Shown here one piece after another: positions 1-64,000 of a DNA stretch of 64,000 bases. The stretch covers positions 60,084 through 124,083 of the forward strand of contig PSRM01000068.1 of the NCBI GenBank assembly GCA_003176045.1. The letters are read 5' to 3'. The first letter of the stretch is position 1. Each line of letters opens with the position of its first letter. Under the pieces are notes generated by a model that was given only the letters and a program-made list of their open reading frames with translations, had not been told where the DNA came from and searched no databases. A program made the translations under genes and the position numbers. Source of the stretch: Verrucomicrobiota bacterium (lineage in GTDB: Bacteria; Verrucomicrobiota; Verrucomicrobiia; Limisphaerales; UBA8199).

Positions 1-1880
1 TGGACGAATTGCCGGGGATTGGTGGAGCTGGCGAGGAGGAATCCGAGGCGGACTTCGGGAATATCAATGCCTTCGTCGAGGCAGCGGATGGCGACGACGG
101 CGTCGAGGCTGCCGTCGCGGAGGGCGGCGAGGATGGCTTCACGATCCTCCGGCGGCTCTTCATAGGTGAATTTGCGGACGCGGAGGCCATGCTCCTCGCC
201 GAGCAGGCGCGACACGGCGCGAATTTGGCGCTCGTCCTCCTCGGTGACGGGCTGCTCTACCCGGCCGTCGCCGCAGTAAACGATAGCTTTGGTAGGCGGG
301 GTAGTTAAGGATTTAAGAACGGCAGAGAGGGCGGGAAGTTTGTTAGCCGCCGAAGCAAGGAGCCGAGCGCGTTTGATGAGAAGCCAAAGGAGCTGGTCGC
401 TCATCCCTTCGCCTTCGCTGGCGGGGAGGTGGCGGCAGAGCTGTAGAGTGAGATCATAGTACCGGTCGGACTCCTCGGCGGTCAGATCAACGAGGACCGG
501 GTAATAGAAATACGGGCAGAGAACGGGCGGGTTGGCTTTGATGGCATCGGCTATGGTGAATTCGTAAGCGATATCGCCGAAGTAATCGAAAATAGCCTTC
601 GTACCTTCCTCGTCCCAGCGGCGCTCGGGTGTAGCGGAAAGTCCGAGGCGGAGCTGGATAAAATCGGGGAGAGCGGTTTTGAGCTTCGCAGCGCCGAGAT
701 TGTGAACTTCATCGGCGACTAAAAGGTGGTGACCGAGCTTGGGCTGGAGCGCAGCCTGAAAAGCCGTCGAGAGAAAGGTGTCATTGGTGACGACCAGGCC
801 AATCACTTCGGTCATGCCAGCGGCCAAGCGCTGGTAGGCTTCCTGAAGGGGGAGTTCCCAGCGGGCGCGGCCCTCGAAGCAGGGAACGGCGGAAATGCCG
901 AAGCGGGCCATCTCGCGGCCCCATTGTTTAGCGAGGTTCAGGTAAGGAGCGACGACGAGGAGCACCAACGGACGGTTGCGTTCGGCCACTTTGCACGCGA
1001 GGTAGAGGGCGGTAATGGTTTTGCCGGTACCGGTGGCCATGGAGAGAATGCCGCGGCCGTTGCGTTTGAGCCATTCGCGGATAGCGTCTTTCTGGTATTC
1101 GCGAAGGGTGAGGTCTGGCGGAACGGTTCCGGGCTTAAGGTCTTTGGGCGGAATCCAGTATTGGACGTGCGCTTCATGGAGCTCGGGGGTATGGGGAAGC
1201 TGGTAACGTTGAAGGAGCTCTTTGGAGACGGCGGTGAAATCCAGCACGCGGAGACCGGGCGTACGGTCGGACCAGAGTAATTCGAAGTTGATAAGTTCCT
1301 CTTTGACGCGGCCCTGGAGATCGTCCCAGGACCAGAACACTTTGATGCTTTCGAAGTTGTCCACGAGGCCAGCGGCTGTTTCGTTGGCGGAGCCGGCGAA
1401 AGCGACGTTGTTGCCTTCGGCATCGGTGAAGATACCGATTTTCTCGTGGTAGATGCCGCGCGCAAGGCGCCCATTTTCATCGAGGCGGATGGCCAGGCGG
1501 ACTTCGAGAGAACCGTCGGCAATGAGCCAGGCGAGAGCATTGAGGCGCTCGCGCTCCAGGAGGTCTTCAATTTCGGAGAGGGAGCGGGCGACAATCTGGC
1601 GCAGAACAGTCGTTGGATTGTCCTTGGCCAGTTCAAGGGCCTGGATGTCGGCTTCTTCGAGGTGAGGTGAGGCGACCAGTTGCATTTTGCCATGGCGGGA
1701 AACGAGACTGGCGACGCCGCGGGCGGCGGACGCGAGGCTGGAGCTGGTAAAGTAACCGACCGCGCGGCGGTAGAGGGTGGCACACTCCATGCAGGGGATG
1801 TAGAAGTCTCTGAGGAGATCATCCCGACCGCTGCGGTAGCAGATTCGAAGGCGCTGGGCTAACGCTGGGAGACTTGGCAT
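1..1880 (-). CDS. PLD (HKD) nuclease domain fused to SF2 DEAD/DEAH (type III res-like) helicase; C-terminus cut by window edge
   Basis: Absent from the ORF track because there is no stop in the window. My hand translation of the minus strand from ATG 1880-1878 stays open to position 1 (MPSLPALAQRLRICYRSGRDDLL...). Motifs: HKD YHEKIGIFTD...GSANET, Walker A SMATGTGKT, DEVH box LLVADEVHNLG, motif III LSATPER, C-lobe CLDEGIDIPEV. Listed ORFs 9..308+, 726..1280+ and 938..1822- are shadow frames of this gene. Confidence 0.8.
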   Translation of the reverse strand, partial: MPSLPALAQRLRICYRSGRDDLLRDFYIPCMECATLYRRAVGYFTSSSLASAARGVASLVSRHGKMQLVASPHLEEADIQALELAKDNPTTVLRQIVARSLSEIEDLLERERLNALAWLIADGSLEVRLAIRLDENGRLARGIYHEKIGIFTDAEGNNVAFAGSANETAAGLVDNFESIKVFWSWDDLQGRVKEELINFELLWSDRTPGLRVLDFTAVSKELLQRYQLPHTPELHEAHVQYWIPPKDLKPGTVPPDLTLREYQKDAIREWLKRNGRGILSMATGTGKTITALYLACKVAERNRPLVLLVVAPYLNLAKQWGREMARFGISAVPCFEGRARWELPLQEAYQRLAAGMTEVIGLVVTNDTFLSTAFQAALQPKLGHHLLVADEVHNLGAAKLKTALPDFIQLRLGLSATPERRWDEEGTKAIFDYFGDIAYEFTIADAIKANPPVLCPYFYYPVLVDLTAEESDRYYDLTLQLCRHLPASEGEGMSDQLLWLLIKRARLLASAANKLPALSAVLKSLTTPPTKAIVYCGDGRVEQPVTEEDERQIRAVSRLLGEEHGLRVRKFTYEEPPEDREAILAALRDGSLDAVVAIRCLDEGIDIPEVRLGFLLASSTNPRQFV

Positions 1881-1902
1881 CTGGGAAGGTGGTTGATGGG
1901 GC

Positions 1903-2772
1903 CTAGAGGATCTGAGAAAGAGGCACGTAGAGGTTTCTGGTCAAACTTGCGTCGAGTGCGCCAACGTGAGTGCGTGCCGTTGACCACTTGTTCAGGTCGG
2001 CTTTCAGCGACAAGGTGTACGCGAGATGTCTTCCAGAGCGCAAAACGATGGGGAGATTCTTTGCTGCTTCCACAATCGCCGGGTTGAACTCCAGATTGGA
2101 CGCAAAGATGTAAACCAAGCCGATGCCGTCGGCCGCTTTGTCGATTCCTACAGCTTTCTGGTAATCGTGCCATTTGAGGCTATGTCTGAGGAGCAGGAAC
2201 TTGGTGTAATCACTGAACAGCGTCTCTTTCGAGACCTCGTTCTGAGCGGTCTTGGCCTGGACAAGGAAGCAAACGCCTTTGAAGGGACCCTTTTCGTGTA
2301 TGCCTATCAGATCCAGGCCAGCGTCGCCGCTCGTGTCGGTAATAAAAATGCGGGTGCATCCCAAGAGGAAGAGGTAGGTGGCACAGCAAAATAGAAACTC
2401 ACGCTCGTAGCAGCTTCGCACCCATTGCCAAACGTCGCAGTAATGTTGAGGCAATGTGGCACGTCCTGAAATTGTCCCGAACTTCGGGTGCTTCCAGGTG
2501 ACGATTGCTCCGTGTTGATCTGTGACGTGGAGCGGGCAGGGTATTCCAAGCGACTCCCACTCGCCGCAGACTATCAGGATCTTAGTCAGGATCAGATCGA
2601 TGTTCTTCTCAGCATACTCATCGGCAACCATGGCGACACAGCCCCTCGTTTTTAGGAAGCTGGCGAATTCAACACGGGCGTTGAGCCGTTCGGGCACATT
2701 GGCTCCTATGACCGAGTCCCAAATGTGACGGTACGAGAACTCGCTGACGTCGTTGCCGGAGGGTAAGGGCAT
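1903..2772 (-). CDS. Mrr-cat-like PD-(D/E)xK restriction-endonuclease-fold protein
   Basis: 289-aa ORF. The C-terminal half has the pattern GDAGLDLIGIH...FLVQAKT typical of Mrr-type nuclease cores. It starts 1 nt after the upstream stop and ends 22 nt before the helicase start. Confidence 0.55.
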   Translation of the reverse strand: MPLPSGNDVSEFSYRHIWDSVIGANVPERLNARVEFASFLKTRGCVAMVADEYAEKNIDLILTKILIVCGEWESLGIPCPLHVTDQHGAIVTWKHPKFGTISGRATLPQHYCDVWQWVRSCYEREFLFCCATYLFLLGCTRIFITDTSGDAGLDLIGIHEKGPFKGVCFLVQAKTAQNEVSKETLFSDYTKFLLLRHSLKWHDYQKAVGIDKAADGIGLVYIFASNLEFNPAIVEAAKNLPIVLRSGRHLAYTLSLKADLNKWSTARTHVGALDASLTRNLYVPLSQIL

Positions 2773-2773
2773 C

Positions 2774-3937
2774 TCAAATCTGATTTGGGTCGGAGGTTGC
2801 GGCTGTAGCCTTTTGAGCCCCTAGACCGGAGGCGACCGATTGGGCCTTTTTGCGAAGGTTCTCGATCTGGGCGATTAGGCCGGTGGTCGCGGAAAGGATC
2901 GCATTGGCATCGTTGTCGATTGCAGAATTGGGGATGTCGCCGAGCAGGTTGTTTATCTTCTTGAAAGTACTTTCCCAGTCGTATGGAGAGTAGTCGTCAG
3001 TGAGCTTCTGGTTTGCCGCTTCGATCGCGATCTCGTGTTTATCAATTTTGCTCAGGAGGCCTTCTTGCTTGCCTACGAGAAGACGGCCCAGCATGGCTAT
3101 GTGGCGCGGATCATGTATGCGGCGTTGGTTTTCGTGCTCCTCGTCTGGACAAATCCAGCCGTAAAACTGTTTCAAGTTGTCGTTGTTCTTAAAGCACTTA
3201 TTTTCGTCGTCCCACCCGAGCCAGCCCTTGACGTATTTGTCGCGGATGGCTTCTTCGAAGAGGCTATAAAACTTGTTTTCGGCTTTGCTCTGGAACTCTT
3301 CATCCTCACGCATTTGTTGAAGGGCCTTATAGCTTCGGTATCGTCGGCCCACAGCCTGGGCGGAGAGGCCAAATTGTTGTCCAGCTTCGGCCAATCCCAT
3401 GCCTTGCTTGTCAATTTGGTCTGCGATCAGCTTGCCTTGCTGGGCCGGCATCCAGTCTCGTATTCCTCCGATGTGACGGATGCCCTGCAGAATCCACGCG
3501 ATGTCTTTGGTGTCCGAGCCTTCGTAGACCAAAACATCGATGTTATCGGTGGCATTCTTGAGGGTTTGCAGGTACTCCTCGGTTATGTTCGTTTCCGCGA
3601 CGGTCCCGTCGTTGATTTGTTCTCTGAGCGTTTTGAGGGCGGCAAGACGCCGGTTGCCTTCAACGGCGACATACTTGCCAGGCAGCCCAGCAAGTTCACG
3701 AACTACGACGCGATCGAGTGGCAAGAAGCCATTGCGCAGGATGCTATTCTTGAGTTCCTCAATTCCGTGATTGGAGATTCGCGCGCGGGTCCTACTCTGG
3801 TGAGTTTCCTCTGGGACTTTGATGTCAGGAACGTCGGCGGTCTTTTGGGTTTGCTCGGACCAAAAGCGAGGATTGTTTGGGTCCAGGTAAACGCAGTCGA
3901 TTGAGACGGTCTTCTGCTTTAGTTGATCGTTGTACAT
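2774..3937 (-). CDS. ParB/Srx N-terminal-domain (ParB-like nuclease) protein
   Basis: 387-aa ORF with DPNNPRF and VAVEGNRRLAALKTL, the GxRR box of the ParB/sulfiredoxin fold. No DGQHR motif. The long C-terminal region is unassigned. Confidence 0.65.
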   Translation of the reverse strand: MYNDQLKQKTVSIDCVYLDPNNPRFWSEQTQKTADVPDIKVPEETHQSRTRARISNHGIEELKNSILRNGFLPLDRVVVRELAGLPGKYVAVEGNRRLAALKTLREQINDGTVAETNITEEYLQTLKNATDNIDVLVYEGSDTKDIAWILQGIRHIGGIRDWMPAQQGKLIADQIDKQGMGLAEAGQQFGLSAQAVGRRYRSYKALQQMREDEEFQSKAENKFYSLFEEAIRDKYVKGWLGWDDENKCFKNNDNLKQFYGWICPDEEHENQRRIHDPRHIAMLGRLLVGKQEGLLSKIDKHEIAIEAANQKLTDDYSPYDWESTFKKINNLLGDIPNSAIDNDANAILSATTGLIAQIENLRKKAQSVASGLGAQKATAATSDPNQI

Positions 3938-3974
3938 AAGCGGCTTCTATATTTTTGGTGGCTTGTATCCATAT

Positions 3975-4415
3975 TCAAATGTGGTCTTCGTGTATGTCCT
4001 CGGCCTTCTTGCAAAGCAGACACGCCAGTTCCAGATGGAGCCTTGCTGGCGTGCAAGCAGTCAATTCGTGGCTCAAGTATTTAAGGCCGACATCGGCGAA
4101 GCTTTCGACGAGGCGGCAGAGGCGATCTTCGTCGCGGGCGATGTCGGCGTTCCGCTCGGTGGCGAGGCCGATAAGGAGAAGGTTTGGAAATAGGCCCTGG
4201 TTTTTGAAAACGGCGAGGTCGATCGGATAAATATTCGAGAGGAATTCTTTCGTATCTTGCGGTTTTCGGCCATGGAGGCGGTCAAAGCCACAGGAGGCGG
4301 CAAACACCACCATATCGGCGTAGGTATCGAAGCAGGCATTTTCGGCTGGTTCGTCCGAACGCCGGCAGAAGGGTACCAGCGTTTCAGCGGAGGTGGCTAG
4401 GCGTATGGCGGGCAT
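3975..4415 (-). CDS. 146-aa hypothetical protein translationally coupled to the upstream ATPase
   Basis: Track ORF 3975..4628 trimmed to Met72. Its ATG (4415-4413) overlaps the ATPase TGA (4417-4415) as TGATG. The discarded N-terminal extension is an out-of-frame read of the ATPase. Sequence MPAIRLATSAETLVPFCRRSDEP...; possible resemblance to Dnd-associated small proteins is from memory only. Confidence 0.5.
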   Translation of the reverse strand: MPAIRLATSAETLVPFCRRSDEPAENACFDTYADMVVFAASCGFDRLHGRKPQDTKEFLSNIYPIDLAVFKNQGLFPNLLLIGLATERNADIARDEDRLCRLVESFADVGLKYLSHELTACTPARLHLELACLLCKKAEDIHEDHI

Positions 4416-6547
4416 CAGTTTAGGGGGATGATTTTTGTGTAAGGGCTCTGCTGCGCTCCAGGCAGTTCTTCGAGAAGCCGTACGCTTTTTGCCCCGACCT
4501 GGTAGGAGAAGTCCGAGAGTTTTGGGTCCTTTTCCCGCCACTCCAGGATTTTTTCGGGCAGGGTATGGTATTGGAAACCCAAGATCCGCGAAGCAGCGGG
4601 TTCGATAATTGGCTGGACGAGATTCCATTGCTGGCGGGCAAGCAGGAGAACGACCTGACGGGCATTGCCCTCAAGGAAATTGGCGATGGCATGTGCGTAG
4701 TGATCGGTGACCTGATTAAACGGCGAATCGAGAAAGAAGGACTGGTCGTCGAGCTTGCCAAAACCGATGCCGAGCTTTTGCATCTGGACGTGGAGGCTTT
4801 TGCGGAGGCGAGCGACCGAAACGATGTACGCGAGGGCAAGGAGCTGGGACTGGCCGCCGCCGAGGTTCCCACGAACCTGACCATTTGCTTCGATGGCGGG
4901 CAGGAGGGTGCCGCGGTTAATGTGGGCTTTGCTGCCGTCGGTAGCCGAGGTGTCGTAATATTCCGTCACGGACCCCTGAAGCATGTGATGGAAGGAGCGG
5001 TTTAATTGCTCGCGGGATTCCTGGATGAGCAAGCGGAGCTTCTCGGCGCGCGCGCGGGCCTTTTGGAGGATGCGCTCTTTTTGGGCCAAGGCGCCAGAGG
5101 GGCGCGCTCGTTCCATTTTCTCTTTAAGGTTTTTGAGGGTTTTCTGAGTCGCGGCGATGGAATCCTCAAGCTGGGTGATTTCGCCCTTGAGGGTTTCGCG
5201 GGAACGCGCGAGTTCGCGGAGCTTGGCAGTGAGCGTACGGATTTCCTCGATGGGCGAGGCTTGGAGTTTTTTCTCGAGGTCAGAGACGGAAGCGTCGAGC
5301 TTTTCGATTTCGGCTAAGGCGCGGGCGCGGGACTCCTGGGCAGCTTTGAGTTTTGTAGTGATGTCGGCGGTGAACTTGGTGTAGCTGTGGGAATTTGATT
5401 CCTGAACGGCGTTCAGGAGGTCACTGAGACCGCGGTTGAGGTCCACGCTGAGGGTTTTTTCCTTGTAGCGCTTCCACGCGAGACGGGTCTCGTCGTCGTG
5501 GGGGCGTCCGCAGACGCAAGCGGGCGAGGAGAGGATGCGGTTGACGAAGCGCTCGGAAACATCGGCAGGGATGATGTTGTCTTCCTGCATTTGGCGGAGG
5601 ATAGACGTGGCGACAGGGAGGGCCTGCAGGACGAACGGGACACCGCGGGAGCCGCCAACCAGCCGGGCGATGTCGCCATCGGCACGTTCACGGGCTTTCC
5701 TAGCGGATTCGAGTTTCGTTCGGAAATCGCGTATTTGGGAGACAAGCCGCTCGGCGTCGCCGCCGCTGCCCAACTCCTGGAGGCGGACCGTGACATCGTC
5801 GAAATTGCCAGTGGTCTCATCCAACTGCTTTTTCTTCGCGGCTAGTTTCTCCTGCTCTTTAAGCATGTGTTTACGAAAGAGTTCTTCATTATTTAGAAGC
5901 TCGCTGTATTCCTTGTTCTTTTCGGTGAGTCGGCCCAGGTCCTTTGTGTAGGAGTGGCGGACTGCTTCGGCGGCAGTTTCGGCGTCCTGCCAGCGGTCTT
6001 CGTGGAGGAAGGAGGCGAGGGACTCGCGAATGGCGGTGACCCCGCCGAGTAGTTTACCGTCGAGGGGTTCGCCTTTGAAGTAAAAGGCGTCGAAGAGCTG
6101 CTCGGGAACCAGGGTGCGGAGTTTGGTCTGATAGAGGCCATCGGCATCTACCACAAGGGAAAGTCTTGGGACACGGTAAACCCTGGTGAACTGGAGCTCC
6201 GGTGGCATCCACTGGTCCTGGCCGCGCTTGCGCGTCTTGACGGTGCGACGGAGGGTCAGGTCTTCGTCTTCAAGTTCGAGGGTAACTTCGACCCAGCCGG
6301 CCACTTCGTGGCCGACCGAGGCGGCACCGCGCCGGCCGTCGTGGATGAGACGATAGGCGGTGAGTTCGGTGCAGTCGGGGAGGTGGCCGTAGAAAAGGAA
6401 TTTTAGAGCGCGGATGATGTTGGTCTTGCCGCTGTTGTTGGGGGCGAGGATGACGACGAGGTTGTGATCTTTCTGGGTGGGCAGTTGGATGACCTGTTCA
6501 CCCGGGAAGACAAGGAAATCGCAGATGCGCAGCTCTTTTATTAGCAT
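4415..6547 (-). CDS. DndD-like SMC/ABC-type ATPase (Walker A, coiled coils, zinc-hook-like CxC, signature and Walker B)
   Basis: Track ORF 4415..6661 trimmed to MLIKELRICDF (ATG 6547). Motifs: Walker A APNNSGKTN, FYFKGEPLD, long coiled-coil segments, SSPACVCGRPHD, signature-like GGGQSQLLALAYI, Walker B SFFLDSPFNQVTDHY. The K/R-rich 38-aa extension was rejected. Confidence 0.75.
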   Translation of the reverse strand: MLIKELRICDFLVFPGEQVIQLPTQKDHNLVVILAPNNSGKTNIIRALKFLFYGHLPDCTELTAYRLIHDGRRGAASVGHEVAGWVEVTLELEDEDLTLRRTVKTRKRGQDQWMPPELQFTRVYRVPRLSLVVDADGLYQTKLRTLVPEQLFDAFYFKGEPLDGKLLGGVTAIRESLASFLHEDRWQDAETAAEAVRHSYTKDLGRLTEKNKEYSELLNNEELFRKHMLKEQEKLAAKKKQLDETTGNFDDVTVRLQELGSGGDAERLVSQIRDFRTKLESARKARERADGDIARLVGGSRGVPFVLQALPVATSILRQMQEDNIIPADVSERFVNRILSSPACVCGRPHDDETRLAWKRYKEKTLSVDLNRGLSDLLNAVQESNSHSYTKFTADITTKLKAAQESRARALAEIEKLDASVSDLEKKLQASPIEEIRTLTAKLRELARSRETLKGEITQLEDSIAATQKTLKNLKEKMERARPSGALAQKERILQKARARAEKLRLLIQESREQLNRSFHHMLQGSVTEYYDTSATDGSKAHINRGTLLPAIEANGQVRGNLGGGQSQLLALAYIVSVARLRKSLHVQMQKLGIGFGKLDDQSFFLDSPFNQVTDHYAHAIANFLEGNARQVVLLLARQQWNLVQPIIEPAASRILGFQYHTLPEKILEWREKDPKLSDFSYQVGAKSVRLLEELPGAQQSPYTKIIPLN

Positions 6548-6554
6548 GGCGACG

Positions 6555-6767
6555 TTATTGGCTGAGGGAATCCTCGATGGCCTGTTTGAGGCTGTCTTCT
6601 TTTTCCGTTTCCGATCTGGCATCAGCGCCGGGAGAAACATAGAGGTTGAGGGCCTTTGCAAACAGGGATTGCATGGCTTCGTCCTGCAGGTCGAGGAGGT
6701 CGAGAAGCGAGGTAATTTCGATCTCGGCGTGGCGGGATTTAAGAGCTTTTGATGAGGACGCGCTCAT
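6555..6767 (-). CDS. 70-aa acidic hypothetical protein
   Basis: ORF starts 5 nt after the AIPR stop and ends 7 nt before the ATPase start. It is acidic and helical-looking (EIEITSLLDLLDLQDEAMQSLF). No recognisable motif. Confidence 0.45.
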   Translation of the reverse strand: MSASSSKALKSRHAEIEITSLLDLLDLQDEAMQSLFAKALNLYVSPGADARSETEKEDSLKQAIEDSLSQ

Positions 6768-6772
6768 TGGGT

Positions 6773-8632
6773 TCAGATCATCGTTCGATCCCTTTCCTCC
6801 AGTCGCTCGTCGAAGTTGCGAACGAACTCGAAAACATCCACGTTGTCTTTGAGGTAGAGAGATTTCTGAGCTTTTTCGAAGGCGGCATTTAGGCTCTCTG
6901 TCTTCGTATCCTCAAGGCACATAAACCGTTCCTGTATTTGGCTCTTGATCCGGGAGTGATAATTATCGAGTTGCTTGGCGATTTCGTCTCTGAGCGCGCG
7001 GTCCCTTCCCACGATAGAGGTGCCGTAATCTTCCAGCGGACCGAATACTTCATTCTTGGCCAGATACCTACACAGCAGGCAGAGCGCGTAATAGAGGACC
7101 TTGCCTGCTTTTACATAGCTTGTACTCCAGTCGAGGCCGAGGTCGTTTTTCAGGACTACGCCGAGAACGTTGTGCAGGTTTTGGAGGAAGACGAGGAAGT
7201 GCACCGACACGGTTCGCGTTTGGGAAAAGCAGCGGTTGTACGCTGCATCGCTTTCGAATAGATCGTTGGTGTTCCGGGCGAAAGTGATATCCCCAGCCGC
7301 GGCAGCAAGGCATCGTGCGAGGTCTTCGATATTGACTGGACCCCACGTTGAATTCAGGAACGCGCGGCCAAGCCTTTTCGGGTCGCTTTCCTCGACATAT
7401 TCAAACGCCCCCTCCTGGCGCTCATAGAAAACCTCTATGTCTGAAAAACGTTGCTCAAGTGCAATCTGGGTTGGGTCGTTTGCCCGCAACGCAGCGGCGG
7501 TAATCGCATTTTGTCGGTTGTTGTTGACTGTGACGGTTCGGATGAGCTCCTCGTCGCGGCTGTTGATTACACGCACCGGGATTGTGATGCGGTCCCAGAG
7601 GGCGTCGTCCATTTTAGGGGTGGAGTTGGAGGGGCAACGGAAGCGGTAAGCGGTGATAATGGTCTGACACCCGTTCAGCACATATGGGTCGCGGAAGGAA
7701 AGGAGCCCCGAGGAGAGCACGACGTCGCGCGCGTGTATGGTCACGCCATTGTGATATAGGGCGAACGTTTCCGGGTCTACGATTGGTGGCTTGTCAACGC
7801 AGATAGCTCGCAGCGTCCTTTTGATTCGGGCGGATGGCCCCTTCTCCACGTTTCTGCCAGACGTAATGAACAGCCTAACGTTTTTGGAAAAAAGGTCTTC
7901 TTTGCGGGTAGCAAACATGGCGACAAGGTCGGCGAGGCGTCCAATCCCGATGAACATGTTCGTTTGGGTACTTTGTGCGACAGGGAGGGACGTACCCTGG
8001 AACCTTATAGTTTTAGCCGGGGACGGCTGAAGGTCGGGAGGAGGGAGGTGCTCGATATACCTTGGGCCTTCGAGGCGAAGCTTGAACACCGCGTCCGGCA
8101 GGACGTCCCGGCAATCCTCTTTGAAGACATCTTGCGTCTCTCTTGTTTTGTTGTTGAGCAGGGCATCATCTTCTTCGTTGAGGTGCACGACAACAAATTC
8201 GAGCTTGAGCTTAGGTCGTTCTTCGGGAGGCAGGTTGGCCAGGTCGGCACGAAGATTGACGAGGAGCTTGCTGTCCGTGGCGGGAGACGCCTCGGAGGAA
8301 CCCAAGGCGGATTTAAGCCAAACAAGTGATTTTTTAAAATCCCTGGCTCCCTGGGCGATGAGCTTCACGCTATCGGAGTACTTGGTTTGAATCAGAACAA
8401 GGGTGGGCGGTTTGCCATCGTCACGGAGGAGGTGAAATGCGTCGAGACCGTGATCAAGACCGGACCCGTCGGGGCCTTGTTTGCTTTCCGCGGAGCAGCG
8501 TATCGCTTCTGTGGCAGAGACGCCGTAGGTCTTTGTCAGATACCACGGCGCGAAGCATTCTTCGATGCCATCACCATGTGCGTAGCACTCTTTGAAATCT
8601 TTTACTTGTTCGCGAATATCTGCGGCGGGCAT
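6773..8632 (-). CDS. AIPR-family abortive-infection protein
   Basis: 619-aa ORF. N-terminal nuclease-like GLDAFHLL...LVLIQTKYS. C-terminal ALYHNGVTI and VLNGCQTI resemble the AIPR (Abi-like) core as I remember it. Confidence 0.7.
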   Translation of the reverse strand: MPAADIREQVKDFKECYAHGDGIEECFAPWYLTKTYGVSATEAIRCSAESKQGPDGSGLDHGLDAFHLLRDDGKPPTLVLIQTKYSDSVKLIAQGARDFKKSLVWLKSALGSSEASPATDSKLLVNLRADLANLPPEERPKLKLEFVVVHLNEEDDALLNNKTRETQDVFKEDCRDVLPDAVFKLRLEGPRYIEHLPPPDLQPSPAKTIRFQGTSLPVAQSTQTNMFIGIGRLADLVAMFATRKEDLFSKNVRLFITSGRNVEKGPSARIKRTLRAICVDKPPIVDPETFALYHNGVTIHARDVVLSSGLLSFRDPYVLNGCQTIITAYRFRCPSNSTPKMDDALWDRITIPVRVINSRDEELIRTVTVNNNRQNAITAAALRANDPTQIALEQRFSDIEVFYERQEGAFEYVEESDPKRLGRAFLNSTWGPVNIEDLARCLAAAAGDITFARNTNDLFESDAAYNRCFSQTRTVSVHFLVFLQNLHNVLGVVLKNDLGLDWSTSYVKAGKVLYYALCLLCRYLAKNEVFGPLEDYGTSIVGRDRALRDEIAKQLDNYHSRIKSQIQERFMCLEDTKTESLNAAFEKAQKSLYLKDNVDVFEFVRNFDERLEERDRTMI

Positions 8633-8669
8633 AGGAACCTTGAGGCAGTCTGTCGGTGTTCAGGAGAGG

Positions 8670-9056
8670 TTAAGCTTTTTTGGGGTTTGGGGACCTCTTG
8701 ATGATGAGCCACTCGTTGGGTTTTCCGTGTTTGAAACGAACGAGGTTGAAGCGGCCGGAAGCAAGGGCGCCGTGGAGGTTGAAAACGATTACGTTATCGT
8801 TCCATTCCTCGGAGTCGTAGGTGCCTTTGTCCCAGATGCGCACTTTGCCGGCGCCGTATTGGCCTTCGGGCAGGGTGCCCTCGAAATCGCCGTACGCGAG
8901 GTCGTGGTCCTCGACCTGGACGGCGAGGCGCTTTATTCCGGGTTTTTCGGGAATTCCTTTAGGTACAGCCCAGCTTTTGAACACGCCTTCCTTTTCCAAG
9001 CGGAAATCGAAGTGGTGCGTGCGGGCATCATGCTCCTGAACCACGAACTTTGGCAT
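8670..9056 (-). CDS. Stand-alone LigD-type 3'-phosphoesterase (PE) domain protein
   Basis: 128 aa. MPKFVVQEHDARTHHFDFRLEKEGVFKSWAVPKG matches the LigD PE domain signature. Confidence 0.85.
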   Translation of the reverse strand: MPKFVVQEHDARTHHFDFRLEKEGVFKSWAVPKGIPEKPGIKRLAVQVEDHDLAYGDFEGTLPEGQYGAGKVRIWDKGTYDSEEWNDNVIVFNLHGALASGRFNLVRFKHGKPNEWLIIKRSPNPKKA

Positions 9057-9194
9057 ACCAAGATTCTTCTTGCTCGCAGCCGAGGCTCCGAGCGAGCCCC
9101 GCCGCCGGGGAATGTTCTATTCCGATTGCCGGAATGTTGCAATTCAATTACACGCCAGTCGCACAACAAATGTTCCGGGGCCGCAGTGCTCCGC

Positions 9195-9326
9195 GCGCAA
9201 TTCATAAACGCAGAATCTTGGCGGCGGGAGGAGGGTCAAGGTGGAGGCGCCTCGAACCGCTTTGCCCGCTCCGCGCACTACCTTGACGCCCGCACCGCCG
9301 CCATAAAATCTCCTGCGGAATTGCGC
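9195..9326 (+). repeat. 132-nt structured imperfect palindrome, copy A (candidate ncRNA or ssDNA hairpin)
   Basis: Hand-folded helices: 9195-9203/9318-9326, 9209-9213/9313-9317, 9220-9227/9295-9302, 9233-9244/9278-9291, 9247-9250/9273-9276. A second copy at 47304-47435 carries compensatory substitutions. Confidence 0.65.
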
Positions 9327-9360
9327 ATCGTGGCAAAGCGAGTCACCTGAATTGGGCCAT

Positions 9361-9996
9361 CTACATCCGGTACTTTGCAGTTCGAGGGCTGATCGTTTGC
9401 GGTTTAGGTTCAATTCCAATGGCTCGAAGCAGGTTTATCGCCTCTGCTCGCTGTTCCGCAGAGGGTTGTTCAGCGGAAAGGAATTGCGCGAATCGGCCCT
9501 TCATGGAGTCAAACTCAAGCGCTTGGTTTGCGCCGAACCTCTCGAATTCGCCAGATTTCGCACGGATAATTGGCAGGACCACACCTTTTTGCGCGCCCCG
9601 CTCTTCCCCGATGACGAGCACAATTTCCTGACGGTCAGGTGATTCCGAGGGAGGCTTCATCGGATCGAGCGGCTCACCGGGTTTAGGAAGAACTGCCCAC
9701 GCTTCAGACGCCATCACGACAAGCCGAGCATCATGTCCGATGCAAAACAGACGAGCTACATCTGCAAAGAAATTCTTGTCGGGAAGATTCGTCAGCCTTT
9801 CTGGTGAGAGAACATGCGAGCCATCGGCCCCGATAATGAAGAGGGTTGGTGGCAAGGACCCGGACATTCTCATGCAAAAGCCAGCGTAAAATTCAGCGTG
9901 TTCGACGAGGTCGGCCAACGTTCGCACCTGGCCTGCCGTTGGCAGGAGTGCAGCCGGATCATTTCCTCCTAAATTGTTCGGCTTCGGTGAGGTCAT
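9361..9996 (-). CDS. hypothetical protein (211 aa)
   Basis: Clean ORF co-directional with the T4SS block. No motif recognised. Confidence 0.5.
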   Translation of the reverse strand: MTSPKPNNLGGNDPAALLPTAGQVRTLADLVEHAEFYAGFCMRMSGSLPPTLFIIGADGSHVLSPERLTNLPDKNFFADVARLFCIGHDARLVVMASEAWAVLPKPGEPLDPMKPPSESPDRQEIVLVIGEERGAQKGVVLPIIRAKSGEFERFGANQALEFDSMKGRFAQFLSAEQPSAEQRAEAINLLRAIGIEPKPQTISPRTAKYRM

Positions 9997-10035
9997 AATA
10001 TATAAATCCTTGAGCTGATTTTTGCGTAGCGATCT

Positions 10036-11100
10036 TCAAATTTTGAACCGAGGGGCTTTTAATTGGCCTTTTTTGATTATGGGCGACCATGGAGATGGAA
10101 CGTTCTCGCCAAGGATCGAGGATGTTTCGGAAGGCTTTTGCGTCGGGACGTGGACGGCTGTCTCCATTGACTGATTCCCGAGAGAGAGTTTTTCAGCAAT
10201 GCCGGCCCGCTGTTGTCCCAACTGCTTTAACCGGTATGCGAGGTTGTGGTCCTTTTCCATGAGCCATTGCGCCTTTTCGGCGATAGCCTCGTAAATCAAC
10301 GGGTGCTTTACAGCGCGTTGCATCCGTTCAAGTGTTTCGTTCCATTCCTTTGGCCCGGATGGCCTTTCCCCAGGAGCGCCAGACGGCGCAACATAACAAT
10401 GGCGGTATGCGTTTCCGCCCAGCGCCTTTACCATTCCAAGAACACCCGCCCGTCCCATCAATGCCTCGCGGAACGCAGCCCCGAGAATTTCGAACCTTGC
10501 CACTTCAATCGCGCGTTCAGCGGGAAGCTCTGGCTCGCTGTTGGGATTAGCTGCGCGGCGTTGGGCGTTCAGATGATTAATTTCATGAGTCAGGCTATCC
10601 AAAGCTTTATCGAGCGGGAGTTGGCGAACGGTCTCGCAACCCTCGCAATCCTCTGCGCAAACGGCAACCAATTGTGGGGTGAGACAGCGAAGCGTTTCGT
10701 CGTCCTGTTGTTCATAAATTCTCCAGGCTGTACTTAACCCAAGTTTTTCATCTGCGACGGCTACCGCCTCCGCAAGCAGTCCGGTGGGTTTGAAGCTCTG
10801 CACGTCGGGTAGGTCTTGGCGAAGGGAAGTGTTGATTGGGAGGGCCAGGCGGAGCCACGGGGTATCGATTACCACAAAGCGATCTTCCTTTGCGAGAACC
10901 CACAATCCTTCGAAATATTGTCCGACCGTTGGCGGCGCAATTGGTGTCATCGGGCGTATCTGGCCCCATTCGAATAATGGGTCGCCGGATGAGTCGTACC
11001 GCCCGCTAAACTCCTTTCGATATTCGGTGTAAGAAAGATAGCCGTTGGTGCTGATCAGATTATCGGGCTCTAAACCAATGAATTCAGGCTTTTCATTCAT
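10036..11100 (-). CDS. hypothetical protein (354 aa)
   Basis: Clean ORF, co-directional. No motif recognised. Confidence 0.5.
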   Translation of the reverse strand: MNEKPEFIGLEPDNLISTNGYLSYTEYRKEFSGRYDSSGDPLFEWGQIRPMTPIAPPTVGQYFEGLWVLAKEDRFVVIDTPWLRLALPINTSLRQDLPDVQSFKPTGLLAEAVAVADEKLGLSTAWRIYEQQDDETLRCLTPQLVAVCAEDCEGCETVRQLPLDKALDSLTHEINHLNAQRRAANPNSEPELPAERAIEVARFEILGAAFREALMGRAGVLGMVKALGGNAYRHCYVAPSGAPGERPSGPKEWNETLERMQRAVKHPLIYEAIAEKAQWLMEKDHNLAYRLKQLGQQRAGIAEKLSLGNQSMETAVHVPTQKPSETSSILGENVPSPWSPIIKKGQLKAPRFKI

Positions 11101-11137
11101 GACGGTGGAATTCTTATTAAGCCTGGCGCGTCAGTGA

Positions 11138-11584
11138 TTACAATTTGAACCGGGTCCTCTGTGAGTGGGCTGGCCGTTCCTCGCATCCATCTTTCTCAAG
11201 GGAGATGCGCTCAAACAAGCCCGGCGTATGCACGAGGTAAAACGGCGGGAGGTAGAGGACTTTGCACCAGGCGGAGGGGCGGATTGCAGAGGTCGGAAGC
11301 GTCAGTTGCGGGAATCGATTCGCGATCCCTTCGCGCAGTGAAACGAGCAGCATGTGCTGGCGCATATAGTCTTCCAGAATTCGATTTGCTTCGGACAGAG
11401 CTTGGTCACCGCCCGGCGATTGAAGCGATTCGAGTTGCTGCGCTATTTCGCCGAGCAAATCGAGACTCTTGATATGCAAGATGCAGCGGATGGGGCTTTC
11501 TGGGTTCGCTAGCGTTCTGGCGACCACGCGGAATTGTTTGGAATGCACGCGTTGGTCGGAAGACGGAGAGATCCGTTCTTTCAT
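11138..11584 (-). CDS. hypothetical protein (148 aa)
   Basis: ORF track only. No motif recognised. Confidence 0.4.
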   Translation of the reverse strand: MKERISPSSDQRVHSKQFRVVARTLANPESPIRCILHIKSLDLLGEIAQQLESLQSPGGDQALSEANRILEDYMRQHMLLVSLREGIANRFPQLTLPTSAIRPSAWCKVLYLPPFYLVHTPGLFERISLEKDGCEERPAHSQRTRFKL

Positions 11585-11743
11585 GGGTTCGGATTCGATG
11601 GAAAAGGATTGATGTAGCGAGAACTAACAAGACGAGACCGCCGCTGAGGAAGAAGGTGAGGGTTGTTTTTTGTTGGGGGCACAATCCTCGAAAGCCATGA
11701 ACCGTAGTAAGAACCGCGGAAGAAGACGGGCGGAATGCGCCGG

Positions 11744-12037
11744 TCAGTCTTGCGGTTCAGCGTCTTTGTCCTGGTTTTGTTCGCAGATCCAGGAGTGTGT
11801 AACGTCCGCGACCTTCGCAAGGGCCAGAAGATCAGCTTGACCACCAAAACTTGAGGTGGACTTCCACTGATCATCATCCTTGTCCTTGTAAATTCGCGAA
11901 AAGGTGACGTTGTATCGGATACCATTGCTGGTCTCGTTCTTCCACACGGCTGCTTTGCAAGAACCGATGCGGACCTCATGTACCGGCCGATCATTTTGTT
12001 TTGGCATATAACTTTCGTTTTGTGTTTGTGTACCCAT
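11744..12037 (-). CDS. 97-aa small protein, possibly a PC4/YdbC-like ssDNA-binding fold
   Basis: Track ORF 11744..12073 trimmed to the Met preceded by AAGGAGG at a 6-nt spacing. The pattern VHEVRIGSCKAAVWKNETSNGIRYNVTFSRIYKDKDDDQWKSTSSF resembles PC4-like beta-sheet ssDNA binders (from memory). Confidence 0.5.
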   Translation of the reverse strand: MGTQTQNESYMPKQNDRPVHEVRIGSCKAAVWKNETSNGIRYNVTFSRIYKDKDDDQWKSTSSFGGQADLLALAKVADVTHSWICEQNQDKDAEPQD

Positions 12038-12192
12038 TCTTTTCCTCCTTGTAGAACCCTGAAACAGATGCATACCACGTTTGACAGGCTAAACCAACAG
12101 ACCGGCGAGATTTGTGCGCGGTCGTTAAAGCCGGAACCGATTTCGGTGGTCAAAAAGCCTTGTAACTTCAAGAACATAGGTTGCGGGTTGCT

Positions 12193-12804
12193 CTATCGCG
12201 GTGGCGAAACCACAGAATTGGAGCGAGCTGGTGGAATTGGCCGCGACGATCCTGGCAAATTTTGCAAAGCACTTTCGATAGAATCCAAACGATTGCTGAC
12301 GACCGAAATTTGATCCCGCAACCGATACGATTCCTTGAGCGCTTCGCGGAACTCACGCGACTGGCTGTTCAGTTCGCGCAGACGGTCCTGTAGCAGTTTT
12401 GCTTGTTCGATAAGCGCCTGCGATGTTGTTCGTTGCCTGTTCAACTCCGCGGTCAACGCATCGCGGAGCATTGTCGTGTCGCGCTCCTTCGTCGCCGATA
12501 TTGAGGGCGTCAGAACTGAGGTTTCCGCCGGCGCGAGATTCCACCGGCCCGTTTGCTCGCGACGATAGAGAGTATGCCCGTCGTGCATCACGCTTGAATC
12601 CCGAGGATCGATATATCGCCCAACCGAGTACGCCGAGAATTGGTCGGGCACCCAAATCGCATCGTTTCCAGCAGCCGGTTGGCTTGGTCTCGAAAGCGGA
12701 ACATAAACAGGTTGGCCCGTTGGCGACGAGCGACAACCAGCCATGACGGCGACCGCACTGATCATGACGGAGATTCTAAAGATGGGGGGTAAGTGAAAAC
12801 TCAT
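12193..12804 (-). CDS. T4SS-associated lipoprotein with coiled-coil C-terminus
   Basis: Signal peptide plus lipobox ISAVAVMAGC. Overlaps the VirB10-like stop by 29 nt. Confidence 0.6.
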   Translation of the reverse strand: MSFHLPPIFRISVMISAVAVMAGCRSSPTGQPVYVPLSRPSQPAAGNDAIWVPDQFSAYSVGRYIDPRDSSVMHDGHTLYRREQTGRWNLAPAETSVLTPSISATKERDTTMLRDALTAELNRQRTTSQALIEQAKLLQDRLRELNSQSREFREALKESYRLRDQISVVSNRLDSIESALQNLPGSSRPIPPARSNSVVSPPR

Positions 12805-13792
12805 GGTTTGTTGAGTGATTTCCAGCGCCGAATTCCGCGGGCCACGCTACGACTCGCATGTTTCCGACTTTGGATTTGGACAGGTCGATTGTCTGAGTGA
12901 CATAGAGATAAAATTGTTTGCCCGCAGCAACTCGCACAAACACCCCCTGTTTTTTGATCGTTTCAAGGATCTGTTGCGCATAAGTGTTTAGCACCTGGCT
13001 CGTGCCGTTGAGGGCTGCGTTCCGCGCGGTCGCAGAAACCTGGGTGCCATAGATTGTTGTCTGAGATTGTTCCAGACCAGAAGCGATTCCCGAAAGCATC
13101 GTAGCTGCAAACAGCTTGATCTCCTCCATGGACTGGCTCCGGATGACCTGGCCGGCTAATCCCGGGCTCCCGTCAGTAATGCCCCATGTGCCGCTCTTTT
13201 CATTGAACTCACGATCCAACGCGATGCCCTTTACAAGCAGCTCTTCGCCAGTTTGCCGCACGATGGTCCAAGTCCCGCTAGATATGATTCTCTCACGAAG
13301 CGTATCCACCTGCGCGCGTCCGTGGATTTCTGCTCCGGTGGGAATAACCAGATTCCCGTCGTGCCACAGGTCCTGGGTGACCAACGCAATAATTGGCGTG
13401 TCATTAGCGCCCGAATCAACAGTGTTGACCAATTGGCACTGAACGAGTCGGCCCATGGGCGCGTAGGTCGAAAGGGGAGGAGGGTTCGTGTCGGCGGGCA
13501 AATCAACATGAATACTAAGCGGGGGAATTGGTTTAGCCGGAGGGTTCGTTTGGACATTGGTGGAAACCACGCGAACGACCTCCTGCGTAACGGCCAGTTT
13601 CGGAAGAGGGGGAATTTTTCGCACGACCGACTCCGAAGTCTCGAAAACCTGGTTGGTGTACAGCTTCGTGCTTTGGTTCGTTTGCCGCGAATGGAGCGCG
13701 CCAAACAGGCCCACAAGCAAGATGGCAATGAGAGCGGCCGCCAGGAAAAAGGCGGGACGCGACCTCACCATTTCTATGAGATTACCGAACAT
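12776..13792 (-). CDS. virB10: VirB10/TrbI-like T4SS protein
   Basis: N-terminal TM segment, a Pro-rich linker, and a C-terminal region (LVQCQLVNTVDSG...IPTGAEIHGR...GITDGSPGLAGQV) typical of the TrbI/VirB10 barrel. Confidence 0.75.
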   Translation of the reverse strand: MFGNLIEMVRSRPAFFLAAALIAILLVGLFGALHSRQTNQSTKLYTNQVFETSESVVRKIPPLPKLAVTQEVVRVVSTNVQTNPPAKPIPPLSIHVDLPADTNPPPLSTYAPMGRLVQCQLVNTVDSGANDTPIIALVTQDLWHDGNLVIPTGAEIHGRAQVDTLRERIISSGTWTIVRQTGEELLVKGIALDREFNEKSGTWGITDGSPGLAGQVIRSQSMEEIKLFAATMLSGIASGLEQSQTTIYGTQVSATARNAALNGTSQVLNTYAQQILETIKKQGVFVRVAAGKQFYLYVTQTIDLSKSKVGNMRVVAWPAEFGAGNHSTNHEFSLTPHL

Positions 13793-15074
13793 GGCCGAAA
13801 GCTCTGTCGAAGCTGAGAATGCGATTTTGCGGTCGAGCTGCGTAAACTGAGTATGGGGCGGAGGAATAGTAATACCGGGGCGCGGGGTAATAATAATAGT
13901 ACGGCTGGGGATAGTAGGAGTACGGCTGAGGCGTCGGATAACAATAGCAGTAATAAACCGGATACTGATATTGAACTGTAGGTGGGTTGACGTACGTCAC
14001 GGGCGCTGATTGGACTGCTGGCGGCGAAGAAGCATAACTCAGCCCGGCAGCGGGACTGGGCTGTGGGCTAGCCGTTGCTGTGGGGTGTATTCCGAGGCCG
14101 GCGGAAATCGCGGAAGCGTAATTTTTGTTCGATGGCTGAGTTCTTGATTCACTGACTGGCGGGGCCGCGATTGTTGGCTCAAGTTGAGAATTGCCGGTGG
14201 CGGGCTGCGCCGCAGCTGGAGGTAAATTCGTGGGGACCACAGTAATGGGCGGATCGGTCCGATGTAACAGCACCAGGAATTCGTTCTGAGGCGATACCTC
14301 ATTCCGCCCGCCATCAGGCGTGCCTGTAACGCTGAAATAAACCGGCGCTGCTTTCTGAGGCGGTACCTCCCCGGTCCCATCGGTAATTGATTGATAAAAA
14401 ACTCGGCGCCCAGTTTGCACCATCAAGCTCTGCGGCAGATAATGCATGACTTGCATCGTCTTATTTGAAATGGCGATGCGGAACACGAGTGTATCGGCAT
14501 CATCGAAGCGAAAAACCTCTTCCGTCCTAATCGTGTAATCGCCGTAATCGTTTAATGTGTCAGGTCTGATGCACTGGACGTTGGCAACAGCTTCGGGATG
14601 CTGTTTCTTTAGAAGCGGAAAGGCTTTCGCTGTGTCCAACAGGCCGAGCAATCGCGAAGGGGTTACTGATTGGCGCGGTGCTGGTGCCGCGGGTGAGGGT
14701 GCCTGCGCGAAAATGACCGAAAACCATGGAGTTTTCGACTCTTCCAGTTCCAAGACATACGTCTGGTCCTTCCAAACAACATTTAAGGTAGCATTCGTGT
14801 TTGCTCTCAAAGCCCGAATCGAAAAAAACGAACTGCCAGGCCGAAAGGACAGGAGGAAAAGTGCCGGTGAATTCGCGTCAGATGAAACGAATGCGCCTTC
14901 GAGGTCGGAGATGGGACTCGGAAAGCGGATGGTTGTCGGACCTGTCATTGCAACTGGAATCCGCGCAAGGACCATGGGATTTAGGGGAAGTTGCTGAATC
15001 GGGTTGACCGATTGACCGGCAGCGGAATGCAAGAGAAAGACCAGCAGCAGGATTTTAATTGTCGCGCGTCTCAT
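13782..15074 (-). CDS. VirB9/TrbG-like T4SS outer-membrane core protein with a Tyr/Pro-rich tail
   Basis: Signal peptide. TTIRFPSPISDLEG...TNATLNVVWKDQTYVLEL fits the VirB9 N-domain pattern. The tail is low-complexity (YYCYCYPTPQPYSYYPQPYYYYYPAPRYYY). Confidence 0.6.
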   Translation of the reverse strand: MRRATIKILLLVFLLHSAAGQSVNPIQQLPLNPMVLARIPVAMTGPTTIRFPSPISDLEGAFVSSDANSPALFLLSFRPGSSFFSIRALRANTNATLNVVWKDQTYVLELEESKTPWFSVIFAQAPSPAAPAPRQSVTPSRLLGLLDTAKAFPLLKKQHPEAVANVQCIRPDTLNDYGDYTIRTEEVFRFDDADTLVFRIAISNKTMQVMHYLPQSLMVQTGRRVFYQSITDGTGEVPPQKAAPVYFSVTGTPDGGRNEVSPQNEFLVLLHRTDPPITVVPTNLPPAAAQPATGNSQLEPTIAAPPVSESRTQPSNKNYASAISAGLGIHPTATASPQPSPAAGLSYASSPPAVQSAPVTYVNPPTVQYQYPVYYCYCYPTPQPYSYYPQPYYYYYPAPRYYYSSAPYSVYAARPQNRILSFDRAFGHVR

Positions 15075-15729
15075 AGTTCAGGGTGAAATCAAAAATCTTG
15101 AGAGGCTGAACGCGATTTCGGAGTAAATCCGGGTTGCGACGCATAACGAGATCGAGGGTGAAGTGAAGCGCATCCGTAAATGGCTTTTCATTGAGCACGC
15201 CCGCGCGACTAAGTTCACCGGTGACCTTTGCGCGGAATTCCCCTGGAGCGGACTGTCGAATATCGATGCGTGTGATGAGCGGCTTTTGTTCTATTTGCAA
15301 CTCATCAAACTGCCGAGCTTCTGCCGCCTTCATGGCGGAAGCCCGATTCATCGCCTGACGTGAAAACAGCGCCTGAAGCAACTCTGGAGCGTCAAAATCG
15401 CGCGGGTTGCGTAAGAGCAACGATTCCGTGGCCTCGAAAGCGATGCGTTGATGTAGCTCTTTAGCCTGCGCCAGAGGCTTCGGAGTGCCCATTTTAACTA
15501 CGCCTTCGTCATCTACCACCGTGACGTTGTCCTTCTGTTGGAGGTAGCCGACCAGAGCGGCGATCTGTAGTCCGTTGCAGAGCAGTGAAGCCAGCAAAGC
15601 TACAATGCAAAGCCTGGCCAGACGGTCTTTGTGGGCAAAGAACTGCGCCGCATTAAGGCGCCGTGGTGGATCAGGCATTAACTCGTGAACAACCGGCGAT
15701 TTGCGAAGCGATTCTATATCCTGGGTCAT
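15055..15729 (-). CDS. VirB8/TrbF-like T4SS protein
   Basis: Single N-terminal TM followed by a roughly 150-aa periplasmic domain. It sits between the VirB6-like and VirB9-like genes. Confidence 0.5.
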   Translation of the reverse strand: MTQDIESLRKSPVVHELMPDPPRRLNAAQFFAHKDRLARLCIVALLASLLCNGLQIAALVGYLQQKDNVTVVDDEGVVKMGTPKPLAQAKELHQRIAFEATESLLLRNPRDFDAPELLQALFSRQAMNRASAMKAAEARQFDELQIEQKPLITRIDIRQSAPGEFRAKVTGELSRAGVLNEKPFTDALHFTLDLVMRRNPDLLRNRVQPLKIFDFTLNYETRDN

Positions 15730-16766
15730 TGCCTTTTGAGTTTGCTAATGAGTTGGCTCACCTCTTTGTCGCCTGTCGGATCGTCGGCACCCGGTTGCCA
15801 AGGAGCCGGAGGACTCGACGGTGGTCCCGGAGGAGAATCAGGAGGGGGACTCTCGCTGGATGTGGATGTGCTGGTCTGCTTCGATTCGGCAGCGCTGCTG
15901 ACGGTTTGCCAACCCCAGGCAACAGCCCCACCCAACGCGGGAGCTCCTACGGAGAGCAGCGTCGAAGCGGTTTGAGTAATTGCGGAAGCAGCACCGGGCG
16001 AACCAACCACCATTTTCTGAACGAAAGCAGGTGCCAGAACCGTTGAAAAGATGATCCAAATGGCGATCACTGTAATCGCAAGCAGATTTTGCAGACCGTA
16101 ACCAAGTGAGCCGCTGATCGAATGCGAAGCGAGGAAGTTTTGGTCCACGGCAACGCCGATTAGGCCATCCGTAAAACAGGCCGCTAAAGCGTTCCCCACT
16201 GGCCAGAGCATGATAGCCAGGATTCGAAGCGCGTGGCGTAACCCCAAGTATGAAAGTGGTCGAACCGCCAGTAACGGGAGAAGCAATGGGCAGACCGCCC
16301 AACATACAAGCAAGACAGCCCGCTGCACGGCGTAAATAAAATACATGGCGGCCATCGCGAGCCAGGAGAGGAGGGTCAAAAATGCGTAAATAATCGCCTC
16401 AAACCAATTGCTGCTGAAAAGTGTGCTCCAGAAACTCTGATTCGATTCCGGCGCATTTTGAGCTAGGGCGAGCTGTTGCTGGTACCGCGCTGCCACGTTT
16501 TCAGGTCTAGCCGGAACGTTCTGCTCAACCCATTGCTGGACGAAGGTTTGGCCGTTGGTGATAAAGGCATTGGAGTTGGCAATCACGAGCACAACCAAAA
16601 AGAGCTTAACGATGAATTTCAGGAGCCCGTATGCCGTCGGAGGACCGCCCCAAAACTCAAAAATGAAGGCGGCCAGAAGCAGAATGAAAGCCCAAGGGAG
16701 CAGGTGGCCGTAAAGAGCGGCGCACGCCTGCACGAAACCTGGGAACGTTTGGTCAACGGTATTCAC
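15726..16766 (-). CDS. VirB6/TrbL-like polytopic membrane protein
   Basis: Multiple hydrophobic segments and a Ser/Pro-rich tail. Position within the T4SS operon supports the call. Confidence 0.6.
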   Translation of the reverse strand: MNTVDQTFPGFVQACAALYGHLLPWAFILLLAAFIFEFWGGPPTAYGLLKFIVKLFLVVLVIANSNAFITNGQTFVQQWVEQNVPARPENVAARYQQQLALAQNAPESNQSFWSTLFSSNWFEAIIYAFLTLLSWLAMAAMYFIYAVQRAVLLVCWAVCPLLLPLLAVRPLSYLGLRHALRILAIMLWPVGNALAACFTDGLIGVAVDQNFLASHSISGSLGYGLQNLLAITVIAIWIIFSTVLAPAFVQKMVVGSPGAASAITQTASTLLSVGAPALGGAVAWGWQTVSSAAESKQTSTSTSSESPPPDSPPGPPSSPPAPWQPGADDPTGDKEVSQLISKLKRQ

Positions 16767-16769
16767 GCA

Positions 16770-17540
16770 TCACGGGCGCACAGAACGCGGATCAGGAATT
16801 TGAACGGGGGTTGTGTTGGGAATGAGAAATTGCCCCAATTTTTGTTGAGCGGTCTTGAAATCTACTATCCTTTCTTCGAGACGAGCGTGTTCCTGCTTGT
16901 CAGCGTCGGTCTGATTCGCGACATGCTGAAGGAGCAGGTGGTTCATAGCCGCCTCGCGCTCACGGTCAATAGCGCCTAGTTCGGCTGCCTGAGCGGCGAG
17001 CGTCGCTTGCAACTTTTGAACCTCCGAAATAGTAGGAGCCACTTCAAGCTGCGCGGTCGTGGATTTGATCTCGTCACGAAGATGTTGCCTCCGAACCTCG
17101 GTATCGTTCATCGTTTTTTCGAGGGCTGCCGCCGCGCGTATCACGGCGTCGAACTTACGGTAGGGCAACCCTGCTCTCGGAGTTGTCTGGCCGTCCGCAT
17201 TCGTGATGCTCTCGCCGATCACGTGGTAAAGGCCGTCACCATCGTAAAGGAAAGCGGCAGAAGCTGTTGCTGAGTTTCGGAGGTCGGTCCAAGTCTGGAA
17301 GTCTCCTTTGATGCCCAAGCTTGCAATGACAGCGGCCGCTCCAGGCAGCTTTATCGTGATCGGATCGCCGAGTCGCTGCACCTCGGTTGTAATCTGATGC
17401 ACCTGCTCGATTGTCAGTTGGACCTCTTCAATAGCTTGGGCCAGAACGGACGGATCAATAACCGGGAGGTCTGCGCGAACGACGAACGGCTGGAGAAATG
17501 AGGCCGACATGATTCCAACGGCGATTGAAAATCTTTTCAT
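16770..17540 (-). CDS. TrbJ/VirB5-like secreted coiled-coil protein
   Basis: Signal peptide, the ADLPVIDPSVLAQAIEEVQ start typical of TrbJ, and its operon position. Confidence 0.5.
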   Translation of the reverse strand: MKRFSIAVGIMSASFLQPFVVRADLPVIDPSVLAQAIEEVQLTIEQVHQITTEVQRLGDPITIKLPGAAAVIASLGIKGDFQTWTDLRNSATASAAFLYDGDGLYHVIGESITNADGQTTPRAGLPYRKFDAVIRAAAALEKTMNDTEVRRQHLRDEIKSTTAQLEVAPTISEVQKLQATLAAQAAELGAIDREREAAMNHLLLQHVANQTDADKQEHARLEERIVDFKTAQQKLGQFLIPNTTPVQIPDPRSVRP

Positions 17541-17542
17541 AA

Positions 17543-17950
17543 TTACTCCTGTATCCGTAGAATTCGGGTCGCTGGTTGCACGAGCACGCCGTCCTCGTAG
17601 TGCTCCGGAATCGTGACTTGGTATTGGCGGACCGATGTAGCGTCGGGCCGTTCGCGCTGTTGCTGTTGCAGATTCCAGTACAATTGCTTCACGCCATCAG
17701 AGCGCCCGAGCGTATAACCATTGGTGTAAGCCCGTTTTTCGGAGCTGGTCTTCAATGCCTGGAAGCCTTCACTCAAGAGGACGCCCCCCGCCGCTCCGCC
17801 AGCGATAGCAACGGGGTTACCACCGCTAAGTTTGTCGCCGAGATAAGCTCCTCCAGCGCCGAGAGCGGCATCAGCCACTGGGCGTTGAAGGCCTGAACAA
17901 CCACACAGAAGTGTCAGCGCTACGATCGAAAGATTGATGATTTTACGCAT
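17543..17950 (-). CDS. Glycine-zipper lipoprotein (VirB7-like role possible)
   Basis: Track ORF trimmed to MRKIINLSIVALTLLCGC (lipobox). Gly-zipper GAGGAYLGDKLSGGNPVAIAGGAAGG. Overlaps the VirB4 stop by 8 nt. Confidence 0.55.
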   Translation of the reverse strand: MRKIINLSIVALTLLCGCSGLQRPVADAALGAGGAYLGDKLSGGNPVAIAGGAAGGVLLSEGFQALKTSSEKRAYTNGYTLGRSDGVKQLYWNLQQQQRERPDATSVRQYQVTIPEHYEDGVLVQPATRILRIQE

Positions 17951-20564
17951 GTTTTGGTTGGGCTGTTTGAGTTGATGCTGGAAGTTCATGGGGCAGGCGC
18001 ACGTATCGGACGGTGCCGCAGATGGGCTGGCGAGCGTCTGTGTGGTAATACAAGAATTCGGAATACTTGGCCCCTATTTGCTGGTCTGGTCGCGGAAAGC
18101 GCAGAATGGCTTCGCGAGCAACACTGGACAAACCCAAGTCTTCCGCGAGTCGTTCGACATCGCGGCGATCTCCGGTATTAAAGATGAACCAAGCTCGGGT
18201 ATTCCCGACCAAGGCTGTGCGAATCGGCGTGTCCGCAATCCGCGAGTATTGTTGAGCGACGATCAGGACCTGGCAGTTGAACTTGCGAAACTGCTCGTAA
18301 AGTTCTCGAAGGATGGCCTCGCCGCCTGGAATATCTATGAAACGCGAGACTTCTTCCACTATCACCCGCTTTTTTAAATGCCGCGGCATGTTCAGGATGT
18401 GGTTGCGGATGCCGTTGATTATCAAAAAACCCACTACCGTTTTAATTTCCTTCGCGGCTTCGGGGATGAATCCGAGTTCAAAATGGACTACAGGGCCGTT
18501 CAGTGAAACATTCGTTGCGCCATCAAACATGACACCGTAACTGCCGCCTCTGCACCATGGAGCGAGCAACGTAGCCAGCCATCGGCACTCCTCCTCATCC
18601 TGGTCCGCCAGCTCGAAGTATTCGCAGAGGGAAGACAAGGTGAGATGTTCCTCCGGCCGCAAAATAGCGAATACCATGTTGCGGACACTTTGCGGATCGC
18701 TTGATTCGAATTCGTCCAGGTCCGCTTGAGGAAGTTGCTTTAGGAGAGCGTTGCCCTCAACAGGGCGCGTCTGCTGGATTTCGTTAAAGCAACCGAAAGC
18801 TTCCAACTCCGAAATGCCTTGGCTTTTGGACAGACGCTTCACTGTTAGCGCAAGGCGAAGAAGTGCATTTCGCTGCTCCAAACTCAATTTCCGCATGTGC
18901 TCATCAGCATGGTCATTGGACAGTCGAGTGAGGTGGCGCGAGATGAGGGCTGAATGGCGACGTGCTTTGTCTTCGTCTGCGGGAAGCCCGATCATCCGAG
19001 CGACGACGGCAATTTGAGTTGCCGCGGCAAAGGAAGATCGCGGCAATTTCTGAGTATCCAAGGGATTGAGCGTTTGGTTTCCATCCACTCGGAAGACCAC
19101 AGGATTTACTCCGTGGCTGCGTGAATAGGGGACTTGCGACAGACCTTCCTCCACTATTGCCGTGAAAGCAAAATGAGGATCGGTTTCAAGCTCCAACTTG
19201 GTGAGCGCAAGGCTTTTGCCGACACCCGGTGCGCCCAAAGCCGTAAGGTTTTGAGGTGTGGATGCATCACCTTCGCCAAGAAACATAGCGGCGTTGACTA
19301 AATTGTTGTCGTTGCCGGGGAACAGTGCCTGAACGGGGCCGGGATGGCCTACAAAGCTGCTACACAGCGGCATGAGGTCCGCCGCAGTCCGGTCTTCGCA
19401 ATAGATTCGGAATCCCTGGTAGCGACTGCCTGTCCAGCCAGGCAGTGTTTTGGTGAACAAATGGCGGGACGTGCTGGGTAACGAGGCTTCATAATACTGG
19501 GCTCCGTTCATGGCCTGAAGCGTCGCCTTGATCGCAGCGGCTTTGTCGCCCAGTTCTTCCTCGGTTTTCGCTCGGACCAAAAGGATAATCTCTAATTCCA
19601 GAGGAACAGCCTCGCCTTCAGCAAGCCGCCGGATTTTTTCTTGCATCTGTCGAACGGTTACGGCCTGACGCTCATCAGGCTTGCGCAAGAGTTGCTGGTT
19701 GAGGCGATCCAGCGAGGATTGAGTCCTCTTCACGATGTCGGCCTTGGCCAGACGGCGGACATGAACTGTGAAGACGAAGTCGCTGAAGGGGAGATAAGTG
19801 AGGCGATGAACGATCGTAGGGAACGTTTCGGTTGGCAGCCGTCTTACAGTAATGGCCAGACAGTGATAGCCGTCCAAAACAAATCCGTGACGCCCCAGCC
19901 CCCGTAACTCAGAATTCCAAAAATTATCCAACAGGGATCGGGTCCTGTCGAATGTCGCGACAGGCTCATAATTGGGCTGGCGAGTGAGCGAAGGATTCAG
20001 GGCATCCGCCCAAAGTCGAACATTCTCAGATTCGGTCAGAGGAGTCACCCGTCCACCGATTGGCGCCAAAGCCTGGACAAGCGACTGTTCGAAATCGCTG
20101 AAAGCGCTTTTTACTTCCGTGAGCAACTGATCATAACGATGCTGGTTGCCTTTTGCTTTGGCCGATGGCCTGCTGTGTGTTTTCTGGTGGTAGGAAGCAT
20201 AGAGAATTACACGCTTTCTCAATAACTTTCCCGATTCCCGTGAGTTCCACTGTTGGATGAGGTTTGCATTCCGCAACGTTCGCGCGGTGGGGTTTTGGCA
20301 CGCCTCGGTGCTACGCTGATAGTCCAGGAGGATGCCAGTATCGACCGGAGCTTGAAACTGAATCAGTTGAAGGTTCATTCCCTCCGGAATTTGCCTCAGC
20401 ATCATCGAAATCGCGTCCTGGACCTGGTTGCATTCAGAATAAGAAGCCGATTGCAAATTGGGTGTATCGATTTCGAAACCCATCGAGATCACCCCCCTGC
20501 TCGGTCCGCCGAAGACGATAAGATTGTCCACGACAAACCCGTCCGGAAGTAGGTCAGCACTCAT
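17943..20564 (-). CDS. virB4: VirB4/TrbE-family T4SS ATPase
   Basis: 873 aa with Walker A LGAPGVGKS. The size and operon position are typical of VirB4. Confidence 0.9.
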   Translation of the reverse strand: MSADLLPDGFVVDNLIVFGGPSRGVISMGFEIDTPNLQSASYSECNQVQDAISMMLRQIPEGMNLQLIQFQAPVDTGILLDYQRSTEACQNPTARTLRNANLIQQWNSRESGKLLRKRVILYASYHQKTHSRPSAKAKGNQHRYDQLLTEVKSAFSDFEQSLVQALAPIGGRVTPLTESENVRLWADALNPSLTRQPNYEPVATFDRTRSLLDNFWNSELRGLGRHGFVLDGYHCLAITVRRLPTETFPTIVHRLTYLPFSDFVFTVHVRRLAKADIVKRTQSSLDRLNQQLLRKPDERQAVTVRQMQEKIRRLAEGEAVPLELEIILLVRAKTEEELGDKAAAIKATLQAMNGAQYYEASLPSTSRHLFTKTLPGWTGSRYQGFRIYCEDRTAADLMPLCSSFVGHPGPVQALFPGNDNNLVNAAMFLGEGDASTPQNLTALGAPGVGKSLALTKLELETDPHFAFTAIVEEGLSQVPYSRSHGVNPVVFRVDGNQTLNPLDTQKLPRSSFAAATQIAVVARMIGLPADEDKARRHSALISRHLTRLSNDHADEHMRKLSLEQRNALLRLALTVKRLSKSQGISELEAFGCFNEIQQTRPVEGNALLKQLPQADLDEFESSDPQSVRNMVFAILRPEEHLTLSSLCEYFELADQDEEECRWLATLLAPWCRGGSYGVMFDGATNVSLNGPVVHFELGFIPEAAKEIKTVVGFLIINGIRNHILNMPRHLKKRVIVEEVSRFIDIPGGEAILRELYEQFRKFNCQVLIVAQQYSRIADTPIRTALVGNTRAWFIFNTGDRRDVERLAEDLGLSSVAREAILRFPRPDQQIGAKYSEFLYYHTDARQPICGTVRYVRLPHELPASTQTAQPKHA

Positions 20565-20889
20565 AAAATGGATGGCTTAACGGCTTCCTTGGTGGTTTCG
20601 CGTGGCCTCTCGTGACCAAAGAATCCAGGAGGTCGGATAAATAGCCTGGTGGCCTGCCTTGATGGAAAAACCGCAGGTACAGGAAGCAACCGAGCACTGG
20701 AACCAGTGCCCACTGCATGGCTTCCAAGAACCCCAATGCGAGACCGTAAAAAAGGCCAGCAAAGAGGCTGAGCGCGACGAGCAACGCGAGGGCAAACCAT
20801 TTGAAATTAATAACCTCGATGCCCCAGAGTGAGCCTTCGTACTGCTCTGCGCTTAGTGTGCGCGTGACGCGCAGCTTCTGGTCGGACAT
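20554..20889 (-). CDS. VirB3/TrbD-like small membrane protein
   Basis: 111 aa with two TM segments, immediately upstream of VirB4 and overlapping it. Confidence 0.55.
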   Translation of the reverse strand: MSDQKLRVTRTLSAEQYEGSLWGIEVINFKWFALALLVALSLFAGLFYGLALGFLEAMQWALVPVLGCFLYLRFFHQGRPPGYLSDLLDSLVTRGHAKPPRKPLSHPFYEC

Positions 20890-20898
20890 AACCCGAGA

Positions 20899-21219
20899 TC
20901 AAAACGTGATGCCGACATTCTGGGCCAGATACGTGATCAAGGGCACCGCAATCGCGATAATGAAGCCGCCAATGATGCACAAGACACCTTCGATTGTGTG
21001 GCCTTGCCGTGCGATCAAGTAGCCCCCGTAAGCAATGACTGCTACGCCTATCAACAGGCAAAATTTTGCCAGCAGTAGCTTGAACGAATCAATGGCCGCA
21101 TTGGGGTCGGCCTGGGCGAGGAGAACCGACGTAGTCAAAACCGGAGCCGCTTTTGCTGGATGCAATGCGGTGTCAACGGACGCGAAGAACAAGAACAGGA
21201 TGAGAATGAATTTATGCAT
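20899..21219 (-). CDS. VirB2/TrbC-like pilin precursor
   Basis: 106 aa with a long signal peptide and two hydrophobic helices. It is the first gene of the T4SS block. Confidence 0.6.
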   Translation of the reverse strand: MHKFILILFLFFASVDTALHPAKAAPVLTTSVLLAQADPNAAIDSFKLLLAKFCLLIGVAVIAYGGYLIARQGHTIEGVLCIIGGFIIAIAVPLITYLAQNVGITF

Positions 21220-21332
21220 CGTTTTGTCTTTCTATATTTTCAAGTTTCTATTTGTGACTGAGCGAACCGAATCACTTCGACTTTGTATCCGCCAAGGGAG
21301 GGGCGTTTGGTTGCACAAGGTCCTAAAGAAAG

Positions 21333-21359
21333 CGGCGGGGCGTTCTTGGCACCCCGCCG
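21333..21359 (-). terminator. GC-rich hairpin downstream of the sigma-factor gene
   Basis: CGGCGGGGCG / CACCCCGCCG stem (8 bp, a mismatch, then 1 bp) with a 7-nt loop. On the minus strand it is followed by CTTTCTTTAGG. It lies 16 nt after the stop at 21375. Confidence 0.45.
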
Positions 21360-21374
21360 GTTAGCGTGTTTTTG

Positions 21375-22004
21375 TTAGTCGCGGACGCGACGTATTACAA
21401 CGGGTCTATCTTCTTCCTCCGCCAGCAGCCACTCTCGCATCTTTTCTCGACCCCGGCTGAGATGAGATTTTATCGTGTTCTCCGGTATGCCAAGGATCTC
21501 ACTAATTTCGAACACTTTGAGCCCGCCCCAGTAAAACAGGTTTATAGCATCGCGCTCAGGCTCACTCAGACTGGTCAGAGCATCACCCAACCCGCCACTT
21601 CGACCCGACCCAACTTCGAACGATTCACGCGATGACTGCCGGTGCTCGGTTAGTGCGAGAACGCCTTCATTGTGCCGCATTTGCTGGCGATATGCGCCAG
21701 AGCAACGGGAGTACAGCCTGAGTTTGAAGCGGCCTCGAAAATCTCCGTCTTTTGGCACAGGCTCCCTCAAAAGGCTCAAGAGAACGTCATGGAAGAGGCT
21801 TTCAGGGTCAGATGCTCCCTTATGAAAGCCAATCGCAAGCGCATAGCACTGCATGTTGGCGTAGTTCGTCGAGATGAACTCGGACCAAGATGGTTTTGAA
21901 CCAAAGCAATTTAGTCCAGCGTTGCGGTTAGATGAGTATTGATGATGTTGGCCTCTCGTTTCGGCTGAGGCCGTAGCCGTTGTCTTTCGATTTTTCACGG
22001 GCAA
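21375..22004 (-). CDS. ECF-type sigma-70 family RNA polymerase sigma factor
   Basis: Region 2-like FHDVLLSLLRE and region 4 LSEPERDAINLFYWGGLKVFEISEILGIPENTIKSHLSRGREKM. The start is a non-ATG codon (TTG or GTG), so it is uncertain. Confidence 0.75.
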   Translation of the reverse strand: MPVKNRKTTATASAETRGQHHQYSSNRNAGLNCFGSKPSWSEFISTNYANMQCYALAIGFHKGASDPESLFHDVLLSLLREPVPKDGDFRGRFKLRLYSRCSGAYRQQMRHNEGVLALTEHRQSSRESFEVGSGRSGGLGDALTSLSEPERDAINLFYWGGLKVFEISEILGIPENTIKSHLSRGREKMREWLLAEEEDRPVVIRRVRD

Positions 22005-22031
22005 GACTCACTTTCTATGTGAGGAGTCCGC

Positions 22032-22043
22032 CCGAGCGCTCGG
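22032..22043. promoter_or_regulatory. Perfect 12-bp palindrome CCGAGCGCTCGG in the divergent intergenic region
   Basis: Read directly from the sequence. It lies in the 61-nt gap between the sigma gene (minus) and the 369-aa/CHAT operon (plus). Confidence 0.3.
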
Positions 22044-22065
22044 AACGGTATCCGGTTTTCTGTTT

Positions 22066-23175
22066 GTGGCCACAACAGGTGGCCTGAATTCGTCCTCATG
22101 GTCCTCTATGGGCCAGATGGGGGCGAATGGGCTATTTGGGGAGAAATGGGAGGATTTACGATTCGCGGAAAGGCACCAATTTTGGATTGTAAATAATCAC
22201 CTCACACCGTGTACTCCTTCCGTGATCACTGCCGGCCACATGTTTGTGATGGAAATCTTCCGAGTTGCGAATTCTCGCTTCGGAGCCAATACCCTTAATC
22301 TTGCGGGAGTTGATGCGACGAGTTGGCGAGATTGGTGCGAAAACGTGTCGAGTATTTCACCATATTCCGCCCACAAGACCGCGACAATCATTTGGAAGCA
22401 GATGCATGAGCCAGGCCGGCAACGTGTACGGCGCGATCTACTTGCAATGATTCGCCATCTGGTTCCGACCGCTCCAAAGAAGTGGGATGCCGAAAACTTT
22501 CCTGCCTTCTTTCATAGATTGGCTTCCGAAACGCAGACAATTGGTCCTCTGAGGGCAAATTTTTGGGCGGAGGCGATTCATTCAGGCCGCAGATTCACGC
22601 TTCGCCCAGAAGAAGAACTTCGGGAAGGCACCGTCGATTCGGGAGGACTCATACGCCTCCACATCGAGCTAACTCGGCCAGCTTACCCCCTAATTCTTTG
22701 GATCACAGGCAATGGCAAAATACAGCCAATTTACCCGTGGCGGCGTTTCGATTGGAAAGGCGCGCTTAGGCACGAGAAAGTGGTCGCTCTGTGTCTTCCC
22801 GAAGCAGAGGACGAGGGATTCCCTCTCGAATCGTCGAACGGATTGGAAACGGCGATCCTCTTAGCGAGCGTTGAGGAAATTGGGCCTTATCTGATTGACG
22901 ACCTTCCAAACAGACTCCCTCCAAGTTTTCCTAACCCGAAAACCACCGGTCCCGTTTTGGACTCAGCAAAATCTCCGGTGGTTCCTTTTCGATTCACAAA
23001 GGACGCTGATTTAGGTGGCGCGTTGCACCGCACAAGATTGGGAGATCCGGTAAAAATCTCAGATCAAATACAACATCGGCATGACGAAATCGGGTCGAGA
23101 CTTGCTGGTTGTTTCGATCTGGTACAAGGATTTAGCTTTTTTGTCCGGAACCCAGAAACCGTAGCGAAAGAATGA
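22066..23175 (+). CDS. 369-aa hypothetical protein, possible DUF4384-like beta-sandwich in the central part
   Basis: GTG start, uncertain. The segment GGLIRLHIELTRPAYPLILWITGNGKIQPIYPW...ETAILLAS resembles the DUF4384 pattern that often accompanies caspase/CHAT proteins (from memory). Its stop overlaps the CHAT start (ATGA). Confidence 0.5.
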   Translation: MATTGGLNSSSWSSMGQMGANGLFGEKWEDLRFAERHQFWIVNNHLTPCTPSVITAGHMFVMEIFRVANSRFGANTLNLAGVDATSWRDWCENVSSISPYSAHKTATIIWKQMHEPGRQRVRRDLLAMIRHLVPTAPKKWDAENFPAFFHRLASETQTIGPLRANFWAEAIHSGRRFTLRPEEELREGTVDSGGLIRLHIELTRPAYPLILWITGNGKIQPIYPWRRFDWKGALRHEKVVALCLPEAEDEGFPLESSNGLETAILLASVEEIGPYLIDDLPNRLPPSFPNPKTTGPVLDSAKSPVVPFRFTKDADLGGALHRTRLGDPVKISDQIQHRHDEIGSRLAGCFDLVQGFSFFVRNPETVAKE

Positions 23176-26100
23176 ATTCCGTGACTGGGGATGTGCATTC
23201 AGTTCATCTCCAATCCCTTCAGGCGGCCGCGGACTGGTCAGGACTTGTAAGGTATTGGATAGTTCATCGCTACGAACCCGCTCTTCAATCGGCAGCGCTT
23301 TTGTTACGAAAGCGAACTGAAAAAGAAGGTGAGCCTTGGGACCAAATGGCGGACGCGTTCGGGGAGCTTGGAGCGGTTGGACTGGTATCGACCGACAAGA
23401 TTCCGCTGAGTCTTCGGGACAGATGCACATTTTCCGAGCGCGCGACCATTGGGCTTCTGGGTTGGCTGCCGGCGATTAGGTTTGCTGCCTCGTGTGAGAC
23501 TGCCTGGGAAGGTCCCCCGAAGGAGCAAGTTGAGATGGCTGTGCAGGGCTGTGGAAAGGCATTTTTGCTCGCGAAGGAGATTCACGACAAAGCTGTGGCT
23601 GCGCTGTGCGCAACATCTGCGACAGTTGGTTTCGGTTATTTGGGACGATGGGAGGAAGCACTGAAGGCAGGCAGCGCGGCGGTGGCCTTGCGGGAGGAGC
23701 TTACCACTGTCGAGCCTTCGTTGCATGCGACTTCCCTGGCCCAAGCCTTCCTGAATCTTGTAACTCCGACCTACAAGTTGGGAAAATTGCAGGATTCGCT
23801 GTTTTTTGCGAGGCGCGCTGTGCAGTGCGCGAAAGTCGGATGTCATTTCCGCCACGACCGTGCGCTGCCGCTGTTATCGTTAAGCATCCACAACCTCGGA
23901 TTTGCGCTGAAGGCGAACCATCGCCTTTTGTCTGCAAATTATTGTCTTCGGAAGGCGGTTGCCCTGCTGCGAACCCTGCCAGATGAAAAGGGCAGATTAG
24001 CTTCCGCATTGGACGGCTACGCCGCGGTCGCAGAGTCGCTTGGCCGCTTGGATGAAGCGGAGGCGAGTTGTCGGGAGTTGATTGACCTTCGTCGCAGGTT
24101 GGATCGTCCTGGCTGCCTGGTGGAATGCGAGTTCTTGGTTGGGGCCTTGCTCTTGATGGTTTCGATTCACATCAAGCAGGAACGGTTTGGAGCAGCCTTA
24201 GCTCTGTGCGAGGAAGCCGCAGAGAAATTCGAGCGAAGCAGACAGGCCGAAAACATTCAGCATTTAAACACCCTCGCTTTCATCTTTCATCTAAGAGGCG
24301 CCGCACAGTTTGGATTGCGAAATCTTGACGCTGCCAAAGGGAATTGCGATCGCGCCGTGAAGCTATTGGAACCCCTGGCATCAGCGAACCCGGCCAGCAG
24401 ATTCGAACTTGCCAAAGTGCTCGATTCACGTTCAATCGTTTTGAGGGAACTGGGAGATCTGGAACCTGCGCTGGCCGATGTTACTAGAGCCACTGAACTC
24501 TTAACAGATTTGCCATTAACTCTGGAATTCGAAGCGGCGGCGCGCACCATACTTTGCCTTTCTAGCAAGGGGGTAATCCTGGCGACTTTGGGCCATTGGG
24601 GCGCAGCGCGACGAACCTTCGAGGAAGCGACGGAAAAGTTAGAATTGCGAGCGAGCAGCGAGTCTGCCGCTTGGACAGCAACGACGAAAGCAAGGGTTCT
24701 GGTCAGCCTGAGTTACGTTCTTCTAAAACTTGAGGATAAACTCAGCGCCCTTGAAAGGGCCGGCGAGGCGTTGTCATGCCTCGAAAAGCGGGCGACTCTT
24801 GGCCTGCCGGAAAATGCCGAATTGCGCTCACTTGCACTGATGAACCGAGGAAATTCGCTCCTAGCGGTCGCTGATTTGGACGGGGCATTGGCCAGTTATC
24901 GAGAGGCTCTGTCGATCCATAAAGTTGCATTTAAAAAAAACCGGGATGCTCACCGGGGTTTCATTGCACGATTGTTGTTGAACATTGGGCTCGTAAGCCT
25001 GGAAAAGCAAAATCGCGCCGAGGCAATACGTTACTTTAGAAGGGCAGCGATGCTTTACCGGTGGGATGCGCGCCGACAGCCGGGTGCGTGGATGGCAGAG
25101 CGGTTGCAGGTGTTGAGCACATTGGGGCAGCAGCTTTCCTGGTCTGGCGACCCGGGTGATTCCGCACAAACACAAAAGGCAGTGAAGATTCTTGAAGAAG
25201 GTTTGAAGGTTGCCGAGGAATTGCGCGGGCACTTCTTTGATGGTGAACAGTTGCGTCGTGTTCAGTTATCCGCACGAGAAATCCATGAGGGGCTAATACT
25301 CAACCTGGTTGGTCTTGGCTCGCAATTGCAATCTGATGAGCCACTTCAGCGGGCTTTTTTCGTGGGTGAATCCAGCCGGGCACGAAACTTAAACGGAATA
25401 ATTGCGGAAGAGCGGCTGCGGACGGATGACATTCCGGCTCAGATCGCTGAGGAATTTTGGACGCAACGGCGGAGGTTACGAGAAGCCTCGCGAGCTGTAC
25501 ATTCATACGAAGCTGGCTTGGGTGCCATGTCGGGTGACTCGACGGTCCAGTCCCCCCGACCAGCCTTTTTGTCTATCAAGGCAGTTCATGACAAACTGTT
25601 GGCAGCCATTCAGCGCGAGCATCCAGACTTTTGCTCCCGAGAGGTACAACCCAAAGACCTTGCGCGGATTCGTTCATTACTCCCAACCGATATCCCAACA
25701 GCTTTTGTGCAGTACAACTTCTCCAAGCCCGGTTGCGTTGCCCTGATCCTTACGTCCGATGGGATTAAAGATGTGTTCTTGAGGCGCAGCGAGCGGACGC
25801 GGATTCGAGAAATCGCCAACCAGTGGTCTTCCCTGGCTCAAAATTTCGGGAATGTGCAAGAAATCGGAGCGCGCCGCCGAGAGACGGAGACCGCGCGCTC
25901 GTTGCTGGCGGACATCGCGAGCACCTTTTTGTGGCCCATCATGCCGCACCTCCACGATCGGGGCATACGGAGGGTGGTAATTTCGCCAAGTCGGGAACTG
26001 CACCTGCTTCCTTTACATGCCTGTCCGCTTGAAGATGGCGGACACCTGCTTGATTATTGCGAAGTCGCGTACACCCCGAGCTTCTCTGTGCTGTTTCATT

Positions 26101-26870
26101 GCGCCCAATCACAACAGGATCGGTCGAAAAAGCTGCTGCTGGCTACCGACCCCACGGCAGACCTGCGTTTTTCGGAAGTCGAAGCCCTTTGCATCGAAAA
26201 AATGTATTCCGAGAAGAAAGTGTTGATGTTTCGAAGAGTTACGAAAGAAAACCTTTGCCAACTGGCTCCGGCTTGCGATGTGTTGCACTACAGTGGCCAC
26301 GTTCGCTTCGTCCCTGGTGATCCCATGTCGTCGGCTTTGGTTCTGGAAGGGCGTAATGATTCATTCAGCAAGCGATGGCTCATGCTTCGAGATGTGCTCT
26401 TGGACCTAAGGCTGCGACCTAACGCCTTGGTCATCGTTAATGGGTGTGAAAGCGGTTTACTTCGCCCGGATGAAACCGACGACTACGTCAACTTCCCAAC
26501 TGGCTTCTTGGTGGCGGGGGCTTCATGTGTTTTGAGCACGCTGTGGCCCGTGCCTGATTTTTCGTGTGCTCTTCTGATGCGACAATTCCACAAGGAATGG
26601 GCTGAATCCAAGCAGAGCGTTTGCAGTGCCATGAACAAAGCGCAACGATGGCTTCGCGATGAGATTAAGACAGGCATCCAGTTACGCGACGAAGTGTTGC
26701 CCTCGATACTTCTTGATTTACCGCACAAGCACTTGCAGGACGTGTGCGCGGAAGCGGCCGACCATTACGCGAAAGCGTTCCGCAGAATCCCTCCGTTCGA
26801 GTCCCCGCTACATTGGGCATCCTTCCAGCCGATTGGGTTAGCATTCCCAATTCCGCATAACAAAAACTGA
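23172..26870 (+). CDS. TPR-repeat / CHAT-domain (caspase-like) protease
   Basis: 1232 aa. About 800 aa of TPR-like repeats, then a C-terminal CHAT core with catalytic-type His (LHYSGHVRF) and Cys (VIVNGCESG). Confidence 0.85.
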   Translation: MNSVTGDVHSVHLQSLQAAADWSGLVRYWIVHRYEPALQSAALLLRKRTEKEGEPWDQMADAFGELGAVGLVSTDKIPLSLRDRCTFSERATIGLLGWLPAIRFAASCETAWEGPPKEQVEMAVQGCGKAFLLAKEIHDKAVAALCATSATVGFGYLGRWEEALKAGSAAVALREELTTVEPSLHATSLAQAFLNLVTPTYKLGKLQDSLFFARRAVQCAKVGCHFRHDRALPLLSLSIHNLGFALKANHRLLSANYCLRKAVALLRTLPDEKGRLASALDGYAAVAESLGRLDEAEASCRELIDLRRRLDRPGCLVECEFLVGALLLMVSIHIKQERFGAALALCEEAAEKFERSRQAENIQHLNTLAFIFHLRGAAQFGLRNLDAAKGNCDRAVKLLEPLASANPASRFELAKVLDSRSIVLRELGDLEPALADVTRATELLTDLPLTLEFEAAARTILCLSSKGVILATLGHWGAARRTFEEATEKLELRASSESAAWTATTKARVLVSLSYVLLKLEDKLSALERAGEALSCLEKRATLGLPENAELRSLALMNRGNSLLAVADLDGALASYREALSIHKVAFKKNRDAHRGFIARLLLNIGLVSLEKQNRAEAIRYFRRAAMLYRWDARRQPGAWMAERLQVLSTLGQQLSWSGDPGDSAQTQKAVKILEEGLKVAEELRGHFFDGEQLRRVQLSAREIHEGLILNLVGLGSQLQSDEPLQRAFFVGESSRARNLNGIIAEERLRTDDIPAQIAEEFWTQRRRLREASRAVHSYEAGLGAMSGDSTVQSPRPAFLSIKAVHDKLLAAIQREHPDFCSREVQPKDLARIRSLLPTDIPTAFVQYNFSKPGCVALILTSDGIKDVFLRRSERTRIREIANQWSSLAQNFGNVQEIGARRRETETARSLLADIASTFLWPIMPHLHDRGIRRVVISPSRELHLLPLHACPLEDGGHLLDYCEVAYTPSFSVLFHCAQSQQDRSKKLLLATDPTADLRFSEVEALCIEKMYSEKKVLMFRRVTKENLCQLAPACDVLHYSGHVRFVPGDPMSSALVLEGRNDSFSKRWLMLRDVLLDLRLRPNALVIVNGCESGLLRPDETDDYVNFPTGFLVAGASCVLSTLWPVPDFSCALLMRQFHKEWAESKQSVCSAMNKAQRWLRDEIKTGIQLRDEVLPSILLDLPHKHLQDVCAEAADHYAKAFRRIPPFESPLHWASFQPIGLAFPIPHNKN

Positions 26871-27039
26871 ACGTCCGGGCGTCGGTTTGCTGTTCGCATC
26901 TCGCCGTCGATCTTGAAGAACCGCATCTGCGAGTTTTTCAATTCTTAGCGAAGCAGAATTCAGCAGTGGCACAAGCTCGCGCAACCTTGCGTGTCACCAT
27001 GGCGGATATGGTACGGACGCGCTTAGCGCTCGTTTCTGC

Positions 27040-27954
27040 ATGAGATCGAAAAAAATACTTGGCACTAAACTGTGGCGACCCGACCTCGGAGCAATTCCGG
27101 CCAGGCTGGGCGATCGGATCAAAGGCCAACCTGAAATACTCTGTCGCCTGGCGGAGACGATCATACGGCGAGAAACCGATGCGATTCCGCAGCGCGGCCC
27201 ACGGGGCAAATTCTTCTTCCCAGGACCAACTGGAACTGGAAAGACATTCACTGCACAGACGGTTGCCGATCTGTTGTTCGGGCCTGGGCATCTCATCATT
27301 TTCGATTGTTCAGAATACAAGACGGTGGAGAGTCTTGCCGCCCTGCTTGGAGATCGGAATGGGGATCAAGGCCGATTTGCTGGGGCCTACGAACGGGTCC
27401 CCGCGGGCTGCTGGCTTTTTGATGAAATCGAAAAGGCGCACAAGGAGTTTGTGGATCTGTTTTTGCAAATGGTTGGCGACGGGCGGGTCACCCAAGCCAA
27501 TGGACGAACTATTGATTTGTGCGGTATTTATATTTTCGTCACAAGCAATCTGGGTTCTGCCCAAATCCTGGGCCGACAACACTTGCCTTTCGCTTCCCTT
27601 GAACGCCATGTGGTGCATCACGTTCAAAAGCACCTCCGACCTGAATTACTCGGACGATTCGGACGACCATACGTATTCCGGCCTTTAAGTCGCGAGGCTC
27701 AGTCGGAAATCGCCATCCAGAAGCTAGAACAACTAGTGGACTGGCAGCGCGCGCAAGGCCGGACCATCAGCTATGATCCTATGGTCGTAACGTTTCTGAT
27801 GCAAAGGGGCTTCTCTTCGCGGCTTGGCGCGCGCCCATTATTGGATGTCATTGAAGAATTTGTTGGAAACGCGGTTGCGCAGAACCTTCTGACAGGGGGC
27901 TCGGGCAACGGCCGGTTGCTCGTTCGGGATGGCCATCTTGAATTGGTGCGATGA
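27040..27954 (+). CDS. Stand-alone ClpA/ClpB D2-like AAA+ ATPase
   Basis: IKGQPEILCRLAETIIR, Walker A FFFPGPTGTGKT, Walker B WLFDEIEKAHKEFVDLFLQMVGDGRVT, then IYIFVTSNLGS and GARPL. Together these match the AAA_2 (Clp D2) module. Confidence 0.8.
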   Translation: MRSKKILGTKLWRPDLGAIPARLGDRIKGQPEILCRLAETIIRRETDAIPQRGPRGKFFFPGPTGTGKTFTAQTVADLLFGPGHLIIFDCSEYKTVESLAALLGDRNGDQGRFAGAYERVPAGCWLFDEIEKAHKEFVDLFLQMVGDGRVTQANGRTIDLCGIYIFVTSNLGSAQILGRQHLPFASLERHVVHHVQKHLRPELLGRFGRPYVFRPLSREAQSEIAIQKLEQLVDWQRAQGRTISYDPMVVTFLMQRGFSSRLGARPLLDVIEEFVGNAVAQNLLTGGSGNGRLLVRDGHLELVR

Positions 27955-29396
27955 AAATCAGCGCCATCCGGGACCTCCTCGTCGGATCAACTGGCCTTTG
28001 GTTGGCAATGGGCGCGGCGATATTCCTACTGACAGCTTTGGCTATTGCCAGCCGATTCGGGTCTTCCCATCGGTCCGAAATCGTGGCCCGAATAAAATGG
28101 TTTAGTTGGGATCGGCGCACCTTCTGCCAGCATTTCCTGATCACCGGGGCCACGGGTTCTGGAAAAACGCTCGGAGGCATCTTGCGCCTACTTTTCCAGG
28201 TCTTCAAACACGAACCTCGATTCGGGGGACTTTGTGTGGATGTCAAAGGATTGCTTCATGAAAAAGTTGTGGAAATGGCGAAGCATTTCGGGCGGCCTGA
28301 CGATGTGGTGGTGCTTCAAGTGAGATCGAACTCAGCAACGACCGAGTGGAGGCCTGTGAATCGGTTGAATCTGGTGGGTGACCGCTCAATTCCCTTTGGT
28401 ACTTATGCGCGCTGCGTGGCGGATACCGCCGCTGCTTTGGGGAACCGCCAAGAACAAACCTTTTTTCGTCGAGCCGGCCAAATCCACATCGGAAAGGGTT
28501 TGGAAGCTCTGCACGCGCTCGGGTACGAAGTCACGTTGGAGAACGTCCACAACATGTTGGTGAATCCAGGGGACACGGCCCGAGTCGTGAAGGAATTAGG
28601 CACTAAGGAAACGACCCGTGGATTGGCCGAACACTTCCAGAATTACCTCGCTCAACCGCCTGAACAGTTGGCGGGCATCGTTGGTACCGTGGGCAATTAC
28701 CTCCATTACTTCACGGAGCCGGCGATAGCCGAAGTGTTCTGCCGGGATAGCACTTTTGCATTGGAGGACGTGGACAAAGGAAAAATAATTTGTCTGGCAC
28801 TGCCGCAAAAGTATCAGACGGAGCGTCGTTTTGTCGGGACCTTCCTGAAGCTTCTTTTCTTCACACATGCGCTATCACGGTTTGACGCGGACGCCAAACG
28901 GCGTCAGTTGCAGAATATGCTTCTCTTTCTCGCCGACGAGTACCAGCAATTTGTCACGGCCAGCGAAGATGGGCTAAGCGACCATTCCGTAATTGATCTT
29001 GCTCGCGAGGCGCTGATGGCGGTGGTCGCTGCGACACAGAGCACAACCTCATTCGTTCCAGCTCTCGGCACGGACCAAGCCAAGGTGCTGACACTCAACT
29101 TGAGGAACCGGTTAATCTTCACTTCAGCCGATGAAGACGACGCAAAGGCGGCGGCAGAATTCCTGGGCAGGAAAACGGTCAAGACGCGATCTTGGACATG
29201 GAGCAACGGAAAACGTTCCGAAACCTTTACTGAAACCGAGGACTATCGAGTTAAACCCCATCAACTGCGCAAGCTCCGGAAGCATCAGTGCATCGTCGCC
29301 CATGCGAACGGCCGCTTTCGCAAGTTCACACTGCCTCCGGTGCAGCCGGACGGGACTGTGCCGAACTGGTACCGCCGTTCCTGGTTCACCCTCTGA
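27951..29396 (+). CDS. virD4: Type IV coupling protein (VirD4/TraG/TraD family)
   Basis: N-terminal TM segment, Walker A ITGATGSGKT, Walker B LLFLADEYQQF. Its start overlaps the AAA+ stop (ATGA). Confidence 0.85.
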   Translation: MKISAIRDLLVGSTGLWLAMGAAIFLLTALAIASRFGSSHRSEIVARIKWFSWDRRTFCQHFLITGATGSGKTLGGILRLLFQVFKHEPRFGGLCVDVKGLLHEKVVEMAKHFGRPDDVVVLQVRSNSATTEWRPVNRLNLVGDRSIPFGTYARCVADTAAALGNRQEQTFFRRAGQIHIGKGLEALHALGYEVTLENVHNMLVNPGDTARVVKELGTKETTRGLAEHFQNYLAQPPEQLAGIVGTVGNYLHYFTEPAIAEVFCRDSTFALEDVDKGKIICLALPQKYQTERRFVGTFLKLLFFTHALSRFDADAKRRQLQNMLLFLADEYQQFVTASEDGLSDHSVIDLAREALMAVVAATQSTTSFVPALGTDQAKVLTLNLRNRLIFTSADEDDAKAAAEFLGRKTVKTRSWTWSNGKRSETFTETEDYRVKPHQLRKLRKHQCIVAHANGRFRKFTLPPVQPDGTVPNWYRRSWFTL

Positions 29397-29409
29397 TGCT
29401 CCGCGAACT

Positions 29410-29440
29410 CTCCTATCGAAGATAGGAGTTGGTGTCTAAC
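29410..29440 (+). other. Candidate oriT: 8-bp hairpin plus GGTGTCT nic-like core
   Basis: CTCCTATC-GAA-GATAGGAG (29410-29428) followed by TTGGTGTCTAAC, in the 91-nt gap just upstream of the MOBF relaxase gene. Confidence 0.35.
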
Positions 29441-29487
29441 GTTTAAAAATTTCAACACGCCACAACAATATAAGCCAGGCACATAAG

Positions 29488-32235
29488 ATGATCACCGGAA
29501 AACCACAGAAGAACTTGCGCGACGCGAAGGAGTATTTCCGGCAGCATTTGGCTCAAGGGGACTATCATTCGGAAAGCCAAAGAATCCAAGGAATGTGGTT
29601 CGGGCGAGGAGTTGCCCGCCTGGGACTGAATCCTGCAGATCGAGTGACGGCAGAACACTTCGAGCGCCTTTGCGACAATCTCCATCCATTGACGGGGGAA
29701 AGGCTCACGGTCCGTAAGAGAGTCGTTGATCGCCGCATTTTCTACGATTTTACCGTCAGCGCGCCCAAGAGCGCTTCAATAATGGGCCTGATTATGCAGG
29801 ATAGTCGAATTCTCACAGCGCATGAGGAAGCGGCCAGTGAAGCTATGGCGCAAATGGAAAAGGTGGCTGCCGCCCGCGTACGGCAGGGCGGCCAACGGTC
29901 CGAACGCACAACGGGCGAAATCGTTGCAGCCATCTTTCAGCATGACTCTTCGCGAGCACTGGATCCGCAACTGCACACACATTTCATAATTTGGAATGCC
30001 ACATTTGACCCCGTGGAGAAACGTTGGAAGGCGCTCGAAACGATGGCGATGTTTGAAAAAATCAATTTCTTCACCGAAGTCTATCGCAACACTCTGGCGA
30101 GGCGATTACGCGAATTCGGCTATGGAATCCGGAACACTGCTCACGGATTTGAAATCGAGGGCGTCCCTCAGGGAATAATTGAGCGATTCAGCAAACGGCG
30201 TCAGCAGATTTTGGCTGCTGAGTCGCAGGCAATCGAGGCGGTGAATAAAAAACTTCGTGAAGCGCTTGAGCAAGCTGTGCGCGACAGCGTCGGACAACCA
30301 GCGGAGGTGCGAGAAAAAGCAGAGAAAGCCCTTCGCGAATTTAAGCCCATCACAAAGCTCACAAACACAGGTCGAGCAACCTTGGCTCACACTACCCGCC
30401 AGTGGAAAGACACAAACCTGGACCCGGCCGAGGTGCTTAGCTATCAAAAATCTCAACTGTCCAGCGATGAAATCGTGCAACTCCAACGGTTAATGCGGCC
30501 AGATGCGACCGCCATCAAAATTAAGCCCGAATCTATCTCCGCTAAGCAGGCAATTGATTATGCCCGCGACCACTTGTTTGAACGAAATAGCGTCGTTCCC
30601 ATCACGGAATTGTTGCGCGAAGCCTTAACATTTTCGCGCGGCCGACTTGAGTTGCCCGAGCTCGAGGCGGAGGTAGTGAAACGAGATGATTTTCTTCCAG
30701 TCGGTGAGTTTTTGACGACCCGCGAAACCCTGGTCGAGGAGCGACAAATGATCACTATCACGAATGAGGGGTTGGACCAACTCCGGCCCATCAACCCGAG
30801 TTACGTGCCGACCGCAAAACTGTCCGTTGAACAGAATCAAGCAGTGCGATTCTTGCTCAATTCTGCCGATTTGGTGGTCGGCTTACGCGGTGGCGCCGGG
30901 ACCGGCAAGACTGACCTGCTACATGAATTGGTTCGCAGAATAGAGCAACGCCACACTGCTGTTGTTCTCGCGCCGACAACGTCGGCGGTTGAAGTCCTTC
31001 GGAGAATGGGCTTTAAACGCGCTGCAACTCTCCAGCGATTTCTCCAGGACGAAGCGTTTCAGCACGATGAAAAGGGGAGCGTGTTGGTTGTTGACGAGGC
31101 GGGGTTACTTTCCCGGCGTGATATGCTCGCTCTTCTCAATATTGCCCATCGCTTGGGGTCTCGACTGATTCTGAGCGGTGATACGAGACAACACACCGGA
31201 ATCGAAGCGGGAGATGCGTTGCGTTTGCTCGAAGAGCGAAGCGCACTCCAAGTTATCGGTGTCCGGAAGATTCGTCGCCAAGTGGAGATTGAATACCGGG
31301 AAGCTATTGGTGAGCTCGCGAGAGGCGAAGGAGCAAAGGCCTTGGCGCGACTGGACAGGATCGGGGCTGTGTCAGAAATCGAAGGAGACAAACGGTATCG
31401 CCGCCTGGCCGAAGAATACATTTCATCGATCAGGGCCGGCAAAACGTCTTTAGTTGTAAGCCCGACATGGCGTGAAATTGAACAGGTTACCCAGAGCATT
31501 CGAGAGCAGATGAAGGAACAAGAACTTCTGGGGACGCGCGAAAGCACAATTGTGGTACTTCGCGGATTGAAGTGGACAAAAGCGCAAAAGCGTGACCTTC
31601 GCAATTATCGGCCTGGGTTGGTCCTCAACTTCTATCGAAATACTGCTCGCTTCGTAAAGGGTGACACTGCGGAGGTTATCAAGATGGAGCGCGACGCGTT
31701 GTGCGTCCAACTTCGGAATGGCCAACGCACGGAGGTTACCCGGAAACAAGCCGATTGCTTTGAAGTCACCGAAAAGGTGGATTTGAAGGTCGCGCCGGGG
31801 GACCGCCTGTTGCTTCAATCCAGCGAAAAGGCGAGAAGACTGTTCAATGGTCAAATCGTCACGGTCAAGGAAATCGCTCCGAACGGTGTAATCTTCTTGT
31901 CAGATGGGCGAGAAATACCGGTAGGATTTCGGACGTTCACGCACGGCTATTGCGTCACGAGTTACGCGTCACAGGGACGAACAGTGGACCATGTGTTTGT
32001 GGCAATGGATTCCCATTCCTTTCAGGCGGCTAGCCGCAATCAGTTTTATGTGAGCACTTCGCGTGCGAGGGAACGAGTCAAGATTTACACTGATGACAAA
32101 GAGTTTTTGAGGATGGTCGTCAATAAATCTGGTTCCCGGCTCTCTGCGATCGAATTGGCGGAAAGCCGACGCTTGGCGACCCGTGAATCAACCACCAACC
32201 GGCAAAGTGTAACGTTGGGAGTTGCGGCAGCCTGA
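29488..32235 (+). CDS. traI: MOBF relaxase (TrwC/TraI type) fused to a RecD-like helicase
   Basis: N-terminal TrwC domain with YDFTVSAPKS and the His triad HDSSRALDPQLHTHFIIWN. Helicase Walker A LRGGAGTGKT. C-terminal YASQGRTVDHVFV. Confidence 0.9.
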   Translation: MITGKPQKNLRDAKEYFRQHLAQGDYHSESQRIQGMWFGRGVARLGLNPADRVTAEHFERLCDNLHPLTGERLTVRKRVVDRRIFYDFTVSAPKSASIMGLIMQDSRILTAHEEAASEAMAQMEKVAAARVRQGGQRSERTTGEIVAAIFQHDSSRALDPQLHTHFIIWNATFDPVEKRWKALETMAMFEKINFFTEVYRNTLARRLREFGYGIRNTAHGFEIEGVPQGIIERFSKRRQQILAAESQAIEAVNKKLREALEQAVRDSVGQPAEVREKAEKALREFKPITKLTNTGRATLAHTTRQWKDTNLDPAEVLSYQKSQLSSDEIVQLQRLMRPDATAIKIKPESISAKQAIDYARDHLFERNSVVPITELLREALTFSRGRLELPELEAEVVKRDDFLPVGEFLTTRETLVEERQMITITNEGLDQLRPINPSYVPTAKLSVEQNQAVRFLLNSADLVVGLRGGAGTGKTDLLHELVRRIEQRHTAVVLAPTTSAVEVLRRMGFKRAATLQRFLQDEAFQHDEKGSVLVVDEAGLLSRRDMLALLNIAHRLGSRLILSGDTRQHTGIEAGDALRLLEERSALQVIGVRKIRRQVEIEYREAIGELARGEGAKALARLDRIGAVSEIEGDKRYRRLAEEYISSIRAGKTSLVVSPTWREIEQVTQSIREQMKEQELLGTRESTIVVLRGLKWTKAQKRDLRNYRPGLVLNFYRNTARFVKGDTAEVIKMERDALCVQLRNGQRTEVTRKQADCFEVTEKVDLKVAPGDRLLLQSSEKARRLFNGQIVTVKEIAPNGVIFLSDGREIPVGFRTFTHGYCVTSYASQGRTVDHVFVAMDSHSFQAASRNQFYVSTSRARERVKIYTDDKEFLRMVVNKSGSRLSAIELAESRRLATRESTTNRQSVTLGVAAA

Positions 32236-32246
32236 TTGGGACGAAT

Positions 32247-32627
32247 ATGCTTCGCGGCCATTCAGATTCCCCGAAGCTGGCGGAGACTCCCCCGCCGTAC
32301 GGAATCAAGTCCGAATTAAATTTCCCAGGAATCGATCAAGCGTTCTCAACGGACGAGCGGCCGATTGGAATTACCTTCTATCGCTCCAAAGAAAGTTTTT
32401 TCCTGCCCTATCATTTGCTGCAAACCGCCCGATTCAAAGACAACCGGATCACGCTTGTGTTCGCCGTGGCTGAGGTCGTTATTTCCGGTCGGGGACTGCA
32501 CCTGCTTTATGCTCAGATTACGGCGCAACTGGTGAGCCGGGTCGTGGAACAGGGAGAGCGATACTCGGCCGTTTCGGACCTTCTCGTCCACATTCGGGCG
32601 ATAGAAGAAATTCCGAGGGAAAAATAA
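32247..32627 (+). CDS. hypothetical protein (126 aa)
   Basis: ORF starts 12 nt after the relaxase stop. No motif recognised. Confidence 0.45.
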   Translation: MLRGHSDSPKLAETPPPYGIKSELNFPGIDQAFSTDERPIGITFYRSKESFFLPYHLLQTARFKDNRITLVFAVAEVVISGRGLHLLYAQITAQLVSRVVEQGERYSAVSDLLVHIRAIEEIPREK

Positions 32628-32647
32628 GAGCCCCCGTGAGGGGGCTC
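32628..32647. terminator. Bidirectional intrinsic terminator between convergent genes
   Basis: GAGCCCCC-GTGA-GGGGGCTC (8-bp stem, GNRA loop), flanked by AAAATAA on the left and GAATTTTA on the right. It lies between the stops at 32627 and 32653. Confidence 0.65.
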
Positions 32648-32652
32648 GAATT

Positions 32653-33528
32653 TTAAGCGGCTGCCGCCAGTTCTTCTGTTGCGATCTTGCCGCGGATGTA
32701 GTCAGCAGCCCGCTGTGCTGCCGAAGCCCCGCGCAAAATCACGCGCGAATCTCCCCGAAATACTGTTGACCATCCACCAATGTAACTCGCCTGCAATGCT
32801 TCGCTGGTGGAGTTCTTTATTCCGGCGAACGCGCACAAAAACGCCGCGCCGAACTCGGCGACCAACTCCTCGAACGAGTATTTCTCAGCTATATCCCCCT
32901 TCGCGTCGGCGAACCGGTTTAAGCGCTTTCCATGGCCACTACTGTGCACAAGCTCATGAAATAAAGTCGCATAATATTCATCCCCATTCTCGAATTGGCT
33001 GAGGTGGGGCAAGGTAACCCGGTCGAGTCCACGGTTGTACACCGGTTCCGCTACCGCCGAGTGAACAATCTCCGGCTTGCTCGGCATCACTTCTAACAGC
33101 AATTCAGCAGTCCTCAGCCGTTGGCTATGCGGAGGTGCCGTGTCCTCCTCCGGTTCTGCGATTCCCTCCACCTGGTCGAGATTGAACACGCTGCTGGTGA
33201 AGGGAACACAAGGCGCGAGATTTTCCTTTCCGGTCTTCTCTCGCAATCGGTCGATCTCCTCTGGGGTGCGCCACTTCCAGTAAACCACAGTCGTAGCCTT
33301 CTCCCCTTTTCGGACATGACCCCCAAGCGCCAAAGCCTGGCGATAGGTTATCCAATATCGAGAGGCCAATCCGGCTGCACACAAGATCAGGATATTAACT
33401 CCTCGGTATTCTCTTCCGGTGGCCAGGTTTCTGGGCAGTCCCGTCTTCCAGGTTTTTCTCCAAGGAATCTGGCCGGCTTCAAGCTGTTTTAAAATCCGAT
33501 TGGTAACTTCTTCATAAATGTTCAACAT
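32653..33528 (-). CDS. ardC: ArdC-like antirestriction protein (N-terminal ssDNA-binding DUF1738 plus zincin metalloprotease domain)
   Basis: Track ORF trimmed to MLNIYEEVTNRIL (AGGAA 7 nt upstream). Motifs: IPWRKTW, YRGVNILIL, and C-terminal LFHELVHSSGH. Confidence 0.85.
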   Translation of the reverse strand: MLNIYEEVTNRILKQLEAGQIPWRKTWKTGLPRNLATGREYRGVNILILCAAGLASRYWITYRQALALGGHVRKGEKATTVVYWKWRTPEEIDRLREKTGKENLAPCVPFTSSVFNLDQVEGIAEPEEDTAPPHSQRLRTAELLLEVMPSKPEIVHSAVAEPVYNRGLDRVTLPHLSQFENGDEYYATLFHELVHSSGHGKRLNRFADAKGDIAEKYSFEELVAEFGAAFLCAFAGIKNSTSEALQASYIGGWSTVFRGDSRVILRGASAAQRAADYIRGKIATEELAAAA

Positions 33529-33604
33529 TTTTGATTTCCTCTTGTGAATAAGCGGGCGCGAGAAATAGAAACGCCGCTGGAAATCATCCAGCGGCGGGTT
33601 GGTC

Positions 33605-33889
33605 TTAGTAATCCTCGGGAAGCAGAACAGTTGTCGCTGAACGGTCAGCTTCGGTGATGATCCAAAACCGTGTTCCGTTTCGGTCGCGATAAGCTGAAAG
33701 CAAGCGATTGCCATCGCGCAGCGACAAATCATTCATTTCCGCATCTTCGGGGCACACCTCACCCCAATCGCCACGCGCATGCCGTTGCAACCCTGAGTAA
33801 GTATCCTCGGGATTCAACTCGCGCAAAGCGTTCGAGGTGATGACCGTCTGACCCAGTGGGAAAGTATTCAATCGTATTGTGTCGTCCAT
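33605..33889 (-). CDS. 94-aa conserved small element protein (GDWG...ITEADRxxTTVLLPxDY family)
   Basis: Trimmed to MDDTIRL (GGAGGA upstream). It has a paralogue at 51853..52293 with the same C-terminal motif. Confidence 0.6.
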   Translation of the reverse strand: MDDTIRLNTFPLGQTVITSNALRELNPEDTYSGLQRHARGDWGEVCPEDAEMNDLSLRDGNRLLSAYRDRNGTRFWIITEADRSATTVLLPEDY

Positions 33890-33997
33890 GATTCCTCCTA
33901 TCAAAAGTGGAACAACTAGAGATTCTCTTACCATGTCTCACTGATAAATGGTAGATAGTTTGTTGCGATTTTCTAAAAAGAGTGAGATTTCTAAGGT

Positions 33998-34444
33998 ATG
34001 GGGAGAGGTCGAACGCGGTTGCAACTGAAGTCAGGGGAACGGGCGCAAATGCTTAGACTGCGTCACTTTCTTCCCAGCCCCCGTGACCGCGAACGGCTCA
34101 AAGCCGTTCTCTTGGCGGCCAGGGGGCGGCATACGCTGGAAGACATCGCCGAAACACTGGGGCGTTCGCGTTCCACGATTCAAAACTGGTTGCGCAAATT
34201 CGCTAGAAGCAGAGTCTCCGGCCTATTGGAGAGGAATACTCCTCCGGGGTCGGTCAGCCCGTTATCAAGCGCTGAAATTCAAAAACAATTGGCCGCCGGG
34301 CTACGCATAGGGCGGTGGCGATCCGCGGCGCACATTGCGGCCTGGCTCCAGGAGGTTCACGGTATTACACGGGCACGGAAATCAATCTACTACTGGCTGC
34401 GAAAAAAGGGTTGGACCTCCCCGCACGGCAGAGATCGCCGCTGA
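33998..34444 (+). CDS. Stand-alone HTH/winged-helix protein resembling the N-terminal DNA-binding part of IS630-type transposases
   Basis: LEDIAETLGRSRSTIQNWLRKF and AHIAAWLQEVHGITRARKSIYYWLRKKGW. No DDE domain follows. Confidence 0.55.
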   Translation: MGRGRTRLQLKSGERAQMLRLRHFLPSPRDRERLKAVLLAARGRHTLEDIAETLGRSRSTIQNWLRKFARSRVSGLLERNTPPGSVSPLSSAEIQKQLAAGLRIGRWRSAAHIAAWLQEVHGITRARKSIYYWLRKKGWTSPHGRDRR

Positions 34445-34543
34445 GGCTCACAGAGGTTGCTCGGCCCGCCTTTTACCCATCTCCTGACGGATTTGTATTC
34501 GAGAATCGAGACGGAGATGAGTGACACCAAACTTCAGAGATGA

Positions 34544-35371
34544 CTACGAAGCCTGATTTACGTGAACCCGCAGGGCTTCCGCCAGGGCTTCGCGGACCCG
34601 ATCCTGCGTGGACTCCCCAGAAGTAAATTTGACGATTACGGACCCAGCTGTGAGTTTTATCGTACAGGTCGCTTTTCTGCTCCTGGTGGTTGAGCCCTTG
34701 CCTCTTTCCTTCTGCGCCTCGCGCACGGGAAGATGTCCCTCCTTTGCCTCCTGCCAGAGATCCTTTTGCCGCTGTGGGTCCTCTTCCTTCGCAATTTCGA
34801 GCAGCACGGATTTGTTGGCTTGTTCAGACGTCTGAACATCGGCCAACAGCTCGGGTTTGATATCGAGGATGCGCAGTGTTTGATTTATTGCGGTCAACGA
34901 CTTGCCGAGCCTTCGCGCTAAATCGCGCTGCTTTAGGCCAAACTCATCCATGAGCCTTTTGAATGCGCGGGCTTCCTCAACCGGATGCAAATCCTTACGG
35001 TGCAGGTTTTCAACCAGTTGCAGTTCCAATCGTGATTGTTCGCCGGCAGTCCGCACCAAAACCGGGATTGTTTCTCTTCCAAGGCCGCGGCAGGCGGCGA
35101 ACCGACGCTCGCCGGTAAGAATTCGAAAACGACCGCCCTCGACCGCCTCGACCACGATCGGTTGAACAACACCATGTTCCCGAATCGAAAAGGCTAAATC
35201 ACTCAATTCACCCAGGTTCTTGCGGGGTTGGTTTGGGTCGGGGTCGATCAAGCTGAGGGGGATCTCAGCAAATCTCTGCTCATCCCGGCCAACAGGATCG
35301 AAGTCGAGTTGACTGTCACCTGCAGCCTGGCGGGCAAGTCGGTCTTTCAAACCTACGGCCATAATGTGCAA
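34544..35371 (-). CDS. parB: ParB/Spo0J-family partition protein
   Basis: IDPDPNQPRK, EHGVVQPIVV, RILTGERRFAACRGLG. AGGAG lies 5 nt upstream of the ATG. Confidence 0.9.
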   Translation of the reverse strand: MHIMAVGLKDRLARQAAGDSQLDFDPVGRDEQRFAEIPLSLIDPDPNQPRKNLGELSDLAFSIREHGVVQPIVVEAVEGGRFRILTGERRFAACRGLGRETIPVLVRTAGEQSRLELQLVENLHRKDLHPVEEARAFKRLMDEFGLKQRDLARRLGKSLTAINQTLRILDIKPELLADVQTSEQANKSVLLEIAKEEDPQRQKDLWQEAKEGHLPVREAQKERGKGSTTRSRKATCTIKLTAGSVIVKFTSGESTQDRVREALAEALRVHVNQAS

Positions 35372-36117
35372 ATCTCCTGTGCAAGCTGCTGGTAATCCCG
35401 GGCTGCTCGGGTGTGCTGTGCGATCGCGACGACATCCCTTGGCTCATCTCCGCTCTGTGCGCGATTCAGCATTTCGCAGCGCCCAATTCGCGTTTGTAGC
35501 ACTTTGTCGCGGACAGGTTCCAGGGCCTTCTCGACTAGGCCGTTGGTCACAGTGGCCTGTGCCATCACCATGGTGACCAGAATACGATACTCCCAATGTG
35601 GTGCGAATCGTTTGACGCTATGTAAGATTTCAAGGAGGTCGCCGAGTCCGCGAAGCGCATATCCCGAAGGTTGGGTTGGGATTAAAAAGTGACTTGCTGC
35701 AACCATAGCGTTTACGGGCAGCACGCCCATTGTGGGCTGGCAATCGATGATAACGAAGTCAAAACCTTGCAATCCTTCGAGCGCGTGCTGCAAGCGCTGC
35801 TCGCGGAAGTGTTTCGTGTGCAAGAGCGAATCAGCCTTGGACAAGGTAATCGAAGCGGGCGCGATCCGAAGATCCGGCAGGTAGGTGTCGGAAATGATCG
35901 AGGAAATACTTTGGGACTCGGACAATAACACGTCTCCGATAGTCCGTCCGGTGAATTGGTCGGGATCTAGACCGAGCCCAACGGTGGCATGCGCCTGAGG
36001 GTCCAGGTCGATGACCAGCACCTTCTTGCCCGCTCGGCATAGGCACGCACTGAGATTCACAACGGTGGTGGTTTTTCCGACACCGCCTTTCTGGTTGGCA
36101 ACTGCGAGGATCTTCAC
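35353..36117 (-). CDS. parA: ParA/Soj-family partition ATPase
   Basis: MKILAVANQKGGVGKTTT deviant Walker A. GTG start preceded by GGAGG. Confidence 0.9.
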   Translation of the reverse strand: MKILAVANQKGGVGKTTTVVNLSACLCRAGKKVLVIDLDPQAHATVGLGLDPDQFTGRTIGDVLLSESQSISSIISDTYLPDLRIAPASITLSKADSLLHTKHFREQRLQHALEGLQGFDFVIIDCQPTMGVLPVNAMVAASHFLIPTQPSGYALRGLGDLLEILHSVKRFAPHWEYRILVTMVMAQATVTNGLVEKALEPVRDKVLQTRIGRCEMLNRAQSGDEPRDVVAIAQHTRAARDYQQLAQEICTLWP

Positions 36118-37985
36118 GATGTTGCCTCCCCGTTTTCCGACCTTGTCCCAGGTCCTCTGTTGAATGACCGTCTGTTCAGCCGTTTATCCCACGCCCAAAA
36201 ATCGAAAACCATCCCGCCCGCTCGATTTCGACAGAACTCAGCAAAATCAGACAAACGACTCTCATCGCTGTCAAACAGGGCCAGGCGTTCGGCTGACATG
36301 AGGAAAGGCTTCATGGATTCTCGCAATTTTTGGCGGTGTTTGAGATAAGCGTCATAAACGGCCGGATTCGTTTGCTGTAGCTCGTTCTCTGCTATCCGCA
36401 GGTAATTGAGGTATTCGGGCGTAAACGCCTTCTGATGAGCATCCCTCGCCTCGCCAAGGGCCTTCCGCGCGCGGGCCGCGCCTTCTGTTTGCAGCAATCG
36501 AAGAAACTTATCGCCGAAGAGAACCAAGGTGAATGAAAGGTTCGGCCTGGCTTTCGGGTCTCCGTAGTGTCTCTCGCGCATCATGAGACCGAAACGTCTG
36601 CCCCATTCGGGCACCAGTGATTCGTTTCTTTCTTGAGCCAAAAGTCGCGCAACAAATTTTGTGGCGAGCTCGATTTCCCTCTCGAACGGTTCGGTGCCTG
36701 CTTCTCCCGAAAGGCCATGATAGCCGGCGTAGTAATGGCTGGCGAAATGCCTTCCCAGCTCAAAAGCGGGGTCGTTAGCTGCGTTATGCTCCGCAGCCTG
36801 TGGTTTTGGCCAATCCCCCTCAATCGCCCGGCGCAGCATGCCCAAGCGGCTTTTTTTGACGTTCCGCTGCGGAAGCCATTGGACTTGGCGCTCGATAACC
36901 TGCCAGGGGCTACTCCCAGCCAATCGCTTTGCCGTAGCCTCATCGAACCCAGCCTTTCTGAGCAAGTTCAAAGCCGAAAGAGCCGCCGCAACATCTGCTG
37001 CTGTTGGTATATTTTTATGTTCTTTTTTAATTCTTATGCCGTTCGCCATTTTTGACTCCTCCCCGTTTCCCTTTTCCGACCGGCTCCATTCACCTTTTTT
37101 GACTGCCGCCCCGTCCACCTTTTTTGACCGGTCTAGTATCCGTTCACCTTTTCTGACTGGATTGGGATCACTTTGACCAGGGGCGTTTTCATCCGAATGC
37201 TGCGATGCCGCCCACCGGATACAGTACGTGGTAGGACAGCTTTTTCTTCCTGCTGCTGGGTCAAAGCGGCCAGCTTCTTTCTGCTCAATGTAACCGGCCC
37301 TCAAAGCGAAGCTCACCGCAGAATGGACGTGCTGCCGCGACATATTGGTTAGCCTACTCAGCTCGGTTATGGACTTGCTGACAGCTACCGCGCGTTCCCC
37401 CTCTTCAGTCCATTGGATTGAGTAAAAAAGCAGAGCGCCAACGACGCGGATGACAGACAGCCGTTCTCGTGGGAGCAGGATATCGAAGAAACAATTGGGA
37501 ATGTTCTTGCGCGCCGTCTTAGCCAGAATAACTGTCCCCGCACCCTTTCCCTCCTCTTCCAAAGCTGCCGGCCCGTTGTGAAATCCTTGGAACTGTTTGG
37601 GATTATGGCAGCATTTTTCGCTGTGTTGCCAACACAACTCGTACACTCCGCCTCGGCCCGCTTGACCTTTTCGGGCAGGGCAGGGTTCTTCCACACAACG
37701 CAAGCAGTGGTTCTGCATCGCTTCGCGAAGCGCTTGCGCGATCGACTCGCGCGAGACCCCAGCCTCTTCAATCAGTTCCTTGTATGTGAACCGCAACTGC
37801 CCGCGAACTGCATCGCCTCGCTTATCCGCGTAGCCCAGGACTTTGCGTAGAGCATAGCCCACTATCCGGACAGCGCCTCGCGAACGGTGGGGGATGATGA
37901 CCGTGAAATACTGAATGGGCACGAAGGTGACGTTTGAATTGAATTCCGGAAAGCCGGCGATGGTCGATTTAACTTTCCTGGGCAC
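36114..37985 (-). CDS. 623-aa protein with two predicted winged-helix motifs; possible replication initiator or regulator
   Basis: FTYKELIEEAGVSRESIAQALREA and ITELSRLTNMSRQHVHSAVSFALRAGYIEQ. It heads the parAB operon (GTGA overlap). The function is inferred only. Confidence 0.45.
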   Translation of the reverse strand: MPRKVKSTIAGFPEFNSNVTFVPIQYFTVIIPHRSRGAVRIVGYALRKVLGYADKRGDAVRGQLRFTYKELIEEAGVSRESIAQALREAMQNHCLRCVEEPCPARKGQAGRGGVYELCWQHSEKCCHNPKQFQGFHNGPAALEEEGKGAGTVILAKTARKNIPNCFFDILLPRERLSVIRVVGALLFYSIQWTEEGERAVAVSKSITELSRLTNMSRQHVHSAVSFALRAGYIEQKEAGRFDPAAGRKSCPTTYCIRWAASQHSDENAPGQSDPNPVRKGERILDRSKKVDGAAVKKGEWSRSEKGNGEESKMANGIRIKKEHKNIPTAADVAAALSALNLLRKAGFDEATAKRLAGSSPWQVIERQVQWLPQRNVKKSRLGMLRRAIEGDWPKPQAAEHNAANDPAFELGRHFASHYYAGYHGLSGEAGTEPFEREIELATKFVARLLAQERNESLVPEWGRRFGLMMRERHYGDPKARPNLSFTLVLFGDKFLRLLQTEGAARARKALGEARDAHQKAFTPEYLNYLRIAENELQQTNPAVYDAYLKHRQKLRESMKPFLMSAERLALFDSDESRLSDFAEFCRNRAGGMVFDFWAWDKRLNRRSFNRGPGTRSENGEATS

Positions 37986-37991
37986 TGTTCA

Positions 37992-38204
37992 TTACTCCTG
38001 CGCCGCCGAGGCCGAAGATTCTGACGGCGGCGCACTCGGTTTCAATGGACGGCCATGCCGTGCGGCGTGTTCCCGCACAATCTGATTGATGCAAAAACTC
38101 CGGTTGCGGTCATCTCTTTCTGCCAACTCCTGCAAATACTCGAGGACGACCAATTCCAATGTGACACCCGTTGATCTCGTGAAACGCCGGCGTCGTGTGC
38201 TCAT
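37992..38204 (-). CDS. Ribbon-helix-helix (CopG/Arc-like) DNA-binding protein
   Basis: Trimmed to MSTRRRRFTRSTGVTLELVVLEYLQELAERDD (GGAGGG upstream). The beta-strand/helix pattern matches the RHH fold. Confidence 0.6.
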   Translation of the reverse strand: MSTRRRRFTRSTGVTLELVVLEYLQELAERDDRNRSFCINQIVREHAARHGRPLKPSAPPSESSASAAQE

Positions 38205-39394
38205 GCTTCTGTCCCTCCGTGAGACGGTCGTAACACACCATGCCCTGTCATCACAAGGCACCTCGCAATGCCGTTCGGTTTCATAACAGATCTCGATTCT
38301 CGATTTGTCATCCGCAGCCCGTGAAGAATCGGTTGCAACAAAATTCGTGCATCTCGGTTTACCCAAATCGAAACCGTGTTAGAACTTCACGCAATGGGAG
38401 GTTCTTGATCCCAGCAACGTCAATGTGCGTGCCAAACGCGTTCTCGACGTTCTTTGAGATGGGCTTGAGCGCCCGCAAAACCGGACTTACCATCCGGCGA
38501 AGGGGACGGATTTACCACCCGTCATGCTCATGTCCCGTAGAGCGTGGTGCCACGAGAGTGGCCCGCCACGTTCGAGAGAGGCTTCTGGAAGTAATCTTTG
38601 GCTACCAACCAAAAGTAATCTCCAGATTCTATCTCATGCAATCGAAGTGAAGTTCGCGCGTGCGAATGCGGGCGAGCGGGACATGCTTCGTCGTGAAATT
38701 CGGCGGAGTTGTCAGATTCAAATGGGTGAGCAGTGATTGAGAGGCGCTGCAAATCCTTCGGCGGGATTCGGACCACAATCACGCATCGCGTGATCAATCG
38801 GGTGTAAAGCTCGGCAGGTTCGTTTAACGCACGCTGGCGTCGGGAGCCTCCCGGTGGTGACATCGAGGAGCCGAAAGCGACAACTTTCGGGGTTCTGCTC
38901 AAAGCGCAGACCGTGAAAAGCTCAACGACGAGAGGGGCGGAAGCCCTTGCCAGTAAGCAACAGCAGAGACGGAGCCGAATCGGGAAAAACCTGCACAGGA
39001 TGGATAAATCGCCGCTTCTGTATTCGAGCGATTGAAAACAGTGTGTGGTGGCACACTGGCGACTATGGCAAGGCGGGAGTCTTGCGCATACCTGGCAGGT
39101 CTGGACGATAAATACGTCCTTACCAACGTGACTGCTGTAGCGAAGAGTCTGAATAACCGTGCAAGGAGTTTTGGCTTCCGGAGTGGTATCCGGTGCCGGT
39201 TTCGTCAACCGGTGGTTCAAACGCCAACTCTGATGAGAGTGTCTCCAGTAGGAATGCGCCCCCGCTCGCAAGAGCAAAGGTGCAACGCAACTTCAGCAAG
39301 GCAGTTGAAGCGGCGTGTGCGTGCAACGGGTGGTACCGGGCACATTTGCACACACGAAAGAGACGACGGGATATACCTATCTCAAAGAGGTCGT

Positions 39395-39425
39395 GGGCAG
39401 GTGGAGTTCAAACCTTCACCTGCCC
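39395..39425. other. Strong 12-bp hairpin in an ORF-poor region
   Basis: GGGCAGGTGGAG-TTCAAAC-CTTCACCTGCCC, with one G-T wobble. Confidence 0.5.
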
Positions 39426-39828
39426 ATTTCCGTGGAAGAGAACTGCGTTCAAGCCGGCGCAACCTGGGGACAGGCAGCGCTCGTTTGAAGGCAGCAGCCG
39501 TATTGGAGTGATTGCGATGACAAGCTGAATCAAAGAGGTTTTATTGCAGGCAACCGCTATTGATTGCGCAACTGCAATACAAGGAATACAGCGCGCGCCG
39601 GCGTCAACCCAAAAGACGAAAACGACGGCGCCGTCTGTGCATCGAATGAAGTTAGGTTTTTGTGAGCCAGACCATTAGGCATCCATGAGGTTTGCCACGC
39701 GAGGTTGCTCGGCTTGTAGCCGCTACTTGCAGCATGGCATTGAGGATTTTGGGCTTTCGGAGGGTTTGCGCCCAAAAAAATGCAACCTCCACTTTTGACG
39801 CCGCCATAACATCGGTTGGGAGACTAAA

Positions 39829-40461
39829 ATGACCTACCGATGTGTGGCGGCATCAGTTGCTGGGTTCGTGCAACAAGTGGCCGTGGGCTACATCGCCCAC
39901 GGTTACTATTTTTACGTGGCGGGTCGGATTCCGAATGGGAAAGAACCGTCCAAAACTGACTCAAAGATCATCGCCCAATACGGCATTGATGTCGCCAAAT
40001 GGACGAGGTCACGGCGTAAGCGAGCGGGCCAGGCTAATGTCCAATATCTGCGTTACGACCAATTCTACGTAATACTCGCGACTCACGGTGAACACGCGTT
40101 CTTCGTAGAGGAAGGGGACCGCATAAGGGATATACGCCAGCATCCGCTCCGATTCTTTGATTATTCGATTGGATGCCGAAAGTCCCGTCGAGGAGGTGAA
40201 CTGCACCCTTCGGTCCGGATTTCCCGGAAAGCTTTTCGCCAGTTGAAAACTCGGTTTGAGAAATCAGCGGTCAGTTCCACTTCTGACGAGCTATGGCAAG
40301 CACTGCGAAACATGCCGTTCGAACCTTACGCTCCGGTCCGCGATCAGTTCAGGATCCTCCTGCGGGCAGTGAATCGGATGCGAAAAACGGCGGGGCTGGA
40401 GTTAGTCCCTTGGACCGCTTGCCGCTTGCGCCGGTGTCCGGTAAAACCCTTCTCAGGTTGA
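39829..40461 (+). CDS. 210-aa hypothetical protein, paralogue of 46618..47208
   Basis: GGGAGA SD-like sequence upstream. Shared blocks are listed here with the 46618 copy in brackets: YFYVAG (FFYIAG), IRDIRQHPLRF..YSI (ARDMRQHPLHCMGYTI), RKTAGLELVPW (REAAGLPLVPR). Confidence 0.6.
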   Translation: MTYRCVAASVAGFVQQVAVGYIAHGYYFYVAGRIPNGKEPSKTDSKIIAQYGIDVAKWTRSRRKRAGQANVQYLRYDQFYVILATHGEHAFFVEEGDRIRDIRQHPLRFFDYSIGCRKSRRGGELHPSVRISRKAFRQLKTRFEKSAVSSTSDELWQALRNMPFEPYAPVRDQFRILLRAVNRMRKTAGLELVPWTACRLRRCPVKPFSG

Positions 40462-40611
40462 CGCCGCGACCAAGCAGACTATCGCAGCCGGCTCCAGGGC
40501 TCCCGTTGTGGCGGTGGTCAAGAGCCCCTCGCCGGTCGGCGATGCGTCTCGCCACTCGATCATCAACCAGAAGTTGTGTGGATTTTGGTGCCGCCACGAG
40601 CGCCTGGTTAT

Positions 40612-42408
40612 TCATAGGCTCGCTATAACGGTCTCCTTACCGAGGGCAGCGAGGCGTGCCTCCACCGCAGCCAGGTCAACCTGAATCCCCTTCGTAACAG
40701 CCCCGCGAGGCGGGTCGTCCACAAGCTGTGCAACCCTCGCGCCAAGCCGGGACACCTCTGCAAGCAATGCCGCGACCTGCATATCGTGCCGATCAACCGC
40801 CGAGTGGCTCTCGTAAACCCACTCATTTTCCAACAAATCGAACCACCCGGATACCGCTTCGGGAAGTTCAACGCGCGCCACGGACCTGTCGGTACCCCGT
40901 CGCTCCCCGCCTCTCGCCACAATTGCTCGTCTGAGTGCCGCGCGAGAATCGTTCTCGCCGTGAACCAGAAACACGCGCTTCAAGGGCCTGTACGGGTGAC
41001 TACTGTTCTTCCGCATAAGGAAATCCAGCAACCCGTTCCGGTCCGCGTGACCCGAGAAATAGTCGGAAAAATCTACGATCCGTGCCTGCACCTGGCCGTT
41101 AGATAGCGCCCAAAAGGCCGGATCTATCACCGCGGCCGCGTTAACTGCCCGCCGCTTCAGTTCGGCCCCAGGCGTTCCGGCCCCTTGGTATCCCGTAAGT
41201 ACCACAATCGTCCTTTCCGATGGCAATAGATTCTTCAGGTGTTCCGTAACCCGTCCGCCGTTACACATGCCGGCGCCAGCTATCACAATCCTAATGGCTG
41301 CATTCGTTCTTGAACCGTCAATGGTGTATGATAGTGAATAGTTTCTGCCTTGCTTGCTCCCGCCTGGAGGACAAAACAAAGTCGTGAGCAACGCGCCCGC
41401 CTCCTCCTCGGTCCCGGGGATCCTGCTTTGCAGCGCCGCGTTGCGATAGAAAGGCCTTCCATTTGGACGCGACCGAACCAACTGCTTCGCGTATACGGCT
41501 CCATACTTTCTTGCGAGCGGCGAATCCACCAGAATTTCGGCCACAAGCCGCGCCTCGGAGCCGGCACTTGGGAACCACGTCTGCCGCTCATCAGGAGTAA
41601 GCGCTACGTCCAACAGGTAATGCAAATCCATGACCAACTCTTGCATCCGCTGCAGGGTAAAGCAGGGGAACACAACAGTTGCTCCCACTCCGAGTTTGGC
41701 CGCCTGGCCCAACAGTCCCTTTAGGGCACTAATGCGACTCCAGAAGTCCATATATTTCTGGTCGCGATCGCGACCGCCGTACGTTGCCTCGCAGACGATA
41801 TACTCTGCATGAGTGGACGGGTACTGCCGCCCATTCAAAAGGGCCTGGTAAGGATTTTCATCAGTGTTGCATCCGATGTCTCCTGAGAACACGATCGTTC
41901 GACGCTCACTCGGCAAAGCTACGCTCCAGTCCGAGAACTGGAACTCGAAACCGACTGAACCCAAGATGTGCGAGCTCCTGATGAAAGCGCACGTCAGGTC
42001 CTTCTGGATCGGGAAGAATCTTCCAAACTCAAAACGGGGATGCTCATCCGGGCACGCAAACTCTAACCGGTTCACATCTGCTACCGAAAAACCGCAAGTG
42101 CCCAGTTCTGCCACATCCGTCAGCGCATGTCGTGTTAAGTCCGCGGTTGCGCGCGTGCAATATATTCTGCCTAGGAAACCCTCTTTCACGAGCTGGGGGA
42201 GCAAACCACAATGATCCAAGTGCGCATGAGTCAAAAAGACGGCACTTACTCCGCTTGGCTTGAAGGCGAACGCAGACTCACCAGCCTGCCGGGCTGCCTG
42301 TGAACCCTGAACCGCTCCGCAGTCCACTAGGTAATAGCAGCAGCCGTGATTCAGCAATATGCACGATCCCGTCACGCTCCCTAGAGCGCCAATAAATCGC
42401 ATTTTCAT
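40612..42408 (-). CDS. MBL-fold beta-CASP family nuclease (RNase J/CPSF73/SNM1-like) with a C-terminal extension
   Basis: FLTHAHLDHCGLLP (HxHxDH), a later GDIG motif, C-terminal YFSGHAD and FLVHGE. AAGGAG lies 6 nt upstream. Confidence 0.8.
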   Translation of the reverse strand: MKMRFIGALGSVTGSCILLNHGCCYYLVDCGAVQGSQAARQAGESAFAFKPSGVSAVFLTHAHLDHCGLLPQLVKEGFLGRIYCTRATADLTRHALTDVAELGTCGFSVADVNRLEFACPDEHPRFEFGRFFPIQKDLTCAFIRSSHILGSVGFEFQFSDWSVALPSERRTIVFSGDIGCNTDENPYQALLNGRQYPSTHAEYIVCEATYGGRDRDQKYMDFWSRISALKGLLGQAAKLGVGATVVFPCFTLQRMQELVMDLHYLLDVALTPDERQTWFPSAGSEARLVAEILVDSPLARKYGAVYAKQLVRSRPNGRPFYRNAALQSRIPGTEEEAGALLTTLFCPPGGSKQGRNYSLSYTIDGSRTNAAIRIVIAGAGMCNGGRVTEHLKNLLPSERTIVVLTGYQGAGTPGAELKRRAVNAAAVIDPAFWALSNGQVQARIVDFSDYFSGHADRNGLLDFLMRKNSSHPYRPLKRVFLVHGENDSRAALRRAIVARGGERRGTDRSVARVELPEAVSGWFDLLENEWVYESHSAVDRHDMQVAALLAEVSRLGARVAQLVDDPPRGAVTKGIQVDLAAVEARLAALGKETVIASL

Positions 42409-42420
42409 GACGCTCTCCTT

Positions 42421-44289
42421 TCATTGGTTAGCTGGGGCACTCGCTTGCTGGCCGAGATAGCACAACCTGAATCCGATTTTTTTGCCTTTGTATCGCCCAG
42501 TACTGCTTGGGGAAAATGGATGCGCCGACGGTGTGCGAATTGGATTGCAGAGCCCAGTCAGATAAAGCGTATTGACGGCGGCGCCCGGCTTATCGTTTAG
42601 CCACTCGCCAAAATGATTAGACACGAGAAACGCAAGCCCCTGCGGCGAATGCTTCCAGACAAGAGCCTGCGGGAGGAAGCGATACCTCATCGTGAAGATT
42701 CCCTCACCGGGACCCTGACTCTCTTCGCTTCTCATGGCCTTGAAATCGTCCGGGCCAAGCGGGCGCAGATTGTTGAATGGAAAAATCGAACCATCCGCCC
42801 GCAAGAATTGGCATAACCTGTCGTGCTCGACACTGTAAAAATAAGGATTCTTGGAAGCATCAGGCGGCTGAATCACCGCGCGAGCAATTGAATCGTATTC
42901 ACATTCAGTCAAGAGCCGCACCGGAAGTTTCTTTGTCTTGCTGGCCCAGGCTGCGTAAGCATTTGCGTCGTACCAAGTCGCCGCCGCCGGAAGAGAGCGG
43001 TCTTCGTCCGAATTAACGGTCGTCCAGTCATCTGAATCCTGAGGCCTCCGGCTATACCTCGCATAATCGGCGTTCTCCTGCATGAAAGCAGCGAATTCCG
43101 CGATTGTGACCAGGTTCGATACGTATAGCAGAGCTCCACCGACGTCGTAAGGAATGTAACCGTTCATCGGGCCGGACTCAGCTCGCGGAGCCTTATACTT
43201 TCCAGTTCCAAGCAAATAATTCCTCAAGATGATATCCGTCCCCGGATAATTTTTTGCGTCTCCCAGATTGGTATAGTAGTAGATCTCCGAGTGGTGCCGA
43301 TCTTCCTCCAGCCAGCCGCCATACTCAAAGTACAACCATCGCCTGAAGTGATAAGTGTCGTTTGACTTTGGCACATCACTGTTGCGCAGGTGAGGCGCAA
43401 AAGGGTTATGATCGAAGGGCTCATCTCGCAAACCCGGAAAGACGAAGTCGTACGCCCCGTCCCTCCCCTTGAGGAAGACTAAACACTTGTTGTAAGGCAC
43501 AACGTCCACCCACCCCTTCCCGAGCCTTTCGATCCACATCCGAAAAATCCTCGCCACCTCTCGCATTCTTTTCTCGTCCTTTTGGAACATGTCGGCGGGC
43601 TGAAGTTTGGTCTTGTACATGCAGGGAACGAATTTCAATGCGTACTCAGCGCCCTCGAAAGCCAGGAGCTGATCACCAAGCAGATTTCCGCATCCAAAAC
43701 GGATGGAGTAATCACATGCAGCCACTGCGGCGTCCAGCAGTTGTCGGCCCGATTCCGAAGACTCTCCGCCGGCCGCGGCAACCTCCTTCATCACGCTCTC
43801 AAAAGGCAGGCTAAACTCGACATCATAATCAGGGTGCTCACGCCACGGGTTCTTGTGGAAATACCGATTATTGAGCTCGAACCAATCAACGTCGTAGCCG
43901 GTAAATATCCGGCGAGGAAACAGTCCGCCCGGCAAAAAGATCCTGTCGGCCACTTCTCTCGGTTTGAGCGAGACCATGTCAAACCCAGGATCGGTCCTGT
44001 TAATCAAGTCCTTGCGGAAATTGAGCCCATTCCTTTCCATGAAGGGCACCAAACGATGTTCGTATTCCTGCCTATATCCGGCAAAGCCTCCGTTGAATCC
44101 AAGTCTCTTGGAAATATGGTTCAGGGCGGTTGTCTGCTTTAAGGTCTCTCTGTCCTGGTAATCTGTCCGCGTAAGCTTTGCAGCCCGCTTTATTGCATCG
44201 GGGGTGACATCACTCAGCGGAGCAATGTGGAAGTTGTCGAAGGGGATATAGCGAGCAGGCGTGACTGCAACAGTGCGATTGCTATGCAT
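42421..44289 (-). CDS. 622-aa protein with a C-terminal FGE-sulfatase (SUMF1-like) domain and an unknown N-terminal 400 aa
   Basis: ATWYDANAYAAWASKTKKLPVRLLTECEYD, NHFGEWLND, and a terminal KIGFRLCY, matching the formylglycine-generating-enzyme fold pattern. Confidence 0.7.
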   Translation of the reverse strand: MHSNRTVAVTPARYIPFDNFHIAPLSDVTPDAIKRAAKLTRTDYQDRETLKQTTALNHISKRLGFNGGFAGYRQEYEHRLVPFMERNGLNFRKDLINRTDPGFDMVSLKPREVADRIFLPGGLFPRRIFTGYDVDWFELNNRYFHKNPWREHPDYDVEFSLPFESVMKEVAAAGGESSESGRQLLDAAVAACDYSIRFGCGNLLGDQLLAFEGAEYALKFVPCMYKTKLQPADMFQKDEKRMREVARIFRMWIERLGKGWVDVVPYNKCLVFLKGRDGAYDFVFPGLRDEPFDHNPFAPHLRNSDVPKSNDTYHFRRWLYFEYGGWLEEDRHHSEIYYYTNLGDAKNYPGTDIILRNYLLGTGKYKAPRAESGPMNGYIPYDVGGALLYVSNLVTIAEFAAFMQENADYARYSRRPQDSDDWTTVNSDEDRSLPAAATWYDANAYAAWASKTKKLPVRLLTECEYDSIARAVIQPPDASKNPYFYSVEHDRLCQFLRADGSIFPFNNLRPLGPDDFKAMRSEESQGPGEGIFTMRYRFLPQALVWKHSPQGLAFLVSNHFGEWLNDKPGAAVNTLYLTGLCNPIRTPSAHPFSPSSTGRYKGKKIGFRLCYLGQQASAPANQ

Positions 44290-44474
44290 ATGATCTTTAA
44301 GTTCTTAACGGCCATTATGCCCTCCGTGATGGTTTCAGAACTTGAAGAACAAACTATGCAATCTGCTTAACTGCGAACTGTCTTAACGATTTGTTTGCAC
44401 CCCGGAGGGCATCATTTGCAACCGCTGGCCGTTAACCACCGCCGAAAGTTTCGCACAGGCTCAGGGATTTGCAA

Positions 44475-44504
44475 GTGCATTCCGGACCGGTGCATTCCGG
44501 ACCG
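44475..44504. repeat. Perfect tandem duplication of the 15-mer GTGCATTCCGGACCG
   Basis: Read directly: units at 44475-44489 and 44490-44504, between the RadC stop and the FGE-domain gene start. Confidence 0.8.
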
Positions 44505-44543
44505 GGGATCGGGTCGGTTTCTTGTATCAACTCGGCACAGGCC

Positions 44544-45164
44544 CTAATAAAAATAACCGAGCTCTCTTAAGCTGACCCAATCTCTTGCCTGCGCGTCAGT
44601 TCTCCGGCCCAGGATGACATGATCGAGCACCTCGATGTGGAGCAGTTGACCCGCTCTGATCAAATCGCGGGTGACTTTGATGTCTGCCTCGCTTGGAGTC
44701 GGATCGCCACTGGGGTGGTTGTGCGCCAGGATGATCGCTGCGGCTCGGCGACTGATTGCCCCAAGAAATACCTCGCGCGGTTGTACCAGAATTGTATCAA
44801 GGGTTCCTTGCGAAATTGTCTCCATGGCGATCAATCGTCTGCGAGTGTTCAGATACACCACCTGAAAATTCTCGACTGTGAGCAGGCGATTCGGCTCCCG
44901 CAATAAATCGGCGATCCGATCGGGCGTGTCTAGCAGGGGAGCCTCGCCGTAGGTTTCGCGGCTCAAACGTTGCGCAAGCAGAAATGCCGATTTTATCGCC
45001 GCAGCCTTTGATTTTCCGATGCCTTTGACGGCCTGCAGATCATCAAATGAGGCCTGGGCCAGATTTGTGAGTCCCCCATATTTTTCCATTAAAGCGTCCG
45101 CGGCGGGCTCACCGGCGAGAGTGGAGAGCAAGTCTTTGTTGTTGGCGTGTTCAAAAGGTTCCAT
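44544..45164 (-). CDS. radC: RadC-like JAB/MPN domain protein
   Basis: HhH-like N-terminus (LQAVKGIGKSKAAAI) and the JAMM motif ILAHNHPSGDPTPSEADIKVT. Confidence 0.9.
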   Translation of the reverse strand: MEPFEHANNKDLLSTLAGEPAADALMEKYGGLTNLAQASFDDLQAVKGIGKSKAAAIKSAFLLAQRLSRETYGEAPLLDTPDRIADLLREPNRLLTVENFQVVYLNTRRRLIAMETISQGTLDTILVQPREVFLGAISRRAAAIILAHNHPSGDPTPSEADIKVTRDLIRAGQLLHIEVLDHVILGRRTDAQARDWVSLRELGYFY

Positions 45165-45580
45165 TGGTTCCTCCCGTGAACGCGGACTCTAACACCGTTT
45201 CCGTTGGCAGGGAATGCCCGGAAGCCTGACATCATCTTGTCAAAAATTGCGAATCAGAACGGGGACTTAACCGAGACTCACGCTCTCGTGATCAGCCCAA
45301 GACCCCGGAGTGCCCCAACCCGTTGACTTGGAGACAGTGTTTGCGGCATTAATGTCATTGGGTAGAAGGAGGGTTTTCTGTCGCGTTTTCTGCGGCTGGT
45401 TATGAGTCGAATGCAACGCCTTTCCTAATTTCAATTTCCCTTCGCAACCGCTCGTCCTTGAACGGCGGATTGTGAATGGAAGCTTCGATCAAGAGCTAAA
45501 GTGTGCCGCTATGCGCTTGGTCGGGACAAAAACAAAGCAAGCCGAGTAAAACCGGACTGCGGCACTGGAAAGAGCAATGC

Positions 45581-46438
45581 ATGAGACTGAACGAACAAAC
45601 GTCGAACTTTAAGGCGGTCGCCTTAGGGGACGACATGCTCCGCAGCCAGGCACCGAGCATCTTTGCAACGGGGCCAATGCAGGGCGTCAGCAGCCGTTAC
45701 ACATTCGTGCCGACTTCTCGAATCGTTTCGGGATTGAGGGAACACGATTGGGTTCCGGTGGAAGTGGAAGAGCAACGCATCCGCAAGGAAGACAGGCGGG
45801 GTTTTCAGAAGCACCTGATACGGTTTCGTCTTGCCACGCAGATGCAGACGTTGGCCGAATGGAACGTGGAACTGGTCCTGCTCAACTCGCACGATCGGGG
45901 TTGCGCATATCAACTTCACGCGGGGATCTTCCGGCGAATCTGTTCCAATGGATTGGTGATGAGCGAAGGGTCATTTGAGGCCATTCGCTTTCGTCATTCC
46001 AATTTGGAAGCGGAGAAAGTTGTTCAAGCGAGTTTTCGCCTGCTCGACTACGTTCCGAAGGTCGGCGAGATGGTCAATCGGTTCCGCGCCCGCGCTCTTG
46101 ATTCCCAGGAATCAACCGCGTTGGCCGGCCACGCACTCTTGTTGCGCTATGGCAGCATGGAGCGCGCACCCGTCGAAGCTGCAACGCTCCTGACCTCGCG
46201 TCGTTCGGAAGATGAGGGAACGGATCTGTGGACAACCATGAACCGCGTTCAAGAGAACCTGATTCGTGGTGGCGTTTCCGATTTCCGCAAGGACCGTCGT
46301 GGCCGGCTGCGATCGGTGAGGGCAATACGAGGCATTGATTCCAAAGTCAATTTGAACAAGGGACTTTGGAGCCTGGCTGAAAAACTGGCCAATGGTCAAC
46401 CGCTGGATGATGCCGAGCGGGTTGCACTTGCGAATTGA
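45581..46438 (+). CDS. DUF932 (DUF945) family protein
   Basis: Trimmed to MRLNEQTSNF. Motifs: APSIFATGP...SSRYTFVPT, FQKHLIRFRL, LLNSHDRGCAYQLHAGIFRRICSNGLV. Confidence 0.85.
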   Translation: MRLNEQTSNFKAVALGDDMLRSQAPSIFATGPMQGVSSRYTFVPTSRIVSGLREHDWVPVEVEEQRIRKEDRRGFQKHLIRFRLATQMQTLAEWNVELVLLNSHDRGCAYQLHAGIFRRICSNGLVMSEGSFEAIRFRHSNLEAEKVVQASFRLLDYVPKVGEMVNRFRARALDSQESTALAGHALLLRYGSMERAPVEAATLLTSRRSEDEGTDLWTTMNRVQENLIRGGVSDFRKDRRGRLRSVRAIRGIDSKVNLNKGLWSLAEKLANGQPLDDAERVALAN

Positions 46439-46617
46439 AACCGCCGAAGGTTATTCCCAAGGTTTCTTCTACATGGCTTTTGAGGACGTGTGCCAACAAA
46501 CAATCCTCCACCAAACTGAGGGATCTCCTCAGAAATTGCCTGCTGCCACGATGAAAAGGGCTTTGAAGCTGGTTGAATAATTGAACCAGAATTAATGATT
46601 TCCTGGACCTATTTCCT

Positions 46618-47208
46618 ATGATCAAGGGTTTTATCGTCGAGTCCCGCGAGGAATGCATGCGTGAAATAACGGATGTGCTAATTCCGAACAAATTTTTCTT
46701 TTACATAGCTGGACAGTGTCGGCGCGAGCCGCCAGCAATAGAGGATGAAAACACTCTGCAGATTTTTGAAGCCGCCGTGTCGAAGCTCGGCGCGACTGAG
46801 TTCGAAGCCGAATTGCGGTTTTATCGGTGGGGCGCGTGGCGGATTGTCGCGGGGACTGAAAGAGTTGTTCCCGTCTTTAAAGAGGCGAGAGCGCCGGCGC
46901 GTGATATGCGACAGCACCCGCTCCATTGTATGGGGTATACCATCAAGGCCATTCAGCTAGGCGACGAGGAACATTACCAAGCATACGTTGAAATCACTCG
47001 CGAGTTTCTCGGGCTTTTTGAACCTCGCTGGCTCAATTTCGCGCTCAAATGGTCCGTCGAGCAGATTGCAAAAGATTTTTCACAAGTAGATTACGTTAGA
47101 TATCCGCAGGTTCTTGCGGAGGTTGAGAGAATTCTTGCTGTTATCAACGAGCGGCGAGAAGCGGCGGGATTGCCACTCGTTCCGCGCGATGCGTTGTTCA
47201 TTACCTGA
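46618..47208 (+). CDS. 196-aa hypothetical protein, paralogue of 39829..40461
   Basis: See 39829..40461. The N-terminal length before the FFYIAG block is the same in both. Confidence 0.55.
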   Translation: MIKGFIVESREECMREITDVLIPNKFFFYIAGQCRREPPAIEDENTLQIFEAAVSKLGATEFEAELRFYRWGAWRIVAGTERVVPVFKEARAPARDMRQHPLHCMGYTIKAIQLGDEEHYQAYVEITREFLGLFEPRWLNFALKWSVEQIAKDFSQVDYVRYPQVLAEVERILAVINERREAAGLPLVPRDALFIT

Positions 47209-47303
47209 GAAGAGGGGATTATCGAGAATGCGTCCAGCTCACCAAATCGCAAATAAAGCCGCTTAAAAGAATGGTAATTCAATGAAGAACCGAAGTGCTT
47301 CCA

Positions 47304-47435
47304 CGCGCAATTCCTAAAGGCGAAATCTTGGCGGAGCGAGGAGGGTCAAGGTGGAGGCGCTGACTCCCTCGGACGTGAAACGCGCACTACCTTGACGCCC
47401 GGAGCGCCGCCATAAAATGGTCGCCGGAATGCGCG
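47304..47435 (+). repeat. 132-nt structured imperfect palindrome, copy B
   Basis: Same architecture and orientation as 9195-9326. Helices: 47304-47314/47426-47435, 47319-47323/47421-47425, 47330-47337/47404-47411. It ends 2 nt before the stop codon of 47438..47914. Confidence 0.65.
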
Positions 47436-47437
47436 GT

Positions 47438-47914
47438 TCAGCAGTCTGGACATGCGTTGCCTGCACCTTCGCACCCAGCGAGGTTCTCCCGAGCAGCGAG
47501 GAAAGAAAGTATCTCGCGCTGCGTGATCCGCCATGAGTCCTCCCAACCAGCTACGAAACTGAATTTGAATTGTTGGTAGTGGCGCATAGCCAGATTCTGG
47601 TCTCCGCTTGCGTCCATCAAAAGCGCCAAAGCTAACTGGGCCGGACCACTACCGCCGTATCCCCATTCAAAGCCAGCCGGGCTATGGTTTCGTGCCTGAA
47701 GGCATAACGGCAATGGCCGTGAGGAAACTTGAGCTTCCGTCGAACCCTCGGGCACTGGTTCTTCTACATAAACTCGGCAAATCCCGTCGGCCTCGCGGAA
47801 GCCGGTGTAAGCTTTTTCAACCTGTTTTGGTAAGAGTAAGGAGGGGAGGGCGGTTTTTGGAAGCTCTGGTTCGAGTGCTCCATTTTGCTGTTGTTCACGC
47901 TGTTGTCGCTCCAT
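47438..47914 (-). CDS. 158-aa hypothetical protein with a GFEWGYGGSGPAQLALAL motif (paralogue of 48754..49257)
   Basis: GGGGGAGG lies 7 nt upstream. The core LPLCL..RNHSP.GFEWGY.GSGPAQLALAL is shared with the paralogue. Confidence 0.65.
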   Translation of the reverse strand: MERQQREQQQNGALEPELPKTALPSLLLPKQVEKAYTGFREADGICRVYVEEPVPEGSTEAQVSSRPLPLCLQARNHSPAGFEWGYGGSGPAQLALALLMDASGDQNLAMRHYQQFKFSFVAGWEDSWRITQREILSFLAARENLAGCEGAGNACPDC

Positions 47915-47990
47915 ACCAGCACCTCCCCCGAATGATCGTTTGTCTCACGCCTGCCAATTCTAATCAACTACCGTTTGTCAAATCGCGCGT

Positions 47991-48701
47991 CTAAGGCCGC
48001 GAGCGCGTATTTTTCCAAGTGCTTCCATCCGCAAAGGCCAATCCAGTTCCCCAGCCCAGTGCGCGTCGGCAGGCTGCGATTGTGGTGCCGGTCGTGATTA
48101 CATTATCTACGAAATAAGCCGGCATTACCTGCATTGGTCCTGCGACTCGAATGATCGCGTGTTGCTCGATATTGAGTCCAAAGCGGCCGTCCAAGCGGCG
48201 GTCACACGACGACTCCACAGGATGGGAGCGAGTAAGCGCGCACTTGACTCGGGCGCGAGGGACCAAAGCGGCGATAGCACGAGCCAACTCGAGGTTCGCG
48301 GTTAGGGTGCCATCACTGGCGGGGACTGGAACCAGCCAACACGGAGCGTCAATGAGCGCGGCCATTGCGGGCGCAGCAATTTCAATGGCGTCTTCGAGGC
48401 CGTCCTTAAGCTGCCAGGCTATCCGGCGCGCGCGTCGCTCCTCCGCGGTGACGGTTCGCCATTCAACGGGAACGTATTTGGAAGCGTAACGATCCGTGTG
48501 AACAAGGACTGACGCCTGAGAATCAAGCACTGGGATCCGGAGCTTCGCCCGATTTGAGTCGGGGGCGTCTTGATGATAGCCTTTTCGCTGGGCGCGAGTG
48601 TCAACTCCGTTGGCGGCGAGAGATGGAAGTTTTAAAGCGGAGAGGCCAGAGGCAGGGGCTTGTATCGAGTTCCGACCCGATTTATCAAGATGTTGTTCCA
48701 C
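47991..48701 (-). CDS. Phosphoribosyltransferase-fold protein (ComF-like)
   Basis: The C-terminal YFVDNVITTGTTIAACRRAL is the PRPP-binding loop of type I PRTases. GTG start. Confidence 0.65.
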   Translation of the reverse strand: MEQHLDKSGRNSIQAPASGLSALKLPSLAANGVDTRAQRKGYHQDAPDSNRAKLRIPVLDSQASVLVHTDRYASKYVPVEWRTVTAEERRARRIAWQLKDGLEDAIEIAAPAMAALIDAPCWLVPVPASDGTLTANLELARAIAALVPRARVKCALTRSHPVESSCDRRLDGRFGLNIEQHAIIRVAGPMQVMPAYFVDNVITTGTTIAACRRALGWGTGLAFADGSTWKNTRSRP

Positions 48702-48753
48702 TTCTCCCTGGCCTCCCCTGATTTCCCGGTTATGTCACATCTTGAAAACCAAA

Positions 48754-49257
48754 TCAAACACGGTTGCTCGCGCTGCCGATTCCAGAGGCAGCCGATTCGT
48801 CTTCCGAGATGTTTGGCGGGTGTCCCTTCAATTCTTTAAGCCCGTCATCTTCGATGCCGGCATGTTCGCGGACATTTCTAGCTGAGATGGTCCAGTTGTT
48901 ATCCCAATATGCAACAACGTCTCGCTTGAAACCTTGATAATTGCGAAGCGCGATTCTTTCGTCGCCGGTGGCGTCGAGCATTAGCGCCAAGGCCAACTGT
49001 GCAGGCCCGCTTCCCTCGTATCCCCACTCGAAACCGCACGGACTATGGTTTCGAACTTCGAGGCACAACGGCAGAGTTCGAGACGCCTTTCCCCGTCTGG
49101 AGCCTCGGACGGGCTCCTCGACCCAAACTTCGACTTTGCCATTCCTGCGCCTGATACCATGATAAGCTTTTTGATACGGAGCCGGCATTGTCAAAGCGGA
49201 GAGGGCTGTTTCTGAAACCTGCTTTCTGACTCTTTGGTTTGTATCTTGCCGTTCCAT
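48754..49257 (-). CDS. 167-aa hypothetical protein, paralogue of 47438..47914
   Basis: GGGGAGG lies 7 nt upstream. It shares the GFEWGYEGSGPAQLALAL core. Confidence 0.65.
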   Translation of the reverse strand: MERQDTNQRVRKQVSETALSALTMPAPYQKAYHGIRRRNGKVEVWVEEPVRGSRRGKASRTLPLCLEVRNHSPCGFEWGYEGSGPAQLALALMLDATGDERIALRNYQGFKRDVVAYWDNNWTISARNVREHAGIEDDGLKELKGHPPNISEDESAASGIGSASNRV

Positions 49258-49397
49258 ACAAGCGCCTCCCCGCGTTGAAATGTTATCTCAAAACACGAGA
49301 CCTTAATCAAACGGTGTTGAATCGATCATCCAGATCTCGCCCGGACGTTCCAGAGACGACCCTTTTCCAGGGGAATTCGCGAGGTTAGGCAAGCGAT

Positions 49398-49676
49398 TCA
49401 GGAAAGGCGTTCCGGATGGAAGAAATCCAGTAATCGCACGCTAAATTGTGGTTGCGTTAGTTGAAGTTTGTTCAGATGTTCGAGAGCCGCTTGCTGATCA
49501 TCCGCTGTGAAATCGCCGCCGCATTTGGGGCAAAGGTGCTCAGAGAAGTTTGGCGCTGCGTCGAACATGTCCCCTGCGAAAAGGTTGGTTAGAATGCTTT
49601 GCCGAATGACACCCTGGCAATGATGGCAACAGATTTTGTATTCCAGAAGGGGACGCTCCTCAGCAAGTATGCGCAT
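49398..49676 (-). CDS. 92-aa zinc-ribbon protein (start uncertain)
   Basis: Track ORF 49398..49982 trimmed to avoid a 239-nt overlap with the upstream gene. Cys pairs CCHHCQG...CPKCGG. An alternative start lies at 49778. Confidence 0.4.
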   Translation of the reverse strand: MRILAEERPLLEYKICCHHCQGVIRQSILTNLFAGDMFDAAPNFSEHLCPKCGGDFTADDQQAALEHLNKLQLTQPQFSVRLLDFFHPERLS

Positions 49677-49743
49677 AATACCTTTGTGCGTGCGACGGCG
49701 GACGATGAGTTCGCGTTTGTGTTTCACGATTCCTGGTCCCAAG

Positions 49744-50547
49744 TTATGCCGCAATCCTTTCCCGGGCGTGTTCCACATATCTCGTTCGATACGGTACGAC
49801 ACACTCGTGCAACATAGCCGAGGTCGGAACGTGAGCAAGCGGAGCTGAGCGTAGCATCGCTCTGACCTGTTGTCGGATGAATGCGCCCATCTGAGGCCAA
49901 GTGATCCGATGCATCTCAACAGCATTAACTGCCGGCGGGATTGGCACCTGGTGTGAGCGAGCAACGAATTCCCCTCCATCAATCACGTCGGTGACTTTGT
50001 GAATTGTAAGGACAAGATGCTTTCGTCCATCCCGCACCATAGCGGCAATTGGATCGGGGCCGGGATACGACGGCCACGTGTCGCCGCTGTGATGGAAATT
50101 GAAGAATCCAAGCGACGGAAAGTTGATCAAAGCAGTCGGAATCTTCTGGCCGAATGTTGCCATTAGGCAAAGCTGCGGCCGCCATTCTTCCAAAAAAGCG
50201 GTGAAGAATTCTGGCGTTTTTATGCGACCCACATAACAAGGAATCTGCCGGGCCGCCACCAAGAGCGGGACCATTTTTTCCTCATATTGTGCGTGGGGGT
50301 ATTTCCAGAGGCGAACATCAGCGTGCGAAAATGGCTGACGAGGATCGTCCGTTGCCACACCGACAATTTCGACCTGCCGTGCCAGGTCCCCCGAGAGCAA
50401 TTCTTTGATTACATGGTAACCGCCATGGAAGCTCCCGAACACGGCCACACGACATTTAGTTCTGGGATCATCGAGCCGACGGTGGGGAAGGCGGAGGATG
50501 TTCGCTCCGCATATTGCCGAAGAAGCAGCCGCATTCATTTCACGCAA
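49744..50547 (-). CDS. Formyltransferase-fold protein (Fmt/PurN N-domain-like)
   Basis: FNFHHSGDTWPSYPGPDPIAAMV resembles the NxHxSLLPxxRG loop. It is followed by KVTDVIDGGEFV (Asp of the catalytic triad). TTG start. Confidence 0.6.
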   Translation of the reverse strand: MREMNAAASSAICGANILRLPHRRLDDPRTKCRVAVFGSFHGGYHVIKELLSGDLARQVEIVGVATDDPRQPFSHADVRLWKYPHAQYEEKMVPLLVAARQIPCYVGRIKTPEFFTAFLEEWRPQLCLMATFGQKIPTALINFPSLGFFNFHHSGDTWPSYPGPDPIAAMVRDGRKHLVLTIHKVTDVIDGGEFVARSHQVPIPPAVNAVEMHRITWPQMGAFIRQQVRAMLRSAPLAHVPTSAMLHECVVPYRTRYVEHARERIAA

Positions 50548-50808
50548 GTTTTGCTGCGCGCGAACAAACTGCGGGAGCTAAAAGGGCGTGACCCAATCAC
50601 ACCCTCGCTAGAGGCACCGCGAAGCGCCCATCAAGAAAGTGCGTCAAGCCACGCCCAAGGGGTGGGCGCAGCCTTTGCAGCTTGGTCTCTTGATTGAAAA
50701 TTCGCGGTTTTCTAGCGAGACCGCAGCCGAAGCTACGCAAATTTATGTTGAGTAGATGTCGTGCCAGCGGCCGTAAAAAGCAAGATTTTTTTGAAAAGTT
50801 CGTGGAGG

Positions 50809-51828
50809 CTACGGCATCCACTTCGGCCGACCGAGAGCTTTCAGGACACCGGTCCTGCGAAGAAGCCGTTCGACGTAAGCGACTGTATGTTGGGCATGAT
50901 CCGAGTTTTCGGCAGATGACGCGGCCAAACCGCGCTCGAAAAAAAAGGTCCCACTGGAGTGGTGAACGACAGGTTCGGGGCGTAGGTCTGGAGAGCCGTT
51001 ATCCAGAAGCCATGCCAGCACATTCATCATAAAGCGGGCATTGTCAGGCCGGGTGAGCAGACCGAATCGTCCTGTTTCGAACGCGTGCGGCCCCCCAATC
51101 AGCACAAATCGGCCCCCTCCGTGCAATCCTGCAACCGCTATCGGAAGAGAGGCGAAACTGATTCTACGAGCCGAGCGATTGAAGCTGATGCAGGTCCCGC
51201 CGGCTGAAAGAGCCAACGGTTGTGCTTCGGCACCCGGCAAGATGTTGAAAGTCGCCGTCGTTCGCCAGCGAACACTGCTCACATGAAGATTTGACCAGTG
51301 TAGGGGAAGCAGATTGCGGGGCGTATCAAAGAATGCTTCGAGAGGGTTCATGGTACGCAGTGTCTGCAAATCGATCACCGCGTCATCGTTCAAAAGGCAA
51401 CCAAGCGGGCTCACAAGTTCGCGTAGATTGGAGCGCGTAAACCAATCGCCGAAACGATAAGCAAAAGCGAGCAGCCTGCCGCCGCTCCGCACAAAGTTGA
51501 GGATGTCGCGAATATGTTCCGACGCGAACGATGACTCAGCGAGTGGCGACCAGCATTCCTTCGCAGCATTGTAGGCCCCGGTTGGGGGTGGAATCACGAG
51601 CAAGCGGGCATCTGTCAAACGCGCCTGCGATAGCGGCTGACTGACGGGAGCGCAACGGCAGCCCATACGGCACAGCAACTCCATCAGGCCAGCATAATTC
51701 GTATGCATTTCACGGGACGTGAATCCGGTTTGTGACCAGTTGGGCTGCCCGTGACTGGCATCGAAAATCGCGAGGGATGGTTTGCGCTCCTTGATTATGG
51801 AACCCACTTGCGCGCTTTCTCGCTTCAT
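50809..51828 (-). CDS. 339-aa hypothetical protein, possible GATase1-like/DUF4350-like fold
   Basis: The pattern AIFDASHGQ...LLVIPPP...FVRSGGRLLAF is reminiscent of DUF4350/GldG-like domains (from memory, weak). Confidence 0.4.
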   Translation of the reverse strand: MKRESAQVGSIIKERKPSLAIFDASHGQPNWSQTGFTSREMHTNYAGLMELLCRMGCRCAPVSQPLSQARLTDARLLVIPPPTGAYNAAKECWSPLAESSFASEHIRDILNFVRSGGRLLAFAYRFGDWFTRSNLRELVSPLGCLLNDDAVIDLQTLRTMNPLEAFFDTPRNLLPLHWSNLHVSSVRWRTTATFNILPGAEAQPLALSAGGTCISFNRSARRISFASLPIAVAGLHGGGRFVLIGGPHAFETGRFGLLTRPDNARFMMNVLAWLLDNGSPDLRPEPVVHHSSGTFFFERGLAASSAENSDHAQHTVAYVERLLRRTGVLKALGRPKWMP

Positions 51829-51852
51829 CTCCCTTCTCGCTCAGAACTAGTT

Positions 51853-52293
51853 TCAGTAGTCTGCCGGAAGCAGCACGGTTGTGACTCTTCGGTCGGCCTC
51901 GGTTATTACCCAAAATTTTTTGCCGGTGCTTGATTCATACTTGGAAAAGAGCCGTTCACCATCACGCAATGCCTTGTCATTTCGCTGCCAATCCGCTTGG
52001 TCCAGGACCCCCCAATCTCCGGCGGCATGCCTTTGAACGGCTTTAAGGATCTCGTCGGCGGGTACGGACTTGGCAACTCCTTCGGTTACACATAGACGGC
52101 CAAAAGCAAACCGGGGTTTTGCTTTCACCTGCATCTTGACCTGGGGCTCTAATGGCGAGAGGAATCTGGTTGGGTCCGATTCAGACGCCGTAAGTGCATG
52201 TCTTTGGAATTCCTCATAAGGCAAGGGAACTTCACCACGTCGCTCTGCGTGCAGTTGGTGGACTCGGTACAACGCATCCTGGGCATTATTCAT
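51853..52293 (-). CDS. 146-aa paralogue of the 33605..33889 small protein
   Basis: Trimmed to MNNAQDAL (GAGGA 6 nt upstream). C-terminus HAAGDWG...FWVITEADRRVTTVLLPADY. Confidence 0.6.
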   Translation of the reverse strand: MNNAQDALYRVHQLHAERRGEVPLPYEEFQRHALTASESDPTRFLSPLEPQVKMQVKAKPRFAFGRLCVTEGVAKSVPADEILKAVQRHAAGDWGVLDQADWQRNDKALRDGERLFSKYESSTGKKFWVITEADRRVTTVLLPADY

Positions 52294-52377
52294 GAAGGGT
52301 CCTCGTAAATGATAACTGGTTTTCGTCCATAACACGATTTTACTGGTGAATGCAACAAGGCTGACCGGCGGACTCCG

Positions 52378-55300
52378 TCAACCTGGTTCATCCGAAGACT
52401 TTCCCTCGCCTTGCTGGTCAGGTCCGTTTGCTGCTTGCTGCGGTTCAAGCTGACCGGATGTTTGGCTTTTTGTTAAGTCGAGTTCATCTTCAATTTCGCG
52501 CTGTCGTTGCACCAAAGCCGCGAGGCGGTCCGCATACTCGAACGGTGCGTCCACCTGCGCTCGGCTGTCGGCGAGCCGCTTCTGAGTATCGGCAATATTC
52601 TGTCCAATCGTTGCCGCGAGCTCTTCAAGATGCTGAATTGTATGCTCCACGGAACGTATGGTGCCGTGAGCGGTGTCTGTTACTTTGGCGACATAAGTCG
52701 TGGCTCCCTTTATGACGATTTCCGGCCCCTGCATGAAGTTGTCAGCAACGAATAAGTCGAAACCTGCAATCTTCCCGATCTGTCGTTCAGAACGGCCGCC
52801 GCGCATCTTTTCGGCGCGGCGAATCAACAACTCGCCAGCGATCCCTCGGTCTCGAATCTCCTGACCTTCTAGAATCATCATGAACTTATCTCCGTTCGTG
52901 TCCTCACGGACCTTTAGGTCCTGCCGTACGGCTTCAAGTCGCTTCTCATGTGCTGGGATTTCATCAGCTAAATGTCGAACACGAGTTCGGAGCTTGAACA
53001 TGGTCTCTTGGTGTTCGCAATGCAGACGGCTCAGGCGGCCGACTTCGGCGTCAATTCGAGCTTTTTCGATGACCAGGGGATTTCCTGACGCGATTGCCTT
53101 GACTTCGGCATAAGTAAGAGCCGCGCCGTCTATGTCCTCAATGCGCCGCAGATCGCTTTCTCCGGTCATGACCTGGCTGATGAACTTCGCCTTCGTCTCC
53201 AATACTTGCCACATATATGCGTCGAAAGATTCTTCGGTAACATAGCGGTATATTTGGACCTCGGCGTTGGAGTTACCCTGCCTAAGGATACGTCCCTCGC
53301 GCTGCTCCACATCAGCGGGGCGCCACGGTGCGTCCAGGTGATGGAGAGCGATAAGGCGTTCCTGCACGTTAGCGCCAGTCCCCATTTTTTGCGTGCTGCC
53401 GAACAGGACGCGAATTTTTCCAGCCCTAACGTCTTTGAAAAGCGTGAGCTTCGCGGCGTCACTTTCGTAGTCCTGTATGAACGCGATCTCGCCCGCGGGA
53501 ACTCCAGCGAGGATGAGCTTGTCGCGCATATCCTCGTAAACAGAAAATCCTTTGTTTTGAGTGGGGATTGAGAGGTCACAGAAAACAAGTTGAGTGGAGC
53601 GATTGTTCATGGTGTCGCGCCAAATGCGCTCAATTTGGCGCACTGCTTGGTTAATTTTGCTATCGCCATGGTCTGGCAAACTGGCTTCGTGAAGCCGGAG
53701 GTCCAAAGCAGCCTTGCGCCCATCCGTGGTGACCAGAAGCATATTATCCTCGCGAGGATCAACACTCCCTGTCTTCAAAGCTTCGGCTCGTTCCACGAGA
53801 GATTGAACGATTTCCTTCAATTCGGGTGAGCAGGGGGCACTGACTACCGTGGGTTTGCCGCCGTGAAGGTCGGGCACGGGCAGCTTCAGCATCTCCTGGG
53901 TTTGAATGTCGGCGACCTGCCGAAACATCTGCATCAATTCAGGCACGTTTATGAAGCGCGCAAAGCGAGTGTGAAGCCGATACCCCGACCCATCCGGGGA
54001 GAGCTCGAGCGCGGTCACTGGTTCGCCGAAGGTAGCCGCCCACGAGTCAAAGTGAGCAACGCTTTGACCCTTGAGCAAACTCATTTCGAGAAAGCGCTGC
54101 ATCGTGAACATCTCAGCGACGCTGTTGGCGATGGGTGTGCCAGTGGCGAAAACAACTCCACCTCCACCGTTGATTCGCTGTACATGTCCAACTTTTAGGA
54201 ACATGTCAAAAGCCCGTTGTGAGGCGGTCTGAGGAAGCCCGGCGATGCGGGTCATTTTCGTGACATAGAATAGATTCTTAAAATAGTGCGCCTCGTCCAC
54301 GAATATGCGGTCCACACCAAGTTCCTCGAACGTCAGACCGTCGTCCTTCTTCTCATCTGCCGAAAGTTCCTTGAGTTTTGTTTCCAACTGTTTTTTCGAG
54401 CGTTCCAGCGCTTTTACGATTCGGGAATCTCCATCCTTTCGCTGTTGTTCGATTGCGAGCGCCAGCTCCCGCAAGTTCGCTTTGAAGAATTCTTCCTGTG
54501 TCGCGCGGGCGACGGGGATTTTTTCGAAGCCTGAGTGAGTAACGATCACGGCATCCCAGTTGCCGGTTGCGATTCGGCTCATCAGGGTCTTTCGCTTGTC
54601 CTTTTCGAAATCGTCCTTGGTGGCGACCAGAATATTCGCCCCGGGATATAACGCTAGCAGTTCTGATGAGAATTGACCCAGCATGTGATTTGGAACCGCG
54701 AAGAGTGTTTTACGCGCTAATCCGAGGCGCTTCAATTCCATGGCGGCCGCAACCATTGCGAACGTCTTCCCGGCGCCGACGACATGGGCGAGCAGGCAGT
54801 TGGGGGTCTGTAGAATCCGCCATACGGCGGCTTTTTGGTGGGGACGCAGCGTGATTGCCGGACTTGCGCCTGGCAAGGTTAAGTGGTCTCCGTTGAAAGT
54901 TCGTAATCGGGTGTGGTTGAATTCATCGTTGTATTTTCGGACAAGGCGTTCGCGTCGCTCATCATCCCGCCAGATCCATTGCTTGAAGCGCTCCTTCAAC
55001 TTCTCCTGCTTATCGCGGGCGGCCTCAGTGGCAGGCCCATTGATCACGTCGCGGTCCGTGTCGGGGTCATGGTCGTACACTGTCGGAACCCGCAAGTTGA
55101 GCGCATCCTCAATCAACTCAATAGCGCTCCTGCGGTCCGTACCCCATTCAGTAGTGTTGGCAACACTGAAGCGGGCGCCGTATCCGCCCCGTATAACCCA
55201 AAGGCCCAACTGTGGCGCATGGCTGACAGAAATGCCTTCCTCTCCAAGTAATTCAGCAGTGAAGATTTGAACATCTTGGGCCGGAATCCAGGTGCTTCCC

Positions 55301-57255
55301 AATCGAGCATCAATTTCCGGCGCAGTTAAGTCTGTCGGCTGCACACTCTTGAGTGCGTTGACATTTCCCGAAAATTGCTCGTCAGCCAGTGCGGCTGCTT
55401 CGGCTGCTGTGAGTTTGGCGCGAACATTCCCGGATAGGTAATCGTCTTCCGTTTCCCAGCGGTTCGTTTGTGGATTAAGAAAAATCGCGCCTTTCAATTC
55501 TGGCAAAAACTCGGAAGCTTTGCGGTGGAGCAGGCCCGCGAGGTAATCTAGGTCAACGCAGCCGCGTTCGTTCAGCGTAACGAGCAACGCTTCATGTGGA
55601 GCGTCGGTCTGGACTGTGGGCCTCTTTTTCTGGATTGTTCGCTCGCGAAAAATAGCAGCCTTCGCCGCACGGCCGGTTTCTTCGTCATAGAGCTCCAACG
55701 AAAGGAGAAGCGGCAGGTCAGGATCGCCGCGAAAAGCCGACGTGTTCGCGCGTTCTGAAATTGGGCCGCACCGGGCGACAAAGCTATCATAACTTTGATT
55801 GAGCTGTTCGCGCGCGGCCAGCACCTCGTCATCCGGCGTGCCATTGAGTTGCGAAGAAAGACATCGCCTTACGGCATCCCGCACGCGAATGAGTCCTCGA
55901 ATTCTCCGGGCAACTTGTGATGAGAGGCCGGTCAAAATCCGCAACGAGTCGCCATCCCGCACTGCGAGCTGATCATTTACGACAGTATAAGCGTTCGGTT
56001 TTATGTGTTCAGGAGCAGGGAACGTCTGCTCCAAAGTTGGCTTGGCGACTCGCCGTGCCTCTGGCTGAAAGACATCTTTGGGTAACAGGGCGATAACTTC
56101 CGCCAGTTGTTCGGTGAGGCGGCGGCCGTTGGGGGCGAGTGTAGGTTCGCCACGCGCATACATCCGACCCTCAAGTCGCATCTCGCCAAGCATCATTTCT
56201 GGTCGAGCGGCGAAGTACTCGTTGACGGGGATGGTCTCCCCCTGCGAGTTAGTTATCTCGCTCAACTCCTTCCAGGCCGGTCCTGTTGGTATTTCGCCCG
56301 GAATCCTTTTGCGGAACATGATAATGTCCGTGGTCACCTCCGTGTGCGCATTCCGTTTGAACGCGTCGTTTGGTAAACGAATGGCACCCAAAAGATCAGC
56401 CTGCTGTGAGACGTATTCTCGAAGCGCCGCATCCACCTTGTCGAGGGTTCCACGTGACGAAACGAACAGAATCAGCCCGCCCGGTCGGACTTTCTCCAGT
56501 GCGGCAGCGAAGAAGTAGTCGTGGATTACGAAGTTCCAGGACTTGAATCGCGGATCGAACGGCTTGTAATCACCGAATGGAATATTCGAGATGGCAACGT
56601 CATAAAAACCGTCAGCGAGTTTTGTTTCTTCAAATGGTTGGCGTCGAATGTCAGCATCGGGGTAGATCAATTTTGCCAGTCGGGCGGTTATGGAATCGAT
56701 CTCGACACCTGTGATGAGAGATCGTTTGTGCATTTCTTCGGGCATTAACCCGATGAAATGGCCCAAACCGAGAGCGGGTTCGAGAATCCGTCCATGTGTG
56801 AAACCAAACCGTGCCACTGCCGAATACATTGAGCGAATGACATCTGGCGCCGTGTAATGAGCGTTGAGGGTGGTCGCGCGAGCGGAGTCGAGTTCATCCT
56901 CCGACAGCAACGATTCAAGCTGCTCCCGCTCTTTCCTCCATTGTTCATTCAATGAGTCAAAAACCTGCGGCAACCCGCCCCAGCCGACGTAGCGGATCAA
57001 AGTTCGCTTTTCCTGATCGGTGGCAGGTCGGGTATCGGCTTCAAGTTGCTTGACAAGTTCGATGGCCCGCAGGTTGTCGCGGCATTTTTGCTTTAGGGAG
57101 CCGACGCCTAACCTATCTGCGTCTGTGATCCTATAGTTCCGCTGGTTCCGCAACGGCTCTGGTTCACTGCTCGGCGGGGTTTGCGAGGCCGATTCGTCTG
57201 GAACTTCTATGTCTCGGGCGGGAGGAAGATGTATCTCTCCCGAACCATTTCCCAT
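52378..57255 (-). CDS. Giant N6-adenine DNA methyltransferase plus SNF2/DEAD helicase fusion (P1 DarB-like architecture)
   Basis: MTase motif I LEPALGLGHFIG and motif IV AISNIPFGD. Helicase Walker A HVVGAGKTF, DEAH box VDEAHYFKN, motif VI EQREGRILRQGN. The start is set at Met95 of track ORF 52378..57537; the true start is uncertain. Confidence 0.85.
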   Translation of the reverse strand: MGNGSGEIHLPPARDIEVPDESASQTPPSSEPEPLRNQRNYRITDADRLGVGSLKQKCRDNLRAIELVKQLEADTRPATDQEKRTLIRYVGWGGLPQVFDSLNEQWRKEREQLESLLSEDELDSARATTLNAHYTAPDVIRSMYSAVARFGFTHGRILEPALGLGHFIGLMPEEMHKRSLITGVEIDSITARLAKLIYPDADIRRQPFEETKLADGFYDVAISNIPFGDYKPFDPRFKSWNFVIHDYFFAAALEKVRPGGLILFVSSRGTLDKVDAALREYVSQQADLLGAIRLPNDAFKRNAHTEVTTDIIMFRKRIPGEIPTGPAWKELSEITNSQGETIPVNEYFAARPEMMLGEMRLEGRMYARGEPTLAPNGRRLTEQLAEVIALLPKDVFQPEARRVAKPTLEQTFPAPEHIKPNAYTVVNDQLAVRDGDSLRILTGLSSQVARRIRGLIRVRDAVRRCLSSQLNGTPDDEVLAAREQLNQSYDSFVARCGPISERANTSAFRGDPDLPLLLSLELYDEETGRAAKAAIFRERTIQKKRPTVQTDAPHEALLVTLNERGCVDLDYLAGLLHRKASEFLPELKGAIFLNPQTNRWETEDDYLSGNVRAKLTAAEAAALADEQFSGNVNALKSVQPTDLTAPEIDARLGSTWIPAQDVQIFTAELLGEEGISVSHAPQLGLWVIRGGYGARFSVANTTEWGTDRRSAIELIEDALNLRVPTVYDHDPDTDRDVINGPATEAARDKQEKLKERFKQWIWRDDERRERLVRKYNDEFNHTRLRTFNGDHLTLPGASPAITLRPHQKAAVWRILQTPNCLLAHVVGAGKTFAMVAAAMELKRLGLARKTLFAVPNHMLGQFSSELLALYPGANILVATKDDFEKDKRKTLMSRIATGNWDAVIVTHSGFEKIPVARATQEEFFKANLRELALAIEQQRKDGDSRIVKALERSKKQLETKLKELSADEKKDDGLTFEELGVDRIFVDEAHYFKNLFYVTKMTRIAGLPQTASQRAFDMFLKVGHVQRINGGGGVVFATGTPIANSVAEMFTMQRFLEMSLLKGQSVAHFDSWAATFGEPVTALELSPDGSGYRLHTRFARFINVPELMQMFRQVADIQTQEMLKLPVPDLHGGKPTVVSAPCSPELKEIVQSLVERAEALKTGSVDPREDNMLLVTTDGRKAALDLRLHEASLPDHGDSKINQAVRQIERIWRDTMNNRSTQLVFCDLSIPTQNKGFSVYEDMRDKLILAGVPAGEIAFIQDYESDAAKLTLFKDVRAGKIRVLFGSTQKMGTGANVQERLIALHHLDAPWRPADVEQREGRILRQGNSNAEVQIYRYVTEESFDAYMWQVLETKAKFISQVMTGESDLRRIEDIDGAALTYAEVKAIASGNPLVIEKARIDAEVGRLSRLHCEHQETMFKLRTRVRHLADEIPAHEKRLEAVRQDLKVREDTNGDKFMMILEGQEIRDRGIAGELLIRRAEKMRGGRSERQIGKIAGFDLFVADNFMQGPEIVIKGATTYVAKVTDTAHGTIRSVEHTIQHLEELAATIGQNIADTQKRLADSRAQVDAPFEYADRLAALVQRQREIEDELDLTKSQTSGQLEPQQAANGPDQQGEGKSSDEPG

Positions 57256-57458
57256 GCCTGACCGTGGGCTTGCTCGGGAGTCAAACCCTGGCTGATCAAA
57301 TCGCGGCGAACCCGATCCATTTCCGCTTCCGTTTTCTCCTCGGCTTCCAGCAGCATCACCGGAAGCTGGCGCTTCGATTCCAGTTCCTCGACCATTCTCG
57401 GCAGAAACTCCCGCCAATGTTTCTCGGCCATTAAGCCGTATTGTGTCAGTGGTTTCAT
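57207..57458 (-). CDS. 83-aa small helical protein (TnpV-like by loose resemblance)
   Basis: Trimmed to MKPLTQYGLMAEKHWREFLP...AWEMVRERYIFLPPET. It reads as a genuine protein, whereas the overlapping frame of the giant ORF is G/S-rich low complexity. Confidence 0.55.
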   Translation of the reverse strand: MKPLTQYGLMAEKHWREFLPRMVEELESKRQLPVMLLEAEEKTEAEMDRVRRDLISQGLTPEQAHGQAWEMVRERYIFLPPET

Positions 57459-57854
57459 ACGTGTAGGTACTCTGAGCAGAGGAAAAGAGGTCGAGTTGCA
57501 ATTCCTGGTTCGCTTTGCTCCTCGCGACCGACCGCATAGTCCCCTCTCATGGCGCTCCCGTGAAGCAACTCGAATTACCGCACCTTGTCCATCCAAGTCA
57601 ACAGATCTCAAACGACGTTCCTGGTCTTCATCCTTCATCCTTCATCCTGACCTCCGGCGCTGAGCAGCTTCGGGCGAAATTGCCTCAACCGTCCGGTGCG
57701 GGGGGTCAGTTGTTAAGGTCGATTCGGGCAACCGTTGTCGCTCCCTCCCCGCTTCGCTTCCCCGGGGCGGAATAGTTGAAGAAGTCGAGTTCTCCAACAG
57801 CCAGCATCAGCTTAAGCCATCAATAGAATCTGTAGGTTCCGCTTTGGTCACAAC

Positions 57855-59114
57855 TCACGTGTGTACTGCTATATCAAGGGCTTGATTAATTGTCCTCCGA
57901 TTTAACCAACAGACGGTAACTGTCAGAACTGTAAGAGCTGACGATAAGAGGCAGATTATACGGTCGGAGAGAGCCAGTGTCCGCTGAAGTTGTACAATGC
58001 CGAAAATGGTAAAATTCACTCCCCCTGCCATGAGCACACGGCGAAGTGAAGCTAAATTGGCTGTGCGGTCGCTTGTGCCAGCTTGGACAGCGCGAGCAAA
58101 AATTGTGTCAGTAGCGCCGTAACAGATATTAGCCAGGCACCAGCCAAGAGCTATAGTAACAGAACTACGCTGGCAGTACGTAAACAGCGCTGTTACTATA
58201 TCAAGGAATACAAAGGTCCAAAGTGACACTTTTGCCATTTTCGAAACGTGGGTGCCCAGCATCGCCCCAAGCGCTCCGAGAGACATTACATAATACAGAG
58301 TCGTCAAACTTTTATCTGGTAGCAATCTTGGCAGCATCAAAGCCCCCATGAAGAAGCAGTTAAGAGAAAACTCAAGGGCCAGAACAGAGACTAATGGATG
58401 GTTCCATCGCCAGGGTTCCTTCATTTCAAATAACCGAGCAGCAACTGGGTTTTCGGGCGGCGCTTTCAATCTAGCCCCGCCCCCTAAAAACCCAAGAACG
58501 GCTGAACTGAAAACCAACATAAACCCTGCTTCAAATCGGTATGTGCTCGTCGCTGCGGACACACCCGTAAGGGATAACACTCCAAAGGCCAAACCTATCC
58601 ATATAACAATTCGCCCAATAAATTGAACAAAATTGCGGATCTTCACCGCCAAGGTCTTAAAGATGACTTCGCTGTTGGACTGCAACACCAGTCGGCACAG
58701 GAATTCTTCATTAGCTGGAAATGAGAATGCCTGAATGAGGGCGATCCCTATGCCATACAATAGGATGCGACTGACGGTTACTTTCCCCTCCCCAGCGGCT
58801 AAGGCCATGAAAATAGAGAAAGGTACAATCATTATTGCCAGTCCGCTGACTAACCGAGACCCTCCTAAACGCTTGGCTACGCTGGCAGCTATTGGGGCAA
58901 AAGCTATTGCCACACAACCGGAGATCATTTGAAGGATGACCCGCAACGACATCGAAGGTTGTGTTTGGGCAACAAGCCAGGTTAACGTGCTGCGAGTCAC
59001 CTGAGCAACGGCAGACAAAATGCCCAATAAAACCGCAAAACTTAGCGCTCGCGCTGGAATCAACTCAGCACTCCGGCTGACTGCCTTATTTGGAAGAAAA
59101 TGGCGTGATTTCAA
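57855..59114 (-). CDS. Polytopic membrane transporter, MFS-like
   Basis: 419 aa with roughly 12 hydrophobic segments. It is the last gene of the biosynthetic operon and overlaps the upstream stop by 4 nt. Confidence 0.55.
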   Translation of the reverse strand: MKSRHFLPNKAVSRSAELIPARALSFAVLLGILSAVAQVTRSTLTWLVAQTQPSMSLRVILQMISGCVAIAFAPIAASVAKRLGGSRLVSGLAIMIVPFSIFMALAAGEGKVTVSRILLYGIGIALIQAFSFPANEEFLCRLVLQSNSEVIFKTLAVKIRNFVQFIGRIVIWIGLAFGVLSLTGVSAATSTYRFEAGFMLVFSSAVLGFLGGGARLKAPPENPVAARLFEMKEPWRWNHPLVSVLALEFSLNCFFMGALMLPRLLPDKSLTTLYYVMSLGALGAMLGTHVSKMAKVSLWTFVFLDIVTALFTYCQRSSVTIALGWCLANICYGATDTIFARAVQAGTSDRTANLASLRRVLMAGGVNFTIFGIVQLQRTLALSDRIICLLSSALTVLTVTVCWLNRRTINQALDIAVHT

Positions 59115-60424
59115 ATCACGGATCGAGGCGATTCTGTTAAACGACGCTGCATAACGTTGGCCATTCTAGTTCCACTCCGTCGATGGTAATCGAAAAACCA
59201 CTCTATTTCTGACCTGAGGAGCGAGGACTCCCCCAAGAATTGGGACGGCCGTTCTAGATAACCCCATCCATTAGCCAGATCGATCGGCCCCTCAACGCTG
59301 CCCAACGGAGTGCCCAGTCGCCTTTGGAAGATAGACAACGAATAGTAAACGTGAGATTTGTCGAGCCACTCGTTTAAACTTTGTAAGGTAGTCTCGGTTT
59401 CGTTAGGCAAACCTACAATGACAAAAACTAACGGAATAAGCCCACAACGACGAATCAAGGAAATCGCATTCTCAATTTGGCTTCCGGTGATGCGCCCCTT
59501 TGTTAGGTAAGCCCTTTGATTAAGCTCTGGGGATTCGACACCGAGCCAAATCCCGCTGCATCCGGCCTCCTTCATCCTCAGCAGAGTTTTTTCATTAATA
59601 CAATCTACTCTTGTTTGACATATCCAGCTTACGCGCATTCCAGAAGCGATGATACTAGCGCATAGTCTCTGAACCCACGAATTGTCGATAGTAAATGTGT
59701 AATCCAAGAAGAAAAAGTGCCGAAAAGAATAGATCTCATACATTTGTTTCAACTCGGCGACTGTTAAGTCGACAGGGCGTTTTCTAAGTCGTTGGCCAAA
59801 AAACAAGTAACAGAAGTTACATGCGTAAGGACACCCACGATTTCCCAGTATGAGACCGCTATTTACTCGATCTAGTTGGTTTGAAACAAAACCTTCACTG
59901 AAATAATCTTGCATTCGTGCCAATCGGTACGCAGGCGAAGGCAACCGAGATAGCTCGTTATCGCTTCCAATCCTGATGCCGGAAGGGGGCCATGTCTTGG
60001 GTTTGCGGTTTTCAGACCGAATGCATCGCACCAACTCTGGAAGAGCAAACTCGAACTCTCCCCTTATGATTATATCAGCTTTAGTAAATTCTCGTGTAAG
60101 AGGGTCGTGGGCCGTAGCGTGAGATCCGGCACAAGCTACTAGAGTGTTGGCGTTACGCCTTATTGACGTGATACAGTCCCTCGCCGCTGATAACGGAGGA
60201 TAACACTGTGCTAAATCATAATCTGCGGAAAATACTACCGCCAAATCCGCAGCGCCTATTTTGGAGTAAGTAGCATCGCTCTCTTGTTCTATACGTAAGT
60301 CGAAAAAGGATACGTCGATCTCGTCTTGTTCGAGCTGCGCGGCTGCATACAGAGCACCGATCGGAACCTGGTGAAAGTTGTTCATCCCAGGTGGATCCCG
60401 AGGCATAACGAGCGACACCTTCAT
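59111..60424 (-). CDS. B12-binding-domain radical SAM enzyme
   Basis: CxxxCxxC cluster GNRGCPYACNFCY preceded by a Rossmann-like N-terminal domain. The layout is typical of class B radical SAM enzymes. Confidence 0.75.
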   Translation of the reverse strand: MKVSLVMPRDPPGMNNFHQVPIGALYAAAQLEQDEIDVSFFDLRIEQESDATYSKIGAADLAVVFSADYDLAQCYPPLSAARDCITSIRRNANTLVACAGSHATAHDPLTREFTKADIIIRGEFEFALPELVRCIRSENRKPKTWPPSGIRIGSDNELSRLPSPAYRLARMQDYFSEGFVSNQLDRVNSGLILGNRGCPYACNFCYLFFGQRLRKRPVDLTVAELKQMYEIYSFRHFFFLDYTFTIDNSWVQRLCASIIASGMRVSWICQTRVDCINEKTLLRMKEAGCSGIWLGVESPELNQRAYLTKGRITGSQIENAISLIRRCGLIPLVFVIVGLPNETETTLQSLNEWLDKSHVYYSLSIFQRRLGTPLGSVEGPIDLANGWGYLERPSQFLGESSLLRSEIEWFFDYHRRSGTRMANVMQRRLTESPRSVI

Positions 60425-60457
60425 GCGATCATTAACACAATACTGTCAGTCTGCCGG

Positions 60458-61855
60458 TTAACGACGCATGAGATCCAATGCCTGAGGGTGCTTGGTTCGC
60501 CTCGCGACATCGGTCGCAAATGCAGTTGCAACGTCATTGTTGAATGCTCTACCCGCTATCGTGCACTCCAGGCAATCCGCTTTTAGTTCCACCAATCCTG
60601 CTCGGGTAAGAAGGTCCGTCTCCTTTTTGTAGTAATTTGTGAATATTTCCCCTGTCAAGGTTTCGAACTTTGAGAGTTCAAGACCAAAGAATTTGACGCC
60701 CAATACTGCAAGACGACTTGTCCGCTCAGTTTGCGTCAATTTTTTGGCAAGCACTACAGGCGGCACATTCTCGTTGACCATTTTGGCGTATTTCGCGGGA
60801 TCGTGTTCGTTCGTATAAATGTTTCCGTTGAAAAATGAGAAAGCTCCGGGTCCAAGGCCAAGTGTTTCGAGCTGAGGCATTTTCCATCGGTCAACGTGAT
60901 AATCGCATCGACGAGATTTTGCAAAGTGATAAGGAGTGTATTGGTCGTAACCAGCGAGCGAAAGTCGCTCAAGCACCGTTTCGAACATTGCAAAATACTG
61001 CTCGCGGTCTGCAGGTTTAGCGACTTGTTGGTTTGATATCCTACTTGCCAGCCGTGTTCCTTGATGGGGAACGTACGGAAACCAAGACATATGGTCGATT
61101 CCTAAAGAGCGCACATTTTCTAAGTCTTGCTCGACCTCCTTGTGCTTTTGGCCGGGAAGGCGATACATCATATCAATATTTAGAGGAAAACCGGCCCCCA
61201 TGATTTTGTCCACCACCTCTAATGCATCTTTGGCTGTATGCCCCCGGCCCAGGATTTCGAGTTGTTTCTGCTCAGTAGATTGCACACCCATGCTGATCCG
61301 GGTTACGCCATACTGGCGGAAAAGATCAAACTTCTCTTCAACCAGGTCGCTTTGCGTTGGTTTAATCTCCATCGTAAATTCAACGACTGTTCGAAGATCA
61401 AAATTCGTGTCCAGCAACTCCAGCAGCCGATTCATGCTCGCGATACTCAACCTTGTGGGCGTTCCGCCCCCCACCCAGACCGTACGGACCCGTGTTCGCG
61501 TCAAATCATTTAATGAGCGAATCGCCCTTATTTCCTTTTCCAAGGAGTCTATGTAACGGAGCGCTTCCTCTTCTTTATAACGATACACGTTAAACGGGCA
61601 GAAACCGCAAATAGTGCCACAATAAGGGACGTCGACAAACAAATCGATTTCTCGATCACGACTCTCTCCGATCGCAGAGAATATCTCCACACCATTCGAA
61701 ACCGGCTCTAAGTTTGGGGGATAATAACGGACACATTCCTCGATCTTTACCAGATCCTGATAGTTCGTAATCCGCGCCAAATTGGACGGTGGCGAAACTG
61801 AAGGCTTAGGCGGGACTTGCCGTGTGAGCGCAGTCATTGAGTTTTGGGTTGCCAC
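60458..61855 (-). CDS. HemN-like (class C) radical SAM enzyme
   Basis: VPYCGTICGFCPFNVY, VWVGGGTPT, and a HemN_C-like tail. Confidence 0.8.
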   Translation of the reverse strand: MATQNSMTALTRQVPPKPSVSPPSNLARITNYQDLVKIEECVRYYPPNLEPVSNGVEIFSAIGESRDREIDLFVDVPYCGTICGFCPFNVYRYKEEEALRYIDSLEKEIRAIRSLNDLTRTRVRTVWVGGGTPTRLSIASMNRLLELLDTNFDLRTVVEFTMEIKPTQSDLVEEKFDLFRQYGVTRISMGVQSTEQKQLEILGRGHTAKDALEVVDKIMGAGFPLNIDMMYRLPGQKHKEVEQDLENVRSLGIDHMSWFPYVPHQGTRLASRISNQQVAKPADREQYFAMFETVLERLSLAGYDQYTPYHFAKSRRCDYHVDRWKMPQLETLGLGPGAFSFFNGNIYTNEHDPAKYAKMVNENVPPVVLAKKLTQTERTSRLAVLGVKFFGLELSKFETLTGEIFTNYYKKETDLLTRAGLVELKADCLECTIAGRAFNNDVATAFATDVARRTKHPQALDLMRR

Positions 61856-61925
61856 ATCACAACATGTACTGATTGAAGCCGCATCTCAAGCCAAAACCAT
61901 AAAACCATATCTGTTGTCGCTAAAT

Positions 61926-62642
61926 TCAAGAGAGCCAGACTCGAAGCACCACACGCGTGGAATTTGATGACAATCGGGTACGACCGTGGAGCATCGAAGT
62001 ATTCGACATGAGTAAGGTTTCGCCTGTATCTGCAGCATATTTGAATGGCTCGGATATGCTCAGGAAATCGTGCATCCAGTCGACGGCTGCAGCCGCCCTT
62101 GTTCCTTGTGCGGCTACGACCTTTGGCCGCCATATCGAATCGGAACGCCAGCGAATTCGCATCTGCCCGCCCTCTCTCTCTAAAATTGGGCCGACAAAAG
62201 AATCATCTAAATTTCCGTCATACGTTTTAACAAACCGAAACGATGCATTGAGGCAGGCCTGCAATACCCACTCCGGGGCCGAAGTCAGGATTTTGGAAAT
62301 CGGCATAAAAGTGCTCACACCACCGCCATCTGCATCTTTCGATAAAAACGACAAAAGAAACCTCCTGGGCGGATGCTTCAGAAAGGAGCCATCGGTATGT
62401 AATGGCAAAGCATCTAAGGACATAGCGGTGCTGTTCACTACTGTTGGGTCGTACTTTACAGTCCGGACATCGGCAGATGGCTCAAAGTTGCAAATTCCCC
62501 CCAGCTTTGAGCAGTACGCTTTTAGCTCATCAATTGAAGGAGGATTCGCCTCTCGAAGCACAATCAAAGCATCCCCGCTCTGCTCGGCCGCCTCAAAAAA
62601 GGAAGATCGGCTGGTCGTAACAATCGGCGTTATTGTTTCCAT
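61926..62642 (-). CDS. TauD/TfdA-like Fe(II)/2-oxoglutarate dioxygenase
   Basis: HxD facial triad in LPLHTDGSF, a distal His in MLHGRT, and a size typical of the family. Confidence 0.65.
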   Translation of the reverse strand: METITPIVTTSRSSFFEAAEQSGDALIVLREANPPSIDELKAYCSKLGGICNFEPSADVRTVKYDPTVVNSTAMSLDALPLHTDGSFLKHPPRRFLLSFLSKDADGGGVSTFMPISKILTSAPEWVLQACLNASFRFVKTYDGNLDDSFVGPILEREGGQMRIRWRSDSIWRPKVVAAQGTRAAAAVDWMHDFLSISEPFKYAADTGETLLMSNTSMLHGRTRLSSNSTRVVLRVWLS

Positions 62643-62660
62643 TGCTAGAATGACGGCTGC

Positions 62661-64000
62661 TTACTTTCTCAGCGTATTAAACAACTGACGTGACAACCGG
62701 GAAAACCCTATGGCGTTATGCCGGCTGCACAGTCCTTTCGTGTTCCGAATAAAGTCCGGCATATCAAACCTGATGAACGAGCGCTCTCCAAACCTCTGCA
62801 TCGAAGTAGTTTGGCAATCGGAAGGCTTGTTCGCATCCACGCGAACAAAGTATGGCACAAGCAAAGCCTCAGAATCTTGCAATGCCACTTCAAATTGTAA
62901 ACCACGATCATCTACCTCAGTCCGAATCCCCTCACGGCTCAAATACTCCGCCATCTGCAGAGCCAAAGGAAGAACAGTGATGTTTTCCGGCCAGATACGC
63001 AATATAACTGGCGAGAGCCATAACGGTAAGTGAGAAGAAATGCCTTGTGATTCTCGGCGAATAATGCGATCAAAACAAAAATATAGAAAGCGTTCCACTC
63101 CTCCTGTAAATACCGCGTGGATCGTTGCAGGCGTAGTTTTGTCTGAACAGGAGATTCCGAAAGTTTCAGTGATTCGCCTATCAATTTGAAACGTACTTAA
63201 CTCACGGCAGCACCCGGTCGAGTCAACAATGTGGTATTCAACATCAACCTCAACTCCATCTTCGCACAATTCCCCCGGAGGGCTCACTTTTAGAAGAGCG
63301 CGAGCGGAGGAGTCTTTGCAGAGAGTTTTAAAGTATTCTTCATGAGATCGTGCGAATTCGTCAGTGGCACTTATCAGAAGCACAATGGGTGCTTCCATCT
63401 CAGAAAGGGTCGAGAGAATCAACGGGTGGAAACGCAACGACAGATTAACAGCCTCTTCAACCGTGCGCGTATGGATATGTGCTTCTGGGAGATGAAAACG
63501 CCGTAATCTGAAACCGAGCTGCAGTGCCGGTTTTGGCTCGCGGCGAAAACTATCCGAAACCTCGAATAAAGCAAGCGGTAATGAATCCACGGGTAACGGG
63601 CGGTTTAAGCAAGCCGAGTACTTCTGGAAACATGCTGTTTGTCGAAGAACGCAGGTTTGGTCTGTGGTGTTAACCACGTACGGAGAATCACCATAGAGAC
63701 CCGGATGGGTGGAAATCAAGCGCGAGTAATTGCTCATCACAGGAGATGAAACATCAACGACGCTTACACCCTCTACTTTCACTACGGGCACGTCTAGCTC
63801 GCGACAAATTGCGTTTGCTACATCCTCAGAGTTTTTCATTGCCTGACCTAGAACAAAGCTGCTGTAGCCAACAAAACTCATGTGCCCCGGTTCAGTCAGA
63901 CCCTCCCAGCCGCAACCAAATAGTTCTAACAACTGAGATAACCGAGCTGGTTGTATTTCACTCTTACGTCCGAAAATCTGTTGTTGAATAAGAGACTGAA
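62661..64000 (-). CDS. Threonyl-tRNA-synthetase-like class II ligase (catalytic and anticodon-binding domains); N-terminus outside the window
   Basis: Motif 2-like FEVSDSFRREPKP...LRRFHLPEAHIH. Motif 3-like IHAVFTGGVERFLY. LPLWLSPVILRIWP parallels the ThrRS FPxWLAPVQV. I checked that the frame stays open from 63932 to 64000, so the track's TTG start is an artefact. Confidence 0.75.
   Translation of the reverse strand, partial: QSLIQQQIFGRKSEIQPARLSQLLELFGCGWEGLTEPGHMSFVGYSSFVLGQAMKNSEDVANAICRELDVPVVKVEGVSVVDVSSPVMSNYSRLISTHPGLYGDSPYVVNTTDQTCVLRQTACFQKYSACLNRPLPVDSLPLALFEVSDSFRREPKPALQLGFRLRRFHLPEAHIHTRTVEEAVNLSLRFHPLILSTLSEMEAPIVLLISATDEFARSHEEYFKTLCKDSSARALLKVSPPGELCEDGVEVDVEYHIVDSTGCCRELSTFQIDRRITETFGISCSDKTTPATIHAVFTGGVERFLYFCFDRIIRRESQGISSHLPLWLSPVILRIWPENITVLPLALQMAEYLSREGIRTEVDDRGLQFEVALQDSEALLVPYFVRVDANKPSDCQTTSMQRFGERSFIRFDMPDFIRNTKGLCSRHNAIGFSRLSRQLFNTLRK

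Follow-up and report, generated by a model that had tools for sequence, protein, structure and literature searches.

A ParB-like/Mrr-type nuclease gene pair beside PbeA in a probable PT-linked defence operon of a Verrucomicrobiota bacterium

Described systems and the locus under study

To our knowledge, the effectors of immunity based on phosphorothioate (PT) marks, i.e., sulfur-marked DNA, amount to a handful: DndFGH, DndI, PbeABCD, SspE, SspFGH and the SBD-HNH enzymes. One of them, PbeABCD, halts viruses without visible DNA cleavage. Hachiman consists of HamA, a DUF1837 nuclease, and the helicase HamB. Domains of the Mrr/MspJI type usually belong to enzymes whose substrate is modified, rather than unmodified, DNA. 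Within PbeABCD, PbeA joins an HKD domain to an SF2 helicase, PbeB is a small protein, PbeC is a CxC ABC ATPase, and PbeD is a cognate of DndE (PMC10853773). Defence by PbeABCD requires PT, the system of Haloterrigena jeotgali being the only one for which this PT-dependent antiviral activity has been demonstrated (PMC6459918); DNA cleavage was not detected in that study (Xiong et al. 2019, PMC6459918). SspE and GmrSD have NTPase domains of the ParB superfamily (DUF262) that detect PT or modified bases and thereby switch on a nuclease; the ParB-like domain of SspE senses PT and controls both GTPase and nickase activity (PMC13251355; PMC12065111).

The locus described here lies at the left end of a 64-kb stretch of Verrucomicrobiota DNA, the whole of which is referred to as the window. 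The original prediction had read two adjacent genes, a small Mrr-like endonuclease gene and a helicase gene, as a two-gene defence system of the Hachiman kind. We found that the pair is the distal tail of a composite, probably PT-linked, defence operon, carried by a conjugative element, rather than a two-gene system. The operon has eight genes, all on the minus strand and either overlapping or at most 37 nt apart, which encode, in order, a LigD_N-like protein, an AIPR protein, a small protein, a CxC ABC ATPase (PbeC-like), a DndE-like protein (PbeD-like), a ParB-like protein, the Mrr-like nuclease and the helicase, PbeA. Homologues of both PbeA and the Mrr-like protein are plentiful and syntenic, and we therefore regard the two genes as real coding sequence, not chance open frames.

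PbeA and the upstream genes of the operon

The helicase gene (1..1880, minus strand) starts at an ATG at position 1880 and runs past the left edge of the window, with 626 codons visible and no stop, as had been noted originally. The complete protein was found in the same MAG (P0287, 706 aa), so that the visible part represents residues 1-626 of 706 and the missing C terminus was recovered; the 80 residues beyond the window contain helicase motif VI, QRRGRLLR, and no additional domain. An HKD motif in front of the DEVH core, the most distinctive element of the original prediction, was confirmed: HEKIGIFTDAEGNNVAFAGSANE, with the HxK…D…GSxN pattern, spans aa 145-167 (1380..1448) and is followed by the Walker A motif MATGTGKT at aa 281-288 (1017..1040) and by DEVH at aa 390-393 (702..713). 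Both the HKD and the helicase motifs were invariant across 8 orthologues, down to ~40% identity. Pfam assigned ResIII, DEAD, Helicase_C and a weak PLDc_2 match to the visible part. In the PADLOC ranking the first five matches were all PbeA models, led by PDLC02704 (E=1.8e-203, with residues 11-626 aligned to positions 6-622 of a 682-position profile), and neither HamB nor DrmA, with which a comparison had been suggested, was among the best 25 of 30 matches. The full 706-aa protein, named 'DNA phosphorothioation system restriction enzyme' by NCBI, matched TIGR04095 from end to end (positions 2-451 of 451, E=1.6e-170) with 568 bits, a score slightly below the curated cut-off of 600 bits in the release used. 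Judged by these profile matches, the HKD-SF2 helicase is PbeA, a protein that has already been described and is nothing new in itself.

Upstream, the operon contains what looks like much of a Pbe set. The DndE-like protein (dnd_assoc_4; 146 aa, 3975..4415, minus strand) matched TIGR04062 under the cut-off (E=1e-7), and the precomputed Pfam annotation assigns it to PF27807, DNA_S_mod_dnd_assoc_4; it is 64-69% identical to its counterparts in loci L002, L006 and L012 of our survey. The ATG of its gene overlaps the stop codon of the gene for the ABC ATPase (710 aa, 4415..6547, minus strand), which has Pfam AAA_23 and SMC_N matches, scores better with PADLOC PbeC (1.1e-55) than with DndD (6e-17), and carries a CVC motif at aa 344-346 (5510..5518) in the middle of a coiled-coil region. 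The ATPase is nevertheless a divergent paralogue of PbeC, sharing just 24% identity with the canonical PbeC encoded after PbeA in L006; the canonical protein was seen in syntenic loci only. Before the ATPase gene, in the position of PbeB ('Sp-CxC'), is an open reading frame for a small acidic protein of 70 aa (6555..6767, minus strand). Profile searches with it gave no direct match; proteins 45-59% identical are encoded at the corresponding place in L002, L006 and L012, and the counterpart in L021, of 88 aa, belongs to Pfam PF20304, Sp-CxC.

The first two genes of the string are an AIPR/AbiU-like gene (619 aa, 6773..8632, minus strand; Pfam AIPR 2.3e-24, PADLOC AbiU 6.4e-29), set between spacers of 5 nt and 37 nt, and the opening LigD_N gene (3'-phosphoesterase-like, precomputed Pfam PF13298; 128 aa, 8670..9056, minus strand). 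The surrounding locus is a defence-rich cargo region, the AIPR gene being one of its members. Since tblastn found no AIPR at the matching position in the syntenic loci L002-L012, this gene was probably inserted here as an additional defence gene. LigD_N copies occur upstream of the equivalent module in L006/L007 (74% identical) and directly after the Mrr-like gene in L008/L009 (66% identical).

No dnd modification genes were found within the 64-kb window, which ends inside PbeA and leaves canonical PbeB-C-D and any dnd genes outside the view. In all syntenic relatives, dndB/C/D/E directly follow PbeD. We infer, from these relatives at 56-65% identity of the Mrr-like protein, that dnd genes probably also lie downstream of PbeA here.

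The ParB-like/Mrr-like cassette

The gene upstream of PbeA (1903..2772, minus strand) encodes a 289-aa protein of the Mrr/MspJI type of PD-(D/E)xK nucleases and ends 22 nt before the PbeA start ATG, on the same strand. Its match to Pfam Mrr_cat (E=3.6e-5, 24.3 bits) is above the gathering cut-off of 21 bits, so that the proposed arrangement of an Mrr-like gene directly upstream of an SF2 helicase gene holds, as does the proposal that two nuclease chemistries, Mrr-type PD-(D/E)xK and HKD, are encoded side by side. The C-terminal nuclease core comprises TDTSGDAGLDLIG at 2302..2340 and VQAKT at 2248..2262, an intact D…DxD…QxK core. Among 95 full-length homologues, a set that reaches down to ~20% identity, D150, G152, D154 and Q172 were conserved in all sequences, i.e., 100%, K174 in 99% and D146 in 95%. 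The AF2 model (pLDDT 92.5) had as its best PDB match in Foldseek the nuclease domain of MspJI (4f0p, E=7e-6), and the leading matches were MspJI, AspBHI and N.BspD6I. With its catalytic residues conserved and its modelled fold in agreement with the nuclease domains of MspJI and AspBHI, the protein looks like an active enzyme.

The N-terminal domain of ~120 aa has a conserved W72, P80 and TWxHP motif (2485..2499). Pfam searches with 20 N-domains of the family returned no family, Mrr_N included, even at E<=10, and the fold search gave only weak matches of the winged-helix type (E>=0.08, probability <=0.21). The domain is possibly winged-helix-like. A PT- or DNA-reading role for it is speculation, because no significant structural or sequence match was found. 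These fold and Pfam searches likewise revealed no recognisable specificity domain in the nuclease.

These data bear on the idea of a self-contained Hachiman-type system made up of the nuclease and the PLD-helicase, in which the helicase senses or translocates on DNA and the nuclease is the effector. The two genes are indeed adjacent, co-directional and only 22 nt apart, and the order Mrr-like to PbeA recurs in L002, L005, L006, L012, L013 and L019. However, the 289-aa protein, for which a comparison with DUF1837/HamA had been suggested, matched nothing in Pfam besides Mrr_cat, DUF1837 included, and gave zero PADLOC matches at E<=0.01, hence no HamA; HamB was likewise absent from the best 25 of 30 PADLOC matches of the helicase. 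PbeA belongs to a four-gene system that occurs at thousands of loci without an Mrr-like nuclease, and its family comprises at least 6227 sequence clusters, as against ~100 representatives of the Mrr-like family, so that the 289-aa protein is not a constant companion of PLD-helicase fusions in general, a point that the original prediction had put up for survey. PbeA and the Mrr-like gene stand apart in L003/L004, where PbeA lies upstream, and in L008, L010, L021, L023, L024 and L025; the helicase beside the Mrr-like gene of L020 is a different protein of 814 aa, not PbeA. The survey of contexts has thus largely refuted the two-gene model, to which we attach almost no credence.

The constant partner of the Mrr-like nuclease is the gene upstream of it, not PbeA. 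This gene (2774..3937, minus strand) encodes a 387-aa protein of the ParB superfamily with a box-I-like LDPNNPRF at 3863..3886 and a box-II-like EGNRR at 3647..3661. The original prediction did not mention it, although it is an obligate neighbour of the 289-aa protein. Among 120 homologues both of these NTP-binding boxes were invariant and were included in the 66 positions conserved in at least 97% of sequences, which suggests that the protein is active; a further conserved segment, AGQxFGLxxxxVGRxYR, is likely an HTH. ParB_N, the only Pfam match of the protein, scored 19.4 bits, which is under the gathering cut-off. In PADLOC the protein matched PDC-M38A (E=6.8e-47), but no further than the N-terminal half, and also the N terminus of PD-Lambda-5_A. 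The family has at least 452 homologous clusters.

The ParB-like stop and the Mrr-like start are 1 nt apart in the window, and the distance ranges from −10 to +12 nt over the window, L002-L012, L020, L021, L023-L025, L027 and L028. This adjacency held wherever upstream DNA was visible, including for Mrr-like homologues just 18% identical. The 289-aa protein has the nuclease fold that the original prediction called for; as a conserved neighbour of PLD-helicases it did not stand, the ParB-like gene being its obligate neighbour instead.

We next consider where the cassette is found. Of the close-clade loci for which 5 kb or more of context was available, 14 of 14 carry DndB/C/D/E, in some cases together with DndA, within 10 kb of it. 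Verrucomicrobia MAGs, Luteolibacter and Sphingobium sp. AS12 are among them, and pbe genes usually accompany the cassette in the dnd clusters of close relatives. Its position within the cluster varies, also relative to PbeA, with at least four different placements, among them one between PbeA and PbeB/C, one between PbeD' and PbeA, and one abutting DndA. The sample is small, ~16 informative loci that are partly related by descent. No dnd genes were present in the fetched flanks of two distant ParB-like/Mrr_cat pairs on IMG/VR contigs (L027 and L028), so that a cassette of this type can occur in the absence of PT.

It is conceivable, then, that the cassette is an autonomous defence, e.g., a type IV-like modification-dependent nuclease under a ParB NTPase, which lies near dnd and pbe genes through the clustering of defence genes and makes no use of PT. 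The two distant pairs, from mobile or viral contigs, would fit such a cassette, as would the nearest relatives of the nuclease domain (MspJI, AspBHI and Mrr, all modification-dependent), the resemblance of the ParB-like half of the cassette to the PADLOC candidate-system protein PDC-M38A, and a defence-rich cargo region in which AIPR is also present. Against this, dnd genes lie within 10 kb in every one of the informative close-clade loci, and the cassette is interleaved inside the cluster, not placed at its edges, in different phyla. We consider autonomy unlikely.

The location of the cassette directly after a CxC-ATPase/DndE-like pair, as in the window, L002, L006 and L012, recalls a DndB-D-E triad, and DndB is itself a ParB-superfamily protein that regulates dnd (PMC12065111). 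The ParB-like protein might by analogy regulate PT modification on behalf of the second ABC-ATPase/DndE pair, in the manner of DndB, with the Mrr-like protein nicking DNA in modification or repair and not in defence; the recurrence nearby of LigD_N, an end-healing enzyme, would suit such a function. Yet canonical DndB (PF14072) is separately present in related loci, the cassette occurs without an extra CxC'/DndE' pair in L003, L005, L010, L020 and L023, and the ParB-like protein had no match to the DndB family (PF14072/DGQHR domain) in Pfam or NCBIfam. A regulatory role is accordingly very improbable in our estimation.

A putative restriction arm compared with known systems

The reading that we favour, and think probably correct, is that of a Pbe/Dnd defence locus with an added restriction arm made of a ParB NTPase and an Mrr nuclease and working in the manner of a split SspE. 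The ParB-like protein would load on or scan DNA in an NTP-dependent fashion, reading its PT status, and would then license or restrain the Mrr-type nuclease; PT-marked host DNA would be spared and unmarked incoming DNA cut. The physical complex of the two proteins, the NTPase activity, the sensing of PT and the choice of target are all predictions. Against this reading stand the preference of Mrr/MspJI-type enzymes for modified DNA, the lack of dnd genes within the window and of dnd genes beside the distant pairs, the ParB_N score under the cut-off, the N-domain that matches nothing significantly and the small sample of loci. So understood, the cassette would be a split PD-(D/E)xK version of the fused ParB-like/nuclease protein SspE and would add a DNA-cleaving arm alongside PbeABCD. 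More specifically, and more tentatively, the cassette may be a restriction effector of Dnd systems that senses PT and has so far gone unrecognised, a counterpart of SspE or DndI in split, PD-(D/E)xK form. A DNA clamp of the ParB type, gated by NTP, would read PT and control the Mrr-type nuclease, and the novel N-domain of the latter would contact DNA or the sulfur mark; this detailed version is possible, though we would not call it probable.

A different use of the same proteins would be as a back-up suicide effector: when a phage blocks Dnd/Pbe, the ParB-like sensor would free the Mrr-type nuclease to degrade host DNA, resulting in abortive infection. Such a role has been proposed for standalone endonucleases near Dnd, and a suicide option for Pbe systems (PMC10853773); the lack of a recognisable specificity domain and the Abi-type AIPR gene in the same operon are in keeping with it. 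On the other hand, back-up nucleases are found at cluster boundaries and often on the opposite strand (PMC10853773), whereas the cassette is internal and co-directional, and its strictly conserved extra N-domain and dedicated ParB-like partner look more like parts of a discriminating enzyme. We regard suicide as improbable.

What appears to be new here is a tightly coupled cassette of a ParB-like NTPase and an Mrr-type nuclease, embedded in dnd/pbe clusters in every informative close relative; no description of it was found in defence-system profile libraries or in the searchable literature. If it is indeed a PT-sensing effector of the more specific kind outlined above, the cassette would supply the DNA cleavage that was missing from the PbeABCD study and would represent a new effector class in PT immunity. 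As a candidate effector it is defined and small, with two proteins and evident catalytic residues, and is easily testable; it could reveal a further means by which ParB-fold NTPases control nucleases.

Comparison with described systems places the operon closest to PbeABCD, which is centred on a CxC ABC ATPase (PMC6459918, PMC10853773). Like it, the window operon has PbeA, a CxC ABC ATPase, a DndE cognate and a small acidic protein, and syntenic relatives show the canonical PbeA-PbeB-PbeC-PbeD string with divergent dndBCDE adjoining. The window operon differs in that its ABC ATPase, DndE-like and small proteins form a divergent second copy of the set, lying upstream of PbeA, in that the ParB-like and Mrr-like genes are wedged in before PbeA, and in that AIPR and LigD_N are attached. 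The likeness to Hachiman is confined to the superficial layout of a small PD-(D/E)xK protein beside an SF2 helicase, since the helicase of the window has an HKD domain, is PbeA and stands within an eight-gene operon.

For the individual proteins, the 289-aa nuclease shares with Mrr, MspJI and AspBHI the same catalytic domain, with its GDxGxD … QxK signature, and a two-domain layout of a putative DNA-reading N-terminal domain and a C-terminal nuclease. It differs in that its N-domain resembled neither Mrr_N nor SRA domains in sequence and fold searches and in that it needs, or at least always occurs with, a ParB-like partner, in a system whose host DNA is modified. The similarity of the ParB-like protein to PDC-M38A covers the N-terminal half of the latter, and its similarity to PD-Lambda-5_A the ParB-like N terminus; PDC-M38A, however, has 715 aa, of which only profile positions ~7-360 were matched, the Mrr-like partner in the cassette matches no PADLOC model, and we found no description of PDC-M38 in the literature searched.

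In its working, the cassette would most resemble SspE and also GmrSD and BrxU: it too pairs a ParB-superfamily NTP-binding module with a nuclease and is tied genetically to PT modification. The cassette consists of two polypeptides, whereas in SspE, GmrSD and BrxU DUF262 is fused to a DUF1524 nuclease; its ParB module, with an EGNRR box, belongs to the ParB_N type and not to the DUF262 type of SspE (DGQQR); its nuclease is of the PD-(D/E)xK Mrr type rather than His-Me DUF1524; and it is linked to Dnd, while SspE is linked to Ssp. Pfam, PADLOC and NCBIfam searches detected no sequence homology between the cassette proteins and SspE. SspE is thus the best functional analogy for the cassette, an analogy that concerns function only and in which a ParB-type module and a nuclease, fused in one case and encoded by adjacent genes in the other, would act together on PT status.

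Identity of the helicase

The helicase frame begins on the minus strand with an ATG at 1880, 22 nt downstream of the 289-aa Mrr-like ORF, and is still open past the left window edge after 626 visible codons. It contains an HxK…D…GSxN motif at aa 145 to 167 (HEKIGIFTDAEGNNVAFAGSANE), the Walker A sequence MATGTGKT, and DEVH, and it matches Pfam ResIII, DEAD, and Helicase_C, with PLDc_2 below threshold. Because these three motifs and the Pfam helicase matches accompany a Mrr_cat match in the neighboring ORF, the original prediction, which had described a nuclease ORF followed by an HKD/DEVH helicase, was correct as a description of the sequence. Assignment to Hachiman, DISARM, or type III Res was rejected: PADLOC, Pfam, and NCBIfam gave PbeA for the helicase and returned none of these for the nuclease. 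The PADLOC match to PbeA covered nearly the entire profile (E=1.8e-203), and NCBIfam assigned the helicase to TIGR04095, "DNA phosphorothioation system restriction enzyme."

A complete PbeA from the same MAG, P0287 (706 aa), carries the same product name at NCBI and matches TIGR04095 over the full model with 568 bits, slightly below the 600-bit cut-off. It supplied the C terminus that had been noted as missing, 80 residues outside the window that include helicase motif VI without an extra domain. PbeA homologues form at least 6,227 clusters at E<=1e-30, and the HKD and helicase motifs are invariant among eight orthologues from related loci.

PbeABCD acts together with DndCDEA in a phosphorothioate (PT)-dependent antiviral system. 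Full protection required the complete set of four pbe genes, pbeBCD without pbeA retained low-level resistance, and cleavage of viral DNA was not detected (PMC6459918). In the re-annotation by Aravind and colleagues, PbeA is a fusion of an HKD endoDNase with an SF2 helicase, PbeC a CxC-type ABC ATPase, PbeD the DndE cognate, and PbeB a small disordered protein (PMC10853773). Since PbeA has been described in these terms, the PLD-helicase fusion is ordinary and the Pbe framework is already known. The interest of the locus lies instead in the neighboring cassette of a ParB-like and the Mrr-like gene, a candidate PT-linked effector that is readily testable.

The operon and its conjugative element

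Upstream of the Mrr-like gene, the operon genes lie on the same minus strand, separated by spacers of at most 37 nt or overlapping. Beyond the ParB-like gene, they encode a 146-aa dnd_assoc_4/DndE-like protein (3975..4415); a 710-aa ABC ATPase (4415..6547; PADLOC PbeC, 1.1e-55) with CVC at aa 344 to 346; a 70-aa small protein (6555..6767); a 619-aa AIPR/AbiU-like protein (6773..8632); and a 128-aa LigD_N-like, 3'-phosphoesterase-like protein (PF13298; 8670..9056). The AIPR/AbiU-like gene is separated from the LigD_N gene by 37 nt and from the small-protein gene by 5 nt, and it appears to be an abortive-infection gene that entered the operon by insertion; in L006, a syntenic locus, the LigD_N and small-protein genes are adjacent or overlapping. 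A small standalone LigD_N gene recurs at varying positions in dnd/pbe/ParB-Mrr clusters (L006, 5685..6053; L008, 10909..11304; 66 to 74% identity), which places an enzyme of the DNA-end-healing kind in a nuclease-rich defense operon.

For the window (at 4415..6767, minus strand) and the syntenic loci L002, L006, and L012, each cluster has three ABC-ATPase/DndE-type pairs: a divergent CxC' pair accompanied by a separate small protein, canonical PbeC/PbeD, and DndD/DndE. The window's CxC' protein shares only 24% identity with the canonical PbeC found in L006. The locus is a Pbe variant with a second, divergent CxC-ATPase/DndE/small-protein set, an inserted AIPR gene, and the ParB-like/Mrr-like cassette. 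GC content in the operon region (1..4000) is 60% for PbeA and 53 to 54% for the ParB-like and Mrr-like genes, against 54% for the whole window; this heterogeneity is consistent with mosaic assembly of modules.

No dnd modification genes were found within the 64-kb window, and the sole indexed contig encoding the exact 289-aa protein (Logan, 36.8 kb) ends about 190 nt past the gene. In the closest syntenic loci (L002, L006, and L012), PbeA is followed by a small protein, canonical PbeC, and PbeD, and then by convergent dndE, dndD, dndC, and dndB; the gene order past the window edge is probably the same.

Farther into the window are genes for a TrbI-like protein (12776..13792), a VirB8-like T4SS protein (16770..17540), a VirB4/TraG P-loop ATPase (17943..20564), a coupling protein (27951..29396), a TrwC relaxase-helicase (29488..32235), and the anti-restriction protein ArdC (32653..33732). 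These genes mark the defense operon as the cargo of a conjugative element, either an ICE or a plasmid, in a Verrucomicrobia MAG. Searching a plasmid collection by tblastn with the Mrr-like and ParB-like proteins gave no match. Embedded among the conjugation genes are two plus-strand genes, the first for a 1,232-aa TPR-CHAT protease-like protein (23172..26870) and the next for a ClpB-D2-like AAA_2 ATPase (27040..27954); this pair may be another conflict system. A 1,719-aa protein (52378..57537, minus strand) has weak SNF2/ResIII helicase matches only, and its other ~1,300 residues are unassigned.

The ParB-like/Mrr-like cassette

The 289-aa protein (1903..2772, minus strand) matches Pfam Mrr_cat with E=3.6e-5 and 24.3 bits, over a gathering cut-off of 21 bits. 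A word-indexed homology search retrieved only 25 homologues; an exhaustive profile search raised this to 104 representative clusters at E<=1e-10, with lengths almost always between 280 and 300 aa. Aligning 95 full-length members, with identity down to ~20%, showed an intact catalytic core: D150, G152, D154, and Q172 are conserved in 100%, K174 in 99%, and D146 in 95%. These residues are the Mrr/MspJI GDxGxD … QxK signature. An AF2 model (pLDDT 92.5) gave the MspJI nuclease domain as its best structural match (E=7e-6), with AspBHI, N.BspD6I, and other PD-(D/E)xK enzymes among the further matches; searching PDB sequences with the family profile returned MspJI alone, below threshold (E=0.17).

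The N-terminal ~120 residues form a separate α/β domain in which W72, P80, and TWxHP are invariant. Modeled alone (AF2, pLDDT 89), this domain gave weak PDB matches at E>=0.08, all to winged-helix proteins, and 20 of its sequences matched no Pfam family at E<=10. It is an uncharacterized, possibly winged-helix-like domain. We considered as a candidate family the HARE-HTH+REase proteins mentioned next to dnd genes (PMC10853773).

The 387-aa ParB_N-like gene (2774..3937, minus strand) has its stop 1 nt from the Mrr-like ATG. Homologues of its product form at least 452 clusters. The product evolves more slowly than the Mrr-like nuclease, keeping ~50% identity at distances at which the latter keeps 20 to 35%. 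Across 120 homologues, conservation reaches 97% or more at 66 positions, including the ParB box I-like LDPNNPRF and the box II-like EGNRR; NTP-binding motifs are intact. A largely conserved segment, AGQxFGLxxxxVGRxYR, is a putative HTH. The protein also matches the PADLOC candidate PDC-M38A (N-terminal half) and PD-Lambda-5_A (ParB-like N terminus); a literature search for PDC-M38 found no description.

Reference proteins were mapped onto all obtainable loci; a metagenome scan, which yielded mostly short contigs, served only for ParB-like/Mrr-like adjacency. Wherever upstream DNA was visible, a ParB-like gene (~370 to 390 aa) lay immediately 5' of the Mrr-like gene, the two overlapping by as much as 10 nt or lying up to 12 nt apart, and this held for Mrr-like proteins 83% to 18% identical to that of the window. 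The operonic coupling is tight, and linkage to dnd is obligate in the close clade: DndB/C/D/E, with or without DndA, lie within 10 kb of the cassette in 14 of the 14 loci for which 5 kb or more of context was available, including Verrucomicrobia MAGs, two Luteolibacter MAGs, and Sphingobium sp. AS12. Most of these loci also have PbeA, the small protein, PbeC, and PbeD.

The position of the cassette within the cluster varies. It precedes PbeA in the window, L002, L005, L006, L012, and L013; lies between PbeA and PbeB/C in L003 and L004; follows PbeD in L008; is next to DndA in L010, L011, L020, and L024; and is set apart in L021 and L025. In L020 (1..2433), an 814-aa ResIII/Helicase_C protein stands next to dndEDCB in place of PbeA. 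What is conserved is thus the ParB-like/Mrr-like pair in linkage with dnd, and not a pairing of Mrr-like with PbeA. A Hachiman-like nuclease-helicase pair, as first proposed from the adjacency of the two genes, is accordingly very improbable; for the small nuclease, the PD-(D/E)xK fold held up, and its steady neighbor proved to be the ParB-like gene.

Three further observations concern these loci. In the metagenome contigs L018 (737..1707) and L019 (1218..2188), a deletion fuses ParB-like residues 1 to 221 to Mrr-like residues 182 to 289, leaving a remnant of the cassette with an intact PbeA downstream. Besides its cassette, L020 has a second, 422-aa ParB-like paralogue (profile E=2.4e-25) following the 814-aa helicase. 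In three loci that are unrelated to one another (L021, 717..2183; L023, 4301..5776; L024, 2186..3664), the gene directly after dndE encodes ~490 aa, matches neither Pfam nor PADLOC, and may be another undescribed Dnd-associated component.

Proposed working and known systems

Two IMG/VR contigs encode distant ParB-like proteins (29 to 32% identity) with Mrr_cat proteins of 281 to 284 aa directly after (L027, 2645..4654; L028, 9971..11937). No dnd genes were present in their fetched flanks, and the L028 pair is flanked by large serine recombinases, which suggests that the cassette also exists in a mobile, stand-alone form. Cassettes of this type thus extend beyond the dnd-linked clade. These pairs speak for, and the linkage in all 14 close loci speaks against, a cassette that is autonomous, type IV-like, and only co-localized with dnd; this reading is unlikely.

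SspE and GmrSD each have a DUF262 NTPase domain of the ParB superfamily that, on sensing PT or modified bases, switches the nuclease to which it is fused (PMC13251355, PMC12065111). By analogy with these proteins, we propose that the ParB-like protein would be an NTP-gated, DNA-bound sensor of PT status and would control the Mrr-type nuclease accordingly. Nucleases in Dnd neighborhoods have been argued to be alternative restriction components or suicide back-ups (PMC10853773); that the cassette is an abortive back-up effector appears somewhat less probable still than simple co-localization. In the main text and one supplementary file of that study, ParB appears only in relation to DndB and the cassette is not described, nor did a literature search combining ParB-like, Mrr, and phosphorothioate find a description. 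A DndB-like regulatory role is highly doubtful.

The cassette shares none of the defining features of DndB or of Hachiman, and the N-domain of the 289-aa protein does not fit that of Mrr. The features that define SspE are likewise all absent, yet SspE is the system that the cassette would most resemble in its proposed working.

Follow-up and report, generated by a model that had tools for sequence, protein, structure and literature searches.

The window, i.e., the whole 64-kb stretch of DNA that was analysed here, is DNA of a conjugative plasmid or an ICE. T4SS genes of the TrbI-, VirB4-, VirB3- and VirB2-like types are encoded on the minus strand in the 10–21 kb part of the window, and the genes for an AAA_2 ATPase, a coupling protein and a TrwC relaxase are encoded on the + strand at 27–32 kb. 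The other genes include those for ArdC, ParB, ParA, RadC, DUF932, two DUF6166 proteins and an SNF2 helicase of 1719 aa, together with the defence-like genes for AIPR, an SMC-like ATPase and Mrr. The gap between the relaxase and ArdC genes contains a small ORF and a terminator. In a search for oriT, the nic patterns of R388 and F were absent from the window or occurred at chance level, the stretch 20564–21375 was found to contain the VirB3- and VirB2-like ORFs, and the region upstream of the relaxase gene in one related locus (L161) had nothing in common with the window.

Two copies of a long hairpin lie 38 kb apart in the window, both on the + strand: copy A (132 nt) at 9195–9326 and copy B at 47304–47435. 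They are 87% identical over 136 alignment columns with one indel, and a repeat finder returned this pair as the longest direct repeats of the window (61 nt at 89% and 50 nt at 86%). The similarity reaches about 14 nt beyond the left edge of the hairpins, to 9181 and 47290. In copy A, this conserved 5′ flank on the + strand is CCGCAGTGCTCCGC (9181–9194), with the family motif ..ACTCC just outside the stem. Copy A is located between LigD_N and AIPR genes on the left and a 211-aa gene on the right, all on the minus strand, and the database gene calls agree with this arrangement. The LigD_N phosphoesterase gene (8670–9056; Pfam E = 2e-38; Logan contig gene calls) is the first gene leftward of copy A; its start is 138 nt away from the base of the hairpin, to which it is presumably linked. 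The 211-aa gene (9361–9996; Logan contig gene calls) ends 34 nt to the right. At copy B, a + strand ORF of 196 aa (46618–47208; codon score +0.17 per codon; no Pfam match) ends 95 nt to the left, convergent to any leftward transcript from the hairpin, and a minus-strand DUF6166 gene (47438–47914; Pfam E = 7e-28) ends only 2 nt to the right.

Fold of the two copies

The first-pass annotation of the window had described two like-folded copies at these positions, and our folding analysis confirmed them. Each copy forms a single long imperfect hairpin, with −67.1 kcal/mol and z = −5.9 for copy A and −67.7 kcal/mol and z = −5.7 for copy B, and the stability of neither fold was matched by any of 200 shuffles. 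The minus strands of copies A and B fold well too (z = −5.1 and −4.5, respectively), and with RNA parameters the minus strand of copy A is slightly more stable than the + strand. Hairpin mining of the window also returned rods at 39766–39915 and 50596–50745, neither of which has a −35/−10 pair.

From the base of copy A, the 5′ arm of stem P1, GCGCAATTC (9195–9203), pairs with GAATTGCGC (9318–9326). It is followed on the putative template arm by a bulge, ATAAA (9204–9208), in the fold of copy A, by the 5′ arm of P1b, CGCAG (9209–9213, paired with 9313–9317), by a loop, AATCT (9214–9218), that faces the −10-like box, and by the 5′ arm of P2, TGGCGGCGG (9219–9227), whose pairing with 9295–9303 is given by both the fold and the covariation. 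The 5′ arm of P3, GTCAAGGTGG (9235–9244), pairs with 9278–9287 and includes a G-T wobble at 9243/9279, and the variable tip (9245–9277) contains P4, GCGC/GCGC (9247–9250 with 9273–9276). On the 3′ arm, a −35-like TTGACG (9283–9288) is paired within P3, and a −10-like TAAAAT (9304–9309) lies 15 nt past it, unpaired in an internal loop. Copy B has the same two boxes, TTGACG at 47392–47397 and TAAAAT, again in an internal loop, at 47413–47418. P1b reads CGCAG/CTGCG in copy A and GGCGA/TCGCC in copy B, giving three covarying pairs; the last (top) pair of P2 is G-C in copy A and C-G in copy B, and copy B has one T fewer in the 3′ arm of P1. The stems P1 and P4, the exchanged pairs of P1b and P2, the wobble in P3 and the unrelated tips had all been drawn in the first-pass annotation, and they hold. 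In most relatives, the bulge at 9204–9208 reads CCTAA(A/G), with C20, T22 and A23 nearly invariant, and it may be the region of the start site.

Relatives and covariation

More than 70 relatives of the hairpin were found, most of them in metagenomes and in genome bins of Verrucomicrobiota. In metagenomes, a pattern consisting of the P3 stem alone gave 65 loci; genome bins of Verrucomicrobiota and Lentisphaerae came in addition from a looser genome scan, and with the window copies included there were 57 distinct sequences (L numbers below designate loci). A first genome-wide pattern was discarded as too loose, with chance hits making up most of its 120 loci. The copy number is low, i.e., two in the 64-kb window and single matches in the Verrucomicrobiota bins, and in one locus (L157) a truncated copy lies 738 bp from a second copy. 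When each sequence was folded alone with DNA parameters, nearly all of the full-length copies gave the same rod. The length of the tip ranges from 15 to 45 nt in the family.

A covariance model (R1) was built from copies A and B, as the first-pass annotation had proposed, and 48 distinct copies were aligned with it. The scores of copies A and B were 164 and 137 bits with R1, and 119 and 111 bits with a broader model, R2. Among the 48 relatives, the paired cells amounted to 85.5% as compared with 72.4% in shuffles, 26 of the 40 pairs showed changes on both sides, and the covariation score was 0.250, as compared with 0.081 in shuffles and at most 0.077 with slid partners, in an alignment that was fitted to the structure and in which P3 was fixed by the search pattern. 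Compensatory changes were present in eight of the nine P1 pairs. At least eight unrelated sequences serve as this outer stem (GCGCAATTC, CGCGATGAAA, CCGAGCGTG, GAGCGTGCCT, GCGTGAAG, GGTTATTTACCCC and others), and the complement was present each time. An analysis by RNAalifold on a plain MAFFT alignment was abandoned: it recovered P3 alone, because the outer stems were misaligned. The alignments fitted by the covariance models, which lean toward the structure of the model, were used instead. These comparisons of sequences support structural selection on the helices, in agreement with the earlier proposal that selection acts on a folded single strand and not on coding. The proposal that the unpaired block AATCTT is invariant is valid between close relatives alone; family-wide, the loop at 9214–9218 is not conserved, and the block conserved throughout is CATAnAAT.

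Promoter-like boxes and strand asymmetry

The arrangement TTGAC(G/A)-N13-16-TAnAAT was present in 49 of the 57 distinct copies. The spacer is N15 in 31 copies and N14 in 16, so that it measures 14–15 nt in 47 of the 49. The −10-like hexamer is TACAAT in 19 copies, TATAAT in 19, TAAAAT in seven and TAGAAT in two, with a free third position, and the −10 boxes of sigma-70 promoters likewise vary freely at this position. The TAnAAT hexamer was no part of the search pattern, and in a 51-sequence alignment its A122, A125 and T126 are the only invariant columns outside the pattern-forced P3. In the family, the mean paired probability of the TTGAC box is 0.98 and the unpaired probability of the −10 hexamer is 0.78, and the duplex ends immediately before the hexamer, at about −13. 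Judged by established promoter biochemistry, this fold would resemble a fork-junction or open promoter. On the + strand of the window, the −35/−10 pattern matched copies A and B and nothing else. A standard promoter scan of the window called neither copy, because the spacer of 14–15 nt is below the canonical 16–18 nt.

The boxes are found on one strand. At the −10 position, the + strand has five or six matches out of six to TATAAT in 48 of the 57 copies; the opposite strand has TTGACC, but at most three matches out of six at the equivalent place. The + strand also gave the better fold in 46 of the 48 copies. The first-pass annotation had chosen the + strand as the folded one from the G-T wobble in P3. 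The one-sided boxes and the better folds favour the same strand, but the wobble argument itself is weak, with 44 G-T cells against 51 A-C cells outside P3, i.e., G-T is no more numerous.

Gene contexts of the family

Longest-ORF maps of the loci gave mixed strand totals with spurious antisense ORFs, and codon usage, modelled on the window, distinguished sense from antisense ORFs weakly; the gene contexts described here were based on genes supported by tblastn and Pfam. The relatives adjoin homologues of VirB4, TrbI or relaxase. Across the four element types, the T4SS genes are always opposite in strand to the hairpin. This is the placement that the arrangement of F, in which the tra genes are transcribed from the transferred strand as template, would predict. 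The relaxase gene shares the strand of the hairpin in two cases (the window and L161) and lies opposite to it in two others (L065 and L134); the gene for the coupling protein shares the strand in the window and lies opposite in L163. In L065, the hairpin closely follows the relaxase gene at its 3′ end.

In four contexts, a minus-strand gene begins shortly to the left of the hairpin: at copy A of the window, in L125 (an SNF2 helicase homologue, 64% identical to that of the window), in L184 (a DUF6088/AbiEi-like gene) and in subfamily 1 (a gene for a MORN-repeat protein). A + strand gene ends at the hairpin from the left at copy B of the window and in L128/L150, L161 and L032, and the hairpin of subfamily 2 is flanked by + strand genes, one for AbiEii and one for a serine recombinase. 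Overall, about half of the contexts have a + strand gene on the left. The hairpin was located in a divergent promoter region in none of the contexts examined.

Copies on rolling-circle plasmids and in Clostridia

The locus L176 consists of four tandem copies of a 2574-bp unit, i.e., a circle, with 44% G+C. It encodes a Rep_1 rolling-circle initiator similar to the Reps of small plasmids from Psychrobacter and Acinetobacter; all ORFs of the unit are on the strand of the hairpin. Model R2 was run on six such small plasmids, none of which had been selected by pattern, and a match was obtained on pA13P1 from a cultured Psychrobacter (41 bits, E = 9e-10, fold z = −6.2). The pA13P1 copy is intergenic and on the sense strand, with the same position and strand as in L176; both hairpins are non-coding and share their strand with rep and all of the other genes. 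In rolling-circle plasmids, the strand that is displaced is normally the sense strand, and a single-strand origin has to be on the displaced strand. The boxes of L176 and pA13P1 (N16, TATGAT) could equally be the ordinary duplex promoter of the downstream operon.

The core hairpin was also matched by R2 in Clostridia genome bins, with E-values that are inflated because the loci had been preselected by pattern. One of these bins has at least five core copies inside canonical bidirectional terminators between housekeeping genes, where the outer stems are unrelated yet perfectly paired and there is no clear −10. Other Clostridia copies consist of the core, 12 nt and then TGaTATAAT, and are located beside the 3′ end of IS481-like transposase genes. 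A GTCAAGGTGGAG-loop-ACTACCTTGAC core is common to the Verrucomicrobiota conjugative elements, the Moraxellaceae rolling-circle plasmids and the possibly related Clostridia chromosomal palindromes.

Discussion

On balance, we think that the hairpin is an entry site for RNA polymerase that exists in ssDNA only, i.e., a single-strand origin or promoter of the Frpo, ssi or sso kind. The evidence favours ssDNA over RNA as the folded form. The proposal is based on the fold, its covariation, the conserved boxes and their restriction to one strand, the rarity of the box pattern in the window, the common orientation of the two window copies, and gene contexts that are tied to ssDNA biology throughout. 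We infer the binding of RNA polymerase, the direction of transcription, the priming and the + strand as the single-stranded one as follows. The + strand would become single-stranded during conjugative transfer, or by displacement in rolling-circle replication. In the folded rod of this strand, P3 would present a duplex −35 (TTGACG), the duplex would end at about −13, and the non-template arm would offer an unpaired TAnAAT, so as to mimic a fork-junction or open promoter. A sigma-70-type RNA polymerase could dock there and would transcribe toward the base of the hairpin, because the arm that carries the boxes is the non-template strand, and then leftward, using the 5′ arm and subsequently the + strand as the template. 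The RNA would prime the synthesis of the complementary strand. Where a minus-strand gene lies leftward, as at copy A (LigD_N, AIPR), in L125, in L184 and in subfamily 1, the RNA would be an early mRNA too, and the transcript from copy A possibly expresses LigD_N and AIPR. Because about half of the contexts have a + strand gene as the left neighbour, the role as mRNA cannot be the general one; priming is compatible with all of the contexts, because a downstream gene is not required for it. The leftward promoter would vanish in duplex DNA, where it should be silent for want of a −10 in the complement of the 5′ arm; such silence is reported for Frpo too.

Against this proposal stand the varying orientation of the coupling-protein gene and of the relaxase gene, which fits in two of the four cases, the nic patterns that were absent or at chance level, the short spacer, the lack of a G-T excess over A-C outside P3, the slightly more stable minus strand of copy A with RNA parameters, the + strand left neighbours, the Clostridia cores in chromosomal terminators, and the boxes of the two rolling-circle plasmids with their alternative as ordinary promoters. 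The placement of the hairpins next to gene ends has to be weighed as well. A minus-strand gene ends 2–35 nt to the right of the window copies, and such an end lies to the right also in L184, L122/L136/L167, L125, L065 and L032. The element might be an RNA 3′-end hairpin of this right-hand gene, similar to a terminator or a REP, which stabilises or ends the mRNA and works bidirectionally at convergent genes; its absence from divergent promoter regions, the location of Clostridia relatives inside canonical bidirectional terminators and the good folding of the minus strand would agree with such a role. We regard this as rather unlikely, however, since the T-run after the hairpin is missing on both strands and the terminator scan, which left no case for an intrinsic terminator, returned no site at either copy, though the window has a canonical terminator elsewhere, at 32621–32654. 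In minus-strand RNA, the conserved G-T of P3 would be an A-C mismatch, although the looser genome scan had permitted C there. The better folding of the + strand in nearly all of the copies also speaks against a minus-strand RNA, and an invariant loop, TAnAAT, on one strand and at a fixed distance from TTGAC would be left unexplained. The boxes themselves, TTGAC(G/A) and TAnAAT, can be read rightward on the + strand as an ordinary duplex promoter, whose enclosing palindrome would function as an operator or a cruciform. The variant of L176 and pA13P1 (TTGACG or TTGATG, N16, TATGAT), which lies about 70–110 nt upstream of the plasmid operon, and the serine recombinase gene 760 nt rightward in subfamily 2 are in line with this. 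In the window and most relatives, however, the right-hand gene is on the opposite strand, and because these minus-strand genes converge on the hairpin, a plain rightward duplex promoter is contradicted there. A duplex promoter would have no need for a covarying 5′ arm or an outer stem 40–60 nt away, the range of tip lengths misfits a dimeric operator, and the spacer of 14–15 nt in nearly all of the box-bearing copies does not suit it. An ordinary promoter is thus unlikely in our estimation.

We also considered that the hairpin might be a small palindromic repeat of the MITE, REP or Correia type, or else a recombination site that folds, which would spread between mobile elements and have its boxes incidentally. 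Correia elements are MITEs that carry promoters. The hairpin is found on either side of the MORN gene when L032 is compared with L143/L148, different genes follow it in the window and in L125, and L157 has its pair of neighbouring copies; the five or more core copies in the housekeeping intergenic regions of one Clostridia bin keep the reading as a mobile palindrome alive. Against mobility, no target-site duplication is visible at copy A or B, the copies are few, and they are diverged rather than near-identical. Compensatory change has made the outer stem entirely different from one subfamily to the next; in a mobile repeat this stem would be the terminal inverted repeat, and no transposase could read a constant end there. 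On the same grounds, i.e., two copies per 64 kb, an outer stem that varies by compensation and the lack of duplication at the ends, membership in a MITE or REP family, which the first-pass annotation had raised, was rejected. In the case of recombination sites, attC has R″/R′ core sites (RYYYAAC / GTTRRRY) at the base of its hairpin and is arrayed between cassettes. An integron attC was rejected here: the base of the hairpin is GCGCAATTC/GAATTGCGC with no core sites, and the copies are 38 kb apart. No integron integrase is among the annotated genes of the window. A mobile or recombining element therefore seems quite unlikely to us. The lowest probability falls to a trans- or cis-acting structured ncRNA transcribed from the + strand, which we consider very unlikely. 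The rod covaries, G-U pairs are allowed on the + strand, and several contexts have a + strand gene ending just upstream, which would make the hairpin a possible 3′ UTR; in half of the contexts, however, the upstream gene is on the other strand. There is no conserved upstream promoter or downstream terminator, and the unpaired block that the family conserves is a −10 hexamer rather than a motif typical of RNAs. The window gave no Rfam match at the gathering thresholds, and the E-value mode returned sub-threshold miRNA hairpins alone, at 17–18 bits against thresholds of 47–168, which agrees with the first-pass annotation, where no known RNA family had been recognised.

The proposed single-strand origin or promoter has several counterparts among known systems. 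On folding, Frpo rebuilds its −35 and −10 boxes and yields an RNA that primes DNA synthesis (PMC7690428, PMC9849209); priming in vivo has also been reported (bioRxiv 10.64898/2026.01.09.698686). As in the Frpo/ssi class 1 of F and ColIb-P9, the present element would be a hairpin of the single strand only, in which a duplex −35 is rebuilt beside a −10; the folded strand would be the template for RNA polymerase, and the RNA would be a possible mRNA and a primer. F carries two Frpo copies with 92% identity (PMC9849209), and the conjugative element of the window likewise has two diverged copies in the same orientation. The proposed direction of transcription parallels that of Frpo in F, whose transferred strand serves as template for the leading genes (PMC9849209, PMC7690428), and DUF932, ParB-like and anti-restriction genes are found in both neighbourhoods. 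On the other hand, there is no sequence similarity to Frpo/ssi, the rod is about 130 nt in contrast to F Frpo2 (about 330 nt, −119 kcal/mol), the −10 is fully unpaired with a spacer of 14–15 nt, and the hosts are Verrucomicrobiota-type elements and not enterobacterial ones. Furthermore, half of the copies in this family are without a gene to drive, and a location in the leading region is hypothetical. Model R2 found nothing in the leading region of F (L186), and our own −35/−10 pattern did not match F Frpo2.

On the basis of hairpins that carry promoter boxes, candidate ssDNA promoters have been widely predicted (PMC11541004), and the present family likewise has a stable stem-loop of one strand with the −35 and −10 boxes on one arm. 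ssDNA promoter classes that are unrelated in sequence were confirmed by 5′ RACE in pESBL and F (PMC12672017). These class 2 and class 3 hairpins resemble our family in that they rebuild −35 and −10 boxes, have no relation in sequence and were mined without homology; they show that ssDNA promoters are a kind made up of many independent families. Classes 2 and 3 were validated by 5′ RACE and by RNA-seq of early conjugation, whereas the evidence for this family consists of covariation and motif conservation.

An ICE with an sso is known (PMC4595007), and the hairpin is similar to the sso (ssoA, ssoU, ssoT, ssoW and sso1 of ICEBs1, PMC4595007) in being non-coding and orientation-specific. A fold of the sso on the displaced or transferred strand recruits RNA polymerase and primes the second strand, as is proposed here too. 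The hairpin is present on the sense strand of two Rep_1 rolling-circle plasmids, L176 and pA13P1, where it is non-coding and has one orientation relative to rep, and the L065 copy follows the 3′ end of a relaxase gene as sso1 of ICEBs1 follows nicK. It has no similarity to the described sso types, however, and its transcription would go outward from the hairpin base, not toward the terminal loop. ssoA-type origins have conserved RSB and CS-6 (TAGCGT) motifs, and CS-6 is absent from the tips of copies A and B. The minus-strand origin of M13/f1 is a region of ssDNA hairpins with −35/−10-like elements, where the sigma-70 holoenzyme makes a short primer. It consists of two adjacent hairpins and is phage-borne, unlike the present family, for which no match was found in phage collections by blastn or in a viral contig collection by pattern scan. 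A blastn search with copy A against 72,556 plasmids gave no match. The trick of the ssDNA promoter is known from E. coli plasmids; this family of hairpins is undescribed.

Whether the shared core has a deeper meaning is a separate matter. We find it doubtful that GTCAAGGTGGAG-loop-ACTACCTTGAC, with its conserved G-T, is an ancient horizontal module, recognised as ssDNA by RNA polymerase or another conserved factor. If this were true, it would be a minimal single-strand origin or promoter that crosses phyla, and its fork-junction design, with a duplex −35, a pre-melted −10 and a spacer of 14–15 nt, would work by a mechanism unlike that of Frpo.

The speed at which an incoming plasmid is made double-stranded and switches on its protective genes is set by ssDNA promoters and origins. 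Tests of these have been confined almost entirely to plasmids of enterobacteria and Firmicutes, and elsewhere they have been predicted from box-bearing hairpins. To these predictions, the present family adds evidence from evolution, i.e., the covariation and a −10 signature that the search had not solicited, and it suggests that environmental conjugative elements of the Verrucomicrobiota type and the rolling-circle plasmids of Moraxellaceae have a device of this sort. The rod of about 130 nt is short enough for direct synthesis and testing, and the hairpin could mark which strand becomes single-stranded in poorly known mobile elements.

Conserved sites at the base and in the bulge of the hairpin

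Two further sites of the rod-like hairpin at 9195-9326 are conserved and have equivalents in all of the relatives. The first is a sequence ending in ACTCC, which lies directly outside the hairpin base (9181-9194), and its complement, GGAGT, resembles a ribosome-binding site. In subfamily 2, one group of the relatives, the sequence at this site is GGAGTCTGCATG, and only a 6-codon ORF follows it. The second is the CCTAA(A/G) bulge in the template arm, the 5' arm of the rod, at the place of 9204-9208 in the window.

Other hairpins and repeats in the window

Inverted repeats are clustered at 39300-39915. Among 150-nt segments of the window, 39766-39915 folds most stably once G+C content is taken into account (z = -5.5), and this fold overlaps the start codon of a 210-aa gene at 39829. 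The cluster could be an oriT or oriV, or have a regulatory role. At 50596-50745, between two minus-strand genes, the window has another rod-like hairpin, about 120 nt long (CTCGCTAGAGGCACCGCGAA...TTCGCGGTTTTCTAGCGAG), from which the -35/-10 pair is absent.

Three 21-nt direct repeats (GCTCCATTCACCTTTTTTGAC), spaced by 25 and 29 nt, are present at 37083-37157, inside a 623-aa ORF upstream of parA/parB. They may be iteron-like elements or may reflect repetition in the encoded protein; the ORF has no Pfam match. In addition, a 20-nt repeat, GTCGGGGACTGCACCTGCTT, occurs twice with 95% identity, one copy being in the CHAT gene (25990-26009) and the other in a small ORF downstream of the relaxase gene (32488-32507).

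A possible boundary, and cargo genes

Beyond 58 kb the G+C content of the window is 0.48, down from about 0.54-0.55, with the shift at about 57600-58000. The genes past this shift encode radical-SAM enzymes, a TauD-like dioxygenase and a class II tRNA-synthetase-like protein. The conjugative element may have its boundary at this shift, or the region may be a cargo island. The window contains no tRNA gene. Defence-like cargo is located on the flanks of the transfer genes, at 1900-8632 and 22066-26870, and includes an Mrr-like nuclease, an SMC/AAA_23 ATPase, AIPR and a standalone LigD 3'-phosphoesterase domain. These stretches also encode a 1232-aa TPR-CHAT protease, whose neighbours are a DUF4384 protein and an ECF-type sigma factor.

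Relatives on a probable small plasmid and at a possibly rearranged locus

The whole of one metagenome contig carrying a relative, FUFK010433569.1 (L176), is a 2574-bp unit with 44% G+C, repeated four times in tandem without any change, and it is probably a concatemer assembly of a small circular rolling-circle plasmid. Each unit contains one copy of the hairpin, and its genes, encoding a Rep_1 initiator, an RHH-like protein and two small ORFs, are all on a single strand. The sequence TTCTTAT, found downstream of rep, is similar to that with which the pC194-type nick region begins.

Another short contig (L157) has a truncated copy of the hairpin at 537-579, which is cut off directly behind TTGAC, a full copy at 1275-1339, at a distance of 738 bp, and a weak third match at 1595-1721 (-), on the strand opposite to the other two. 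Because duplicated AAA_2 gene fragments adjoin these copies, a local rearrangement at the hairpins is suggested.

Core-only loci and palindromes in Eubacteriales and Clostridia

Only the core hairpin, the P3 stem, and the tip are present at three loci from Eubacteriales and Clostridia bins, L068 980-1106 (-), L081 416-545 (+) and L035 94-218 (-). All three have TTGACA, then 12 nt, and then TGaTATAAT (an extended -10), which in L068 and L081 is aimed at an IS481-like transposase gene, entering it from the 3' end.

The Clostridia genome bin CAAEBC01 contains near-perfect palindromes of 110-130 nt (L113 4566-4677, L069 3427-3537 and L053 4478-4585), with partial copies at L003 and L006. The gaps that hold the palindromes, such as the one after mnmG, separate housekeeping genes. 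The palindromes have in common the core GTCAAGGTGGAG...ACTACCTTGAC, together with roughly 70 nt of inner sequence. The outer stems, of 20-27 bp, are perfectly paired, yet unrelated from copy to copy, and that of L069, composed of an A-tract, a stem and a T-tract, resembles an intrinsic terminator working in both directions. A small palindromic module seems to have been inserted into terminator loops.

Follow-up and report, generated by a model that had tools for sequence, protein, structure and literature searches.

[quoted passage not shown] The locus described here raises the question of what a Clp-type ATPase might be doing in such company. In a 64-kb stretch of Verrucomicrobiota DNA (hereafter the window), the gene for a stand-alone AAA+ ATPase overlaps the gene for a T4CP at the head of an operon that also encodes a relaxase. 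An earlier note on this DNA had proposed that the ATPase could be an unfoldase or a stand-in for a missing third ATPase. We compared the protein with known Clp ATPases and its gene neighbourhood with those of related elements, and our evidence is comparative throughout. Judged in this way, the AAA+ protein seems to be a T4SS ATPase of a fourth kind, one that comes from the Clp chaperone lineage and has been stripped of the threading loop.

A ClpB-type module in a conjugation operon

The AAA+ gene (27040..27954, plus strand) encodes 304 amino acids, and Pfam, NCBIfam and an AF2/Foldseek comparison all point to a stand-alone ATPase of the ClpB-NBD2 type. Pfam AAA_2 (PF07724) covers residues 54-207 (8e-30, 104.5 bits against a cut-off of 27) and ClpB_D2-small (PF10431) covers residues 216-287 (9e-11, 42.1 bits against 21.9). 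The best NCBIfam match is to ClpB (TIGR03346, 6e-48), over profile positions 561-838 of 853. At 163.8 bits against a cut-off of 1232 the protein is not a full-length ClpB; the N-domain, NBD1 and M-domain are absent. The ClpV/TssH profile (TIGR03345), the third-best NCBIfam match (1.4e-38), is matched in its NBD2 part only, its 132.8 bits fall short of the cut-off of 885, and the gene context is that of a T4SS. The top Foldseek matches of the AF2 model (pLDDT 91.7) are ClpB NBD2 structures (4CIU, 4FCW and 4FCV; TM 0.88-0.89, rmsd 2.1-2.3 Å), including 4FCW at TM 0.89 and 33% identity. The two Pfam domains and this structural match bear out the earlier note, which had read the protein as a stand-alone 304-aa Clp D2-type module.

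Features of other ATPase families were also sought. The sequence contains no IGF, IGL or LGF tripeptide of the ClpP-docking loop (IG[FL]-type) found in ClpA, ClpC and ClpX, and the region after TSN aligns to the loop-less ClpB with a 2-residue gap and no insertion. Pfam gives no VirB11-type T2SSE domain (PF00437) at E<=0.01 and no match to the Torsin domain, and the protein is not matched by a T2SS/T4P/T4SS-family ATPase probe in blastp.

The AAA+ stop codon TGA and the T4CP start codon ATG overlap by 4 bp (ATGA, 27951..27954, plus strand), an arrangement indicative of translational coupling; the junction sequence, gtgcg-ATGA-aaatc, confirms what had been claimed for it. The T4CP itself (27951..29396, plus strand, 481 aa) is of the VirD4/TrwB type, with Pfam matches to T4SS-DNA_transf (3e-18, 66.4 bits against a cut-off of 20.1), TrwB_AAD_bind (3e-12, 46.7 bits against 20.5) and TraG-D_C, a Walker A motif (GATGSGKT, residues 66-73) and one N-terminal transmembrane segment (hydrophobic, 14-34). 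Downstream, as the same reading had it, lies the relaxase gene (29488..32235, plus strand), which encodes a 915-aa MobF/TrwC relaxase fused to an SF1B helicase (Pfam TrwC, 7.6e-73, and AAA_30, 1.8e-37; NCBIfam MobF NF041492, 208.9 bits against a cut-off of 100). The operon ends with a conserved 126-aa ORF (32247..32627, plus strand) that has no Pfam match. Its homologues in other loci (31-51% identity) lie directly 3' of the relaxase gene in L001, L087, L088, L093, L096 and L097 and near it in L098 and L100. A G+C-rich, terminator-like hairpin, GAGCCCCC-TCAC-GGGGGCTC (32628..32647), with T/A tracts on both sides, is common to the operon and the convergent ArdC gene. A promoter scan of 26500-33000 gave no sigma-70-like promoter, the sigma-70 model being uninformative for Verrucomicrobiota, and there is no convincing oriT-like inverted repeat 5' of the AAA+ gene.

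Catalytic residues and pore loop

Walker A (GPTGTGKT, residues 61-68; 27220..27243, plus strand) and sensor-2 (GARPL, residues 263-267; 27826..27840, plus strand) can be read directly in the sequence. Across 92 family members, K68 of Walker A, the Walker B pair Asp128-Glu129 in LFDEIE (27421..27426, plus strand) and the Arg finger R206 in RPELLGR (27655..27657, plus strand), which aligns to RPEFLNR of Thermus thermophilus ClpB NBD2, are all invariant (92/92). Sensor-1 (TSN, residues 168-170) keeps N170 in 91/92 members, and R265 of GARPL is kept in 90/92. Together these residues make up a complete ATPase site, with the trans-acting Arg finger in place. The family is not decaying, because its catalytic residues are invariant.

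The pore loop is another matter. The earlier note had described intact Walker A and B motifs, a sensor region and GARPL; that description stands, but it missed the absence of the D2 pore-loop motif. In a phmmer alignment to T. thermophilus ClpB NBD2, the loop of the AAA+ protein, LLGDRNGDQGRF (residues 102-113; 27343..27378, plus strand), has 5 residues fewer than its ClpB counterpart, LIGAPPGYVGYEEGGQL, and lacks the aromatic-hydrophobic clamp. The 5-residue gap falls opposite ClpB YVGYE, so that the loop reads LLGDRNGDQG and the GYVGY core of the GYVG-type D2 loop is deleted. This is a property of the family as a whole. The loop measures 10 residues in 89/92 members, where ClpB has 15, and it is shortened in 69/72 single-module representatives; alignments place the same deletion in about 94 family clusters and in 23 locus-encoded copies, whereas canonical Clp fragments recovered by the same searches retain GYVG. 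In 81/92 members the entire loop is without an aromatic residue, and in 73/92 position 109 is acidic (D/E).

The resemblance to NBD2 of ClpB/Hsp104 thus extends over the whole length of the fold and takes in Walker A and B, sensor-1, the Arg finger, the GARP of sensor-2 and the D2-small subdomain. The differences are that the AAA+ protein stands alone at 304 aa, lacks the GYVGY core and is encoded only in T4SS loci rather than as a housekeeping gene. Torsins, of the eukaryotic ER and nuclear envelope, are likewise single-module relatives of Clp/Hsp100 NBD2 whose pore loop lacks the aromatic residue, and they are regarded as remodellers of their partners rather than threaders. The AAA+ protein shares the single-module build and the lack of the aromatic residue. 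Torsins, however, have no Arg finger of their own and are supplied with one by LAP1/LULL1, whereas the family described here keeps an invariant Arg finger, in a different host kingdom and context. The family would provide a natural example of a Clp NBD2 that works as a single ring without the pore-loop clamp. Since it lacks the loop with which Clp proteins grip and unfold, a docking or remodelling ATPase is likelier than an unfoldase, and on this sequence evidence the protein is probably of the former kind.

Distribution and gene order

Sequence comparison defines the family as an undescribed group of single-module ATPases derived from NBD2 of ClpB-type Hsp100 proteins, which at 50% identity comprises at least 69 clusters. 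Wherever enough flank surrounds the gene, the locus is that of a T4SS; such loci span 34-76% identity, show several gene orders and come from four or more genera of Verrucomicrobiota. The named hosts (Akkermansia, Opitutus, Opitutaceae TAV5 and Termitidicoccus) all belong to this phylum. Copies are present in Akkermansia and Opitutus MAGs and on two plasmids of cultured Opitutaceae, which PLSDB/MOB-suite labels 'mobilizable' or 'non-mobilizable'. The plasmid copies were found by a profile search of records reached via T4CP and VirB4 matches; in a tblastn search of PLSDB with the AAA+ protein, the best 40 of 2,072 matches were all of the ClpB/ClpV type. Scanning genome contigs with the family alignment mostly returned canonical ClpB, an excess that follows from the Walker A/B peptides used as patterns, and the only family members recovered were those of Opitutus (L007) and Akkermansia (L008). 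Two sets of candidate fusions were set aside. The 859-aa T4CP of the TAV5 plasmid has no AAA_2 domain in Pfam, and the top matches of an exhaustive search of representatives, about 1,000 aa long and aligned in three stretches, proved to be tandem D2 proteins with canonical-type SPPGYV loops and summed scores.

The AAA+ gene occupies one of three positions: overlapped with the T4CP gene, at the end of the mating-pair-formation (MPF) operon after VirB10, or divergent from the start of that operon. The AAA+ gene precedes the T4CP gene in 13 loci, and all 12 coupled loci in which the junction was read (42-62% AAA+ identity to the window) have a 4-bp ATGA or GTGA overlap. In L089 the order is reversed and a relaxase of a different family lies alongside, yet the ATGA overlap is kept. 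More generally, a conserved 4-bp overlap joins the AAA+ gene either to that of the T4CP or to one of the MPF genes. Pairwise identities of AAA+ and T4CP are correlated over 16 loci (r=0.83, Mantel p ~2e-4). By these comparisons the pairing of the two genes is not due to chance, and adjacency and coupling are in themselves a sign of co-expression only. The earlier note had named lack of conservation beside T4CPs in related elements as one observation that would count against it; because the neighbourhood survey found the gene conserved there, in the 13 loci and in the flipped L089, that objection falls.

The association is nevertheless with the whole T4SS and not strictly with the T4CP, as had been supposed: coupling is conserved, but in diverged elements the gene lies at either end of the MPF operon. 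The MPF operon of the window's own element (9361..21219, minus strand; assigned by Pfam/NCBIfam) includes genes for a VirB4/TraC-like ATPase (17943-20564), a VirB5/TrbJ-like protein (16770-17540) and VirB10/TrbI (12776-13792), followed by a conserved ORF of about 200 residues (203 aa, 12193-12804), all on the minus strand. In diverged relatives the AAA+ gene is directly 3' of a homologue of this ORF, and the order VirB10, ~200-aa ORF (P203), AAA+ recurs in L005, L091, L092 and L008. In loci whose Dtr and MPF modules lie apart (L092, L008, L175, L003 and L090), the AAA+ gene is found beside the MPF genes rather than those for T4CP and relaxase.

Searches were also anchored on other components. 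T4CP homologues form at least 474 clusters, and an overlapped AAA+ gene is present in 7/7 of the T4CP-anchored loci with at least 55% identity; of the three VirB4-anchored loci, two have the gene and L176 shows none. In a large sister clade of T4CPs (46-52% identity), about 16 loci with ample flanks lack an AAA+ gene within 5-10 kb, the MPF operon being out of view in them; the slot upstream of the T4CP gene holds a ParA/MinD-like ATPase and a ~118-aa ORF. T4CPs of such a type therefore need no adjacent AAA+ gene, a point that, like L176, counts against the reading favoured below.

The family is best explained as a dedicated part of the backbone of a conjugative T4SS lineage in Verrucomicrobiota. 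Its members recur throughout a conjugation system that spans this phylum and goes unrecognised by standard typing tools, as the PLSDB/MOB-suite labels of the two plasmids show. They are therefore of use in annotating conjugative elements of Verrucomicrobiota, including those of human-gut Akkermansia. The open-access literature, that on Akkermansia conjugative elements included, yielded no description of a Clp-like T4SS component, an absence that is not proof; this agrees with the earlier statement that canonical T4SSs are not known to pair a T4CP with a Clp-type ATPase.

Possible roles in the secretion system

We favour, with a probability of roughly one half, the view that the protein is a ring-forming ATPase docked to the T4CP/VirB4 platform, acting in a VirB11-like role and not by threading the relaxase. 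Assembly into a ring, probably a hexamer, is suggested by the motifs, because hydrolysis needs the Arg finger of a neighbouring subunit. In the window's clade, translational coupling would cause the protein to be made in fixed proportion to the T4CP. The ring would dock at the cytoplasmic face of the energising T4CP/VirB4 platform, where ATP binding and hydrolysis could drive its assembly, gating or recycling. The role would be akin to that of the peripheral hexameric VirB11 in MPF-T, with no Clp-style threading or unfolding of the relaxase. Such a protein would give access to the question of how the coupling protein and accessory ATPases work together.

Like VirB11, TrwD and DotB, the AAA+ protein would be an accessory ATPase that is soluble, presumably hexameric and encoded alongside a T4SS, and, like virB11, its gene lies shortly after virB10 in four loci. 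VirB11 also interacts with the T4CP. The two are not homologous: VirB11 is a two-domain ATPase of the RecA/PilT superfamily (Pfam T2SSE), whereas the AAA+ protein belongs to the classical AAA+ ATPases, in the Clp clade. Docking of VirB11 hexamers beneath VirB4 is dynamic (PMC12857230).

No VirB11/PilT-type ATPase is encoded in the 64-kb window, as had been noted before; its P-loop ORFs are AAA+, the T4CP, the relaxase helicase, VirB4, an SMC/PbeC-like protein and ParA, with no others. None was found in the other AAA+-bearing loci probed (~490 kb in all) except on the TAV5 plasmid, where T2SSE-type genes lie ~10 kb from VirB4 and ~50 kb from the AAA+ gene, and in no AAA+-bearing locus does a VirB11 gene adjoin the T4SS genes. 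Outside MPF-T, VirB11 occurs in only 19% of systems, and F-type and Gram-positive systems can do without it (PMC4027160, PMC12857230). Thus its absence leaves no gap that needs filling and, as such systems work without a substitute, a VirB11-like role is not required. The idea of a missing third ATPase loses its premise in this respect but gains in another, because the VirB10, ~200-aa ORF, AAA+ order in four loci lends some positional support to replacement of VirB11. Functional equivalence of the two would be inferred only from position and from the absence of VirB11.

ClpV/TssH offers a parallel: there, too, a secretion machine has recruited a Clp-family AAA+ ATPase as a component of its own. 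ClpV is a two-ring Hsp100 whose N-domain recognises the contracted sheath and whose pore loops are kept for threading and disassembly. The AAA+ protein differs from this T6SS component in being a single ring module, without pore-loop clamp or N-domain, and in its association with T4SSs.

Alternatively, the protein could be a Dtr accessory outside the machine proper that acts on the relaxosome, for instance by recruiting or remodelling the relaxase-oriT complex and loading it onto the T4CP. It would then fill the position that TrwA-type or ParA-like (VirC1/TraL-type) proteins occupy elsewhere, 5' of the T4CP gene; we regard this as possible but doubtful. In the trwABC operon of R388, trwA is the first gene, and in the window's clade the AAA+ gene is first in the AAA+-T4CP-relaxase operon. 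As with the VirC1/TraL-type ATPases, the gene for an accessory NTPase lies directly upstream of the T4CP gene and overlaps it. The sister T4CP clade, with its ParA/MinD-like ATPase and ~118-aa ORF in the AAA+ slot, fits this proposal, as does the survival of T4CP coupling when gene order is flipped. Counter to this, the AAA+ gene goes with the MPF genes wherever the modules separate (L092, L008, L175, L003 and L090), and the acidic residue at loop position 109 (D/E in 73/92) argues against DNA binding in the pore. The ParA/MinD fold, with its deviant Walker A, is unrelated to AAA+, and both ATPases are present in L166 and L126; the two are therefore not alternatives.

That a Clp-type ring unfolds the TrwC-like relaxase or effectors and passes the polypeptide, ssDNA attached, on to the T4CP to be exported, we consider improbable. 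Relaxases need at least partial unfolding to pass through the T4SS, and the motor responsible is not established (PMC5826034, PMC12857230). The ancestor of the AAA+ protein was a genuine threading motor, and in 13 loci its gene is grouped with nothing but T4CP and relaxase genes. However, the NBD2 loop with which ClpB grips its substrate, through the Y653/V654 clamp (PMC6546751), is 5 residues shorter here, and the aromatic-hydrophobic pair is lost across the family. The N-domain, NBD1 and M-domain that would recruit substrates or adaptors are missing as well, diverged elements keep the gene with the MPF operon and away from the relaxase, and in L089 it adjoins a different relaxase family. The unfolding role proposed earlier is therefore not upheld, although loss of the Tyr loop may leave other loops, such as the D2' loop, able to engage substrate, a point that weighs against the docking model.

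More speculative still, and quite unlikely by our estimate, is a split two-tier motor modelled on the NBD1 and NBD2 tiers of ClpB, with the pore-loop-less ring coaxial on the T4CP hexamer as a non-orthologous replacement of VirB11. The T4CP would be the translocating pore, and the Clp-derived ring would provide force or gating for the relaxase-ssDNA. If this were true, what energises or unfolds the relaxase, a question of long standing, would become directly testable, in a T4SS lineage that spans the phylum and had not been classified before.

It is very improbable that the gene is cargo hitch-hiking beside the T4CP gene, be it a piece of a stress chaperone, an ATPase of defence or anti-defence, or the decaying remnant of a Clp protein: the element does carry ArdC anti-restriction genes and defence genes (PbeC-like, AbiU), the AAA+ gene comes after ArdC in L001, and residues 59-175 have weak PADLOC matches to PDC-M37B and DolB (E 4e-17 to 3e-12), but these scores lie far under the similarity to ClpB (6e-48) and concern the generic AAA+ core only, all informative loci are T4SS loci, the 4-bp overlap with a T4CP or MPF gene is conserved, AAA+ co-diverges with the T4CP, and the catalytic residues are invariant.

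The ORFs that precede the AAA+ gene in MPF-linked layouts, of 157, 158 and 162 aa or about 200 aa, have no informative Pfam match. The 157-, 158- and 162-aa ORFs, found 5' of the gene in L003, L090 and L007, are related to one another.

A Clp D2-type ATPase with a shortened pore loop

In the window, the gene for a 304-aa AAA+ ATPase (27040-27954, + strand) precedes those for a 481-aa VirD4/TrwB-type type IV coupling protein (T4CP; 27951-29396, +; T4SS-DNA_transf, TrwB_AAD_bind and TraG-D_C domains), a MobF/TrwC relaxase-helicase scoring above the NCBIfam MobF cut-off (29488-32235, +) and, near the operon end, a conserved 126-aa ORF recognized by homology (32247-32627, +), followed by a strong hairpin (32628-32647). 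The junction reads ...gtgcgATGAaaatc..., in which the TGA of the AAA+ gene overlaps the ATG of the T4CP gene. This confirms both reading frames and the ATGA overlap described in the earlier note, and the domain matches bear out the order of T4CP and relaxase. The mating-pair formation (MPF) operon (about 9361-21219, -) encodes a VirB4/TraC-like ATPase, a VirB5/TrbJ-like protein and VirB10/TrbI. With these type IV secretion system (T4SS) modules plus ArdC, ParAB and defence genes, the element is plasmid- or ICE-like. A six-frame scan found Walker A motifs only in the AAA+ protein, the T4CP, VirB4, the relaxase helicase and an SMC/PbeC-like protein; because only these five ORF types were recovered, we conclude, as had been suggested, that the 64-kb window contains no VirB11.

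The AAA+ protein is indeed a stand-alone Clp D2-type module. It matches Pfam AAA_2 (8e-30) and ClpB_D2-small (9e-11), and its best NCBIfam match is to positions 561-838 of 853 in the ClpB model (6e-48), with ClpV and ClpA ranking lower. Its AlphaFold2 model (pLDDT 91.7, with a 38-sequence family alignment as input) superposes over its full length on isolated ClpB NBD2 crystal structures with a TM of 0.89. A database search revealed an identical hypothetical protein from a Verrucomicrobia MAG. Across 92 family members the ATPase apparatus is complete and near-invariant: Walker A K68, Walker B D128 and E129 and the arginine finger R206 are kept in 92/92, sensor-1 N170 in 91/92 and sensor-2 R265 in 90/92. 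Because the trans-acting arginine finger is invariant, hydrolysis would need a neighbouring subunit, and we infer that the protein acts as an oligomeric ring.

The description of the module as intact thus holds for the ATPase motifs but overlooked the D2 pore loop, which is short by 5 residues. Alignment to T. thermophilus ClpB NBD2 places the gap opposite YVGYE (LIGAPPGYVGYEEGGQL in ClpB versus LLGDRNG-----DQGRF). The ClpB loop spans residues 647-660 in E. coli, and its Y653/V654 clamp intercalates into the polypeptide that serves as substrate (PMC6546751). About 94 clusters recovered by the first search share the deletion, while canonical Clp fragments among the same matches retain GYVG. It also occurs in 23/23 family copies from retrieved loci and in 69 of the 72 single-module representatives that an exhaustive search through 1.84 billion cluster representatives returned. 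Loop length is 10 residues in 89/92 members versus 15 in ClpB; the loop lacks an aromatic residue in 81/92, and its best-conserved residue is acidic. The deletion is a signature of the family. By sequence, profile matches and ClpB alignment, the protein also lacks an N-domain, NBD1, M-domain and ClpP-docking tripeptide. Ancestry and fold thus make it a Clp NBD2, yet it fails the feature that defines Clp proteins as threading unfoldases. The data show an ATPase of a ring-forming kind that is competent for catalysis but whose polypeptide clamp has been lost.

A separate, second Clp-D2-like group (proteins P0110, P0111 and P0115-P0117; 270-497 aa), which JGI labels ClpC, shows another pore-loop deletion, of 7 residues (ARLITPSPA-------GTSL). 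Proteins of 700-1300 aa (P0284-P0288, P0290-P0293, P0295) consist of Clp-D2 modules in tandem arrays of two or three, with pore loops that are canonical or nearly so. The N-termini of several resemble signal peptides; the architecture of these proteins is unusual and unrelated to the T4SS family.

Association with the secretion system

The AAA+ gene is always found with a T4SS, adjoining the genes for either the T4CP, which is the substrate receptor, or the channel and VirB4. Among homologous loci anchored on the AAA+ gene, L001, L087 and L088 (43-57% identity) have it before the T4CP gene with a 4-bp overlap, followed by a TrwC relaxase. The order is flipped in L089 (40%), where the ATGA overlap is kept and a different, PF03432-type relaxase adjoins. 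In L003/L004 and L090 (41%) the gene is divergent at the MPF operon start, and in L005, L091 and L092 (34-37%) it lies at the MPF operon end, behind VirB10 and a ~200-aa homologue of the window ORF 12193-12804.

In a T4CP-anchored sample of 80 metagenome loci, an overlapped AAA+ gene lies upstream in 7/7 T4CP relatives of at least 55% identity. In a large sister clade (46-52% identity), a different accessory NTPase holds this slot: a ParA/MinD-like ATPase and a ~118-aa ORF overlap the T4CP start (L112:8677-9920, L116:8947-10004, L166:6391-7850 and about 60 more loci within L099-L172), and the TrwC relaxase is divergent. Most of these loci leave the MPF operon out of view; the AAA+ gene was seen only with MPF genes in view or nearby (L121, L126, L166; partial in L150), and about 16 well-flanked loci have neither it nor VirB4. 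Sampling anchored on AAA+ or T4CP is biased, and the unbiased, VirB4-anchored sample is of three loci only. Two of these carry the gene (L175, divergent from the MPF operon; L177, as AAA+-T4CP-TrwC), and the truncated-looking L176 has no AAA+ gene, with T4CP and VirB10 likewise absent from view.

An ATGA or GTGA overlap was read at each of 12 coupled junctions, and AAA+ and T4CP pairwise identities correlate across 16 loci (r=0.83, Mantel p about 2e-4), the pattern to be expected if backbone genes are inherited together. The neighbourhood survey proposed in the earlier note therefore finds the AAA+ gene conserved with T4SSs. The pairing with the T4CP stands insofar as the overlap recurs, but the link is to the T4SS as a whole, and direct coupling is characteristic of one clade, plus one flipped case. 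Probing about 490 kb of other AAA+-bearing loci revealed a VirB11/PilT-type ATPase only on the TAV5 plasmid, where the distance of the T2SSE-type genes is about 10 kb to VirB4 and about 50 kb to the AAA+ gene.

Possible roles and precedents

The most economical reading of this evidence, all of it comparative, is a peripheral docking ATPase with a VirB11-kind role. The protein would dock from the cytoplasm on the T4CP/VirB4 platform, through contacts that we predict, and could drive the assembly, gating or recycling of that platform. VirB11 hexamers interact with VirD4. They also dock dynamically beneath VirB4 (PMC12857230). Two observations fit a VirB11-kind role: four loci have the AAA+ gene after virB10, and VirB11 is missing beside the T4SS genes. 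To this extent the idea of a replacement for the missing third ATPase survives. However, outside MPF-T only 19% of systems have VirB11 (PMC4027160), and those of F-type and of Gram-positive bacteria work without it (PMC12857230). Since its absence is so common, nothing needs replacing, and the AAA+ protein may simply be an additional lineage-specific ATPase.

A relaxosome or DNA-processing (Dtr) accessory is plausible for the window clade, where the AAA+ gene occupies the first slot upstream of the T4CP gene; we nevertheless find this role doubtful, as the gene stays with MPF genes once the modules separate and co-occurs with the ParA-like ATPase. Unfolding of the relaxase, also raised in the earlier note, would answer a real open problem, given that relaxase unfolding is needed for transfer (PMC5826034), but seems unlikely in view of the shortened pore loop and of the gene's positions beside the MPF operon. 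Cargo, defence or a remnant is effectively excluded by the conserved context and invariant catalytic residues.

Besides its homologue ClpB NBD2, ClpV of the T6SS is a precedent for a secretion-dedicated Clp ATPase, although ClpV is two-ring and threading. Torsins, too, are single modules that resemble Clp NBD2 and lack an aromatic pore loop, but they have no arginine finger of their own. VirB11, a possible functional analogue, and the ParA-like T4CP accessories, which share the gene slot, are unrelated in fold. Consistent with the impression that canonical T4SSs have no Clp-type partner, full-text literature searches found no publication on a Clp-type T4SS component, and Clp and Verrucomicrobia go unmentioned in a 2014 survey of T4SS class-specific components (PMC4027160) and a 2025 nomenclature review (PMC12857230). 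Accessory ATPases of T4SSs are already known, as are secretion-system ATPases derived from Clp proteins; new are their combination and the putative pore-loop-less single ring.

Hosts, plasmids and neighbouring genes

All named hosts are Verrucomicrobiota, taxonomy being known for named records only: unclassified Verrucomicrobia, Limisphaerales, Verrucomicrobiales, an Opitutus MAG and an Akkermansia muciniphila MAG (gene order VirB10, ~200-aa ORF, AAA+). The gene is also found on complete plasmids of cultured Opitutaceae bacterium TAV5 and Termitidicoccus mucosus. MOB-suite/PLSDB typing calls CP007054.1 'mobilizable' and NZ_CP109797.1 'non-mobilizable', though both encode VirB4, T4CP and relaxase homologues, and the T4SS lineage is nearly absent from PLSDB. 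Standard typing (MOB-suite) misses its conjugative nature.

The TAV5 family member (OPIT5_00010; L174:1049-2101, CP007054.1) looks circularly permuted: its large AAA+ domain (114-346) is preceded by the D2-small C-terminal part with sensor-2 (ELGARPM), which occupies residues 13-71, and the pore-loop deletion is retained. Its gene has a 4-bp overlap with a 173-aa ORF, adjoins RepA and lies about 15 kb from the T4CP gene. The T. mucosus plasmid NZ_CP109797.1 (L178/L179) has a head-to-tail duplication-like structure, with the same proteins (e.g. WP_342751124.1 and a VapC/Phd pair) about 51 kb apart, which is probably an assembly artefact. Many of its genes are split by frameshifts, including those for the AAA+ protein, relaxase and T2SS-type ATPases.

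Between the two window operons lies a module of three conserved genes (21375-26870; also L001:102-5111), encoding a sigma-70 region-4 protein (21375-22004, -), a DUF4384 protein (22066-23175) and a 1232-aa TPR-CHAT protease-like protein with a weak Csx29 match (23172-26870). L177 has a sigma factor and a NACHT/HEAT protein at the equivalent site. The three genes may serve these elements in regulation or in conflict. Defence-type cargo (4415-8632, -) adjoins the window T4SS and comprises a PbeC/DndD-like SMC ATPase (4415-6661, -; PADLOC PbeC, 1e-55) and an AIPR/AbiU protein (6773-8632, -; AbiU, 6e-29); a 1719-aa ORF lies at 52378-57537 (-). In L176, a CBASS-like set (SMODS cyclase, E2-CBASS and patatin; L176:19429-22291) adjoins the truncated-looking MPF operon.
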